Shown one piece after another: positions 1 through 64,000 of a stretch of DNA of 64,000 bases. The first letter of the stretch is position 1. Every line of letters starts with the position of its first letter. The position numbers and the translations under genes are program-made. This DNA is from Microthyrium microscopicum (lineage: Eukaryota), in contig MU004230.1 in NCBI GenBank assembly GCA_010405405.1, forward strand, positions 4,420,282-4,484,281. The letters are read 5' to 3'. Below the pieces are notes generated by a model that searched no databases, had not been told where the DNA came from, and saw nothing but the letters and a program-made list of their open reading frames with translations.

Positions 1-992
1 GAAATACGTACAGAATGGGTAGACAGCAGACCAAAGAAGAGATGACAGGATTGCTGAGGTTTGATGATAGGAAACAAGAAGGTGAGTGAACAGAGGATGA
101 TAGAAATCCGTTTTGCAACCTAGAGTGAATCCAAAACTTCTGAAATGTAATATGCAAGTCGATATGACAGAGGAGACAAAGTCAATTGGAAGGACAGGCG
201 AGTTTCAATGGGACAATTGGTGGAGAAAAGACGGCCTGATAACCAGCAGTTAGTCTCAGCCCAAGAGCTCCGATTCACGAGTAAACAAACCTGGTTAATT
301 GCCAGTGAGGTTTGAGATATAATTCGAGAATCTTAGAAGTGGAATTTTCTAGGCAAGACCTTGAAAGGGACCGGCCGAAATGTGAGTATGTGAGTGCAGT
401 CGCGCAGCCTACTGTCCAGACGCAAGCTTCACGATCGAGCGTGTAACAGTTGCAGTAAGCCCCAGTAGTCAGAGTCAACGACAATGCGGCTAATATCAAT
501 GTTGAGTGGACGAATAGCAGGATGATCGAAAGGAGAGCTTTTGGTAAGACGCAGTAAGGTTATAGCTCCGCGCGTATGAATCCAGTTGTAGAAGTCTTGA
601 ATCTGAAGATAGAGTATAAAGAGGAGGCCGGCGACGAGGGGTTTTCGTTAACAATCAGCGATGATGAGATGAGTGGAAGCGACGGTCTTCCCGTAGTAGT
701 TAGTGAGAGTGAGAGAGGTGCAAAAGGCGAAGTTGAGATGGGAACTTGGAAGGAGCTGCTGCTGCACGCTTGAGGGTCTGCCCACCTCAACATCCCTGCT
801 GCAGCGCAACAGCGCTAAACTCTTTTGAAAAATCCTAGAAAGGGTCACTGCTGTGGTCCATGTGGCTTCATGGCCAACAGTTGTTCTCTTCCTAAACACA
901 ACACTGTTCATCCTTCTGAACATACCACTCCCTCACGACTCTATAATCCAACCTTTTGATCACCATACGCCTCATCGCATCAAACCATCAAC

Positions 993-1406
993 ATGTCGGA
1001 CCAACTCAAGGTAAACAGCGCCCGTCTGTTTCTGCGCGCTTTTGCTCGAAGCTAACTTGTCCAAGGAATTCGCTGAGATTCCCCGAGAATTCCTCAAGGA
1101 GGGTACACAGTTCATGAACCGATGCCAAAAGCGTACGTTACCCTTTCAGCGCGCCTTGCGCTTCACCAGAAACACACTCGCGAATGCCCCTTCCAATTGC
1201 AGTTGGCGGTCGCGCTCGCGCAATTATTCAGCTATCCATAGCCATACTTTACATCATCGTATACATCTACTGACCATCCTCTAGCAAACAAGCGTGAATT
1301 CATCAAGCTTTGCCAAGCTGTCGGACTCGGATTCGTCGTTATGGGCGCTATCGGCTACTTCATCCGCATAATCCACATCCCCGTCAACCAGATTCTCGTG
1401 TCGTGA
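993..1406 (+). CDS. SSS1: Sec61 translocon gamma subunit (3 exons: 993-1010, 1066-1132, 1285-1406)
   Basis: Manual splicing gives MSDQLKEFAEIPREFLKEGTQFMNRCQKPNKREFIKLCQAVGLGFVVMGAIGYFIRIIHIPVNQILVS*, a typical Sec61-gamma. Introns GTAAAC..GCTAAC..AAG and GTACGT..CTGAC..TAG. Confidence 0.95.
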
Positions 1407-1980
1407 GAACAGCAACGAACTAGCTGCTCGGAGAAGAGCATGGAGCAGAAGGACAATGCACCTGCGCCAACATCCTCGTTGAATACTCGTCAGGTTCATT
1501 CATAGGGAGAGAAATAATTCTTGGATGGGGTTGGGAGTCTTATGATCAGCATATAGCGGATTGGGCTTGACCGTTTGTACGATATGGTTTTACGCGGACT
1601 AGAAAAGTCAATTCACATATTCTGGGCCACTTCTTTGATGCATACTTGCTTCCACCTTTCAGCTATTGTCAGATTGGTTTTCACTATGATCTTACATTCG
1701 CTGTTTACGTGAACAACGTTCAGAGACCAGTGGCTGATAGCCTAAAAATATACCTTACAACTCTATCGTCATCTGGCCTGCTGCAACAACTTCCTGTTCT
1801 TGATGGCCTGAATTAAAACCCGTCTTTCTCGAGCTTCTGATATAATATGAAGCATCTACAACTCAAGAATGAGCAATAACTGGCTGGGGAGGCAATAAGT
1901 TGTGAAGAAGACGCGTAAGGCACGTACTGTAGATCAAGTAACAAAAGCCGGACATTGTGCTTGAAACTTTTTCTCAATCT

Positions 1981-2168
1981 GGTGAGATGGGTACGTGCAA
2001 ATATTCTGCAAATTCAATACCATTACTAACATTGCCAAGCCGAGTGGTCTAAGGCGCTACGTTTAGGTTATTTATAACCCCCGTAGTCAGAAATGGCGTG
2101 GGTTCGAATCCCACTCTCGTAAGCATTCTCCTGACTCTCATCAAGTATTTCACTAACAAATTAGATCA
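1981..2168 (+). tRNA. tRNA-Leu(UAG) interrupted by two spliceosomal-type introns (1991-2039, 2119-2164) and one canonical tRNA intron (2068-2080)
   Basis: Joining 1981-1990, 2040-2067, 2081-2118 and 2165-2168 gives an 80-nt cloverleaf: acceptor GGTGAGA/TCTCATC plus discriminator A, D-stem GCC/GGC, anticodon stem CTACG/CGTAG with TAG at 2064-2066, long variable arm, T-arm GTGGG-TTCGAAT-CCCAC. Confidence 0.9.
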
Positions 2169-2182
2169 TTCTTCTGATAGAA

Positions 2183-2193
2183 TTTTCTTTTTT
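2183..2193 (+). terminator. Putative RNA polymerase III terminator (T4-C-T6)
   Basis: TTTTCTTTTTT about 15 nt after the reconstructed tRNA 3' end. No run of 4 or more T occurs inside 1981-2168. Confidence 0.65.
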
Positions 2194-2603
2194 GCTTTCC
2201 GAGCTACCTACTTGTGGTTGGACATATGAAGCATTGGGATGGAGGGATTCTCAAAATCTGGTGTACTTAGGGTTCTCTTTTTGCTCCAATTTCGTACTTT
2301 CACGTCCCAGCGCTCCAAGGAAGAAAGAGAAGTAGGTAGGTATGTGATAGAACATATTGACATGCTTTAGGAGATCCGATATGTATGGAAGTTGATAGGT
2401 AGGCAGACAACGATAGCACAAAGATTGGTCTGGTAAGTTTGTATATATCAACAGACCCGCATGTTGCCATGATATCACAAAGCAGAGACAGTTGATAGCA
2501 AGCGCAGCATGAATATCAAAGAAATAAGTTGCCATAAACGCTACCATAAACTCCATACAATCGCAAAGAACCAAAGCATAAAAACATTGTATAGGTATGC
2601 TCT

Positions 2604-5600
2604 CTATTCGAACCCGCTATTCCCCTTTCTCAAAATCCCAAATATCGAACGCCCCAGAGACTTCAACACTGTCTTCTTAACATGCTCCTTGCGCTTCTTC
2701 TCCGCCGCATCCAGCACCAACCGCCGCTCCGCCTCACGCGCTTGCGCATGCATATTGCTCTTCTTGCTGCCACCCAGCCGCATTCCCGACTTCTCGCCGC
2801 TTCCACTAGAAGTTGACGATGAATTCGATGTTGTGGATAAGTTTGTTGCGCGTCGTAGTAGTGATGGCACTTTGAAGATAGAACTCATTCCTTTCCCGCC
2901 TGCTTGGAAGGCCATGGGCTGTTGTGCGCTTTCTGAGTCGGCTGTGTTGGTGCGACTGAGACGGTTGACGACGGAGGAGGTTCTGCTGGTTTCGGAAGAG
3001 ATTGTGTCGCTGCGCGAAAGGAGGTTTTCGTGTATAAGGTTGAAAGGGTCATCATCTTCGTCGTTGAAGTCTAGGGTTGGCTGGGAGTCGGGAATGAAAG
3101 GCTCGTCGACAAGGAAGGAGAGGGATTCGCGAATTTCAGCGAGAGAGGTTGGGCGTTTAGTTGGTGCGTCCTGAGCGGCGGTGGTGCGGCGTGGATGGCG
3201 TGCTGGTGGGACATTCTCCTTGTCGTCGGATACGAAGTCGTCTGGGAGTTTGCGCTTCATTGAGCTGGGAGAAGGAGCATGCTCGGGCTGAATTTTTTGC
3301 TCATCAGGCTGGGTATCAGGGACCAAGACGACGGTGGGATCGTCGAGGAAGTTTTGGCTTTCAAAGTCATCGCGGTCCTCGAGGGCGTGGAAGAACGCTT
3401 GCTGTTTGGGATTTTGAGCGATTTTGCCAATCTTCTCATCTTCTAGCAGAGCTCGTCGCATGCGAGCGAACTCTTCTTGCTTGCGGCGACGTCGTTCTGC
3501 GCCATCGTCATCTGAATCATCAAGATCGTCGAAGCCAGCGGCGCCTCGCTTTTTGCGTAGGAGGCCGGTTGTGACGTCTTTGTACAGCTTATTGATTTGC
3601 TTTTCGTCGGCTTGACGTTCCTTCTCGCTAAGGTTTCGTTAGTCATGATCTTTGGGAGAGTGTTATGGAGGGACTTACGCATGGAAAGCAGCAACAGCGT
3701 TTTCGTTGACATCAACATGACCGTCATCCATCATCCTCTGCATCTCTTCGTCCATTTCTCCATTACTCTCATCATCACTGGCACCTCCAAGTCCAGCATA
3801 CTCATCTTCAGATTCTTCAGCCTGTTCTTCAAAGAGCTCCTTGGCTGCACTCTTCTTCTTGTCGAAAGCGGCTTTATTGGCAGCCTTCTTGGCTCCTCTG
3901 GATAAGACATTAAAGGCGTCCTTCGCTGAATCCGCTCCAAGAGCAGCTTCTGCTGGAGGCTGCATATCCTCGTCTTCAGAGTCCATAGCCATGTCTTTAC
4001 GACGAATGAGCCGACCTTTGGGCTTTCGTACGGGCGTCTCTTGAGTGGCGAGAACCAAGGTATCAACAGTAGATGGAGGTACTTGCTGTTTACCGGCAGG
4101 CTCACGTGGAGCCGCAAACCCAGCATCCTGGGTCAACTCGATGAATTGCGACATCTTGACAGGAGAAATCTGCGTATCCTCAAATTGGGAAGGAAATTGA
4201 CTTATTCCCAGACTGATACCAAGCGTTGGTTCTTGAGGAACACTCTCTGATAATGCAGCTAGCTGGCTGTTAGGCATTAGCTTGCTCTTATAGAAAGAGT
4301 CATCAAAGTCCGACTTGGAACCGGGGAAGTGGTCCAGAAGAGCCATGGAGTCTTGATCAGGGTCAAATTTAAGGTTGGATACTTGAGAATCTTCTTGAGA
4401 ATCCAGACCCAGAGTTCCAGCAAATGCTTGGCTAAGTCCTCCTGCAGCAGCACTGGAGGGTAAGAAACCAAAGGCTGCTCGCGCTTTGTCACCCGGAGAC
4501 ACCCCAGATAATGTTGTTGGAGGAGCCAAAGCTTCCTCATCCTCATCATCTTCAACAACTCTTCGCTTTAGAGAAGGGCGAGCTCGAGGCATGGCTGCAA
4601 CAGGCTCATCATCTGTCTCTGATTCAGGGACCGTCTCAGTTATAGCCTGTTGATTGATTCCAGTAGGTTCCGGTGTGCTTTCAATCAAAGGAGCATCCTT
4701 CACCGGCACTGCAGCAATTTCATCTACTGTTTTGGCGGCGGGAGGTTTGGGTTGGAAGATGCCCCATACTTCTTTCTCTTCAGAGTCCTCACCTGCGCTC
4801 TCGTCGGCCTCATTGTCGAAGAGTGGCATTGGGTGCTCTGCATCATCTTCGTCGGCTTCCACCTCATCCTCAGATCCAGAGAGCTCGGCTTCTGACGCCT
4901 CATCCTCATCCTCGCCATCCCAGTCCTCATCGTCGTCATCATCGTCTGGAAGATCACCGTCTTGTTTTCCCTCCTTCTTTGCTGCAGCCTTTTCTTTCTT
5001 CGCAATATCAGCGGCCTCAACTCTGGCTCTCTCGAGCAGTGTTTCGAATTCAAGCTGTTCTTGTTCTCGCTCCTCCATAGTTTGAATGACAACACCTCGA
5101 GCTCGGAGTTCAGCGATTCTCTCCTCTTTGTCTTTGATGGCTTGTTGGCGAGCCTTTTCTTTGAGTTGTTGCTGAAGTTCTGGAAGAGTGAGCCCCTTGC
5201 CCTTACCGCGTTTTTTGCTAGGAGATGTGAGGTTGGCCAAATGTCGTAGCTGCATCAAAGACACTGACTCCATGGTACGGTTGGCTGGCAAAGCGTCGAA
5301 GATTTTGGTAGCTTTTGCTTTGGGTTTAACAATCTCAAGTTCATCATCCGAATCATCTAATACAATCTCCTTTGAGGCGGGAGGAACGATACGGAATTGC
5401 TTCTTAGCACCAGATGGTTTGCTTGCCACTTTTGGCTCTGGGGCTGCGGTAGCTAATGATGGTGCGAGCTTGCTCTCTCGAGCCCGAGCGAATAGTTCCT
5501 TGATGTCCGGTAAATCGTCGTCGACATCAAACAAGTCATCATGGAGTGCTGGTTCTCCGACATCAGCTTCAGGCGCTACGGATAGTTTGACTAGAGACTT

Positions 5601-6593
5601 GACGCTTGCTGGACTCGTGGGTGGTGTGTCTTTGTGCTGAGCCTGTTCTGTGTCTGATGATACTAAGGCGCCCGACATGGTCAACTCGTCCTCGGATTGC
5701 TTCTCTGTGGCTGGCGAGTTGATTGGCTTGAAATTGAATCTCGCAAAAAGATCTTGTTTAGTGATCTTCCTTTTTACCATGGCTTGATGTGCAAGCTGTT
5801 GATTTCTTGACATTCGCTGGGTTTCTCTATGCAGTTCTTCAAGAGCTTTCTTGCTAGCCTTTCTTGAAGGTCGCGTCTTTTGAGTCATCTGCTCGTCTGC
5901 TTGTTGGTCTTCCTGATCATGATCGGAAGAGATGAGATCTTCGAGAGCCGTTCCACTTGCAGGACCTGAAGCCTTTGACTTCTTGGATTTTGTTTGCTTC
6001 TTTCTCGACGCGCCATCCTTTGACTTCCTGGAAGCAAGCTTCTGTAGTTTTGAGGCAACATTGGAGACTGCAATATCGCTCTCTGATCCAGAATGGTGGC
6101 TAGGTCCGGGAGAGACAAACAGACCAGGCGAAGAACGACGGCTGACTGGCTCAGAGACGGGTTTGGGGGGTGTAGAAAGTGAGCTGTCATGAGCCGTTGA
6201 CCGCTGCAAACGCCCAGGTTTCTTTACCGGTGATTCATCATCAGAATCATCCTCTGTAGTCTTTGTATTCAGAGCGGTTGGGACTGTTGTGCTGAAGGCT
6301 GAATTTGGACCAGCATTGCTAGTGGTTTGAGCATTAACACCCATGAGACGAGCCGCCATACGTCCTCTAGGTACGTAGGGAATGATTTCGGCCTCGGAGG
6401 CACTGGAATCGTCCATTTCTGAGGCACTGGGAGAATTATGTGAGCTCATTGGGGAGCTGGGGGATTCGTGTCGCGTTGATTTTGGACTTGAAGGTACCGA
6501 GTGAGCGTGTTTTGGGGAGTATGGTTTTGATATTGGAAGATTTGCAGATGCAGGAGATGGCAAGGGAGACATTGGGTCTTTCGGAGTCTCCAT
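2604..6593 (-). CDS. MRC1: Mrc1/claspin-like replication checkpoint mediator (intron 3628-3678)
   Basis: Acidic low-complexity protein with 'SKKALEELHRETQRMSRNQQLAHQA' and MRC1-domain-like 'FEEQAEESEDEYAGLGGASDDE'. The GTAAGT..CTAAC..TAG intron joins the two ORFs in frame. First ATG is at 6593. Confidence 0.88.
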
Positions 6594-6684
6594 TTCGGCG
6601 TTTGTGATATTGTTGATCTGAGGTTGAAAATAATGGAGAGAGCTCTCTCTACAATCTGAGTTAATGCTCAGAAGCTCGACCAAT

Positions 6685-6765
6685 ACGCGAGGGGCTTTCT
6701 AGGTGTAGCTTGCTTGAAGGAACGCGCCAACGCGTTGTGGGCGCGTCAGACCTGCAGGCACGCGT
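6685..6765. promoter_or_regulatory. Cluster of MCB (MluI cell-cycle box) elements
   Basis: ACGCGT at 6730-6735 and 6760-6765, plus ACGCG cores at 6685 and 6722 and GCGCGT at 6741, all 90-170 bp upstream of MRC1, which is an MBF/G1-S target in yeasts. Confidence 0.75.
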
Positions 6766-7210
6766 TCTGAGCTAGCGCAACTTCATTTTTTCCATTGGTT
6801 CCATTGTTGCACATGACAAAATTATATCAACATCTTTCACTCTCGACAACAAAATAAACTACGGCTATCAACACATTTTTCCACCAGAATATATATACTA
6901 TTTTTCCATCGCATTCGATTACCATTTTCGCGTCTACTGAAAAGCCATCGAGGGTCTCAAAAAGTCTTAGCGCGTCTGGATTGTGGACCCCGCCATCACA
7001 GCTTCCCAAAATCTCGAGGTCGAGTCTCAATCCCTTGCGCTGCCTAATCATTTCGGAAACAACTCAATAATAGTAACTGCCTTGTTTTTATCTCTGTCAC
7101 TCTAAGGAGTCACCGGCACACTTTCATCAATTTAGAAAAAGATTCTGTGCCAGAACCTCCTTGCAACCGACTATCCTTACTCCAACCACAATACCTCACC
7201 CAGCTATATC

Positions 7211-9373
7211 ATGTCGCCCAGCATGAAATACGTTCTGGTCTCTGGAGGTGTTATCAGCGGAGTAGGAAAGGGCATTATAGCCTCGTCTTCTGGCCTCCTA
7301 CTCAAAACGATGGGTATGAAGGTCTCTTCAATTAAGATCGACCCATATCTCAACGTCGACGCGGGCACGATGAACCCAAAAGAGCACGGAGAAGTCTTCG
7401 TTCTTGACGACGGCGGCGAAGTAGACCTTGATTTGGGAAACTACGAACGATATCTCAATATCACCCTTACCCGAGAAAACAATATCACTACCGGAAAAAT
7501 ATATCTTCATGTCATCGAGAAGGAACGAAGAGGTGATTACCTCGGCCGCACTGTCCAGGTCGTTCCAAATATCACCGATGCCATTATAGAATGGATACAA
7601 CGAGTGGCCAAAATTCCAGTCGACGATACAAATGAGGAGCCAGATGTTTGCATCATTGAGCTTGGAGGCACCGTGGGGGACATGGAGAGCATGCCATTTG
7701 TCGAAGCCTTGGTCCAGGTAAGCACCTTTCCAGTTTGAACGGATATTGCCAAGGAGTACGATCGCTACCATCAAATCCAAACTATCGAGTACGATGACTA
7801 CCATGTTTTCCGTAAATTATGGAGTGCGCCTTTTCCCATCGACTGCGTAAAATATCCAACACTTTATTAAGTACGATGGGAATTGACGCCGTCTTTGGTT
7901 AGGAAGTGTCATGGTAGACATGGCACTCGATGGCAGTATCATCGAATGGGCTCGCTCATGTTCGCAACCCATTTTCTAACAATTTCTACCTTTTAGTTGA
8001 AGCGAAAAGCTGGTCGAGATAACTTTTTCCAAATTCACGTCTCCTATATACCCACGATCCACGGCGAACAGAAGACGAAACCCACGCAAATGGCAATCAA
8101 ACAAGTGAGAAGTTACGGTCTCATACCGGACCTTATTGCTTGTCGATGTGAGCGAGATCTCGAAGCGCCGACAATCAACAAAATTGCCCAATTTTGTCAC
8201 GTTGAGAACGATCAGGTTCTAGTTGTGCGAGACATGCCGTCAATTTATCAAGTTCCACTACTCCTTGAAACTCAGGGGTTGGTTCCACTCCTCAAAGCCG
8301 GTCTAAGATTGGACGACATTTCCGTACCCGCTAGCCTCCTATCCCGTGGCAACGAGGTCTGGGACAAATGGAAGGGCCTCACCACTCAAAACCAGGATTA
8401 CCTGGCAGTCGTATCCATCGCGCTTGTTGGTAAATACACCGAATTCCACGACTCATATCTCAGTGTACTCAAAGCTCTGGAGCACTCTGCCATGCAGTGT
8501 CAACGAAAACTCGAGGTAAAGTGGGTTGACTCGGAGCATCTCGAGCCAAAGACCAAGGGAAGTGATTCAGCCAAGTTTCACAAGGCATGGCATGAGGTCT
8601 GTACTGCAGATGGCATTCTCGTCCCTGGTGGATTCGGTACTCGTGGCACAGAAGGCATGATCGCAGCTGCAAATTGGGCTCGAGAAAATGATGCTCCATA
8701 TCTCGGCATCTGTCTCGGAATGCAGATTGCTGTCATCGAATATGCCCGCAACGTCTGTGGTGTCCAAGGCGCCACAAGCGAAGAGTTCAGCAAAGAGACT
8801 ACCCCGAAAACCCAGTCAATTGTCGATATCAAGAACATGTCGCTAGATGGACCTGTGCCAGATGGGGTCAACGCCAAGGCTGATGCTGCTCAACTCAAAG
8901 AAGGCGCTAAGGGTGACAAGTCAAAAAACCTGATTGTGTTTATGCCAGAGATCGACAAGACCACCATGGGAGGAACCATGCGTCTCGGTAGACGGCCAAC
9001 TCATTTCCAGCCTCAGTACGAATGGTCGAAACTTCGAGCTCTGTATGGAAATCATAAAGACATCCATGAGCGTCATCGCCATCGCTACGAGGTCAATCCA
9101 GCCTGGGTTCCAACTTTGGAGGAAGCTGGTCTCGCATTCGTTGGCAAAGATGACGAGAACGTTCGTATGGAAATTGTCGAGATCAAGGACAAGAAGTGGT
9201 TCGTTGGGGTTCAATTTCACCCAGAGTACCTCAGTCGAGTCTTGACTCCCAGCCGACCATATCTTGGATTTGTCGCCGCCTGTGCCGGAATGTTGAAGGA
9301 GGTTACGGAGCAAGAGAAGAACTGGAATGCCGACCAGACTACGGTCAATGGAAAAGCTCATGGTGCTTTTTAG
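7211..9373 (+). CDS. URA7: CTP synthase (exons 7211-7717, 7997-9373)
   Basis: [53 protein letters not shown]. Intron GTAAGC..CTAAC..TAG. Translation could also start at the second Met. Confidence 0.97.
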
Positions 9374-9857
9374 GCACAGTACTAGGCATGGTGTTAAGGC
9401 TGAGAGATTGCACATTTGACGTATGAATTGATTGCATTAATTAGATTCCCGTGTTGCAAAACACATGTATAAAAGACGACTAGACGATTAGACGTAGTAA
9501 TGTAGTATGAATATAACGATAACAGGGGAGACTCTCTCAAAAAAAAAATCAGTTGCTCTGTGAAGCGTAGCGTACTCTAGTATGCTCAGTACCTACAGCG
9601 AATGATGGTAGCCACCGAACAAGAAGAAGGCATAAACGCTATTTACTTCACTCAATGGTTGTCATTGTGATCACGATATCAATCAATGTGGGGCTATAAA
9701 ATTGTTGTTGTTTTCGTCGTCCACAGGCCCTGCCCCACTACCACCGCACCAAAATTAAACCGGAGCAATATCAGGCTGTGACTCGACCTAGAGTCATACT
9801 TGATCCACAGAACCTTTCTTTTCATCTTTCCAGCGTTTTAAACTTTCCTCATCCACC

Positions 9858-11749
9858 ATGTCAAGCGAACAGACCCTACCTGAGAGACCGGCTGACGTAC
9901 CAAGTGCCGAGGCTGCTGAAGGTGGTGAAGGTGGTGAAGGTGGAGAGAAGCTCTCCAAAAAGGCACTTAAGAAGATGGAAAAGGAGAAGGAAAAGGCCGA
10001 AAAGAAGCGTTTACAGCAAGAAAAAGAAGCCGCTGCCAAAGCGCAAGCTGATGCGAACGATGTCTCCAAAGACAAATATGGCGAGTATGTACTCAAGAAA
10101 CTGGACCCGTCCAAACGATATTCTAACCACTGGATAGTACTCCTATAATAGGCACTGCAGATTACAAACCCTTGACACAGAAGCGCTACAAACTCCACGA
10201 ACTCGCAGAGATTGCCGATGGCACCAACGTCCTCATTCGAGCCCGTGTTCACAATGCGAGAAGTCAATCCGCCAAACTAGCTTTCCTTAACCTTCGCGAT
10301 CGCTTGGATACCATACAGGCTGTCATTGCTGCTAGCGAGACACTCAGTCGACAGATGGTCAAATTTGCCTCGACGTTGTCATCTGAGTCTATTGTCGACG
10401 TTGTTGGTACGGTCAGAGGCGTGACAGACCCTATCAAGAGCGCCTCAATCAGCAACGCAGAATTACACATTGAAGAACTATGGGTTATCAGCAGAGCTCC
10501 AAACCAGATGCCTATCCAAGTCGAGGATGCTGAGAGCCGAATTCCCAATGAAAACGCGGCTGAAGAGAAGACGGAGACTGGTCGTCCGACAGTGACTTTG
10601 CCAACTAGACTTGACAATCGTGTCATCGATCTGCGTTCGACTCTGAATCAGGCCATCTTCCAGATTCGTGATGGTGTACAGCAGCTCTTTGAGGAATATC
10701 TACGGAAACATGACTTTCTGAAGATTGATACTCCGAAGCTACTTGGTGCTCCATCTGAAGGTGGTGCTAATGTGTTTGAGGTCAAGTACTTTGACAAGAA
10801 GGCCTATGTAAGTTCCTCCCATACCGAACCAGTGGACATTGTAGACTAACCTTGGACGAAAGCTCGCTCAATCGCCCCAGCTCTACAAACAAATGATGAT
10901 TGCAGCCGATTACAAACGAGTCTTTGAAACCGCTCCAGGTAAGTGTACATTCAAAGCTTCGAGACAACTTCACTAACAAGCCCAAGTCTTCCGCGCAGAA
11001 AACAGCAACACCACCCGCCACTTGACAGAATATACTTCCCTCGATCTCGAAATGGAATTCGAGCACGACTACCACGACGTAATCCACTTCATCCGCGATC
11101 TGCTTCTCTACATTCTCCAAGGTCTCGAAACCCGCTATACTAAGCAAACGGAGCGCGTCCGCAAAGAATACAAAACCGAGGCCTTCCTCGTGCCCAAGAA
11201 TCCCGCCGACGTGCCCATCATCACCTTCCGCGAAGGAGTCGCTCTCCTCAAAGAAGCCGGCACAGAAATCAGTGAGCTTGAAGACATCAAGTATACCCTC
11301 CCTCTCTCCCCTCTTTATCCTTTCCACTAACAAAACATCGCAGTTCAACAGAAGAGAAACAACTCGGCAACCTAATCCGCACCAAATACAACACGGACTT
11401 CTACATCCTAACCGAATACCCCCTCGACGCCCGCGCATTCTACACCATGCCGCACAAGACCGATCCGCGCTTCAGCCATTCGTACGATTTCATGCTGCGT
11501 GGCCAGGAAGTCTTGAGCGGTGCGCAGCGGATTCACGATCAGGCGATGTTGAAGGAACGATGTAAGGTGTTGGGCATTGATGCGGATGGTCCGGGGTTGA
11601 AGGACTACGTGAATACGTTTGCGTATGGGTGTGCGCCGCATGCGGGTGGTGCGTTTGGGGCGGAGCGGATTGTGTTGAATTGGCTCGGCTTGGGAAATGT
11701 CAGATTGGCGACGCTGTTCCCTAGAGATCCGAGTCGATTGACGCCGTAG
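9858..11749 (+). CDS. DPS1: Cytoplasmic aspartyl-tRNA synthetase (exons 9858-10084, 10138-10807, 10863-10938, 10987-11290, 11344-11749)
   Basis: TRLDNRVIDLR, SEGGANVF, LAQSPQLYKQM, VFRAENSNT.RHLTE, SYDFMLRGQEVLSGAQRIHD, LFPRDPSRLTP. Four canonical introns keep the frame. Confidence 0.95.
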
Positions 11750-12045
11750 ATGAGTTAGGGGGTATGCGATGAGGATGGGGGATGGTGGCTGGTGGGAATA
11801 GGGGTAGGTAGTGTCATGTTGCTGCGACTGTGGGCGCATTACTCCTAAAACAGGATGCGATGTCTAAGAAATAAAAGAACCATTCATTGGTCACTAAAAT
11901 GCAGAAAACTACTTCTATAATGTCATTTCTCATAGAGGCAAGATTCAACTGCGAGCATGTCTGTCTATTAGAATACCAAACCACTCATGTTGGCCCTCCC
12001 AATCTATCACTCGCACCCTATTTTTCTCGATCCGAGCCAGTAGCT

Positions 12046-13796
12046 TTACGATGCTGGCACTACTCCTCGAACACCACCCTTTCCACCAACTTCTCTTGCA
12101 ACCATCGTGACTGCTAGATCGGGACCAATGTTGAGCTGCACTTCGATTTTGGCACCTTTCTTAACGCCTCGAATCGCTGCCTCAGCAATGGTAGCCTTGT
12201 GCTTCCACTTCTTCTCCTTTATCTCCTCCTCTTCCTCTTCCGAATCGTCGTCATCATCGCTATCGTCGTCATCGCCATTGGTCTCGGGCTTGGTTTTCTT
12301 CTCAACAGGCTTGCTGATCACTTCGCTAGTACCTTCGCAAAGCTTGACAATAACATCACCACCAGCGCCAGGTACGGGGAAGATCTTACTACGCCGTACG
12401 GGTACAGGTGTCTCAGCTTCGACGAGCGGCACAAATACACCATGAGACTTCTCGTCAGCGCTGATGCAGAGCAGTCCAAGCGCGGTACTTAGGTGTGCTG
12501 TGGCTGTGACGACTGGGTGGCAGCTCTCGCGCACATCCTCGACGTCAAAATCGCTAATCAGACTGGCTTGGATGGCCGCTCCACGAGCAGCAAGTTCGCT
12601 GGGGTTGAGAGCCTCGGTGCTGGTGGCAGGGGCGTGGACTGCGGCGGAGGAGAAGGTAGATTGCATGTTGCGAGCGAGGCGTGGTGTGTGGGACGAACCG
12701 CCGGACATTATAACATCGGAGATATCGAGTGGGTCGAGACCAGCTTTTGCGACGACGCTGAGCACAAGACGGGAGATAGCAGCGAAGATTTTGCCAGCGA
12801 GCAGCTCATAACGAGTGCGGTTGATGGTAGCGGTAAAGTCGATTCCAGAAGAGAGCGATTCGACACTGAAGTTGGCAGAGCCGCCGAGACTGAGGGCCTT
12901 CTTGACAGCTTCCGACTCGAGGGTGAGTTTGGCAAGAGAGCGGGCGTTGTTGCGTGGGTCTTCCGCAGATTTGTTCTTTTTGAGAAATTCTTTGGCAAAG
13001 TATTCTACGAGGACTTTGTCGAGTTGTGTACCACTGTATTCATAGTCGTGGGCCGTGGCAAGAATGGTGTAAATCCCTCCTCTGGAGGCTACGACTGCAA
13101 TGTCAGTGCGAGTGCCGCCAATGTCAGCGACAACAACAGTCTTGTCCGAAGGATCGGTTCCAGTGCGCGCATCGTAGGCGAGAACAGCAGCTACCGGCTC
13201 ACTGATGAGCTGCAAGACCTCGACTCCAGCATCCGCCGAGGCTTTCGATAGCGCCTCTTTTTGAGCATCGGAAAAGTTTGTGGGAACTGTTATAACAGCA
13301 GAGTTGATAGATTTGCCAAGGAAATCAGCAGCAGACGCTGCTAATACACGAATGTGTCTAGTAGCAATTTCAGAAACAGAAGTATTGTTCGATTCCTCGG
13401 CTTCAGTATCGCGGATTGAAAAGGCTATCGAGTTGCCAGATTGTATTGGGTGCGCAGACTGATGGCATGGTGATGGGTCTATCGACTTGAATTCCTGACC
13501 AAGGAAATCGCGAAAATATGCAACGGTGTTTTTGGGATTGCGCACCAATTGCGCTTTTGCCTGCGTACCCTGGAGCTCTTCGCCGTCGACGTACGCTAAT
13601 ATTGAGGGAATTTGACGATCTAGAATAGATTAGCCACGGCGTGGTACGGAATTAGCAAAGTCTTTTACATACCTCCCTCTTCGTTGGCGATAACCTCCGC
13701 CTTGCCTTCACCAGTAGTATGGGCTATGGAGCTATAAGAGTTGCCAAAGGCAATGCCTATGGCGACGCGCGAGCTAGGTTCTCCGTCGGCACTCAT
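12046..13796 (-). CDS. SSZ1: Ribosome-associated complex Hsp70 (intron 13620-13672)
   Basis: IGIAFGNSYSSIA, VIANEEGDRQIPS, AVITVPTNFS; short atypical Hsp70 lacking the lid and EEVD. Confidence 0.92.
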
Positions 13797-14818
13797 GGTG
13801 AGAAATGGGGGATCGTGAAATTGTAGGAAGGAATTTGGATAGCGGTGTTGATGTCTGCCACAGAAATTTTGGCTCGGGAGTCAAATCGCATTATTTGTCC
13901 CGCGCTAGTGTTGTTTGGGAACATACCCCTGCAATGTTTAGTGGGCCCACTCTATGGTTTGCTGTAAGGCTGTATGGTTTGAAGTGTTTTCTCTCTGCCT
14001 CAGTGCTTCAACCGGACAAAAGTTGTTAGGTTATAGGTACTAAGAAAATCTGGATATCTCGGGGATTAAGCTGACCAACTTTTTACACTACAAAAGGTGA
14101 CCAGTCAAGATACGTCAATCAGTCCCCATCAGGCTGAAATTGACATCTCTAAGGCTGAAACCCCAGTAATGAGATTCTATAGGTGCTACGTAACTTCTCT
14201 TCGTACCGAGTTTTCATGACTGATGATAATGTCTACGGCACCACGGCAAGACTGAGATGAGAGTTTCGGATCAAGGTTGTCAAAATTACAAGCCAGTAAT
14301 GCAGGTCTTCGAAGGCTATAATTTTGATTACGCTTGAAACCTATACCCAAGTGGCGGTGACATGATACTGCTGCGCCGTAGGGGGAAAAATACACTTTCG
14401 TATGACCGTTCCATCGTTGCCAACGCATATCGAAGAATGAAAAACTTTTGTTATCTTGCCGCTCTGCCTATATATGGATCTGTTCCCTTAAAGTATCTTC
14501 TCTTATTTGAAGCTGTTCTATGATCGTGAGGCCGATTCGCTTCGCTCGTGGAATACCTGAACCGGATTTGTCGTGTAGCGAGTTCTTCTTTTGCACAAAT
14601 TGCAGAAGAGCGACACGGTAGATCATATACTCAACCTCTATTCTATGGGTCGTAGGCAATTTCAGTTTCAGGAACTCGGATAAGATAGGAAGTGAGACCA
14701 GATCTGCAGCATTCTAGCTACCTAGGTATGTAAGCTTTCTACGAATACTCGCTGAAGTTTTTCGTAGATCAAGCACTTGATTGTCCAAAGGCATAAGGTT
14801 AAGGGTCAATATTTCTCT

Positions 14819-15926
14819 TTAAAGGTGATAAGGCGGTTCCGCACCCTCGACTGTTGCGTACACAGCAGTGATTGCATCAGCAAGATCGGATGGAAGCGGC
14901 CCAGCCTTGATAGCATCAAGGGTATCACGTAGCTGTGCGAGTTTGGACATTCCAATAATTACACCATCACCATATTGACCATCCAAAATACTATGGAACG
15001 CCGTCCATCGTATCGCTGCTTCATGGCCGCTGATTCCGTGCTTCTGGGCAGCATCTCGAACAATTTTCACTGAATCCTGGACAGGTTGTTGACCGTAAAG
15101 CATCTTGTAAAGGCTGCCGGGGGCATTCTGATTCTTCTTAGCGCGATCTGTATCAAGTGTCCTTGGCGAGCTTACACTGTCGCTCCAGCGAACTGAAGTG
15201 TGACTATGGCCTGAGAAAAGACCACCTGCCCCAGCACTGATGAAATAGTCAGATATAGGGCCTGTACACTCGAAGATTACCTACCTGTATGCATAGAATG
15301 CAATTTTGTTCTTACGCAAGACAGGAAAGAGTTCCTTCTCGCCTCTTCTCACAATGGCGTTGTAATGTCCTTGATACACGCTTGGTTTGGCATAACCTTT
15401 CTCCTCGCATAAGTCAACAAATTGCTGCACTTCTGCAGGAGCGTAATTAGAGAGTCCAAATCTTTTGCATTGTCCTTGCTCGATAGCTTGATTCATCGCC
15501 TTTGCGGACTCCTCAAATGGAGTCTGGCGATCAGGCACATGCAGATATAAGGTCTCTACACTGTTTGACTTCAGAGCATCCAGAGATTGTTTGATGCTTT
15601 GACCAATTTTTGTGTATTCATGCGATCCAGGCTGACCATCAAGAACTTTGGTATCGATGATGAACCGAGAGGCGGCACCAGCCTGACCAAGTCGTTTCTC
15701 AGAGGCACCATAATTGCCGGCCGTATCGATATTACTATATCCGCGATTGTAGAATGTGTCAAGCAGAGCTTTCACATCTTTCTCGTTGTCGAAGTGTGCA
15801 ATGCCGGGGTGTGTTGAGCTATCGCCGACCTACGATGATACTATAAGAAGCCGGAAGTTTCAATTGGTAGGTCATACGAACCATATGTGTCCCCAAAATG
15901 ATCTTTACGGGTGTATTGGGGGACAT
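14819..15926 (-). CDS. Aldo-keto reductase, aflatoxin B1 aldehyde reductase-like (exons 15926-15882, 15829-15285, 15236-14819)
   Basis: IDTAGNY, IDTK, LYLHVPD, GLSNY, YQGHYN, AAIRW, GVIIGMS motifs; two GT-AG introns. Confidence 0.88.
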
Positions 15927-16125
15927 TTTGATTTTGAAAGAGACTAAACAGAATCTAGACAGAGCAAGTTATGAGGATTATGAGGCGAAACAAGCTATGG
16001 TTTGCTGCATTAGAAAGGGCGGCACCTTCCTTGTGTTATAGAGCTAAACATTATACTGATATTCACAGAATGCAGGCGGACATCTTACAAATTAAGAGAT
16101 GATGTGACTATTTCAAGTCGTAATT

Positions 16126-16173
16126 CCGCAAGTTTCCCGCAAAATATCCGCAAGTGCCCGCAAATTGTCCGCA
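16126..16173. promoter_or_regulatory. Five CCGCA boxes upstream of the reductase; candidate Zn2Cys6 binding array
   Basis: CCGCA at 16126, 16137, 16148, 16158 and 16169. Confidence 0.55.
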
Positions 16174-16314
16174 TGCGAACACATCTACAGACTTGTCTTC
16201 GATTTCTCGGCATTATCAAAGTGCTTAGCTTAAGTAAAGACCTTGCCAATGTTAAGCTTGTTCAGTATTCTAAGTATTGTATTAGGGTATGCCATTGGTA
16301 TTGGAGAAAGTATC

Positions 16315-17586
16315 TTAGAAGAGGTTATTGCCAGAGTTTTTGTTAGTACTACTGTCAATCCAACATTGGATTTTATCCGGGCCAACTGTAAACCTCCAAA
16401 ACATTTTCACAAGATCATCAAACTCCTCTGCTCTATGCCCAGATATCAAAGATCCAGCCTCCAATGATGACACCAAAAGTGGAACTTGTGCGCTCCTACA
16501 AGTCAAATCATACCACTTCACAGCAGATTGAGCATCCCATAAGCCCGTACGTCCAGTGATCATCGCGGCACCAGTACATTCTGCCCACCCCCTCGTCATG
16601 GTCTCGTAGGTATTGGCGATGGTATCAATGATAACCTGAGTGCGCCTCACGGTTTCAGTCAGAATCCATACCTTCCAGAGCTCCGAGCAATCGCCATAAT
16701 CGGACTCGCTTGTAATTTGCTGAAGTAAGCTAAAGCCATGTTCGCCCCGATATGTATTTGCTGCTTGCCACATTTCGATCACCCATGTTCGAAGCGTCGG
16801 GAGCTGTCGTTCAGCAGAAGCACGAAGCCGAACCGAACCATCAAAAAGTCTCATGAATTCGTAAACAAAGAGTGCCAGCACGCGGGCCAAGTGAGCAAGT
16901 ATGCCTTCAATGCCGCTGACATTATGCTGTTCTTGACCAACGAGTGCGTATGAGCGCTCTTCGGCAATCTGCAATACCGTCTCTTTTTTTGCTTGACCAG
17001 TGTAGGCTGCGAATGTTGTGAAGGCATCCTGGAGACAAGTGGGCATGCCCTTATCAAACAACCGGTGATGTATGAAAGCATTATGACCATCTTTGACCCA
17101 GGCTTGCAACATTTCTTCTACCGCACTGACAAATGGATTCATGTCGATTTCCACACAGCCAGGTTCTGATTTACAATGCTGCATAACCCATGTCTCATCT
17201 TCAAGAATCCACGGATTTGTTGCAGTCTGAAGTGTCGGATGCTGGGAGGACGAATTGATCCCGAATGTTAAAAGTGTTGAGACGTATGGGTTCATCACTT
17301 CTGGTATCGGCATAGAGAAATCTAAGTCAGGCGTCTCTATTGTGCTCCATTCCGCGAAATCAAGGTCGTCACCCAATGTGTGTGCATTGACATAGTTTGA
17401 AAAGACATCTGTATCAATATCCTGGTTATGTTGGTCGTTTGTCTCTCTGCGTCGTCTTTTGAGTTGCGGATACACACAGTCTATATCTCTGTCCAGGCAG
17501 CGTTCGCATTCGGGCAGCTTCTTATCACACTTGCGCTTAGAATCTGCACAGGCAATGCAGGCTTTTGGACGAAGGACTGAAGGCAT
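16315..17586 (-). CDS. Zn(II)2Cys6 transcription factor
   Basis: ACIACADSKRKCDKKLPECERCLDRDIDCVYP binuclear cluster; ATG at 17586. Confidence 0.92.
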   Translation of the reverse strand: MPSVLRPKACIACADSKRKCDKKLPECERCLDRDIDCVYPQLKRRRRETNDQHNQDIDTDVFSNYVNAHTLGDDLDFAEWSTIETPDLDFSMPIPEVMNPYVSTLLTFGINSSSQHPTLQTATNPWILEDETWVMQHCKSEPGCVEIDMNPFVSAVEEMLQAWVKDGHNAFIHHRLFDKGMPTCLQDAFTTFAAYTGQAKKETVLQIAEERSYALVGQEQHNVSGIEGILAHLARVLALFVYEFMRLFDGSVRLRASAERQLPTLRTWVIEMWQAANTYRGEHGFSLLQQITSESDYGDCSELWKVWILTETVRRTQVIIDTIANTYETMTRGWAECTGAAMITGRTGLWDAQSAVKWYDLTCRSAQVPLLVSSLEAGSLISGHRAEEFDDLVKMFWRFTVGPDKIQCWIDSSTNKNSGNNLF

Positions 17587-18353
17587 TTTGTGAAGACTGG
17601 AACAAGAAAAGTACAATGACACTGGCTACAGATCGGGTTCCAAGGACAAGTAGTTGCGAGCTGCTTATTAATGGTCTACATAGGGCTGATCTGCGGATAC
17701 AATATATCTACAGCTTCCGTCTTGAATGCTCAAGGTCAAAGTGTGCCACTGCAAAATGATTCTCTCAATAATGCGTCCAGACTGTCCCTCGTTTTCAACA
17801 CTGGTGGTAAAAGCATTTTGTAATGTGTATACTAGTAATTCTTGTATCGCTAGCATGCTGTTAGCAGCAGTCTTACATCTCTGGCAGCTATAAAACCCAC
17901 CACCAGTTGACGAGGTCATCAGAGCTGTAAGTAAAGCCTTGTCAATCACATCACTGTTCATCATAGCTTGCACAACCAGTGGAGTCTTACTGTTTGTTTC
18001 TTTATGCAGCTGTGTATGATGTCAACTCAGGAAATACAGTACCTAATGTCTACTAGACCGTCTGTCTCACCACAATGAGTAGCAGACTACTTCTATAATT
18101 GAGTTATTAACTCTTCTCCAAGACTTGGCCTGTTTGTCATATCAATGACAACAAGGCAGTGTATGTGGCTTTGCTCAAAAGAATTCTATCAGGGGCAAAC
18201 CTGGGCTATGGTAAAAGGCTACTACCTAGGCCCCTTTGACAATATAGCCTGAAAAGTAACCTATGATATCATGGCAAGAAATCTTGCTAAACGTTAATAT
18301 TGTGGACATGTCTTTTCTTTGAACGCCGTTCCATGCATTTATTCAAAGAATGC

Positions 18354-19109
18354 CTACTTCCGCATGTGGGAATAATCCTTGAGAAGATGGGCAATATGGG
18401 TATTAGTCTGTTTTCCACCACGCCTCGACCGCTTCCGATTGTCCTTTCTACCAACCTTGCGTTCCACCACGACCTTCTCACTCGACGGCGTGATATCTGC
18501 CGCCAACAACTTCTCTCGCAGCTCGTCCTGATTCTTTGGTAGCCGAATGGCATTCCAGTCTCTCCGAAGGTCGTCACCAATGTTATGCCAGAGCGATGGA
18601 TCATCCTGCCACACCGAACGAATTACGCCCCGCTTGTCGCGTACAACAAGCAACTCGTGCTTCGTTTCCATCTCGTCGCAATGGACTTGAGCATCCTGCC
18701 ATCCATCCTTGATGTCATCGAACTTGAGTCCAACAGAATGCTTTCGCTTCTGTAGGAAAGCCTTGAGCGTCTCGGCATTGTGAACTGGGATCTTGGACTT
18801 GTACTTGAATGAGCCAATACCGCCGAGGCCAGCAGGATTGTATGATATGCTACTGTTTCCACGCGATTGCAAAATTCGGCGGAACTTCAGCAGGAAAGCC
18901 TCGTCATTGTGTTGGATGGAAAGGTAGTTGACGATGTCTTCGAAGGAGTGCTCCCTAGGCTTGTCCTTCAGAAAGTCGATGGCGAAGGCGTGATGTGTCA
19001 TCATCTGGTTCTCTCCGCTTAGTACAGGTTGCGGCTTCGCTGGGATATGGAAGGTGGGCAGCTCGCGCTTGCGTTTGACACCTTGGCTTGGGTCTGGAGT
19101 GAGCGCCAT
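18354..19109 (-). CDS. TFA2: Transcription initiation factor TFIIE beta subunit
   Basis: 251 aa with FAIDFLK, DIKDGW, DDLRRDWNAIRLP and C-terminal GKQTNTHIAHLLKDYS. Confidence 0.88.
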   Translation of the reverse strand: MALTPDPSQGVKRKRELPTFHIPAKPQPVLSGENQMMTHHAFAIDFLKDKPREHSFEDIVNYLSIQHNDEAFLLKFRRILQSRGNSSISYNPAGLGGIGSFKYKSKIPVHNAETLKAFLQKRKHSVGLKFDDIKDGWQDAQVHCDEMETKHELLVVRDKRGVIRSVWQDDPSLWHNIGDDLRRDWNAIRLPKNQDELREKLLAADITPSSEKVVVERKVGRKDNRKRSRRGGKQTNTHIAHLLKDYSHMRK

Positions 19110-19679
19110 GATGAAGTTGCTGGAAGGGATTGCGCCGATGCGATTTGTAGCTTTCTTTGAAGGTTTGAGGGTTTGAATTGATCGACTTGTATAGTCAAAG
19201 ACAAGACGAAGATAATGGCCTAAAGTAAGGCTTGGTCTGGTTGATTAACGAAGGGCGCTGGTGTTGAGGAAAGGTGGAAGATGGAGAGTTAGTGATGTGG
19301 ACTTGAAGGCAGAGTGCAGGTGAAGTTAAAGAGCGATGCTGACTCAGATTATTCACTTTCTGAGCTTAACCTATTTGGGCCTAGACCAGGCTGCAGATCT
19401 GCTTGGGCCTTGGCACCCTGCGACGCGCTCCAACATTGTGAACCTCTTCTTTCAACAACTGCTACACTCATATTGCTCCTTTGATCAACTCACCGTAAAC
19501 TATTCGCATCCGCATCCGCATCCACCCCTTCCCTTCTACTTTCTTTGTCCTATTACACCAAACCTTTGTCATCAACACTGTTCGTTTCATTTCTGTATTC
19601 CAACTGGATGCGCCTCTTCGAGAATGTTATTCTAATCCTTTGATTTTCATCGTCCTTGACTCTAAGGGCTGTCAACAAC

Positions 19680-22600
19680 ATGGCCACCGCCACCATTGAC
19701 ACAACCTACCTTTCCGCCGCCTACTCCTTCCCCGAGGCATCCTTTCAAACCCTTCGTACATCCCCTACTCCAGACCTTGTCGAGTCGTTACTCAATCGAC
19801 TCGTACAAGTCGCCCAAGATTTCGATAACACCAAAGCGGAGAAGCTTCGTGCAGATGTTGAGTTAGAATCCGCGGTGCGCAGCGGCGAGAGTCGCGTTCA
19901 CCACCTGAAGACAACTCATGAAAAGAATGTGGAAACCATTCAAGAGCTTCGTCGAAGCTTGAACGATTCTGGTATGTTCAATTTTCTGACTACTTCGAAG
20001 AATACTGACAATGTTAGAAAATGCGCGTACATCCCTCGAAAATGAGCTCCAGACTCTCAAATCATCCTCGAATACATCCTCCTCCGAAGTCGAACAATTA
20101 CAGTCTCGTATTTCTACACTAGAATCATCCAATAGAGATACCGTCTCTCTACTAGATAGCAAGTCTGCTGCTCATGATCGACTCGCGGAGGAGCTGTCAG
20201 CTCAACAACAAAAGATTGTCGCTCTTCGTCGCGAAGTCTCGTCGCTGGAAGAAAAGCTTCAAAAGGCAGAAAATGCTTCCATGAGCTCCAAATACCGAGA
20301 ACAGTCCTTACAAAATGAAGTGCAATCCTTGAAGAAGACGAATGATTGGAATGAGGATGAAATCAAACGCCGTACCACAGAACAATCAAAGTTCCGGAAA
20401 GACAAGGCGGCGCAGGTCGCAGAACTTCAACGCGCGAACGAGGATCAAGCTCAAACTGTCGAAACCCTCCGTCGAACCGAGACTACCTTGCGCAACCGAG
20501 TCCACGAGATTACACAGAAGCTAGAAGAATCATTTGCCAAGGTCCATGCATTGGAAGATGAAGCGACCAAAACTCAGGACTCTTTCCGTGAAGAACTTGA
20601 AAATGCTCATCGTCTAGCCGAGTTACAAAAACAAAGCGCAACGACTTCAAGAGCTCGTCTACAAGAAGTGCAAGAGGCATATGAACAGATCAAGGAAGAT
20701 GCAGCGACAGAAATCGGCCAACTTCAAGCTGAAATTGATTCGGAGCGAGCTGACCGGGACGCGGCCGACACCAAGCTTGCAGAAATGGAAGCACATGCCG
20801 AAGCGCTCGAGGCAGAACTCAACGAATCCCGTCGTCATGTTTCCCGACCTACAACTCCTCGACGTGGTATGAATGGCGCAAGTAGAGGAACTACTCCCAT
20901 GGGCACACCGTCAGGAGCATTTGCCTCGCCTGCGGCTTCTCGACTCAAGGGTAGCTTAAGCATGACTCAGCTATATACTGAACATGCACAAATGAAAGGA
21001 GAATTGGATCTTGAACGTCGGCGAAACGAAAAGCTAAGATCAACCATGGACGAAATGATTCGAGACTTGGAGAAACAACAACCAGGAATCGAGGAGCTTC
21101 GTATGGATCATGAGCGACTACAAACCGATCTCGAGGAGATGACAGGCCTACTGGATGACACAGCCAAGGAACGCGATCTTGCTCGTAAGGAAGCCAAACG
21201 ACTTGGTGGAGAAATATCCGGTTTAGCACAAAGCTCAGAAATTCTTCGTCAACAACTCCGGGATGCAAGTCTCCAAATCAAGGTGCTGTTGGCGGAGGGC
21301 CAGTATAGAGAACGTGGATTGGAATCCTTAACAATTGCCGATCGTTCACTTCTGGAGCAAGCCATGCGTGGAGAGATGGAGATCGAAGAGATAATCGGCA
21401 TGTCAGCGACTGGTCAACTCATCAGCGAACGTCTGGCCATCTATCGAAATGTTGAGGAGCTCCAAACCCAAAACCTCAAGCTCGGCAATCTCACTCGGAA
21501 ACTTAGCGAGCAGATGGAAGGCGCGGAAGCCAAGGCCAAGAAAGAGCAGCAAGATAAAAACGTCAAGGAGCTCGAAGAGCTGCGAGAACGTGCACAACAG
21601 CACGAGAATGAAGTCAAATCTCTCACTGTTCGGAGCGAAAGCTATATCCGAGAGCGAGATATGTTCCGACGAATGCTCGCACATCGCGGCCAACTTCCTG
21701 CTGATGCAGATTTGTCTGTCATGTTTGGCGAGTCTGTCAACGGTGGCGGCCTCGGCGCATCTTTCGGTGGCGCAAGCCAACAACCTGTAGTGGCTCCTCA
21801 ATTGGGTGATTCAACCTCCATGGCCAAGGACTTGGGGGATTATAACCGATTACTCAAAGAGATGCAGTCCCAGTATGACAACTACCGCCAAGAAGCATCC
21901 ACCGAATATGCTGCACTCAAAGAACAACTTGGTCGAACTGGCAAGGAGAAGAATGATCTTCAGAGCGAAATCGCCAAATCTTCTAGTCAACTCACTCTGG
22001 CACGAGAGCGATATGAGCTTCTGCAATCCAACATGGCCATGCTCAGATCCGAAAATGGAGAATTGCAAAAGCGCTCCACTTCTCTGGCTGAGGTTGCTGC
22101 CAAGCAGGATCTAAGAACACAACAGGTTGCAGAGGAGTTGATAGAAGCTCGATCTGCCACTGATGGTCTTCGCAACGAGAATGCCAATCTCAAGGCTGAG
22201 CGAGAACTCTGGAAGAAGATTGAAAACCGTATCGAGGAAGACAACCGTCAACTTTCGGAAGAGCGAAGTCGCCTCAACAAAATGGTCTCAGATCTTCAGA
22301 GCTTACAAAATGAGCGTGAACTGGCCGATTCGGAGACCCGCCGACGTCTTCAAAGCCGCATCGATACTTTGGAGTCGGAACTCCAATCTACTAAACGAAA
22401 ATTGGACGACGAAACTGAAGACGGCAAGAAAGCAGCAATGCGGCGCGAATACGATCAAGAACAGAGCCGCACTCGTATCGACGACTTGCTTTCTAGTCTG
22501 CGAAATACTCGTGAGGAGCTGGTTGCACTCAAAACCCAACGCGATAGTCTGCAGAATCGGGTGGATGAGATGAAGGTTGAACTTCGAGCAGCTGAAGAGA

Positions 22601-25600
22601 AGGCGCAGGCACTTCAACCTCGACCTACTTCAGGCCGAGCTACGAACGGTAGTACTGAAGATCAAGAAAACCAACTCACTGCTGAACAAGAACTTACCAT
22701 ACAAGTTTCGGATCTCAAACGTGATCTGGAGCTCAAGACTGGGGAGGTTCAACAGGCAAGTGAGCATGTCGAGCAATTCAAAAACATCGCCCAAGCTGCA
22801 GAAGAAGAGCTTGAGAGCCTCACAGAAACCCATGATCAATTCAAAGAAGAAATGGATCGCATGGTTACTGAAAAGGACAACAAGATCCAGGATCTTGAAA
22901 AACGTGTTGAGGAGATCTCATCGGAGCTTTCAACGACGAGCAACGAATTGTCACAACTTCGCGAAGCACAAGAACAAACCGCGACAAATTTCAGTGAACA
23001 GAAATCAATTCTGGAGTCTGAGATTGTTCGCCTTCGAGACGACAGCGAGCGATTCTCCGAGACCTCTAAGCTTCATCAACAAGATCTTAGAGCGCAAGCC
23101 GATATTGCTCAACGTGCCCAGCAAAGCTACGAAGACGAGCTGGTCAAGCATGCAGAGGCTGCGAAACTTCTACAATCCGTGCGATCCGAGTTCAATGAGC
23201 TCAAGACTCAAGTCGCCGGTTTCAAGGCTGATGCGGAAGCTTCAAAGGTTGCTCTCAACCAAAACGAGGAGAGCTGGTCTGAGACACGGGCTCGCTATGA
23301 GCAAGAACTCACTGAACTTCGCACTCGTCGTGAGGATGTCAACTCTCAAAACGCCCGTCTTCACACCCAGCTGGAGGCTGTCAGTGCCCAGATTGCTGCT
23401 CTCAAGCAAGCGAAACCTATGCCTGGATCTCCTGCGGACCGACAGAGCACTCCGGCCTTCGACAACAACAATCGCGATGAGATCATTACCTGGCTCAAGA
23501 ACGAGAAGGAGATTGTCGAAGTTCAACTCGAATTGTCATCTCAAGAGTGCAAGCGCTATAAACAAAAGTATGAGCTTACCGAAAGTCAACTTGATGAAGC
23601 TCGCGAAAAACTTAACCAGGAACGCCAATCGCATACGGACCGAGAACAGACTGCCATGAGCCATACCAAGCTTATGGAGTCTATCAACCAACTCAACCTC
23701 TTCCGGGAGAGTAACGCTTCGCTTCGCGTTGAAGCTCGTCAAGCTCAAGCTCAGCTTGCCGAGAAGATCACGGAAGTCGAGACACTAAGTACTCAACTTG
23801 AGCCTCTTCGGGCTCGCGTTAGTGAACTCGAGAACGAAATAGAGAATAAAGATGGGGAGATCAAGCTCCTGCAAGAGGACCGCGACCGTTCCCAAAAGCG
23901 AATCCAGGACATTCTTCAAAAGTACGACCGCATCGATCCTCAAGAGCTCGAAGCACTCAAGACTCGAATTGGAGAACTTGAGGCTGAGCGCGATACCATC
24001 GTTAGTGAGAAGGAAGCTCTCCAGGCTATCGCTGATGGCGTGGATGCGAAGATTCAAGAGAACACCGAGACGCTCAATGCACAATTCCAAGAGCGTAGAA
24101 ATAAGCTTATAGAGCAATCCAAGAACAAGGCCCGAGAACAAGGAGGCATCATTGCCGACTTGCGAACTCAGATTGAGGAGCTTCAGAAAGCAAAGTCAGA
24201 GCTCACTGAAGAAGTTGCTTCTGCCAAACAGCAATTTCAGACCGCGCAAGCTGAGCGTGATCAAGCCTTCGCTGCTAAGGGTTCAGAAGAAGGTCAGATC
24301 AACGAAGGCAATGATGCGTCTAATGTCGATGTCGCCTCCTATGAAGCACGAATTGCAGCTGCGGAGTCCAAGGTTGAGGAAGAGCAACAACGATGTGCTG
24401 CTCTTCAAGCTGAGAGCCAAGACGTTCAAGGTCGTATCCAGGCTTTCGAGGGTCAAATTGTAAGTTATCTCACCACAAATTGAAGCTCAAAATAATATGC
24501 TAACTCATTATAGTCTGAATTGCAGCAACAGCTGGAATCGACCACTGCCGAGATCACTCGACTGCAACAAGTCGATGTTCCCATACAGAATGGCCCATCA
24601 TCCGAGGAACTTGACGCTCTTCGTGCCCAATTGGCCACCGCTCAGCAGGAGCTTGAAACTGCTCGTGCTGGCGCTGCTGTGGCTTCGAATGGTCAAGCCC
24701 CACCGCCCAATAGTGGAGACGGACAGCCTGCGCTTAGCGAAGAAGAGCTTGAGCAGCGGGTAGCTGAGCGTAAGGCTGAATTAGAAGAACACTACAAATC
24801 TCTTGAAAGCCAGGCTGAAGAAAAACTCAAGATGCGGACAGAAAAGATGAAGACTGCCTTGAACACCAAACTGCAAGAGCGCAAAGCCGAAAATGAAAAG
24901 GCGATCGAGGACATTAAAACCAGTCATGCAGCAGAGCTGGAAGCTTTGAAATCCCAATCAGGTGCTGCGGCACCTATTGCTGATTCTAAACCTACTGAAG
25001 CCGAGAGCTCCAAGGTCAGCCAGCTGTCCAGCGGTTCATCACTCTCAGATCTGGCTGCTCTGACGCCCGAGGATGTTCGTACATTCGTTAATACCAACGA
25101 TACCGTTAAAGGCATTGTCAAGCGAACTGTCACTGCGCAAGTTGGAAAGGCCGAGGAGAAGGTCAAGGTCGAGTATGAGCAAAAGATGCAAGAACTTCAA
25201 GCCGGCTTCGAAATTCAGAAGAAAGAAGCTATCGACAACGCCAAGAATCTTGAAAGCAAGAGAAGCAGTGTGAAGCTCAGCATGGCTGATAAGAAGGCAA
25301 GTGGTGCTCTCGCAAAGCTGGGAGTCGTTGAGACTGCTGCCAAAGAAACCCCACAACGTCCAGTTGTCGAAGTTTGGGAAATTGCCAAAGTCGCTCAGCC
25401 AGCGCCTCCAGCTACAGCGTCTGGCTCTACTACCAACGTTCAACTCCAGCCGGGTCTCTCGGCCATTCGACCTGTGGCATCGGTCACCCAGACACCCGCT
25501 CAAGCACCCACTCCAGCTCCCGTGCAGGCGCCAACTATAGCACCTAATCCTTTTGGTGCTCCAGCTCAGGCGCCGGTCGCAGGAGTGAATCCATTTGGCG

Positions 25601-26097
25601 CTCCGTCCGGTGGCTCTAAGCTGCCCAATCCTTTCGCTACACCTTCGGCCACACCCGGATTGCAGATACCAACAGGACTTCCAGCCAAGCCGCCACAAGC
25701 ACTAGGCACTGGACCCGCGGCTCTTATGGACATTCGTGGTGCCGCACAAGGCAGCGGTATACCACGCCCAGGCCAAATAGGACAGGGTCGTGGAGGCTCA
25801 GGCATTCCTCGTGGTGGCGGAGGCCGAGGCGGACGTGGAAACCAACAAGGCGGTGGACAGCGTGGAAACTTCCAACCAAACAATCGCGGAGGAAACCAAC
25901 AGCAAGGCGGTGGTCGAGGCGGTCGACCACCATCACAACAGCAGCAACATCCACCGCCATCGCAAAATACGGGTAGCCCAGGTAGCCCGATGAATCCGAC
26001 AGCAGCCAAGTTTACGCCAGCTAGTGGATTTCCTCCAGGCAATAAGCGGCCCGCAGACGATCAAGCCGGTAATGCCGAAAAACGTCCACGTCAATAG
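19680..26097 (+). CDS. MLP1: Nuclear basket coiled-coil protein Mlp1/TPR (exons 19680-19971, 20018-24459, 24514-26097)
   Basis: About 2100-aa coiled coil with YEDELVKHAE, QLNLFRESNASLR, ILQKYDRIDP and a Gly/Arg/Gln-rich tail; two in-frame introns. Confidence 0.9.
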
Positions 26098-26554
26098 GAT
26101 GGTCGTCGATGATTTTGGTATGAGCGAAAAAGCGGTCCTTAGAAGATAAATAGCTCAGGAGTTCGTAGGCTTCAGATCAGTAGTTTTAGGTGCATGGGCG
26201 TTGTGGCAGCAAAGACTTATCAGTCTAATTCTTTTGTACTTTTGCTTGTTTTATGTATGTATCAAATATTCGGCTAAGGTATAGCCATGGCCATGAGGAA
26301 GCATGTTAAATCGACATAGTTACGATTCTCACTTTCATTTCTGATTTCGTGATATATTTTCACAGTAACCAGTCGTTCCGGGATTAGCATCTCGGTGTTA
26401 AGATACGAGGTACTTCAACTTGGAGATATCTTGTGTAAAGACTTGAACTCGAAAGTTCCACCGATATGAGTCATTGAGACTTTTCCATCTTCACGTAACT
26501 GGATTATGAATTGATGCGCCATTCTTAACTTTTCGTTGCTAAGTTGATGTCGAC

Positions 26555-27866
26555 ATGGAAGAACGGAAGCTCATCGCCATTATTGGGTATCATCCAAATC
26601 CTATAACTACTCTGATATATCTTCTAACTTACGCTTGATAGTGCCGGGGTCATAGGCCTTCAAATAGCTTGTACCCTACTTGAAGCAGGTTATCGGGTTA
26701 CTATTCTAGCCCAACACTATCCTGGGGACCAGTCAATTAACTATACGTCTCCATGGTTCGCTACCGCCATCTCATTACATCTTGATCTGTGCCATTGAGC
26801 TGATGGAGAAATTGACAGGGCTGGAGCGCATTGGAGGTCTTATGCCGAAAACGACGACTATGAACAGCATGACTGGGATCTGCAGACGTTTCGATACTGG
26901 CAACGGCAAATCGAGCTTGAGGAGAGAGACGATGGACCAGGAGTCAAGTCGGGACTTGGAGTATGTAAATCCTCCAAGGTGTCTTCATGCTTCTAACAAC
27001 TACAGCTTTGCGAATGCTTAGAATATGGGTATATCAATACTCTACCACAACACCCCAAACCAACGATATAGCTAACGCCAAATAGGGTCTCTAGCCTAGA
27101 ACTCTGGTACGACAAACACATGCCCAACTTCAAACAAATACCTACCTCCGACCTGCCCAAGGGCATCAGTGAAGGCTACTCCCACACCAGCATAATGATC
27201 AACGCGCCCATGTACCTAGCCTATCTCCTCCACAAAGTTAAAGCTCTCGGCGCAACCACCGTCCAATACATCCTGCCCACCAGCACCCTAGAGGCTGCGC
27301 TCGACGCGGCTGAATCGCACATCGACCAAACCACATCCCAAGCCCCCATAGCCGCCTTCGTCAACGCCACCGGTCTATCTGCGGGCAAACTCGTCCCTGA
27401 CCTCGCAGTCTACCCCATCCGCGGTCTCACCGTCCTCGTGCGAGGAACAGCCTCAAAATGCACCACAGTCCAATATGGCGCCGAAGCCGCAGCAGAAAAG
27501 GAGGCAGCAAACATCGGCATCACATACGTTCTTCCACGGCCGCGCGCAAACGAGACGGTGGTGGGTGGGACGAAGTTAGTGGGCAATTGGGATGCAGAGG
27601 CGTATCTAGGGGAAGTAGAAGCAATACTGGCGCGAGCGAAGGAATTCGCGCCGGAGCTGTTAAATGCGGAAGGCAAGTTTAATGTGATCAGCGCGCAGGT
27701 TGGACTAAGGCCGGGAAGGAAGGGCGGTGCGAGGGTGGAGATGGAGATTATGGATGGGAGACGGGTTTGTCATGCATATGGGCATTCGGGGGCTGGTTAT
27801 CAGAATTCGATTGGGGTTGCTGGGAAGGTTTTAAAGTTGGTTAATGAAAGTTTTGTGAGAGGATAG
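26555..27866 (+). CDS. D-amino-acid oxidase family flavoprotein (exons 26555-26586, 26642-26755, 26819-26960, 27006-27028, 27086-27866)
   Basis: IIGAGVIGL, YTSPWAGAHW, VNATGL, VGLRPGR, HAYGHSGAGYQNSIG. Confidence 0.9.
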
Positions 27867-27959
27867 CGAGATGATGAGGGCAGGCGTCGTCTTATACAAT
27901 AGTTGTTCTATGTTCCTGTAGAGGCAGCCTTTTCTACTAAATTAGCATTACACTTTACA

Positions 27960-28837
27960 TTACCAGCCTTGATCCTCATCTCCGTAGCCATCTTTATGAT
28001 GGGGCGTGAATTTCGGAGGAGCGGGTGGTGCTGCTTGAGTGTTTGCCATCGTACTTGATATCCCTTCTTTCTGAGTCTCTGCATATTCCGATTCGTTCTG
28101 GTTCGCTGTTGCAACTATAACCTTTCTCAGGAGTCGAGCCGGGTTACCAGCTACGATCCAGAACTCAGGCACATTTTTCGTGACCACGCTTGCAGCTCCA
28201 ATGACTGCACCTTTGCCAATTGTGACACCTGGCAATATTGTCGCACCACCTCCGATCCAAACATCTTCGCCAATATGAACTTCCTTGCCGAGTTCTGGTC
28301 CATTTGTGCCATTCCTGAGAAAGGGATCTTCGGGGTGTGTGCCACTGTATATCGAAACATTCGGACCGAGCAGAGTTCGCGCTCCGATGGTGACCAGACA
28401 AGTATCAAGGACCGTAAGGTTAAAATTGATAAAGACACCTTCTCCAACACGTAGATTCGTGCCGTAGTCAATATGGAGCGGAGCATGTACCCAGGGATAT
28501 GACGCGAGTAACTGCTCGTCTTCCTCGGAAGTGGTGCCCTGCGGTGGCATCGGCGAGCTGTCGCCAATAACACTACGTCGCGTCAACGTTGAGCACTCAC
28601 AGATGTGCTATGATGGCGTATCAAAAGGCAGAGTGTTTGCGAGGGAGATATATCAACTTACTCCCTCCATAACTCTACGCGCCTTCGCCGAGTCACATCA
28701 CCAGCATTGTTATAGTTGTGACATGCTACTTCGGACCGATGCCTGTCGGCGACGAGGTCAGGGTGAAAGGCAAAGTAGAGCTCTCCTTGCAGCATGCGCT
28801 TGCGATTTTCGTCCGGATTGATATTGGTAGGATCCAT
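27960..28837 (-). CDS. Maltose/galactoside O-acetyltransferase family (intron 28573-28661)
   Basis: RKRMLQGELYFAF N-terminus, DYGTN, hexapeptide repeats, ILPGVTIG, VAGNPAR. Confidence 0.88.
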
Positions 28838-29264
28838 TGTACTCTAAGCTGAGCGAAATGTGAAGTGAACAATGAAGTTGGAATAAAGTTACAGGTTGAA
28901 GTTGCCGGTTCACGAGGAAGGAAGGAGCGGCACCCAGGAAATCAAAGGCGCTTGGACCTCGCCCTCGCGGAGCCTCCTCCAAGGCTCCAAGCTCTTCTCT
29001 TCTACCTATTTCTCGAATCTCCAGCATCAAATTCAGGCATACAAATCTCTTAAATAGTTTTGAAAAAAGAACGGGATCGGAGTCTCATCGCACAAAGTAC
29101 AAGAGCAAGGACTACAAGGGGATACTCAAGCTGCTATGGTGCGACGCGCGGTTCACAAATCGGCCTTTGAACTCTCATCAACATGCCCTTCGAATACGAT
29201 ATTGGCAACTCCTCAACACGCTCAGAATTCGACATTTCCAAAAGAAGTCTTGCAATAATCAGAA

Positions 29265-32200
29265 ATGGACGCCCGAAACAAAGCTTTCCAAAAACTAAAA
29301 CCGCCATGCGTTGCTTTGAGCCAGGCTGCTCTTGCTTCCATGGGTAGCAATGGAGACTCTGCTACTGTCGTTCCCGGGCTGTCAAATCTCTTGAAAGTCC
29401 TCAAACATCCTTCAGTTTTGGAAGCACTAGACGAGAAGCTAGCCGATTATGTCTTCTTCCCATTGTCTAGTGTGCTCCGACAACTGGAAAAGGTCTCTTT
29501 CAAGGCACAAGAACTTACCTTCGAATGCATATCTCTGCTCCTAGATACTGCATGGAAGAGAGATATTGCACCAGAACTAGGCATACAGCTCATGATTTTG
29601 CTCACCTTTTTGCTCGATGCAAAGAAGGAAGGCGCGCCAACCAGACTGGACTTGGAAGAGCTTTACGTCACAGCACTTAAGTGCCTCAGTAAGATATACC
29701 AGTCTTTGGGAAGCAGTTCGCGCGGCAAGAATGCTCTGACATCTGCACCTCACGTTCCACAAATCGGCAAGACCTTGACAGTCATGCTGGAGAACGTCAC
29801 GGATTCTAGCTTACCCAGTGTTCAGCTTGTAGCTCTGGAGGCTATTGATTCATTCTGCAAGGCATGGCCAGATCATGTGGCTTTGTCTTCCAGTTTTTTC
29901 CCGGGCTTTATATCGTCCCTGGCGCGGCTACTGAGTCCAAAGCCTAGCGACAAGACCTTTTACAAACCTTTGGTAGCAGGCCTTGAATTTCTGTCGAAGC
30001 TTCTAGTAAGCGTACTGGGAGATGACAAGACCAAATCTCTGCCAGAACGTACGCAAGGAGAAGGATCGTCTAAAGCACTGGATCAAGTGTGGCTTCGCGC
30101 CACAGTAGGACAAGTCAAAATCGCACTCTCAAATGTCATGAAGTTGCGAACTCGCAATCATGTTCAGGTCAGGCGTGCTCTGGCTCATTTGTGTTTGACT
30201 TGCCTCAAAAATTGCTGGATCTCTTTGGAGCCAGCTCGAGACATGCTATTAGAGAGTGCGCTTGTGGTTGCAGCTAACGATGAACAAATCGCAACAGACC
30301 TGGAGCATTTCATGGTCATCAACGAGTCAATTGCAGAGATACTTCGTTCCATCCTCTACAACAGTGTCGTATCACTCCCAAGACTCATGCTCTCTGCAGA
30401 TGATACCCTGCGCCAACGAACACTCAATCAAATCTCTTTGAACTTTCGCCTCTTGAGCGATGGTGGAATGGATCTTTCTATGGTGGAAAATGTGTTGGCC
30501 GCGAGTGTCAGAGACAGTATTGTCAACGTTTTCTCTTCCCAGAAAACATCGACTCTGATCTCTGAGCAAAACCAGCCGTCTTCCATGGAAATTGCGACAC
30601 TCAGCGAAAGCAAGGAAACATCCATGCCAGACGTTGTCGCCACCAGTGGAACTCAAAAGCAGATTGTCCTGGAAATGTCTAGAATGATGACCCAACTGGC
30701 CACAAACGACCAATCTTTTCAATTGACCAGGCAATTAGTGGCTTCCTTACGAAGTCACGACGAAAAAACCCGGCTTGCGTCCCTTTGGGCTTCACTCCAG
30801 CTACTCCGAGCAGCAAGTGAATCTTCTTTGTCTGATATGCTGAATATAGACGGCATTGACGATGGACTTCAAGATTTGCTCGAAGAAACCTACGACTTTG
30901 CTCTGCAAATGCTCAATATCTCGGATTATGAGACGAAGGACTGGCGCATCCGAGCTTTGTCCCTTGAAGTAGTGACACTACAAGCCCATTTTCATGGAGA
31001 GGGGTTCCGCTCTGAGTTTATTGATTGCCTTTATCCTGTTGTGCAAACCATGGGGTCATCAATTCCTGAGCTTCGTCAGCATGCTGTTGTTGCTCTCAAT
31101 CTTTTAGCAGGTGACTGCGGATATCATAGCAGTGGAGAAATGATCATTGACAATGTGGACTACCTGGTCAATGCAGTTGCATTGCGGCTCAATACCTTTG
31201 ACCTCTCACCACAAGCACCCCAGGTTTTAGTCATGATGATCAGACTAGCTGGTTCACCCTTGCTGCCGTTCCTGGATGATATCGTCGAAAGTATTTTTGC
31301 TGCACTAGAGTCCTTTCATGGGTATCCGAAGTTGGTTGGCTTTCTTTTCGAGGTTCTGAACACGATTGCCCAAGAAGGTGTCAAGTCACCGGGACTACAG
31401 ATTGAAGAGGATATGAACTTATTAAAGCAAGCCATGATATTGCAGAGGCCCATCTCGGTTGCAAATCTATGCCTCCTTTTGAGCGAGCAACATAGCAGAC
31501 TAGAAGAGCAAGAACTAGTATTTGATTCTCAAGATGAGAATATTAAGGAGGCTCTCGAAGCTGGAGAATATGTCGGCTTCCACAACGCTAACAAATCCAA
31601 ACCTTCTGAAAACAGCCCTGAAAATGACACTCTCGAAAAGTCTAGCGACAGCAAAGAGCTCAAGGAAGGAGGCTCGTTGCCGAAGGACCAAGCCAAAACA
31701 TACGAATTGCTACTGAGCATCGCACGGCTTACCCAGCACTACCTGACTACCTCGTCTTTAGAACTACGTATCAAACTCCTGACGTTACTCAAAACGATAT
31801 TCCCAACCCTAGGCCGATTAGAGGATTCTTTCCTACCGCTAATAAACGTTCTATGGCCAGTCTTATTGCCTCGTCTGCACGATCTGGAAACGTTTGTTGT
31901 GGCTGGTGCACTTGACGCCATTACTTTGCTCTGTGTCCACGCCGGAAGTTTCATGAAGAGCAGAATTGAAGATGCTTGGCTTGATATCCGAGCCCTCCAC
32001 GCACGGTGCTGGCCTACTCACCCAAGGACGTACCCGAAACTCGCCCTAGATCAGAGCCAGGAAAGCCCCACATTTGGCTTCAAGGTAGAAGGGTTTACAC
32101 AGGTTCCTGGCGCTGGCATAAGCGCTTCATCCCTACGACCGAGCTCGCACTCACCTGCCACAGGCATTCGAAATAGTTTGGTCGATCTACTCATCGCTAT

Positions 32201-32357
32201 AACCAAACACATTAAAGTCAATGATAGCATGCTAGATGATTTGTTTGAAATGCTGCTCCCAATGGCAAAAGCAAACCAATCTGTTCACAATGTACTAGAA
32301 TCTGCCAACCCAGATGCTCTCTGGCTAGCGTTCTCCAGGCTTCATAGTCCAATATGA
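29265..32357 (+). CDS. TTI1: TEL2-interacting protein 1 (TTT complex HEAT-repeat subunit)
   Basis: RNKAFQKLKPPCV, LADYVFFPL, NVDYLVNAVALRL, FLPLINVLWP; single 1030-aa ORF. Confidence 0.85.
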   Translation: MDARNKAFQKLKPPCVALSQAALASMGSNGDSATVVPGLSNLLKVLKHPSVLEALDEKLADYVFFPLSSVLRQLEKVSFKAQELTFECISLLLDTAWKRDIAPELGIQLMILLTFLLDAKKEGAPTRLDLEELYVTALKCLSKIYQSLGSSSRGKNALTSAPHVPQIGKTLTVMLENVTDSSLPSVQLVALEAIDSFCKAWPDHVALSSSFFPGFISSLARLLSPKPSDKTFYKPLVAGLEFLSKLLVSVLGDDKTKSLPERTQGEGSSKALDQVWLRATVGQVKIALSNVMKLRTRNHVQVRRALAHLCLTCLKNCWISLEPARDMLLESALVVAANDEQIATDLEHFMVINESIAEILRSILYNSVVSLPRLMLSADDTLRQRTLNQISLNFRLLSDGGMDLSMVENVLAASVRDSIVNVFSSQKTSTLISEQNQPSSMEIATLSESKETSMPDVVATSGTQKQIVLEMSRMMTQLATNDQSFQLTRQLVASLRSHDEKTRLASLWASLQLLRAASESSLSDMLNIDGIDDGLQDLLEETYDFALQMLNISDYETKDWRIRALSLEVVTLQAHFHGEGFRSEFIDCLYPVVQTMGSSIPELRQHAVVALNLLAGDCGYHSSGEMIIDNVDYLVNAVALRLNTFDLSPQAPQVLVMMIRLAGSPLLPFLDDIVESIFAALESFHGYPKLVGFLFEVLNTIAQEGVKSPGLQIEEDMNLLKQAMILQRPISVANLCLLLSEQHSRLEEQELVFDSQDENIKEALEAGEYVGFHNANKSKPSENSPENDTLEKSSDSKELKEGGSLPKDQAKTYELLLSIARLTQHYLTTSSLELRIKLLTLLKTIFPTLGRLEDSFLPLINVLWPVLLPRLHDLETFVVAGALDAITLLCVHAGSFMKSRIEDAWLDIRALHARCWPTHPRTYPKLALDQSQESPTFGFKVEGFTQVPGAGISASSLRPSSHSPATGIRNSLVDLLIAITKHIKVNDSMLDDLFEMLLPMAKANQSVHNVLESANPDALWLAFSRLHSPI

Positions 32358-33582
32358 GCAAGCTAGCATAATATCTTGTAAAAATTTGACCGAGCCGACA
32401 GAGAGTACTGATGCGCAAGCCGCCTGTCTTCTTGGATCACCCCTTACGCTCGTATGTTCAAGATCTGCTTAGACGCCAATGATACTAGAGTGTATTAGCT
32501 ATCTGCGCAGATCTTGGCAAATCGATCGATCAGGTTTCAAGCTTTTGAAAGATGACATTGTCAAGCATCCAAGATTATCGCGCGCTGCCGCACTTCGAGC
32601 ACCTTGTGTGAGCAATAACGGCTATCATCCCCGAAAAGCTATACACTCCGATACCTCGTTTACTTTACCAGTGGATACGGCAAGGCCTATTTGAGCAAGA
32701 AATACCGGAATCTGAGTTTATCTTGTTTTGATGATCGCGTGGCTGGAGCATAGCTCGGGTACAACTTGTGCCTCGTGAGTTGAGCAAGCACCTGCCCTGC
32801 TGCTTCACGGACACCCATTGATGGTTCTTGATACAATAGCTTCGTGCGTCTTTGTTTTCAACCAGAACGTTGATATTATTCTGGCAATGGCTCTTATATA
32901 TGTTTGCTATTGGTCCGGTCCGGCCATTTCTGCGCCCTGTTTCTGGCTCTATGAGAGCTCCCGGACGAACTTACTATGTCCTGTCACTCAATAAGTTCCT
33001 GAGAAGGAGAGGCACCGAGATAGAATCTCGAGGTCTTATAAACAAGTCCTGTGCCTCGGGGAACGTCAATACCAGAAAAGAGATCCGAACGATAACTCAT
33101 GCCTACAATCTGATCATCTTACAGTTCACGCTTTGATTGACACATCTTTCCCCCTCGACTACAACGATACCTTGAAATTCTTCTTTAATTGCCTTTTTCT
33201 TCCCCAGGCACTCCAAATCCTCGCTGGGTCGCGATCAAACATTTTTCTTACCCTGTCAATTCCCCGAAAACCACGAGGAGCAGCCACTTGTGCCACAACA
33301 GAAACCTTCTTCACGTGTTGGTTAAAACACTCTCAATTGCCCGTTCCAAACACCACGGAGTGTAGCGCTCCCATTGGATCCATCCGCCCGGTTTTCGCAG
33401 CCCTCAGTATAGGTTTTGCTACACCAATCGCGAAACGACGACTACCAAACATCAACCGCGAGAATCGTTTATCCATATCAATATAGATGTATATTCAGCT
33501 TCACGACCTAAGTTTAGTGGCTAGAACAAGGGATCTCATCGAATCCAAGGACAGGAAATCCGCATTATCTGGTTTCCAGCCG

Positions 33583-33831
33583 ATGTGCTCTCATACATAT
33601 ACACACTTCACACTTTGTGATTGTGTAGCTGTTCATACCCATCAATGTTACCGCTGCGATGATGCTTTGTATGTCATGTATTGCCAGGACTATACAGTCA
33701 AACAACACACAGTCGAAGGTGGCTGCCCCAACCATCGCTATCGCAAAGCCAAGGACCAGGGTTCAAGCAGCAAGAAGGACAAGGACGGGGAAGGCAAAAG
33801 CGAGGGAACCAAGGAAGCGCAGACCACATGA
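33583..33831 (+). CDS. Small Cys/His-rich hypothetical protein (82 aa)
   Basis: MCSHTYTHFTLCDC..HQCYRC..YCQDY..GCPNH followed by a charged tail; sits alone in a 2-kb gap. Confidence 0.55.
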   Translation: MCSHTYTHFTLCDCVAVHTHQCYRCDDALYVMYCQDYTVKQHTVEGGCPNHRYRKAKDQGSSSKKDKDGEGKSEGTKEAQTT

Positions 33832-34384
33832 TAATAGGAAGCTAGTGCCTTGATAATGTCTAGTAAGCTTCAATACCAATCGGCGGACACAGATCTGCCA
33901 CAGTTATTGAATTGCGAACTAGTCTTTACTCTTGATGAACGATGGGTCCAGTGTACAGGGCCTTCGATCTAGGGTATGTTGACTTGGTAGAGGATGTTGC
34001 CCTTGCCGACAACCGCCTGACGGCAGTGAAAAACGATGTATGAGTACTTTGATACGATGAGTTATGACATTGTGCAATATTCGAGGCGAACCCAGCAAAG
34101 GCTGTAGTACCTTTCCTATTCCAGCAACCTGTAATATACATGACTTTACTATATATTCTCCACATGTCTCATTCACATTTGCTCTTGTTCTACCCAGCGG
34201 AGCAAGCATCTGCCCTAAAGGCCTTGTACCTGTCTAACGGGCACAGTAGAAGCTGAATGGTACAGAATTAAGTACCCCACGAAGCGGAATAGCAGGGCCG
34301 GACAGGCTACTGCATTCAGGATGCTTCACCGCGAGTAACTGGTACCGCGGATTGGGGACCGGGCCTTTCCCGATGACCTCTTCT

Positions 34385-35532
34385 TCACGACCTTGAAAGA
34401 TTAACATTGTGCTTGATCAACACACGATCAACGGCCGAGCCCATGAGCGGGATACCAATGGTCTTTTCCGCTCTGAATTGGATATATTGGTCCCCGAACA
34501 TCTCAATTAGGGCCTTTTCTTCGCCTACCCCAGGAAGATATCTTGTTAGCCAGACTTCTTCAAAAACAGCTAGCGTGCCCACATCATATCTCGAGCTTCG
34601 CGTCTCCTACGCCTCTGGGCCGCAGGGTCCAGCGGCGCTGAGCCGCCCAAACAAGCATCAGGACATGAATTAGAGAAGCTTGTCAGCAAGGCTAGAGGGT
34701 AGGTAAGGCACTCACCCGGGATGCGACGAAAGAAGAACCTCCACAAGATCAGCGCAAAGAGAGGCGTCGAAATTACATTCCCCAGCAACACCTGCGTGCC
34801 GACGGCCCACCAGTAGAAGCCAAAATAGCTAGGATGGCGACACCAGGCATAGGGACCCGACGTGATGAGGACATGGTCGCTGCGCTTCTGGCGCTGGACG
34901 ATGTGGTTGAAACTGACGCCCGCGGTAGCGATAGCGGAGTCTCTCATGTACTGCCCTAGCACGACAAGCACGACGCCGAGCAGCTGCAGTGGAATGTGAG
35001 CCCAGCGGGCCTGCCAGGCGGGGAAGAAGACGCTGGTGAGGGTTGTCTCAAGCAAGGCGACTGTCATGGCGTAGGTGTAAGGGCGGCCGTTGGACATTGT
35101 GAGAAAACTGTTTGATTTTGTGTTTTTGAGATTCCAGCGCGCATAGGTGTAGAATTCGCCAAAGTGGAATAGTGAGAGGATGCTTAGAAAGGCAGGGGTG
35201 CGCCATATTCGTGAGGGATTGATGAATAGAAAGTATATGGTGAGTAGTGTGCCAGCTCCGAGAATGTTGCCGAGCACGTAGGATTCGAGTGATATTCCTG
35301 TCAGTGAGAGCTTTCCGTCGGGCTTCAAATCGTCAAAAGCTACAGTGACTGTTTCATGATGTGGTTGGTCTTGCTCACTGGACGAGCTGGAGTCCGAGCG
35401 AGCTTCGCGTTGTGTTCTGCGCTGTTCCATGGCGTCTTGGTTGGTGCTTGCGTTTGAAGTTTGTGTTTCTTCGCTAGAATCTTGAGTCTCGTAAGATGGA
35501 CCAAGGAGATGCTCTTGGGGAGCGGAAGGCAT
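34385..35532 (-). CDS. STE14: Isoprenylcysteine carboxyl methyltransferase (intron 34525-34715)
   Basis: FHFGEF, SFNHIVQ, RHPSYFGFYWW, and spliced RIPGEEKALIEMFGDQY..GIP. Confidence 0.92.
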
Positions 35533-36776
35533 GTCCTGGCCGGACGAGGCTAGAAAAGTCGTGACGGACAATAGTATGGAGTTGGGATCATTGATATTGT
35601 TCTTGGACTCCCAGCCTTTGTTATCAGAAACCAGACACCCAAAATCAATCCTTTGTCAACTTATAAAGTACTCCAGACAAAGCAATGATAGCAGACTGTA
35701 AAAAAGAAGTTGGACTTTGTCCATGAAGCCACGAAGATGGAGTTCGAAGTTTACAGCCTCAATCAGGCATGAAACCTCCTCGGATAGTACCTCTTATAAG
35801 GCGACGAATCTCCATCATGGATTATCACGTGATCGATATCAACGACGTTAAGTATTTTTGATCTGAGAGCTGGACTGTATTGTTGCTTCTTTGATAAACC
35901 AAGAATGTTCATTTCGACGCCAGCGTCCTGGTAGTATCTCATCATCATGTCCAATGCATCGACTGTTCGGAACGTCCCGCATACCCTTCGTAGAAAGAGA
36001 GATAAATCCGACAATGGCTTGCAAGCTGAAATCCTTCAAGAAACATCTAGCCCAGGAGCCAGGGCTTTCTTGACCAGATAGTAGGATTCCACGTGTATCT
36101 AAGAATAAACAATAGGGCCGCAGGTTAGTCTTTTCGGTTCAATCATACTGGATTGATGTTTGAATGCGAAAGCTGTCTTTCTTGAAACAGAGCTAGACAA
36201 CGAACAATCGCAATTGAAACTGTTAAGCATCTTAACGGGATCAGTGCTTCAAAGCGGTGCTTCTTAAATATGGAAAGTTGGTCAAGTCTGGTCCCGAAAG
36301 CGAACGCGATGGTGTTCAGAGTAGATGTTTGGAAGGATCGGATCTTTATCAAGTTCATTTGGAAGTTAGGAGCTTCCGCTCCGCAGAGCATGGACGATGC
36401 CTATATACGGTGCGGGACAGGTCTTGACACTCTGGTCGAGTTACGGTACTAAACATATAACTTGGCCTAATATCATATTGAGCAGAGTGGAACATGATAT
36501 CGAACACAGGTTCGGCATTTTCCGCGGCCCTGTCATACTCTTGCAACAAACTATAAGTTCTGCTCTTGTTTCGTTCCATATCACATGCCGTATCAAGAAG
36601 AGCGTGGCTCTGTTGAACGTCATTATTGATATCCTTGATAAGTTAATACAAGGGCATAGCTCTTGAGTCGACCGTGTGTTCTCTTCGTGCATTCCTGAAT
36701 CACGTCCATCACAAAATCCAATATCAAAGTCCATCAAGACTATTCTGCATATCTCATCTCAACTATAGTATACAAC

Positions 36777-37985
36777 TCACTTCCCCACAACAGTAACAAA
36801 CGTTGCATCAATCTGCACCACCTGCGGCAACGCCAACCTGACCTTATTCCTATACAACACCGGCTGTCTCGTCTGCAGTGGATTTCCCTCAAAGTACACC
36901 GTCTTCAGCTCCTTCTTATCCTTCAATTGACTCTCCACCTCTTCAAAGCTTGCTAACTGGCAGCCACTCGCCCACAATTCCTCTAGGTTGACTAGAGAGT
37001 CTAAGCCGCTAAGGTGCGCGATGGCGTTGGAGGAGATGTCGATTACGCGGAGGTTGGTGTTGGATTCTAGGCCGGTGATGGAGGTGAGGAGGTTGTTGGA
37101 GATGTGTAGTTCTTCGAGGCTGGTGAGGGCTGAGAGGCCGGAAATGGTGGTTATGCGGTTTGCTTGGATTGAGAGGATTTTGAGATTTGATAGAGTAGAG
37201 AGACCCTGAGAGGTGGTTTGTTAGTTTTGACTTGGATAGTCTAGGGATGAGCATCGGGACTTACGGTTATTTCTGTGATTTTGTTCTTGCCAAGCCATAG
37301 CTCTTCGAGGCCAGTCAAAGTCTCGAGATTTTCGACAGTCTGTATAGCGATTAGAAGGAGAATGTGTGCCACAGATTGTGATATCTTTTACCCGTATCCT
37401 GTTCCCACCCAGCTCCAAATTCCTAAGCTTCGACAGACCCTCCAGTCCCTGAATATGTGATATCCTATTCTGAACGAAATAAATATCCGTAAGCTCAGCC
37501 AAATGATCCACATTCTTCAAATGCTTGATCTTATTGAAGCTTAAATCCAAACTCTTCAACTTCCTCATCCCCTCCAATCCCTGTATATCCTTGATCAGAT
37601 TATCATAGAAATCAACCTCCTCCAACGTCTCCCTTAAACTCTCCGGTAGCTCAATCCTAGCGACCGCATTCTGCCGCAAACACAGCCGCAACACCTTTTT
37701 GAACCGGTCCAGTCCCAGCTTCGACACCGACGAGATGCGGCAGTGTGTGAGATCAATGTCCTCCGCATCATCTTCGTAGTCGGCAAGTAGATCCTCATCG
37801 GCCTCGATTTTGTCGCCTTCTATGGACGCTCCTTGTTGTACTACTGCGTGTCGTTGAACGGGATGTGAGTGCTCGTCTTCGCCTTCGGAGCTGACGGCGC
37901 TGTCGTCATCGTTGGTGCCGTTGATGTCGCTTATACGTAGCTTTCCGTCCCAACCGTTGCGGTTGGAGGTTGGAGAGGTGGGCAT
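36777..37985 (-). CDS. SDS22: Protein phosphatase 1 regulatory LRR subunit (introns 37340-37391, 37206-37264)
   Basis: GWDGKLR, LCLRQN, LDLSFNKI, LELGGNRI, ELWLGKNKI, YFEGNPLQ..YRNKVRLALPQVVQIDAT. Confidence 0.94.
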
Positions 37986-39632
37986 GGTTTTGAGGAGAGG
38001 GGTTGTTTGTTTACGGCGTCGGATGAGGGGCAAGTTCAGGAACCAGACAGGGAGAGTAGAACTTGAGTTGGAGATGGTAGAAGCGAAGAGATACGTGTTT
38101 GACCGTAGGCGCGAAGATGTATTGATCGTGTAGTTTAGCAGACGCAGAGAATGTGTTGTGGCAAGCGTAATGTGAGGTGTGCTGGCAGATGTAGAGCGTG
38201 GGCAAAATGTCTAGGCAGTGCTATGCGCAAGGCTGACAGTCAACAACTATGGATCAAACGCGGCAAGGTGGAAGCTGATGCAAAGAAGGAGCAAGTGCCG
38301 ATATGTGTCAGAGGCTGGAAAATGGTCCGGTTTGCTCAAATACAAACAGTAGGCGTAGTTGTTGAAGGTTGGAAAGCACAATAACAGGTGGGGGGAATGG
38401 TATGTGCTATGGGAATCAAGGATGAGGAATTGCGGATGAAGATAATAGAGTAAAGTATGGCTCCACCAATTACTTCAGCCTTGCATCACGCTTTGCCAGC
38501 AAATCGCCATTATTCCCTCAACGATACTATGTACAAATTTTCTTCACCTCTTTTTGCCACATACATGAAATAGCTCGTATGTCTTCTTTCTGGTGTTGAA
38601 AAAACATGCTTGAGCGACGAGCGTTGACATGGACGTTAAATATCACCACACGTGAAATAGTTGAGAAACATGTATGTTTAGACTTGATTTTAGTTTGTAT
38701 AATTATATCCCGCTTTGCGCCTTCCTCTGTCGATTATGGCGCCACCTATAAAGCGCCAGACTGATGGTGTATTTTGCACTTTTCGTGTGCTTTGCGTCAA
38801 TTATCAATCGCTACTGTTTGCCCTGGCCAGCGCCAACCGGCTGCATCGATCCGTACCCATAGATTATCGAGGCTTCTAATACAAACAGACGCTTAGAGAG
38901 AGATGAGAGAGATTGGGTAGAACCAACGAAAGGCTTGAAAACAAGATAAAGGAAAAGTGCACTCTCATTGGAGGGCGATTGCTGTATCGTAGTAGTCACT
39001 GCTTGCAAGCAAGTATAACTAACAAGCTCTCCACGGTAGCTCCATGCGAGTATGCAACGCATCAACAAAACCATCTAGACAGCCGGATGAAAGGGGAATT
39101 CGAGTGGTGACGCTCCCGAATCTGGAAAAACAGTCCACGCTCCCAGCAATGCAGATGTCGATCCAAGAAGTAGAAGAAACAAAAGTTGTAAGCACAAACG
39201 CGAGCAGTGATTTGACCCAATCGGGAAACCGCTTTTTTGTTATCGACAGAGGTGAATGTGAATCCGGGGGTGGAAAAGGAAAAATAATGTAGATCGGATG
39301 CCCCGCCCAGTAAAAATGACTATGTTTGGCAGACTTTCGAAGTTGCCCAAGATGTATAACCGAAGATCTTATGCCTTTCAATAGACCAATCCTCAGTCCG
39401 AGGAGGAAGATGGGAATAGAGTGGGCCAGAAAAGCTGCAAGGTCAACTAGCCTCCAACAGATTCAACAACAAAATCAACAATCCACCATTCGTTAGACAG
39501 ATGCAAGAAGCACGTCGCCAAGACCAGCTCGCGCTCATTTGACCAAGTCGTCGATGAGGGTATCCAATATCGGATAGCAGTAAGTTTCAGGGCGCCGACT
39601 TTATTGGTTTGTCAAAGTGGTAGTGGTGAAAC

Positions 39633-41921
39633 TCATAGGCTCACATCTAATACTAGACTGACATCCTTCACTTGTTGGCCTGCTAAATCTTCGAGAACTG
39701 GTATCAAATCGAGCAATTCGTTATCGTGCGCGTCCGAGAACCAACTGGAGATTGGAACCGCATGCTGAGGATGGAAAATGTAAGAAGTCGGAGAATTGTC
39801 GATAATTATTGTGTCTTTCAAGTCACGGCCAACTTGGGACAGATCCTAGCTTATATTAGTATACTTGTTGTAACAGAGGCTGATAGTATGTACCTTCACG
39901 TAGTTGCCTTGGTGATTATAACAACTTTCACGGAAGAGGCGATGATGTACCACGCCGTGAATATCCAATTGATCTAGTAAAGGATCTCCATACTATGAGG
40001 ATATTAGCGATGAAACAATAAAAGAAGCACATTTTCTGACCTTGGAGACACTGGCAGTGAATACAACCACTTCATAAAGCTCCCCGACTCTCTTCATGAA
40101 TTGGTCGACACCGGGTCGCTTGATTACGTAGACATTGTGATACTGGCCTTCGATTTCAACAGGAATTGTGAAATCCGCTTGGTGTAGAATCTGCGCAATA
40201 ACGGTTAGAAAACACTCAACTATCCTCTTGCGCATGTTCTTACCTTGAAACTGCTGTGGACAAGCGTTTCGTCAAGATCAAGTACTAGACACTTTTTTCC
40301 GGAGAATTCAGCCCGCTTAGGAGGAAGAAGCCATTTCTGGCCGCCCTCCGGACCTTCGCGAACGGGACTACCCTCGTGGTGCGCTATTTGAGCTTGACGC
40401 TCTTCGAGTGGGGGCGGCGGTGGGAGATCGATTTTGGCTTTGCTGTCCCTGTTGCCAGGTGTATGCATGCCATCTGCAGCAGAAGCTTCTTCAGCAAACC
40501 CGGGTACTTCATTTGCTGCAATAGGAACAGTGGCCCCACCATCAGTCATTTCAATCTCCGTATCTCTCTGCTCCTGCTCAGGTGTTCGATCATGTATCAA
40601 CTGCTCCTCGGTAGATGTAATTGGGGTGGGAGCTTGAACGGCTATTTGGGGGCCATTGGAGGATTCCGGGGCAAGACCACCTTGATTGGTTTCGATGCGT
40701 GGCTCGGGTTTCGAAGGCCGTCTTCCAGGTCGTGTATCTGGCGATATGGGTAGGTCTGAGTTTTCGGTGGACTTTTCGTTCAGTGGCTGTTCTGCATGAT
40801 CTCTCGTTGCTGTATTGCCAAAGTCACCAGCATTTTGATCTTGCTTTTGGACACCAGGAACTGCGATTCTGTCTGCTCCCTTCTTTTGCTTGGTTGGCTT
40901 TGCAGCATCTGCGTCTTCATCTGTACCTTTTTTAGAACCAAAACAGCTGAACAAAGCCAAACATCCGCCCTTTTTCTTTTGCTTGGGTAACGGGATGGTG
41001 GGAGAATTAGTTGCCGTTGTGGCGTCTTCGGGCATATTGGTTGGTTTTTCAGTCATGTTTGGGCTTCGGTTGGAAGGCTGACTACTTGCTGTGCTACCGG
41101 CTCTTCTCTTGCCGGTCAGACTACGCTTGGAACCCCGTCCTATACTCTCTGCGGATCCTTTGATGGTATCCCCACTGAGGCCTGTTGTCGCGGATCCAGG
41201 TCCCTCAGTCGCCATAAGGCCTGGAACGTCCAGGTGAGATGGCTTCCGACGGGGACGAGAGTCCGAGTCGTTGATGGTTCTCTCGGAGATGGAAGCTGAG
41301 CTGCGTTCTGTACGTAGATGCTCGGTGGAGTTTTTGCTGCGGGAGGATGTGCGGCTGGGAATTGCGCGGCGAGAGGAGGCTGAGGCTTTTCGCTCAACCT
41401 GATGATACGGGCTGGAATTATTTGCTGCAAGTGAAAGAGGTCAGTGGTGCGAGCGAAATGTGAGTCTGAAATGTGAAGTAGAGAGAATTCCAGTCTGGCG
41501 CAGTCGCAGTCGATTTCATGCCAAACAATGCGGGCTGGTAGCTCTTGCCAAATGAGGCCAAGAACCCAGTTCTGAGGAAGTCGCGCTCCAAAACAGAGGA
41601 AAGAGCAAGAGAGGGCTCAAACCCCAACTACACTTGCTAAAATACAACAAATACAACAAATACAACAAATACAAGCTGCAAATGCGAAATACGCCAATAC
41701 ATCAATGACGCGCGGAGTCAGTGATGGAGAAGCGCGCGTAAAGTACATGGAGTAATTACTTCAGGACGGGTATTGGAAAGAGCGGAATCCTTGGCAGAGG
41801 CCCTGTACATACCAGCGGCGTCACCAACGTCTCTGGGTGCTGTCGATAAAGGCCCGTTTACTCCTTGAGCGGCCAGTCTCGAACTTGTATCGGTGCGAAA
41901 GTGTTGATTGCTGTCTGTCAT
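39633..41921 (-). CDS. PSR1: NIF/FCP1-like (HAD) plasma-membrane phosphatase Psr1/2 (exons 41921-41813, 41424-40244, 40190-40041, 39992-39894, 39845-39633)
   Basis: [51 protein letters not shown]. The first exon is less certain but splices in frame. Confidence 0.9.
41639..41674. repeat. 9-bp tandem repeat (AAATACAAC)x4 in PSR1 intron 1
   Basis: AAATACAAC three times plus AAATACAAG. Confidence 0.85.
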
Positions 41922-44398
41922 GCGGGGCAGTGGCCGTGTTGCGTTGTTCGAGTTGGCAGCACTCGTTGTGCAGCTGTTCCCGGCTGAAAGGTCTGGTTCC
42001 TAAATGACCAAGCTTGCGCAGTCTCGAGATTCCGATGGCTTGGATTGCTGTGTTTGAGCAAGGCTATCACGAAGGCGACGTGCGGCTAGAGGAACGGCGC
42101 GTGGAGAGAAAGTTGGGAGGAGAGTGGTAGTACAGCTCTGGGTACCAAGTTCAGATGAATGGTTTAAAGGGGGTGCTGCGAGTGATGAAGGCGGAGGGTG
42201 GTCAATGCGACGCGGCGGATCGAGGCGTTCACTCAGACAACAGGCTGATGGCTATGAGAGCGGAGCAAAGGCGACAATGAATACTGTAAAGCTGGGGGAG
42301 AAGTGCGATGATGAAGAGAGGTAGCGAGATGGGAAGTATGAAGTAAGAAGAGAAATGAGCAAGCAAGCCGGGGCCGTTCTTTTGGCCTTTCAAGCTGGCT
42401 CTCAGGGACTTGGGGGAGTACTGCACACACAGTGAGGAAGAGACAGGGAGAGCGCTCTGGTCAGTGGTGGTGGTCAAGAGACGGCGGCAGGCTGGCCTGG
42501 GGCTTTGATTTGACTGGCGCTAGCATCAATTATCCTGGCCATCTGGGCTTTTGTGGGCGCTGGTCACTGCTCCTTTGCAAAGAAAATCAACAAGACCGCG
42601 CACAATCTCTGTTGATTCCGCGATGCTAATTTCATTTTCAGGTTGACTTGCCGCTGCTTCAATGCTTGGAACTATCCTGTCTCTCATCATCATCATCATC
42701 AACATCATCTGCGTACAACCTGGCATCAAGGCCGGCACGGCCAGCATGCCCGCTGACGGCTGGTGCCACATGTCGAGATCAGATCTTGAACCTCTCCGCT
42801 CTTGTTGCATGAACCTTTGGAGGTAAATGGAGAAACTAGGCTCAACAAGGCTCGCTCCACCAAAAAGGGCGCATTGGGGATGCCGGGGGCCATGGAAAAT
42901 CCGTAAGCTTGGATCCCGTTTATGCAGCTGCATCAGACTGGAGCATGGACAAAGTTAAAATCGCCAGGTCCAATTGAAATGATTCGCAGCAGTATTAGCT
43001 GTTGGTGTGGCCATGGTACAATGAAGATATCTTCCTAAATAATCCCCTATAAATGCTATTGCTTGACGGGTATTTTTAGTATATAATCCTCCTCGAACTG
43101 CTTTGCTAGAGATCAGGAGCAACATATCGAGAGAGTTCACTTGGTAATGAAAGTTTTTGGCTTTCATTGTGTTTGACCAGTCTCAAAACAGTGTTTCTCT
43201 ATTGTTGCTTATCGTTGTTCGTAAACATATAGGTTTAAGGTCCTAAAGGTAGGTTTCGTTCATACATCAGGCCTGGAATGGATACCATAAGAACGGCTCC
43301 ATGATAGTGAGCCTTACTTGATACTTGTAAAACCAACCACTCGGTCATATCATCCAAGCATCACATGCCTCTGGTACACGATAAGCGCAACGCGACCCAG
43401 ATCCAATATGGGAATTGAGCCTCAGCGAACAAGGGAGCTGTTACTTCGCCGCAACAACAATCCTCCAACATCCATTGGATATATTTGCCTTCACGCATTG
43501 ATAGATACCAGCATCAAAGCCAATACATACACAGTCGGCAATCTTCAAATCCTCGAGCGGCGAACCCTCCTGCCCGCAGCCCGTCAACGATTCCAAAGAT
43601 TCCAGGATTCCAGGATTCCAGAAGACCGTAGACTTGCTTTCTTGCGTTCAAAGTGGATTTCAAGACAAACGAGCCAGAAATTGGTCATGTTCTTTTTAGA
43701 CGCCGTTGGCCCCGACATACCAACCATTCCGCTTGAAGAACACACTGCTCGAGCCTGAGTGGATCGCCAGACACTCCGCAACCGCCCAAGGCGGCTGAAC
43801 TTGCTCATGAGAAGGATTGTGGCTTTGACGAAGCAAGCTTAATCCTTGTGACTGGGCGCCTCTCTTTTTTAATGGTCACCAATTGTTATTAGAGGGCTGC
43901 ATATTTGACAATCTTGGGGGCTTGCATTCGATCATACATATGGTTGGTTCGCCTTTGAACTTCGTGTCTTTGAACTGGAATTGAATGAGTTTAATAATAT
44001 GAGCGATCGAGTAAAGTAACTCCTTTACTCCCATCGTTATCTTATTGAGGGTTTTCTTTACCATCTGAATGAAGTTACTGAAGTTTGGTCCAATGTACCT
44101 TACTCCTTGTTCTGCCGTACAATTTACGCCTTTTACTAATAGAAGACTGATTACATCATTCAGATAAGAGGCAGGTATAGCAGACTTAGTAATGCAATTC
44201 CCGTTGTATGATTCAGTTCAATATCAACGGCATTTTGATTTCATTCCTAGCCATTACAGTGTGATTTTAACAGAAACTGCTCAGCGCAGGTCAAAATTGC
44301 ACGATGATGGACATCAATCGCTGTATACTTCATTACATATAATTTACACATGAGGATGAGGAGGGATATAATCTTTGCTCTCATAAGACACCGGAACT

Positions 44399-45651
44399 TC
44401 AAGCAACACCACCCTTCAGCCCATTCTCCGCCGCACTTTTTGGCTCTTCAGGCGTGTCTGTAGTCTGCCTAGCCGAACCCGACTCGAACGGCGCCGCCAT
44501 CAACGGTGATTGCATAAGAACATCCGCTTCACTTACAGGTTCTCCAAAGCCCACATACCCTCTTGCCAGCACCTCATCCTCAATGCGGCCCAGCCTCGCC
44601 ACCTCTCGACGAACATATGCCGTCACCAGCGCAATCTTCAAAGGATCCACATTCGCATCTGCATTGAACAATTGCCGCCAAACGGCAGCGGCGAGGACAT
44701 CGTCACCCTTGATTAAACCTTCATCATACGCAACGACTGTGCCGCGCCATATTTGTGAATAAGCTTCTAGACTTTTCCGGCGATCAGATGCATCGATTTT
44801 GTGAACAAAGTCCATGGTCCGCTCGGCTTCCCAGAAGAAGTGGTTGGTGAGGAGATCAGACCAGTGATCGCACATTTTCTTGGGGAGTTGGCGGATGCGA
44901 ACTTTAAGCATCCACATGTGTAGCATGCAGACTGTAGCCCATGTATTGAATGTTTTGGGAAGCCCAAGGGCTGTGGCATAAGTTAGCTAGGTAGATACTG
45001 TCGAGACTTGAATTGAACATACCATCAAACCACCATCCTGATCCGAGACCATCATGCATGCCTTGTTCGTCACGCTTCACTCGTTTCTTCGTCTTGCCGT
45101 CTAGCTCATCCACATACTCCTCCATCTGGAACGTGACCTTTGCTCGCTCACAGTCTTGAAACAGTCTTTCTAATACTCCCCAGCTCCACTGCGGCGTTGT
45201 CCATTTGTAATTGTGTATATCATCAGGAAGAGGAGCCAACACTTGGACCTCACCATGTTCATCTCTGACACCCACCCGCTGGCCGGTGGCGAGCATTTCA
45301 TATATTTGATCTAGAGTTGGTGCTGGCTCTTCAACATGGTTTGTAGGCTCTGTAGGATCGGGGATATCTTTGACTCCTTGGACAACAGGCTTCGTAGCAT
45401 AAAGTCGGACCGGGTCTGCGGCGGTTATGGGAGAAACGTTTCGTTGCGAGTTGCTGCGAGCATTCAATTGCCATATCGAGGGTCCGCTTCGAGTTGCGAT
45501 TGTTCGTCTTGACAAATTCGAGACAGTGCTGCTCTTGATTAACAGTTAGCAGCTACTCCAGAAGTAAGAACGCGCTACTTACGACTCTGGCAAAGGCGCT
45601 ATCACTTCTCAGTACTCTGGCGCATGCTCGACATGTATGATTTGAAGCCAT
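44399..45651 (-). CDS. CBP3: Ubiquinol-cytochrome c reductase assembly chaperone (exons 45651-45583, 45533-45023, 44970-44399)
   Basis: LGLPKTFNTWATVCMLHMWML, WRG...AYDEGLIKGDDVLAAAVWRQLF; basic mitochondrial-type N-terminus. Confidence 0.9.
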
Positions 45652-45905
45652 GATATGTGATCAAGGTGTAAGTAAAGGCAATCTTTGAGCAGACTTGAGA
45701 TTGATGAGGTCAAAAAAGTTCTGGAATTGATGATGCCTCGTTCTGGCCCTAGCAATGACCCCTGTCAGCCGTCCATCCAAGCTCCGAGCTTCAAATGTTC
45801 CTCAACCATCAGCTTGCCTGGTTGCCCGCATCGTGTTGCGAACACTACTTCTACATTTATTGATGTGAAAATCCAAGTGTTAGATCTTTTACCAAACAAG
45901 ATGTC

Positions 45906-47431
45906 ATGCGTAGAGTCGTCGTGACAGGAATTGGAGCCGTCACTCCACTAGGTGTTGGTCCGTCGCTCTCATTCCTTGCGATATCAAGCAGCCGACTAAT
46001 CATTATACAGGCGCAAAGCAATCATGGACTCGCTTGATAAATGGTCAGTCTGGGATTGTCTCACTTGGAGATAGATTCAACGCTATACCAAGTCGAGTTG
46101 CTGGTCTGGTTCCCCAGGGTGCGAAGAGTGATGGCAAATGGAATGCGGAGGAAAGACTCGACAAAGGGGTATCCACGAAATCGATAATTGTCCAAGAGAA
46201 GCAGCAGTCTAAATCGTTCATATAGGATGCGAGAAAGATGGCTTTGTTCGCCCAATACGCATATACCGCCGCCCAAGAAGCAGTCCTAGACGCCGGTCTC
46301 CAAAACCTCAGCGACGAAGCCCGCGAAAACGTTGTATGTCTATACCATCACCACCACCGAGCATAGTCTAATGAACCAGGGCGTCAACATAGGCTCTGGC
46401 ATCGGCAGCTTCGAAGACGTCGTAAAAACCACCCTCGCATTCGACCAAGGCGTAAACCTCCCCTTCCCATCCCCATCAAACCACACACATAACTAACTAT
46501 ATCACAGGGCTACTCCAAAGTTTCCCCCCTCTTCGTTCCCCGCCTCCTCATAAACCTCGCCGCCGGCCACATATCCATGAAATTCAACTTCCGCGGGCCC
46601 TCCCTCGCACCCTCCACAGCCTGCACCACCGGCTCTCACGCTATCGGCGACGCCTTCAACATTATCCGGTACTCCAAATCCACCCGCGTCGTCCTCGCCG
46701 GTGCCGCAGAATCGTGCATCGAGCCCCTGGCCCTAGCTGGCTTTGCGCGTGCACGCAGTCTATCTACTGGGTTCAATGATATACCCGAGGAGGCGTCACG
46801 TCCGTTTGACAGAGGGAGAGATGGCTTTGTGATTGCGGAGGGCGCGGGTGTGGTGGTGTTGGAGGATTTGGAGCATGCGCTTGAGAGAGGTGCGCCAGAG
46901 ATTTATGCGGAGGTCGTAGGGTATGGGCTTGCGAGCGATGCGTATCATGTTACGGCGCCGGATCCGTCAGGGAGGGGCGCATTTTTGTCAATGAAGAGGG
47001 CGTTGGAGGATGCGGAGCTCAGGCCGAGAGATGTGGATTATGTTAATGCGCATGCGACGAGCACGCCGTTGGGAGATTCGGCAGAGAATCGAGCGATTCG
47101 GAATCTTATGCTGGGAGAGGGTGGGTATGAGCATGCACAACAGGTGAATGTTAGTAGCTCAAAGGGTGCGGTTGGACACCTTTTGGGTGCTGCAGGTGGA
47201 GTGGAAGGCATTTTTACTGCGCTTGCGGTCAGGCATAATATACTTCCGCCGACCATCAATCTGCAGTGCCCTGGGCCTGCTTTAAAGGAGAAAGATGACA
47301 ATCTGGATGGGTGGGATCTCAATTACGTCCCATTTGAAAAGCAGGAGCAACAGGTGAACTACGCTGTTTCCAATAGCTTTGGGTTTGGGGGAACCTGTGC
47401 GAGTATATGTTTCAAGAAGTACACAGAATAG
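45906..47431 (+). CDS. CEM1: Mitochondrial beta-ketoacyl-ACP synthase (exons 45906-45957, 46011-46168, 46226-46333, 46380-46451, 46508-47431)
   Basis: MRRVVVTGIGAVTPLG, TACTTG, YVNAHATST, GHLLGAAG, SNSFGFGG. Confidence 0.93.
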
Positions 47432-47671
47432 CAAAACAACAATCTTGATGTATGATGAGTCAAATGCATTTGATCAAATTGAGGTGCATATGAAATGCTA
47501 CAAGCATTCTTGCGAATGTTACAATGGGTATAATGTCTAAAGCAAAAGTATCCAAATTGCCAACCAATGCTGAATGAGCATGAATTCGTTGTTGAGTGCG
47601 GAATATTAGGTGACGCGCGAAATCTCCAATAGCGCCAATGATGTTTGGAATATGAACAGAAGTGAAGTTGG

Positions 47672-48751
47672 TTATTGGAAGGCTGAGGGAGGAGCTTGCA
47701 TCTCGTCGAAACGGAACAGAGATCTCAAAGCACCTGTTGCTACCTCCGGTTGAGGGCTTCCAACCATAGTCTTCTTCTCATACTTGAGTTCCTCGGCTGG
47801 CATCTCATTGGGAAGATCGTCAGCACCAACGTTGGTAGCGACACTGGCTTGTGCTTTGAGCCCCGGTAAACTAATAGTAGATTTACTCTGGGGTAATGAT
47901 TGAGCTCCGGCCAGTGGGGTTACTAGGTTGATTGATTTGGCGCCGAAACTACTCGAATATGGATTGGCCCGAGAAGGTAATGGCCGGGAGTAAGTCAAAG
48001 GCATTGATGACAATGGAGTCAAGGAGCTTGGTGATGTTCCTGGGGATGGTGAATGTGTAAGAGATGGAGCAAGACTGATTGTAGAAGCGCGAGACTGCGG
48101 CTTCGGCCTTCTTGCAAACCTTGAAGACGATTCGGCGACAAAAGCCGGTGATTGGAATTGTCGCAGATATCGTGCAGCTTCAGAGTCTTGACGACGATGC
48201 TGCATTGGCCCACGTGGTCTGCGAAGGACATCTTCGTTCGTATCTTCTTCGTCTTCAATGTCCGAGCTCGCAGCGGAAGAGAGATCCGTAAATGAAAAGC
48301 GGTTTGGTTGTATGGCAGTTGGTGATCGTTGAGGAATGATATCTCTAGGCGGTGAGCGAAAATCCAAGGCCTGATAGGCCTGCGTCGGCGTCATAGGCCG
48401 AGAGTGCAGATGCCCATGAGACGAAGGTACCGAAGATGAGAGCGGCTTATTCATGTCTCTGCGTCGGCAGCGATCTGAACAGTAGAGTATTGTACTACTG
48501 GGAGTGATGATCTGATTTTCGCACATTGTGCAGAATTGAGGGAAACTGGCCGCCATGTCGTCTTCGTCGTTGAAACTAGTAGTTGGCTCCGGATCTTCAA
48601 TTGATACGCGTTTTTGTTTGCAGGAACCAGATTTCTCTCTTTTGAAGGCGGGACGGACCGGCCGTTTTGAAGAAGCAGAACCTCGATTGTGAGAAGGAAG
48701 ATATGCGGAATGGATATGGGAGGTTTGGTGATGTGACGAAATTGAAGTCAT
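47672..48751 (-). CDS. Ecl1-family (life-span regulatory factor) zinc-binding protein
   Basis: FPQFCTMCENQI..LYCSDRCRRRD motif followed by a Ser-rich region; start codon uncertain. Confidence 0.75.
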   Translation of the reverse strand: MTSISSHHQTSHIHSAYLPSHNRGSASSKRPVRPAFKREKSGSCKQKRVSIEDPEPTTSFNDEDDMAASFPQFCTMCENQIITPSSTILYCSDRCRRRDMNKPLSSSVPSSHGHLHSRPMTPTQAYQALDFRSPPRDIIPQRSPTAIQPNRFSFTDLSSAASSDIEDEEDTNEDVLRRPRGPMQHRRQDSEAARYLRQFQSPAFVAESSSRFARRPKPQSRASTISLAPSLTHSPSPGTSPSSLTPLSSMPLTYSRPLPSRANPYSSSFGAKSINLVTPLAGAQSLPQSKSTISLPGLKAQASVATNVGADDLPNEMPAEELKYEKKTMVGSPQPEVATGALRSLFRFDEMQAPPSAFQ

Positions 48752-50486
48752 GATTGGGCGCCTTGGAAGAGCCCCGAGTATATATACTAAGAACAAACCA
48801 GGCGGCTATCAGTAGTAGGTGTCCAGCAGCCTCACCAAGCACAACAGTCAGTGCTCGGTCTATGCTATCAAGCCACTGCACACCGAACAAACGGTAAGAT
48901 TCGGTGCAGATAGGAATCACTGAATCAGCGTTTCAGCCGAAAGAGCATTGAGCTTGCACGACGCAATCAGACGCAGCAATCGGGTACAGGTCAAACCTAG
49001 CGAATGAAATCAAACAGTATCAAGCAAAATGCAGCACAGAAACAAGTCTGCTTTTACCTTTAGAAGGTAGGAAAAAGCGGTGACTCTTGGAGCGCGTGAA
49101 TTGACAAGGTGCTTGATATCGTAGATTGAGGCTGGAATGGCGGGGCCAATTGATAACGGAAGATACAAGCTTGAACTTTAGCCCCTGCACGTAGTGCCAG
49201 TGTGCCACTTGACAGCCGTCGTCGGTAAGTGGGTATTGCTGATGCTGACTCTGGCCCTGGAAAGAGGGTTTGGGTGGATAATGATTATATGGTAATGGTA
49301 CGCGGCTGGCTTGTGAAAGTTCTGGTAGAGAGAAAGTTAGCATTGTATTCCAACCATTGCGTGACGCGTCGGTTATAAGCAAAGATATTGTAACAGTTGA
49401 CAGAAACCTTGAATCTAGATCTGTGGATGCACATTGATCTAAACCAGGGGACAATGCAAGACAAGGAATAAATTGAGGGGCATATCAATGTGGACACGCA
49501 CAATTGAACAATGGATTGGATTTAAAGCACGCCAACAAAGAGCATGTACTTTGAATCTTTCTCACTTTGAAAACGTCCCTAGAGACATGTCCCAAACCGG
49601 AACAAGGCTTTGAGGCTTTCAAAACAGCGAATATAGCTGCATAGACTTGCTTTATGGGGAAACGAGGAAAGGCTAACCTACCGAGAATTGTTATGATAAG
49701 CTCAAATCTCCAGGTTGTGGCGTTTTAAATCCCTGTATTGCTCCAGTATGACCAAATCTGATTCAATGCAGGGCTGAAGCTGGGACAAATCGAACAATGA
49801 GCAAGATGTTGGATGATTGTACGGTAAAAGGTAGAAAAGACTTCAACAACTGTTGAATTTGTTGTTGTGACTTTCGGTTCCGGACGAGTTGTAATTGTGT
49901 ACCGTTGTAGATATGTCGTATTGTGATTGTTGGGTGGTTTGATGTACTAATGCGTCGTATCTCGCTCGATCTGGTACCAAATCGGCGTAGAACGTACGAC
50001 TAACTGATCTGGCGAAGAAAAACGAGAGACTGAATGATTTTGAACTGAAATTGAGACCACTAGCACCAATGGGCAGTCCAATACAGATATGTACCATTAT
50101 ATTTATCTTCCAGAGCCATGCTAAACAATGTTGAACTTATATAACCGATATCGCGGCTCCTATCAATGGCGACATTGGTCAAGCTGAGAGCATGGTCTAG
50201 ATTCCCAATTTGGAGTCTGCAGGCGACCCGCTGATATTAAACACCAGGTTTAGCAGGCTTTTCAATCAACATGCTTGTTCGATGCTTGTAACGGATCCCT
50301 ACATCTCTTAGAGATCCAATACTGCAAAACAACATTGTTTCATAGTGGAATTGCCCACAAGTTTGCCCGTATAGAGGCTTTTGCAACATGTCAACTGTTA
50401 TCAATTCTGAAAACGAATCAACCTCTTCGAAGGCAGTGAAGAGATAGCTCTGCAACATTACTTCGCTTCTATAAAGAGCCCTAGGA

Positions 50487-51801
50487 TCAAATGGCAAATG
50501 GATCTCGTTGGACGGGACCAGTTGATTCGATACTAACAATCTTGATATCACTAGTTGAGGAATAAAATGGCCCTTCTTGTTTCTCTGCGTTTGACAACAC
50601 TGGACGAGACGGTACTCTAGTCAGCCGAAAAGCTGCCTTTTCTATCATGCAGTTAGAAACTAGTTTACTCGGAGACGAGTATTCTTAGACATACCACAAG
50701 CTGATTCGAATTTGGCGAAGGTATCATCATTACGAATGGTTGACGCAATCAGAATCTTTATTTGCGGATTTTTTTCCAGCAGAATTCGAAAACTGGATAT
50801 TAGTAGAGGGAACAACGAATCGTCAAAGGTCTTGCAAGGCGTCAATTCCTGTATTGAAAACATATGAGTATACCGTTGAGAAACTTACAATATCAGCACC
50901 AAGAACAGTGTCATACACGGTGCCAACGCCGCCTTCTCCATCATCAAGAGGTCTCCCCCAGCGTAGAACACGGCACGCGAGATGATGGCTTTTGTCGATT
51001 CCATTTAAAAACGCGTTGTCCTCCATGGCTAGAACAACGTCCTCGCTACCATCAGTAGCTAGTACACATGAAGCTTCAAGGTACTTGGAGCAGACTATGC
51101 TTACTAGGCCCGTTCCGGCCCCGAGTTCTAATACATTTTGGCCTCGAATATACTTCATACCCTCGGATGCCAGATATTCCGAAAGATACAAAGCAGCTTC
51201 CCAGGTTCGTAATCCTGTAGTTCCTGACGAGGCAATGACAGATTGGTTCTCCAGTAATGTGACCGTGGCTGTTTTCTCTCCTTTCGCGATGGAGGGGAAG
51301 GTATAGGTTACGTGTGCTTTTTGCTGAGCTGCATCCAGTTCAGAATTCGAGGGCTTGCTTATCAAAGCTGACAATGTATGTATTAAACAATCTGATATCT
51401 CCTGGTCCACTTCGTTAGATGTGATGTATGGAGTATCTTGTGACAAAATGCAAGCGATATTGAGGTGCTTTGATGACATTGCTATATTCTCCACTACGTA
51501 CATCAAGTTCCGGATCATCAAATTCATCCTCAACAACTTTCACAATTTTTCTCAGCACTTGAAGCTGGTACCGCTCAGGTGGTTGAGGAAGCAGCATGGT
51601 GTCAAAGTCGAACATATTGAAGAATATCCAGTCTTGAACTGTGATATGTTTGAGAACATGGTTCTGTGGCCATCTAAGCTTTTGAACTGGGACCAACTGA
51701 AAATACTGCTGTTGAAGGATTTCGAGTTCATGGAGAGATGAAGGTGCGACAAGCGCAACGGAAGTCTTAGTCGTCGAGAATCCAGTATTGTGCTCCGACA
51801 T
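50487..51801 (-). CDS. EFM3: Protein-lysine methyltransferase Efm3/EEF2KMT (exons 51801-51502, 51401-50889, 50830-50695, 50642-50487)
   Basis: QQYFQL..PPERYQLQVLR (FAM86-like), GTTGLRTWEAA, VLELGAGTGL, ATDG, LGADI. Confidence 0.85.
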
Positions 51802-51920
51802 ATTTTTCCCAAGCTCTTTCGATTCGATGTAGATGCCTCATAGCAAATCCTGTCGACGTCCTTAACCTCCAGATAAATTGATGGGCAGACGAATATGGTA
51901 CGGGAAAAATAAAAGTGATG

Positions 51921-51987
51921 AGCCCTAAGCGCGGAAAGAAGCGGCGGCAGTTTTCACCAATGAAACGCCATCCCACCATCCACGTGA
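51921..51987. promoter_or_regulatory. Ribosomal-protein promoter motifs: AGCCCTAA (Tbf1-type) and CACGTGA (Cbf1-type)
   Basis: AGCCCTAA at 51921-51928 and CACGTGA at 51981-51987 upstream of RPS24. Tbf1 plus Cbf1 is the known RP regulatory pair in Candida albicans. Confidence 0.55.
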
Positions 51988-52119
51988 TGCACTCGCACAC
52001 CAATTCAAATCGAATCCTCAGACGACCACCCACAGAACCACGACAACTTTTGGCTCCGAATAGAGGCGTTCGAGAGCAACACCATCAATCGAAACCCGAT
52101 ACACTACCTTCCTGCCTCT

Positions 52120-52209
52120 GTACGTTTATTCTCTCCGGATTTACCGCACCAAAAGACGATTGCGCACCTGATACCTGTGATGACCAACCGCTAATGCCAC
52201 TTTTCACAG
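52120..52209 (+). other. Probable 5'-UTR intron of RPS24
   Basis: GTACGT...GCTAAT...TTTTCACAG ending 32 nt before the ATG. Confidence 0.7.
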
Positions 52210-52241
52210 AAATCTCCCTCTCAAGTGCCTCAATCGCCAAC

Positions 52242-52856
52242 ATGGCCGATTCCCAGGTTACCCTACGAACTCGCAAGTTCATCCGAAACCCGCTCCTTCA
52301 GCGCCGACAGATGGTCGTGTAAGTCGATCCCCATACTTGAACTCGTGGGCAGGTGGAATGAGGTCTTGGACTCGGAAGGCAAAAATATACATTATGGAAG
52401 AATGTGGCTCGGATGGAGTCGCGCCAACATACTCAATGAAAGCACAAAGCTGACATTTGCTCTCTACAGGGACGTTCTCCACCCAAACCGTGCCAATGTC
52501 GCCAAGGACGAGCTCCGCGTGAAGCTTAGCGAAATCTACAAGTCACCAAAAGACACTGTTTCCGTCTTCGGTTTCCGCACCCAGTTCGGTGGTGGAAAGA
52601 GCACTGGCTTTGCTCTCGTCTACGACTCGGAGGAGGCCCTCAAGAAATTCGAGCCTCACTACCGTCTTGTACGCTACGACTTGGCCAAGAAGATCGAGAA
52701 GGCCAGCAGACAACAGCGTAAGCTTACTACATTGTTCGAGGACATCGTGGACAACCATGCTGATATATTTCTACAGGCAAGCAACGCAAGAACCGAGCCA
52801 AAGAGCACCGTGGTACAGCAAAGACTAAGGGTGCCAAGAAAAAGAAGGATTCATAG
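52242..52856 (+). CDS. RPS24: 40S ribosomal protein S24 (eS24) (exons 52242-52318, 52470-52717, 52777-52856)
   Basis: [56 protein letters not shown]. Confidence 0.97.
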
Positions 52857-53303
52857 ATGGTTGTATGATTTGGGCAGGGTTGCCATTGAACAGCGGAATC
52901 CGGTGGGCATGGTTTTGCGGTTCTCGAATCATTCTTGTGTTCAGATAGGACTGTGTCTCCGGTACGAGCATGTCATTCTTGCACTGGGGTTGGCGTATGG
53001 TCAAAATTCAAAGTCTGCATCATAAATCTGGCAATCCTTCCCCGTGATATTTCAATTGCACACGATCCATATTTTCGAAGCAGCTTGAAACGACAATGTT
53101 CTACTTTGATTACGCCCACTTTTTTCTTCTACTGATACAACACAGCTATCCATCGCATAATTTGTACAAGATATTCCTACGTCACCAACACCACACCAAC
53201 GAATTCAATGAGTGTCTAGTAATACAATTCAATTGACACATTAATAATACAATCACGATGTGCGCCCCCACTGGAAGTTAAGATACATATTCCCAGCATT
53301 ATC

Positions 53304-54047
53304 CTACAATGCTTCTTCCGGCTTTTCAGCTTCTGCCACACCGCTTGCACGAGTCTCTTTTGGGAGAATTGTCCGAAATTTTCTCGGATTTTCTTTGACC
53401 CCTTCACCGTTGCTTATATTTCGCAACGTAGAGGGGCGAGGTTTTTCTGGAACAAGCATTCCATGTTCCTTAAAAGCAGGTGCGGCATTTAACGGTTCAG
53501 TGAACGCTGTTGACGGGCGAGGCTGCCAGGGCTGTGTCGCGGGAGCTATTGGAATTAATAGTTTCAGTTGCGGACGAGGAGGTTTTGGTGTTTGTAGCGA
53601 GGCTTTTGTGTTGAGAGTGTGGGAAGTAGGATCTGAGAGAGAATGGTCCCGTGGAATTGCTCTTGGTACTTCTGTGGTGGTCATTTGATTGCTTTGAGCT
53701 GCTCTGGTACCATGTTGCAAGAGCACAGGAGTTTGAGTGTTGGCATGGTCGTTTGTGGATGGCAACGCATGAAACTGAAGTGGCATTCCAAGACCATCCA
53801 AACCTATCAGAGGTTGTTCCGCAGTCAGGACAGCGTCTGAGATAAAATCTTCCTATAATGCTGTCAAAAGCGCTCCATCCAGGACCTCTGGGTTGTCTTG
53901 AGTTGTACTGAGCAAGTTATGGTCAGATACAGAGGTTCGAGAGATGCCGTCGTCGTTCGCTAGTGGCAGAAGAGGAGGGTCCATCAGAACGTTAAGCTCA
54001 CTATGTCCCGCGATTGCATGAGAGGAAGTGATTGAGGTAGCATCTTT
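53304..54047 (-). other. In-frame Pro-rich continuation downstream of the VPS72 stop (one internal TAG at 53855-53853); possible readthrough extension or separate hypothetical gene
   Basis: Same reading frame as VPS72; includes the 165-aa ORF 53304-53801. Confidence 0.4.
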
Positions 54048-56435
54048 CTACGGTGCTGCTATGGATGCTTCTTTGGTATCTTGAGCAGCTCCTGGTCCAT
54101 TCCGTACAGGCACAGAGGCTGGAGCGCTGACAATGTCACTCGCGGGCTTTGAAACCGGAGTGGTTACTGGTCCGCTGGCCGGAGCAACCGGAGCAGACGG
54201 TGTTGACGGGCTAGCCTGCGATTTAGCCTTCTCTTCAGCAGCAGCTTTCCTCTCGTCTTCGGCAGCCTTCTTCTTCGCTAGCTGTTCAGCTTCCTCCTTG
54301 CCCTCCGGTGAGTCCTTCCCAAACCACACACCCTTCGGAACGCCCTTGGCAGGCGCCGCATCACCTAGCCAGCACTGGAGCATGTCACTCCAGCGCCCCT
54401 GTCCCGACACGACATTTCGAATACTCTTATATGCATCTGACGTAGCATATGGCAATGCAGTCTGCGGGTCACGATACCTTGCTACCTGCCCCGTAATCAC
54501 ACAATGCATTGCCCGCCTGGAGATATAGCGCGTGTTATGGCGAGGATGAGACGAAGCCGGTATCAGCGGATTATAGTTTGAGAGTTCCTCCGGTTTGGGG
54601 ACAGCATTGGGATCAAGTGCTGCCTCACTTATAGAGAGGCGGCCGATTGGAGGGAGAATGGCATCTGTTGGAGGTGCAGGTGGAACGGTGAAGAGGGTGC
54701 GAATGATCATATCTTTGTCTTTTTCTGCTGCGGAGACGCGTGCGCCGCCCCATCTGCCACCGGTAGTCGTAGACTCAGCTTCATGCTCGCGTTCGGCTTT
54801 GCGGGTGCGGGCGTCGAGTTTAGGGAATGAGGTTAGTGTGATTAGGGAGCGGCGGGCTATTAATTGGACCTCTGGTAATGGTTCTGGTTTTGGTGGGCTC
54901 GGAAACTGATATTGAGATACCGATTGGTATGTAGATAACGCTGAAGGATGGGGTAATAGAGGCGTCGAAGTAGACGGCCCTGAAAGAAGAGGTGCTGGAG
55001 ACATTGAAGTAGACGGCGCTGGCGGCTGAGATGCTATAGGCGCTGGAGTAGTTGGCGGTGCAGCGGGAGGAAGATTGAGAGATTGCGGATTTGCTGATGG
55101 CGAGGCAGCCAAGATGCTAGCTAATGTCTGTCGCGGCTCTTGATGTGCCCCTGGGGTTGATTGCGACCCATCTCGCGGAAGTGAAGCCCAGTATTCAATG
55201 CCATCCAAAAATCCGGGTGGTTTGGAAGGCTGATCACCTGCTGTTTTGACGATATCAACTGGAGGTGGATCAACGTCCATAGCTGACGAGGAAAGCTCTC
55301 GCTCTGCTCCAGCCGTTGCGGCCGCCGTATCGGTAGATGCTGAACCAGCTGCTGATCCCGGTGCATTCCCATTGGGAACTTTCGAATCAATCTCCATAGA
55401 ACTGTCCTTCCTAAGAACAGAATCTGCATGATCTGATCCGCTGGGTCTGATAGGCAGATCTCCGTTGATTTGGCCATCCACACTGCTCTGTTGTAGCTTT
55501 TTTTGAGCTTTCTTCTCGTCCTCATCAACGATTTCGATCAATCGTTGTTTCCCAACACCTTTCAGCGTGTCGTTTGACCAGAGTGCGGGACCACTGTAAT
55601 AGGTGATGACTGGTCCCTCTAATCGTCGACTCTTCAAAGCTGCAAGCTTGGCCTTTCTTTCCTCCTGTCTCTGAGTTTCGAGAGTTTCCCAGCGATTCAC
55701 AGTTGTAACGTTTTCTCTCTCAACTTCAGCTGCATGAGCCAATCTTTCCTCTTGTGTCATGGGCTTCTTCTCAGTAGTTTTCTTGCGCTCTTCTGCCGCT
55801 TGCATCTTTGCCAGCGTGGAAACTCTCTTCTTCTCATTTTCCTTCAGCTTTTGAACTGTTGCTTGTTTATTCTGTACAGCAAGCCGTCTAGTTGAAGCAC
55901 GAACTGCTGAAGAATCTGGAAGCCAAGAAGTCCGTTCCGATTTCTTCTTTGGTCGAGATTGTGAGTCCGGCGTACTCGGCCCAGGCGTACTCTCTTGAGA
56001 CTTGAGGATCGGCGCATACCTCAACTTTTTCAACTTCATAGTCTGCTGCAGCAAACTCAACGCCTTTCTCTTCTTCCCCTGACCCTCCTTCTCCGATTTC
56101 TGCAGCTCCTTCTCGCCCTGCTCTTCATCTCCTCCCTCCCCATCCTCCTCCTCACTTGAACTCGACATATCCACATCACCATCCTCAGCTCCTTCCCCGG
56201 CAAACTCCTGATCATTCGCCGCCTCTAGAAAAATATCCGCATACTCATCTTCCTCCGTATGCTCCTCCTCTTCTTCGGCACCAGCAAGCTCGAGCAATTT
56301 CGCCATACGGTTTCCCGCATTGGCCCGGCGCTCGCGCGTCACGACCATGGCGGGCTCATTGTCTGAGGATGATGAATTCTCATCTTCTTCGGAATTATGC
56401 TGGGAAGATTGCGATATCTGCTCCTCGGTATCCAT
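54048..56435 (-). CDS. VPS72: SWR1 complex subunit Vps72/Swc2 (YL1)
   Basis: RERRANAGNRMAKLL, MTQEERLAHA, and YL1_C-type CVITGQVARYRDPQTALPYAT. Confidence 0.9.
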   Translation of the reverse strand: MDTEEQISQSSQHNSEEDENSSSSDNEPAMVVTRERRANAGNRMAKLLELAGAEEEEEHTEEDEYADIFLEAANDQEFAGEGAEDGDVDMSSSSEEEDGEGGDEEQGEKELQKSEKEGQGKKRKALSLLQQTMKLKKLRYAPILKSQESTPGPSTPDSQSRPKKKSERTSWLPDSSAVRASTRRLAVQNKQATVQKLKENEKKRVSTLAKMQAAEERKKTTEKKPMTQEERLAHAAEVERENVTTVNRWETLETQRQEERKAKLAALKSRRLEGPVITYYSGPALWSNDTLKGVGKQRLIEIVDEDEKKAQKKLQQSSVDGQINGDLPIRPSGSDHADSVLRKDSSMEIDSKVPNGNAPGSAAGSASTDTAAATAGAERELSSSAMDVDPPPVDIVKTAGDQPSKPPGFLDGIEYWASLPRDGSQSTPGAHQEPRQTLASILAASPSANPQSLNLPPAAPPTTPAPIASQPPAPSTSMSPAPLLSGPSTSTPLLPHPSALSTYQSVSQYQFPSPPKPEPLPEVQLIARRSLITLTSFPKLDARTRKAEREHEAESTTTGGRWGGARVSAAEKDKDMIIRTLFTVPPAPPTDAILPPIGRLSISEAALDPNAVPKPEELSNYNPLIPASSHPRHNTRYISRRAMHCVITGQVARYRDPQTALPYATSDAYKSIRNVVSGQGRWSDMLQCWLGDAAPAKGVPKGVWFGKDSPEGKEEAEQLAKKKAAEDERKAAAEEKAKSQASPSTPSAPVAPASGPVTTPVSKPASDIVSAPASVPVRNGPGAAQDTKEASIAAP

Positions 56436-59400
56436 GTCTTTGGTCTTTGCGCCGCGGCTAGATGCGCGGGGTTGATATCGACGTGGGCCTGAAATTACAA
56501 GAGGTGCAGATGTGGTGTCTTAAGATCGTTGTTAAGACGCGGTGGGGGGATATCGCGGGGGATCGCGGCAAGGGCAATGATGGAGTGGGCCGAGAGTCCG
56601 TAACAGGCTGTATGCCTGGACTATCATAGGTTTTTTTGGCTGTAGACCAACGAGATAGACGGTTGTATGATCGGTGCGTCTTCAGCAAAGAAGTCACAGG
56701 CAGCAAGAGGATGCGCTTGGCGCATGGGTTAAGTTCGCAGGGTGAACGGCGGGGCAGATGGGCTGGGATGGCGAGGATGCGGACGGAGAGTGGTCTGGGC
56801 GATGGAAGTTCCTGGGTGGTGGTGATGTCTGAGGAACATTGCTGATTTTCGGAGAATGATCATCAATCCGCGATGTTGTTGTTGTAACTCAAACTTTTGA
56901 AGCCGAAGGGGTGAGGTAAGCCATCTTGGAGATGCATGGGCCTGGTGTTCTGCCTGGCCCCTTCCCGATCTTGACCTTGGAGTTGGACCCCCTCGCAACT
57001 GCATGTGTATGTATTTGAGAGTGGATCATGGTTTCCTGAAGAGTTACGGTAGAACACCATGAGATGCACTTGATAGAATCGGAAACCTTCAACTTTTACC
57101 ATCTCCAGCACAACGGTAAACTTCACAATCGAACTCTTCATAAGGCGTAGCGTACTTCATGCTTAGCACCGTGATACTCGATCAGACAAACACCTCTATT
57201 ACCCATTCCCATCAGGGTTCACCATCGCCACCGTGTTCCGCTAGGAACCCAACCTGTACCTTTTTCGAAACATCCCTCAGATAAATGAACCAAAAAAACC
57301 AACACCATCCACCAGAGCCGCAGGTCCGTAAATTTGCCGGACTTTTGCCAGAATGTTGGTCGGCTGATATCCGAGCACATACACAGTCGACAAAGGAAGC
57401 ATGTTCTCCTTCTAGCGTGTTATGAATAGATTGCAAAGGTTGAACAAAGTTGCCCAAACTTTTCTAATGTCCGAGGCTCAACCTGTTCAAGGACTCGAAA
57501 GAGATGCAAAGGAGCAAAACAAGTTGCTTCATGCAAATAGCATACTGCATATCAAACATACCCAATAGACCCGTCGCACTACCTATTTGCAACAAGGTAA
57601 TCCCGAGTTGAAAGGAAAGTAGTGCGGAACGGAACGTCTCTTGAGATCCACCATGTCCGTCCAATGCTTGTCCAACCACAACCATTGATGGGAAACCTCT
57701 CTTGCAAAATCTCGGGATGTAATAAATGGAGGGGTTGAACATTGTTCTCCCACTTAGTGAATCTGCAACAGCGGGCAAGCGGCCCCAGCATTTCCCCCAT
57801 TAAGCGCCATTATTTCTTCGTGTTTCAAATCTGAAATGGGATCCAATGAACGACAAGAATGAGACTTGCGACAAGCTGCCTCAGCATGTTCTGGGGATTA
57901 GGCTTAGTGTGGTTTTGTTTAGCTTGTTAGATGGCTGGATCAGTTTTGGTTGAATTCAGATGTCTTCCTGGAATCAAAGAACTGACGAGTACAGACTTGG
58001 AAGCGATCAGCCCGTCTTAGCAGGGCTCCTTGACAATGGACTTTTTTTAGTTGTGCTACTGTTCTTGAGGGGCCGATATGAGGGGCCGATGTATGAAGTG
58101 TATGAACTTGATCATCGAGAGATTGACTCTGGGTTTATTGTTTAGAATTCCAACATTATACTTGCAGTCGTCAGTCTTGGCGTTGATATCGGTACCTTTA
58201 TGATGATAGTATTGAAAGATAAATCAAGGCACAATCCTTCAATGGATCATAGAGCATTGGAGGAGGAATAGAGACTTTTGTTGAAACAACAAACTTGGAT
58301 CTTGGCGTAGACACGTTGTAGGTATTAATTTTTCTCATAGACCAAACAAAAAAGTTTCCACCTCCTGTTATGCTCCTAGCATGTTCATTATGACCATTGG
58401 CTCAACAGATCAAGTCTCCATAGTAAAACCCAGTATAAGTCATTGTGATATTGCAGATAATTTACCAAGTTTATCAATCCGTCATAAGCAAGTGTCATTG
58501 ATAGACAGCTGCCCCTGTATTGAAAGTATATCATACAGGTGAGAACATAGATCGTGGGTACAAAAGATGAAGTATATCAAGCAGAATGTTATGATGTGCT
58601 GGGACCAGTGGTAACACCTAAACACTTCTGATAACTCAATCTGAAGGGATAAGCAAATGACGTTGTGATAGCCCTAGCAGTTTGTTATTGGCAACCCGGA
58701 AATGGGATTTAGGCTACACCATGAAGAAAAGTCCACGATCTTAGAATAGTTGCATAGGAAGGCAGTCAGCAAGGTTTGGTGGTGAGGGCTCGATGGAGCG
58801 CAAGGAGGTTTTGTTAGCTCCAGAGCCCCTTTTTAATGATTTCAATAGGGAGAGTCTGTTTGAGGTTCTGGAAACGGACTGGCGGTGGGTTAGTCAGGTA
58901 TCAGAAGATGTGCAGGTCGCTGACAGAATAACAAACGCTTTTGGGTGCTGGAAAGGTGTTGTTCATTCAGTTACTTTGAGATACATACACCTTTTGTACT
59001 CAGAATGGTTCAATGTATGATATAGCTAGAGCGTAGCGATATTAATGGTACAGGTCAGATGTCTTCAACAGGCATAATGATTGAGATGCTCTGCCATACT
59101 TTCCAAGGCGTTGAATAGGGACGGAGACGGATATGGTGCAAGTGATAACGTGTACAGGGGTAGAATATGTAACGAGGCCTCAAGGGAAGGAGAGGCTTGG
59201 CGGATTGGTTGCTCTTGCCTGCTTCGTTGGAGTCCCTGAAATCCTAGCGTGAGTGGGCAGTGGCTCCTGCTTCGTCTCTCTTTGCGGCTGCCACTCTCAG
59301 TCTTACACTGGCTGGTAGGCCTGGTCGTGCCTGCACTCAACTGGGCACTTCCTTCTTCGTCCTCCAACTTGCTCCTGTGCTCCTTCTCTCCCACTTATTG

Positions 59401-60243
59401 TATTCGTAATTCCCCAATTCCCCCCCTTAGCCTCTGCTACTTGTCACTGCCATCTCTTTTGATGCTATTCTGTCTGTTGCTTTAATTCGACGACTTCTCT
59501 CCTTCCTTGTCGTCTTGTTCTGTCCCTTCCTCCCTTGGGTCCTTCTACCAAAGCCTGGGTCGCTCCTGTCCTTCTCAGTTCACCACCTCCCATTGCACCT
59601 TCCACAATTCAACTCCCGCCCCAGAGCCTCGTACGATCTTACCATTTGATTCATACTAGTAATCCTCCATCTTGCCTGTTCTCCAGACTCGACGACTACT
59701 GTCTGTCTGTATATTCTGCTTCTGAACCATCTCGATTCCGAGCCCGTCTACTGGTAATATTCCTTGGTCCTCGTCTGCTAGCTGCCGTCTTCCACCTCGG
59801 TCACTGCTTCTACCTCTACATTGTCCACACTCGATATTATACACTTGGCTTGTCGACCTTTGAGCCTCTACTTAACTACAAATTCGGTCGATTCCATCAA
59901 GTTCAACGTTATACAGTCGACTTCTTCGTCCTTGGATTGCCCTGGATCAACGCTTCTGACCATTCGATTCATTACGCGGCCCGCATGCCCACCGTTTGCT
60001 CCGACTCCTGAGACAATTGTCGAGAGACACAGCTGGACTGGACTTTTCGATACCATCTCGACCCATATTACCGGACTTGGCGCTCTTTGTCAGTGCTGTT
60101 TAGGATAGCTTCGTGCTGCCCGTACACTCCTTTGGCCGGTTCCATTGATTCGCTTCCTCCAATCCGATAATTCATCGGAACACGCGGTTGCAAGCAATCG
60201 CGTTCGGCCTAATTCTTTACGGTCCCTAAGTGCATAATTCATA

Positions 60244-63200
60244 ATGGCCTCTACCGCCCGGCCCGACCAGCTTGGAAATCCCAATGGTTTCAATGCCCAG
60301 GTTGGGTCAAGCCAGCCTCGGTCGGGTTCCTCCACTGCGGCAACATCTCCAATTGAACCTCCGTCTGCAGGAACCAGCTCTGCACGACTTCCAATTGGTT
60401 CAGGATTAAACAATTCTACCAACCAGATGGCTGGTATGCGTACCGGTTCTCCAAACCATGAATACCAAGCTCGCCTGTTCACAAAACGGTAAGCTAACAA
60501 TTGCTCCATGTATGACAATGTTTGTGCTCATCATCTACAGTGCCCGAGAAATTCAAGCTCAAGAAGGAATTGGACCACAAGTATGGGGACCTCCCACTAG
60601 TGGCAATAGTACTCCTCTCCGCGAGACTATACCAGAATCTCCCAGCGCCGACAGCTTTCCTGACTTTACACCTCCTCAATCAGATGCTACGACAAGCGGT
60701 GCGTCATTGCCCATACGGGGTCGAACACGCGCTGGAACATTGCCTTCGAGATTTTCTCCGGCAGGTATGGCATCGCTTGGATCACCTGCGCCAGGCCTGA
60801 TTGCGAAATCATCTCGGCCAACACCATCAACCAGTCCTTTCAAGCCCGGTATGAGTACACCAGACTCAATGGGGTATTCGACACCATTAAACATGGGAGC
60901 CGGAAATAAGGCGACATTATTGCAACGACTCCGAGCTGGATCCATGCCACAGCGTGCAAATTTATTATCATCTAATAGTCCATTTGGTCCCTCTTTATTC
61001 TCCACAAATTGGGGATCTGGTAGAGACCGCGGCAATACTCTTGCCAGCATTAGATCTGGTGATGGTCCGGCGTCACCAGCGCATTCTTCATTTTCGAGGG
61101 AATCCCTGGCCGATACTGATGTAAGAACGCTGGATTATCTTGGCCTGGTTGAAACTCCAAAGCCATCTCTAGCGAGCCTCTATGGCCATGATATGAACAG
61201 CTACCAAAATCAGCAAGCCTCTCAGGGATTACCAATGCAGACAGCTGCTGATCTCGCAGCCTATGCCAAAAACAATGCCAACAGATTTCGTTCATACTCT
61301 GTAAACGCAAAGGAAAAATACGCTGATGAAGAAGACGATATGGATGCCATGGGCTATGGTGGCTACAGTGGAACCATGACTCCAGAAAGCAACGCTGCAG
61401 CCTACAATATTCAAGAAGCCGTTCGACAACACAATCTTGAGGTGCAACTTTTCTCTCATATTGCCAATGCCAGTCGTCCTCGAGCAAGAACTGCCGGCGT
61501 GCTTGATTCTCCTTCGACTCGTCTTATGCGAAGCTATCTTCCTACGCCTTCCCGATTGGATAACAGCTTGAGCGCTGCAGATCTGCAACTAGCAGAAGAA
61601 GCAGAATATCATGGTCTTGAGGACGCCGTTCAGAAGATGCATTTGAATGCAGGTCTGATGCCTCAAGGCGAAGATATGGGTCTTGATACACCAACACGCG
61701 CTCTATGGCTTGGAAATATTCCTCTGTCAACCACGGTTTCCTCACTCAGCGTCATCTTCTCGCCATTCGGTGCTATTGAGTCATGTCGCGTGCTCACCAA
61801 CAAGAACTGCGGTTTTGTTAATTTCGAGACTGTTGAAAGTGCTGCAAGCGCTCGCATGAATCTCAATGGCAAAGAGATTTTCCCTGGTGCAGGCCCAGTC
61901 CGTATAGGCTACGCCAATCCTCCAAGTGCTTCTGGAACTCCAGGACCAAATGGCATAATGCCATCACCTAGCCCAGATCCACAATCAAGAGGTCAAACTG
62001 CTCCTGGGCAACCCTCTGGCTCTGTCGAACACTCCCCAGGTGGTAGCCCAGTTGATGCAGCTGGGACTGCCCGTACCTTGGACTTGCTTGAGATTCGACC
62101 CGAAATTCTATCTATTGTGGCTGAACTGGGTGCAACAGAGGAAGACCAGCAACGCATCTCGCAATATCTTGAAGATGCCATTCAGCACAACAATTACGAG
62201 ACGGAAGTTCCACCTGTTCTTGAGCCCAGCCACAGCCGAATTCACGATGCTCCTCGTCTTCGGGAGATCCGTAAACGCATTGACAACAACACGTGCTCTC
62301 CACAGGAAATTGAAGAGGTTGCTATCAATATGTTGGATGAGATTGCCGAACTCGCATCTGACTATCTCGGAAACACTGTTGTACAAAAGCTCTTCGAGTA
62401 TTGCTCTGAAAATGTACGAGCTCTTATGCTGGAGCGTATCGCACCTCACCTTGCAGAAATCGGTATTCACAAAAACGGCACTTGGGCTGCCCAAAAGATT
62501 ATTGATGTAGCCCGTACTCCGGTTCTTATGCGAATGGTTGTTGACAGCCTTCAACCATACGGCATGGCCCTGTTCTTGGATCAATTTGGCAACTATGTCA
62601 TGCAAGGATGCTTACGCTATGGCACACCACTCAATGACTTTATCTTCGAGGCTATGCTATGCAGACTTTGGGAACTTGCCCAAGGCCGCTTTGGTGCTCG
62701 AGCGATGCGAGCATGTCTCGAAAGCCACTATGCTACCAAAGAACAACAACGTATGGTTGCAGCAGCCATCACGCTTCACAGCGTACAATTGGCTACTAAT
62801 GCCAACGGTGCTCTTCTGCTAACCTGGTTCTTGGATACTTGCACATTCCCTCGCCGTCGTACAGTTCTGGCTCCACGCCTTGTTCCTCACCTCGTCCATC
62901 TTTGCACTCACAAGGTCGCATACCTGACAGTATTGAAGATTATTAATCAACGCAATGAGCCCGAGGCAAGAGATACAATACTTCAGGCGTTGTTCTTCTC
63001 GCCCAACGACAAGGTTCTTGAAGATATTCTCAGTGACCAACAATGTGGCTCAACTTTGATCTTCAAGGTTCTGACAACTCCATTCTTTGATGAGAAGATT
63101 CGCAATGACGTTGTTCAAAACGTGCGCAATGTCCTCATTCGCATCAAGGCTCAACCTCAACAAGGCTATAAGCGTCTCATGGATGAAGTAGGACTTTCAA

Positions 63201-63772
63201 CCCGTAACGGCGGACCCCGAGATCTCCACACCCCGCGAGAGGACGCTCCACGGCCAGGGTCCAAGCACTCCAACATGAATGGACAAGGTCAACAACAAGC
63301 TGCCGAGTCGCCACTAGCCCGACCGTTTTATCCAAGCATGCCTCAAAGCTACGATCACGGTATGGGAATGCAACGGAGTGGTAGCATGGAATCATCTTCA
63401 TACGATGGATATCCCGTCAACAACATGCAACAGTCCATGTATCCCACGTCGAATCCAGGAATGCCTGGTATGCCACCAATGACGCCGCAGCAAATGCAAT
63501 ATCAACAGATGATGGCAGCTTCCCGTCCACAGCAATCTTACTTCCAAAACGCAGGGATGAATGCCTACCCTTCGCCAGCCTCGTCCATGGACGCTTTTCG
63601 GAATAGCCCATCACCAATGGGTATGAATTCGGGCCTCATGCCACAAGCTGGCTTTGGCGCACCACCAGGCTTTGGCAACGGTCAAGGCATGTTCCAACAA
63701 TACCCAATGCAGTATGTGCAACCCGGCATGGCTCCCGGCGGTATGGGACCAGGTCGTCGGAGAGGACCATGA
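60244..63772 (+). CDS. JSN1: RRM + Pumilio-repeat RNA-binding protein Jsn1/Puf1-2 (intron 60489-60540)
   Basis: PTRALWLGNIP..CGFVNF RRM; PUF repeats LASDYLGNTVVQKLFE, HKNGTWAAQKIID, DQFGNYVMQ. Confidence 0.92.
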
Positions 63773-64000
63773 ACAACGCGTCCAGTACATCAACTAAATA
63801 ACACAAACCAAAGCGATGACCGCTTCTGTTTCAAATGCTCAAGTGTCTCCATAGAACGTCCCCAGGACAACATGACCTTTTTCCAAAATCTTTTCCATTG
63901 TGTCTCGGATACCCATCACCCACTTTTGATTCATTCGCTCCGGAGACAGAGATCTCCTAGATAGACGGGCACGACACATTACACTCGCTTGGTTGATTGA

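Follow-up and report, generated by a model that had tools for sequence, protein, structure and literature searches.

Positions 1981-2168 (+) of the window, the whole stretch of 64,000 nucleotides analysed here, probably hold a working nuclear fungal tRNA-Leu(UAG) gene whose transcript would have to be spliced three times; judged from the sequence, we put the probability of this reading at roughly 0.7. Two introns of spliceosomal type interrupt the gene, between tRNA positions 10 and 11 and between positions 69 and 70, and a 13-nt intron of the canonical tRNA type follows position 37. An insert at the first of these sites recurs on two metagenome contigs, suggesting that in some fungi the making of a tRNA requires the mRNA-splicing machinery.

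All coordinates and motifs of the locus were verified in the sequence, among them the inserts of 49 and 46 nt with GT..CTAAC..AG signals that the preliminary description had placed between the acceptor-stem halves and the tRNA body. The features are the following.

1968-1972 (+), T5 run, 9-13 nt 5' of exon 1
1981-1990 (+), exon 1, GGTGAGATGG; tRNA positions 1-10, with the 5' acceptor strand GGTGAGA, U8, G9 and G10
1988-1998 (+), partial A-box look-alike, TGG plus the donor; compared by eye with the consensus
1991-2039 (+), intron 1 (spliceosomal type, 49 nt), separating tRNA position 10 from 11; starts with the donor GTACGT, has TACTAAC as branch site at 2024-2030 and ends in AAG
2038-2047 (+), A-box-like sequence, borrowing the final AG of intron 1 and the start of exon 2
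2040-2118 (+), exon 2 (body), tRNA positions 11-69; anticodon TAG at 2064-2066
2068-2080 (+), canonical tRNA intron, 13 nt, after position 37; from the ARAGORN intron call and the minimum-free-energy fold
2101-2111 (+), B box, GGTTCGAATCC, inside exon 2
2119-2164 (+), intron 2 (spliceosomal type, 46 nt), separating tRNA position 69 from 70; starts with the donor GTAAGC, has CACTAAC as branch site at 2151-2157 and ends in TAG
2136-2143 (+), copy of the complete 3' acceptor strand together with the discriminator, TCTCATCA, within intron 2
2165-2168 (+), exon 3, ATCA; tRNA positions 70-73, ATC plus discriminator A73
2183-2193 (+), T4-C-T6 polymerase III terminator-like run, 15-25 nt 3' of exon 3

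The branch A is at 2029, 10 nt from the end of intron 1, and at 2156, 8 nt from the end of intron 2. Both inserts have the donor and the CTRAC branch site near a terminal AG of U2-type GT-AG introns, and a length within the range of this genome's candidate introns. The 13-nt intron sits at site 37/38, and in the predicted minimum-free-energy fold its TAACC pairs with G36/G37 plus TTA; site and pairing with the anticodon region are those of a canonical SEN-dependent intron.

The genomic form is not recognized as a tRNA. ARAGORN finds 0 tRNAs in the 64-kb window, and only model positions 9-63 of the Rfam tRNA model align, with 27.7 bits against a gathering score of 29; neither gives a complete tRNA, as had been predicted of standard finders. 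Five forms of the gene, joined by coordinates, were then given to ARAGORN. It calls tRNA-Leu(tag) in three of them (without both inserts; without insert 1 only; without all three introns) and no tRNA in the other two (genomic; without insert 2 only). The spliced form is a tRNA-Leu(tag) of 82 bases. As first proposed, cutting the inserts out exactly at GT/AG gives back a Leu(UAG) cloverleaf whose acceptor stem is GGTGAGA/TCTCATC, followed by A73; the 7-bp acceptor stem, long variable arm, leucine anticodon and A73 of a tRNA-Leu come together only after the inserts are removed. The form without intron 1 only, still called Leu(tag), contains G1.A72 and two G.U pairs. It is a weaker tRNA, and the call with intron 2 retained counts against the reading of a gene spliced three times.

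The splice signals of the inserts are rare in the window and resemble those of its mRNA introns. A strict pattern (GTA[AC]G[TC], ACTAAC, 5-11 nt, AG; 40-60 nt in total) has four matches on both strands: the two tRNA inserts and two candidate mRNA introns, 10939-10986 (+) and 3628-3678 (-), which join long open frames. Twenty dinucleotide shuffles give a mean of 0.05 matches and a maximum of 1. Candidate mRNA introns were defined by frame continuity only, 25 or more open codons being joined on either side; further examples are 10085-10137, 19972-20017, 24460-24513 and 45534-45582. Most measure 46-59 nt, a range that includes the tRNA inserts (49 and 46 nt), and the branch-to-end distances of 10 and 8 nt are also found among them. 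The donor GTACGT recurs at candidates 51402-51501 (-) and 52120-52209 (+), and GTAAGC at 51046-51104 (-) and 52718-52776 (+). The likeness in signals to mRNA introns of the window, already pointed out from the sequence, is upheld by both comparisons, and a likeness in size to the candidate introns is added; the presence of GTACGT in the SSS1 (Sec61-gamma) homologue is confirmed. Elsewhere in the window, 8090-9373 is CTP synthase by protein look-up.

The preliminary description had also proposed a search for further tRNA bodies with GT..CTAAC..AG inserts. A scan of metagenomes, whose pattern required nothing but CTRAC, a gap of 2-20 nt, AG and a Leu D-arm, returned two contigs, L002 with Leu(CAG) and L001 with Leu(AAG). 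The intron is at position 10/11 in 3/3 loci, which represent three sequence sources and not necessarily three species. The branch site and AG of L001 and L002 belong to the search pattern and hence give no independent evidence there. Outside the pattern, both contigs have an exon 1 ending in AGATGG and directly followed by a donor (GTAAGT in L002, GTGCGT in L001), 53 or 43 nt 5' of the body. Exon 1 of the window gene is identical to that of L001 at 9/10 bases and to that of L002 at 8/10; the bodies of the three loci share 52-53 of 63-64 positions. The interiors of intron 1 have diverged, with 19-25 of 41-44 positions identical and alignment scores reached by 23, 194 and 102 of 500 shuffles for the three pairs. 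Similarity of the introns was rejected as proof of common descent, as only window versus L002 is marginal (23/500 shuffles, with the branch motif included). As a negative control, the pattern TGGGT, 30-60 nt, AGCCGAGYGGTCTAAGGCG was searched in contigs of prokaryotic genomes and of viruses and, as expected, matched neither (0 each).

Without its intron, L002 is called by ARAGORN as a tRNA-Leu(cag) of 83 bases, with the 7-bp stem GGACAGA/TCTGTTC and A73; no tRNA is called in its genomic form, and ARAGORN and the Rfam model overlook all three loci. Between the window gene and L002 the acceptor pairs 3-70 (T-A versus A-T) and 4-69 (G-C versus C-G) covary, and G2-U71 and the 3' end TCA are common to both. 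Position 70, the partner in the compensatory pair 3-70, belongs in the window gene to exon 3. In L002, T5 and T7 runs follow A73 at 7 and 22 nt, and its flanks contain no obvious gene. Intron 2 is absent from L002, whose 3' end is uninterrupted, and the sequence of L001 ends before that site; among the three loci, intron 2 is therefore seen in the window gene alone and has no comparative support.

The promoter leads us to lean, if only modestly, towards polymerase III over polymerase II, because the B box is intact, an A-box-like AGCCGAGYGG is kept by the terminal AG of intron 1, T-runs follow the last exon, and TGG plus the donor forms another A-box look-alike, a partial one, spaced normally from the 5' end. 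The A box itself is split by intron 1, and the A-box-like sequence at 2038-2047 was judged by eye against the consensus. This complete A-box-like sequence lies about 57 nt 3' of the first tRNA base. In yeast tRNA genes the spacing of the internal promoter is such that the start would here fall inside intron 1, and we count this geometry against a working gene spliced three times. Were the gene transcribed by polymerase III, initiation would be confined to the stretch from the T5 run (1968-1972) to position 1981. Runs of T6 or longer occur in 0.7% of the 40-nt windows of this sequence. The absence of TTTT across 1981-2168 (188 nt) was rejected as a sign of polymerase III, since 35% of composition-matched windows also lack it.

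What the inserts are can be argued from their signals and their surroundings. Endonuclease-type non-canonical introns occur in tRNA genes of archaea, a red alga and nucleomorphs. That introns at such positions are known from other lineages (cf. PMC3978253) is the argument for taking the inserts as introns cut by the tRNA splicing endonuclease, with incidental GT/AG and branch-like motifs. We searched for the canonical 3-4-3 bulge-helix-bulge at 4 offsets, a simple test under which even the eukaryotic-type 13-nt intron does not count as a strict motif, and found 0 arrangements each for intron 1, intron 2, L002 and L001 (nor is there one in the predicted folds), and 0 also for two alternative 21-nt inserts. 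All four inserts carry a complete fungal donor and a CTRAC branch site, 8-10 nt from the end in the window, with AG. The endonuclease-type reading was rejected for want of the canonical motif, and we regard it as highly improbable. In another reading only intron 1 is real. It takes TCTCATCA at 2136-2143 as the true 3' acceptor strand, a 21-nt insertion being tolerated or otherwise removed, and the downstream CACTAAC..TAG/ATCA as a coincidence. The copy is a rival 3' end, with a 21-nt insert that lacks a terminal AG, and it counts against the main reading: it reproduces the whole 3' strand together with A73, chance seldom produces it (in 616 of 200000 shuffles of the interior of intron 2), exon 1 is its pairing partner when the precursor is folded before splicing, by prediction, and the 17-nt core of the insert is flanked by TCTC like a short target duplication. 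With neither a terminal AG nor a bulge-helix-bulge, though, the 21-nt insert has no known route of removal; GTAAGC after TCTC, together with CACTAAC 8 nt before TAG/ATCA, fits the strict pattern (0.05 per window in shuffles); and the distance from the 3' end to the terminator-like T-run would grow from 15 to 40 nt. On balance, that intron 1 alone is real seems quite unlikely. As for the origin of intron 2, tandem duplication of an AGGT-containing segment was rejected, the spliced junction TCTC/ATCA containing no AGGT. The local repeats CATTCTCCTGA/CATTCTTCTGA (2124/2167) and ATCAAGTA (1933/2140) were given no weight because a rough estimate puts the chance expectation for 361 nt at about 0.5-1 such pair.

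Whether and how the gene is expressed admits two further explanations. The locus could be a dead or dying tRNA copy, disrupted by the inserts and not expressed as a functional tRNA, with intact paralogues doing the work. Finders do score the genomic form as a non-tRNA, yet exon 1, donor, branch site and AG are kept at three loci, acceptor pairing is exact with compensatory changes where testable, and terminator-like runs are retained; the intron interiors have drifted to near-random similarity, and decay would not spare the splice signals alone. This makes a dead gene very unlikely. Less easily set aside, but still improbable, is the possibility that the introns are spliceosomal and the tRNA comes from a polymerase II transcript, either a non-coding host RNA that undergoes splicing or one reading through out of the upstream Sec61-gamma gene, and is released after splicing by RNase P and RNase Z in the manner of a snoRNA. 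Recruitment of the spliceosome is normally coupled to polymerase II, the complete A-box-like sequence appears too distant from exon 1 for a standard tRNA promoter, and the SecE/Sec61-gamma gene, on the same strand, ends near 1409, about 570 nt upstream. Such T-runs as the T4CT6 close after exon 3, and the T5 and T7 close after A73 in L002, are polymerase III terminators. They speak against a polymerase II transcript, as do the intact B box, an intact A-box-like sequence and the T5 run at 1968-1972 just before exon 1. Polymerase III transcripts can, moreover, be spliced, the example given in part of PMC5855946 being the U6 of fission yeast.

Splicing, its order and the polymerase are what we infer from this arrangement in favouring a tRNA gene spliced three times. 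The spliceosome would remove the introns at 10/11 and 69/70 in the nucleus, and the 7-bp acceptor stem would form only once both are out. At that stage the molecule could be recognized by RNase P, RNase Z and the CCA-adding enzyme, after which the tRNA splicing endonuclease and ligase would take out the 13-nt intron that follows position 37. Uncapped first exons of 10-18 nt are unusual substrates for the spliceosome; the missing cap and the short first exon are counted against this main reading. A public sequencing run containing 0.49 of the sampled words is DNA-like, with one contig (2146-2500) within 1700-2500 and no joints, and is uninformative on expression.

The 10/11 intron is probably no one-off but a trait inherited within a set of fungal tRNA-Leu genes whose anticodons are UAG, CAG and AAG. 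The odds seem to us evenly balanced that an old spliceosomal intron at this site is present in several tRNA-Leu genes of a fungal lineage and that some copies gained further introns, so that some of the leucine tRNA for CUN codons would be available only through spliceosomal processing of polymerase III transcripts. An intron would be acceptable at this site since TGG with a consensus donor, and the terminal AG with exon 2, each rebuild an A-box-like element.

Introns of mRNA type are known in fungal U6 snRNA genes and also in U1, U2 and U5 snRNA genes, according to a portion of PMC5855946. As in U6, a polymerase III product, a short non-coding RNA gene would here contain introns with canonical donor, branch site and AG. 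Unlike the snRNAs, the host is a tRNA and no part of the spliceosome, so that reverse splicing into RNAs near the catalytic centre, the usual explanation for snRNA introns, does not obviously apply; the intron also splits the A-box region and the acceptor stem, and the same gene needs the tRNA endonuclease as well. Spliceosomal introns are reportedly present in the rDNA of ascomycetes (Bhattacharya et al. 2000). Those are likewise of spliceosomal type and in a fungal structural RNA gene outside polymerase II transcription, but they lie in rRNA, a polymerase I transcript, and not in a tRNA. Where PMC5855946 turns to non-coding RNAs with spliceosomal introns, the genes it lists are those for snRNA and rRNA, and tRNA goes unmentioned. 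Our literature search, in which few subscription journals and no supplements were covered, found no spliceosomal intron in tRNA genes.

Canonical eukaryotic tRNA introns follow position 37 and are removed by the SEN/TSEN endonuclease and ligase, as stated in a section of PMC12530127. The intron at 2068-2080 is of this kind in position and in pairing with the anticodon region, whereas the inserts at 10/11 and 69/70 are larger, carry GT..CTAAC..AG signals and have no endonuclease motif. The gene resembles the disrupted, split and permuted tRNA genes of archaea, red algae and nucleomorphs (cf. PMC3978253) in being interrupted outside the anticodon loop, in evading finders and in having an acceptor stem that is assembled only after processing. 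Those genes have a bulge-helix-bulge cut by the endonuclease, the motif tested and not found here.

In the sections cited, the introns of nuclear tRNAs form a separate class that a protein endonuclease cuts (PMC12530127), and spliceosomal introns are assigned to polymerase II transcripts and to a small number of snRNA and rRNA genes (PMC5855946). If the reading given here is true, an acceptor stem that depends on spliceosomal splicing links both splicing systems in one molecule. It would add a further class of tRNA intron beside the endonuclease-type, group I and group II introns, one invisible to current tRNA annotation, and fungal tRNA gene sets would be incomplete because ARAGORN and Rfam overlook all three loci. 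The gene would then be a natural substrate for learning how the spliceosome handles short, uncapped polymerase III transcripts and how a polymerase III promoter copes with an intron in box A, and it would bear on the gain of introns in RNAs that were never close to the spliceosome's active site.

The preliminary description placed at 1981-2168 of the forward strand a tRNA-Leu(UAG) gene split by two spliceosomal introns in addition to a normal tRNA intron. This observation is confirmed, coordinates and splice motifs being present as described, and the spliceosomal reading is supported as far as the DNA sequence goes.

Elements of the interrupted tRNA-Leu(UAG) gene.
1981-1990, forward strand: exon 1, GGTGAGATGG, read from the sequence
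1991-2039, forward strand: insert 1 (intron 1, between tRNA positions 10 and 11), 49 nt, GTACGT start, TACTAAC at 2024-2030, AAG end
2040-2118, forward strand: tRNA body, 79 nt, with anticodon TAG at 2064-2066 and a 13-nt intron at 2068-2080
2101-2111, forward strand: intact B box
2119-2164, forward strand: insert 2 (intron 2, between positions 69 and 70), 46 nt, GTAAGC start, CACTAAC at 2151-2157, TAG end
2165-2168, forward strand: exon 3, ATCA, read from the sequence
2183-2193, forward strand: T4CT6 run, 15-25 nt past exon 3

The 13-nt intron indeed occupies the canonical site, and in the predicted fold it is base-paired with the anticodon region. When both inserts are removed in silico, the acceptor stem GGTGAGA/TCTCATC is restored, as claimed, with six Watson-Crick pairs and G2-U71, followed by the discriminator A73. 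Removing insert 1 only leaves a weaker stem, with G1.A72 and two G.U pairs.

As had been anticipated, the gene in its genomic form escapes standard finders. ARAGORN reports 0 tRNAs in the entire 64-kb window, where every Rfam family also stays below its gathering score. When thresholds are relaxed, the Rfam tRNA model can be aligned to 2038-2114, through model positions 9-63 only, scoring 27.7 bits (cut-off 29); the aligned part comprises all arms but the acceptor stem, and the same search gives no other tRNA-like match in the window. Five forms of the gene, joined by coordinates with a script, were each given to ARAGORN. It calls tRNA-Leu(tag) in three of them (both inserts out; insert 1 only out; all three introns out) and is silent on the genomic form and on that lacking insert 2 only.

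Candidate introns in the window were collected on both strands as GT..CTRAY..AG segments of 38-129 nt. There are 174, alternative ends per donor being counted separately; in 79 of them, each side is open in a compatible phase for 25 codons or more. The convincing ones mostly measure 46-59 nt, and their branch A precedes the intron end by 9-15 nt.

Candidate mRNA introns of the window, from frame continuity only.
3628-3678, reverse strand
10085-10137, forward strand
10808-10862, forward strand
10939-10986, forward strand
13620-13672, reverse strand
15237-15284, reverse strand
19972-20017, forward strand
24460-24513, forward strand
37206-37264, reverse strand
44971-45022, reverse strand
45534-45582, reverse strand

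With lengths of 49 and 46 nt and a branch A that precedes the end by 10 and 8 nt, the tRNA inserts fit this candidate population. A strict pattern that matches both of them (GTA[AC]G[TC], ACTAAC, 5-11 nt, AG; 40-60 nt in total) has four matches in 128 kb (both strands), namely the pair of tRNA inserts and two segments that join long open frames. In 20 dinucleotide shuffles its mean is 0.05 and its maximum 1; a looser pattern gives 22 occurrences versus 9.8 in shuffles (maximum 16). Two intron-like segments of this kind around a tRNA body, placed exactly so that their removal gives a 7-bp stem, cannot be a product of chance.

Other tRNA bodies with a GT..CTAAC..AG-type insert, for which the preliminary description had proposed a search, exist in two metagenome contigs, L001 and L002. 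All that the scan demanded was a branch motif, an AG after a gap of 2-20 nt, and a leucine D-arm; it returned two stretches, both with the architecture of the window gene. Donor, exon-1 sequence and exon-1 pairing lay outside the search pattern and thus provide independent confirmation.

Elements of the related genes, in contig coordinates.
L002, 453-462: exon 1, GGACAGATGG
L002, 463-515: intron, 53 nt, with GTAAGT, CACTAAC and CAG
L002, 580-587: contiguous 3' strand TCTGTTC and A73 of a Leu(CAG) body
L002, 7 and 22 nt past A73: T5 and T7 runs
L001, 463-472: exon 1, GGCGAGATGG
L001, 473-515: intron, 43 nt, with GTGCGT, TGCTGAC and CAG

The L001 body is Leu(AAG), and its contig stops within the T stem, before the 3' acceptor strand. 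On L002, ARAGORN is blank for the genomic form and calls tRNA-Leu(cag) once the intron is out; the Rfam tRNA model is again limited to positions 9-63 on both contigs.

Across the three loci, which are three sequence sources and not necessarily three species, identity is 8-9/10 in exon 1, 52-53/63-64 in the body and 19-25/41-44 in the intron interior, whose alignment scores are matched by shuffles in 23, 194 and 102 of 500 trials. At 3-70 and 4-69 of the acceptor stem, both bases differ between the window gene and L002 with pairing kept; G2-U71 and the terminal TCA are common to both. A position and signals that stay fixed while the interior drifts usually mark an intron maintained by selection, and the putative intron 1, with three loci behind it, is well supported. 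The 3' thirds of window intron 1 (2013-2039) and of the L002 intron (488-515) have TTCAAT, ACTAACATT and CC.AG in common, which hints that the two are homologous, not separately gained (23/500 shuffles reach the score).

Among the three loci, intron 2 is found in the window gene only; the L002 3' end is contiguous and L001 ends earlier. It is probably a genuine spliceosomal-type intron, given that it satisfies the strict pattern, that its removal turns the stem end from G.A, G.U, U.G into G-C, G.U, U-A and yields a TCA ending identical to that of L002, and that T4CT6 follows exon 3, runs of at least six T being rare (0.7% of 40-nt windows in this sequence). Inside it, TCTCATCA at 2136-2143 repeats exactly the whole 3' acceptor strand with the discriminator; when the intron interior is shuffled, it arises in only 616 of 200000 cases, and folding of the unspliced precursor is predicted to pair it with exon 1. 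This copy could be the real 3' end, preceded by a 21-nt insert; we rank that low, since such an insert lacks both an AG and an endonuclease motif. With intron 2 read as spliceosomal, the copy may be a relic of its origin, or may provide a pairing that keeps the precursor together. Short direct repeats, CATTCTCCTGA/CATTCTTCTGA, lie at 2124-2134 and 2167-2177, and ATCAAGTA is present at 1933-1940 and 2140-2147. By a rough estimate their number is about that expected by chance in 361 nt; their placement, at intron 2 and in the trailer, hints at local duplication. In the one public sequencing run found to contain the locus, the contig ends exactly at 2146, within intron 2, and the tRNA body is uncovered; this could reflect a graph branch at repeated tRNA sequence or filtering of conserved sequence.

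The gene sits between two convergent genes, in a window of 48% G+C.

Surrounding features.
990-1409, forward strand: SecE/Sec61-gamma (SSS1-like) gene, last exon ending near 1409
stop near 2604, reverse strand: MRC1-like gene
8090-9373: CTP synthase ORF

The Sec61-gamma gene apparently has three exons, the first seemingly very short (MSDQLK), and its second intron, of about 150 nt, has the GTACGT donor previously attributed to SSS1. CTA codons are used in the window, as noted before: in the 11 ORFs of 300 codons or more, CTA accounts for 79 of 701 leucine codons. A long hairpin at 29403-29496 on the reverse strand, weakly matching the animal mir-101 family (24.7 bits; gathering score 60; E 0.33), is probably a mere inverted repeat.

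We propose that the transcript would start a few bases upstream of 1981 and end in the T-run at 2183-2193. Introns 1 and 2 would be taken out by the spliceosome; the acceptor stem would then form, followed by RNase P, RNase Z and CCA addition, and the 13-nt intron would be excised last, by the tRNA endonuclease and ligase. The U6 intron of fission yeast has been shown to be spliced. Transcription by polymerase III is favoured by the intact B box, the T-runs that both complete genes have after their last exon and the spliceosomal introns of fungal U6 genes (PMC5855946). A difficulty for polymerase III is that intron 1 interrupts box A, and a serious alternative is that polymerase II makes the tRNA within a longer spliced RNA. 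The box A consensus is TRGCNNAGTGG. Compared with it by eye, the intron-terminal AG and exon 2 give AGCCGAGYGG at all three loci (window 2038-2047; L002 513-523; L001 513-523), and TGG with the donor resembles box A (window 1988-1998; L002 460-470; L001 470-480), TGG-GTAAGT in L002 matching its 5' part bar one position. Under polymerase III, such rebuilt box A-like elements could be the reason why an intron is tolerated at 10/11.

The closest known parallel is offered by fungal U6 genes, whose mRNA-type intron is recorded in a review of U6 biology, with rarer cases in U1, U2, U5 and rRNA genes; what determines intron insertion into non-coding RNAs is called unclear in a passage of that review where tRNA is absent (PMC5855946). 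Spliceosomal, tRNA and XBP1 introns are presented as three unrelated types in a passage of a 2025 tRNA intron paper (PMC12530127), and no word starting with 'spliceosom' occurs in the tRNAscan-SE 2.0 paper (PMC8450103). No published spliceosomal intron in a tRNA gene was found in the literature searched, which omits most subscription journals; one phrase match actually reads 'non-spliceosomal tRNA introns'. Spliceosomal introns in structural RNA genes are already known; as far as we found, their occurrence in a tRNA is apparently the first.
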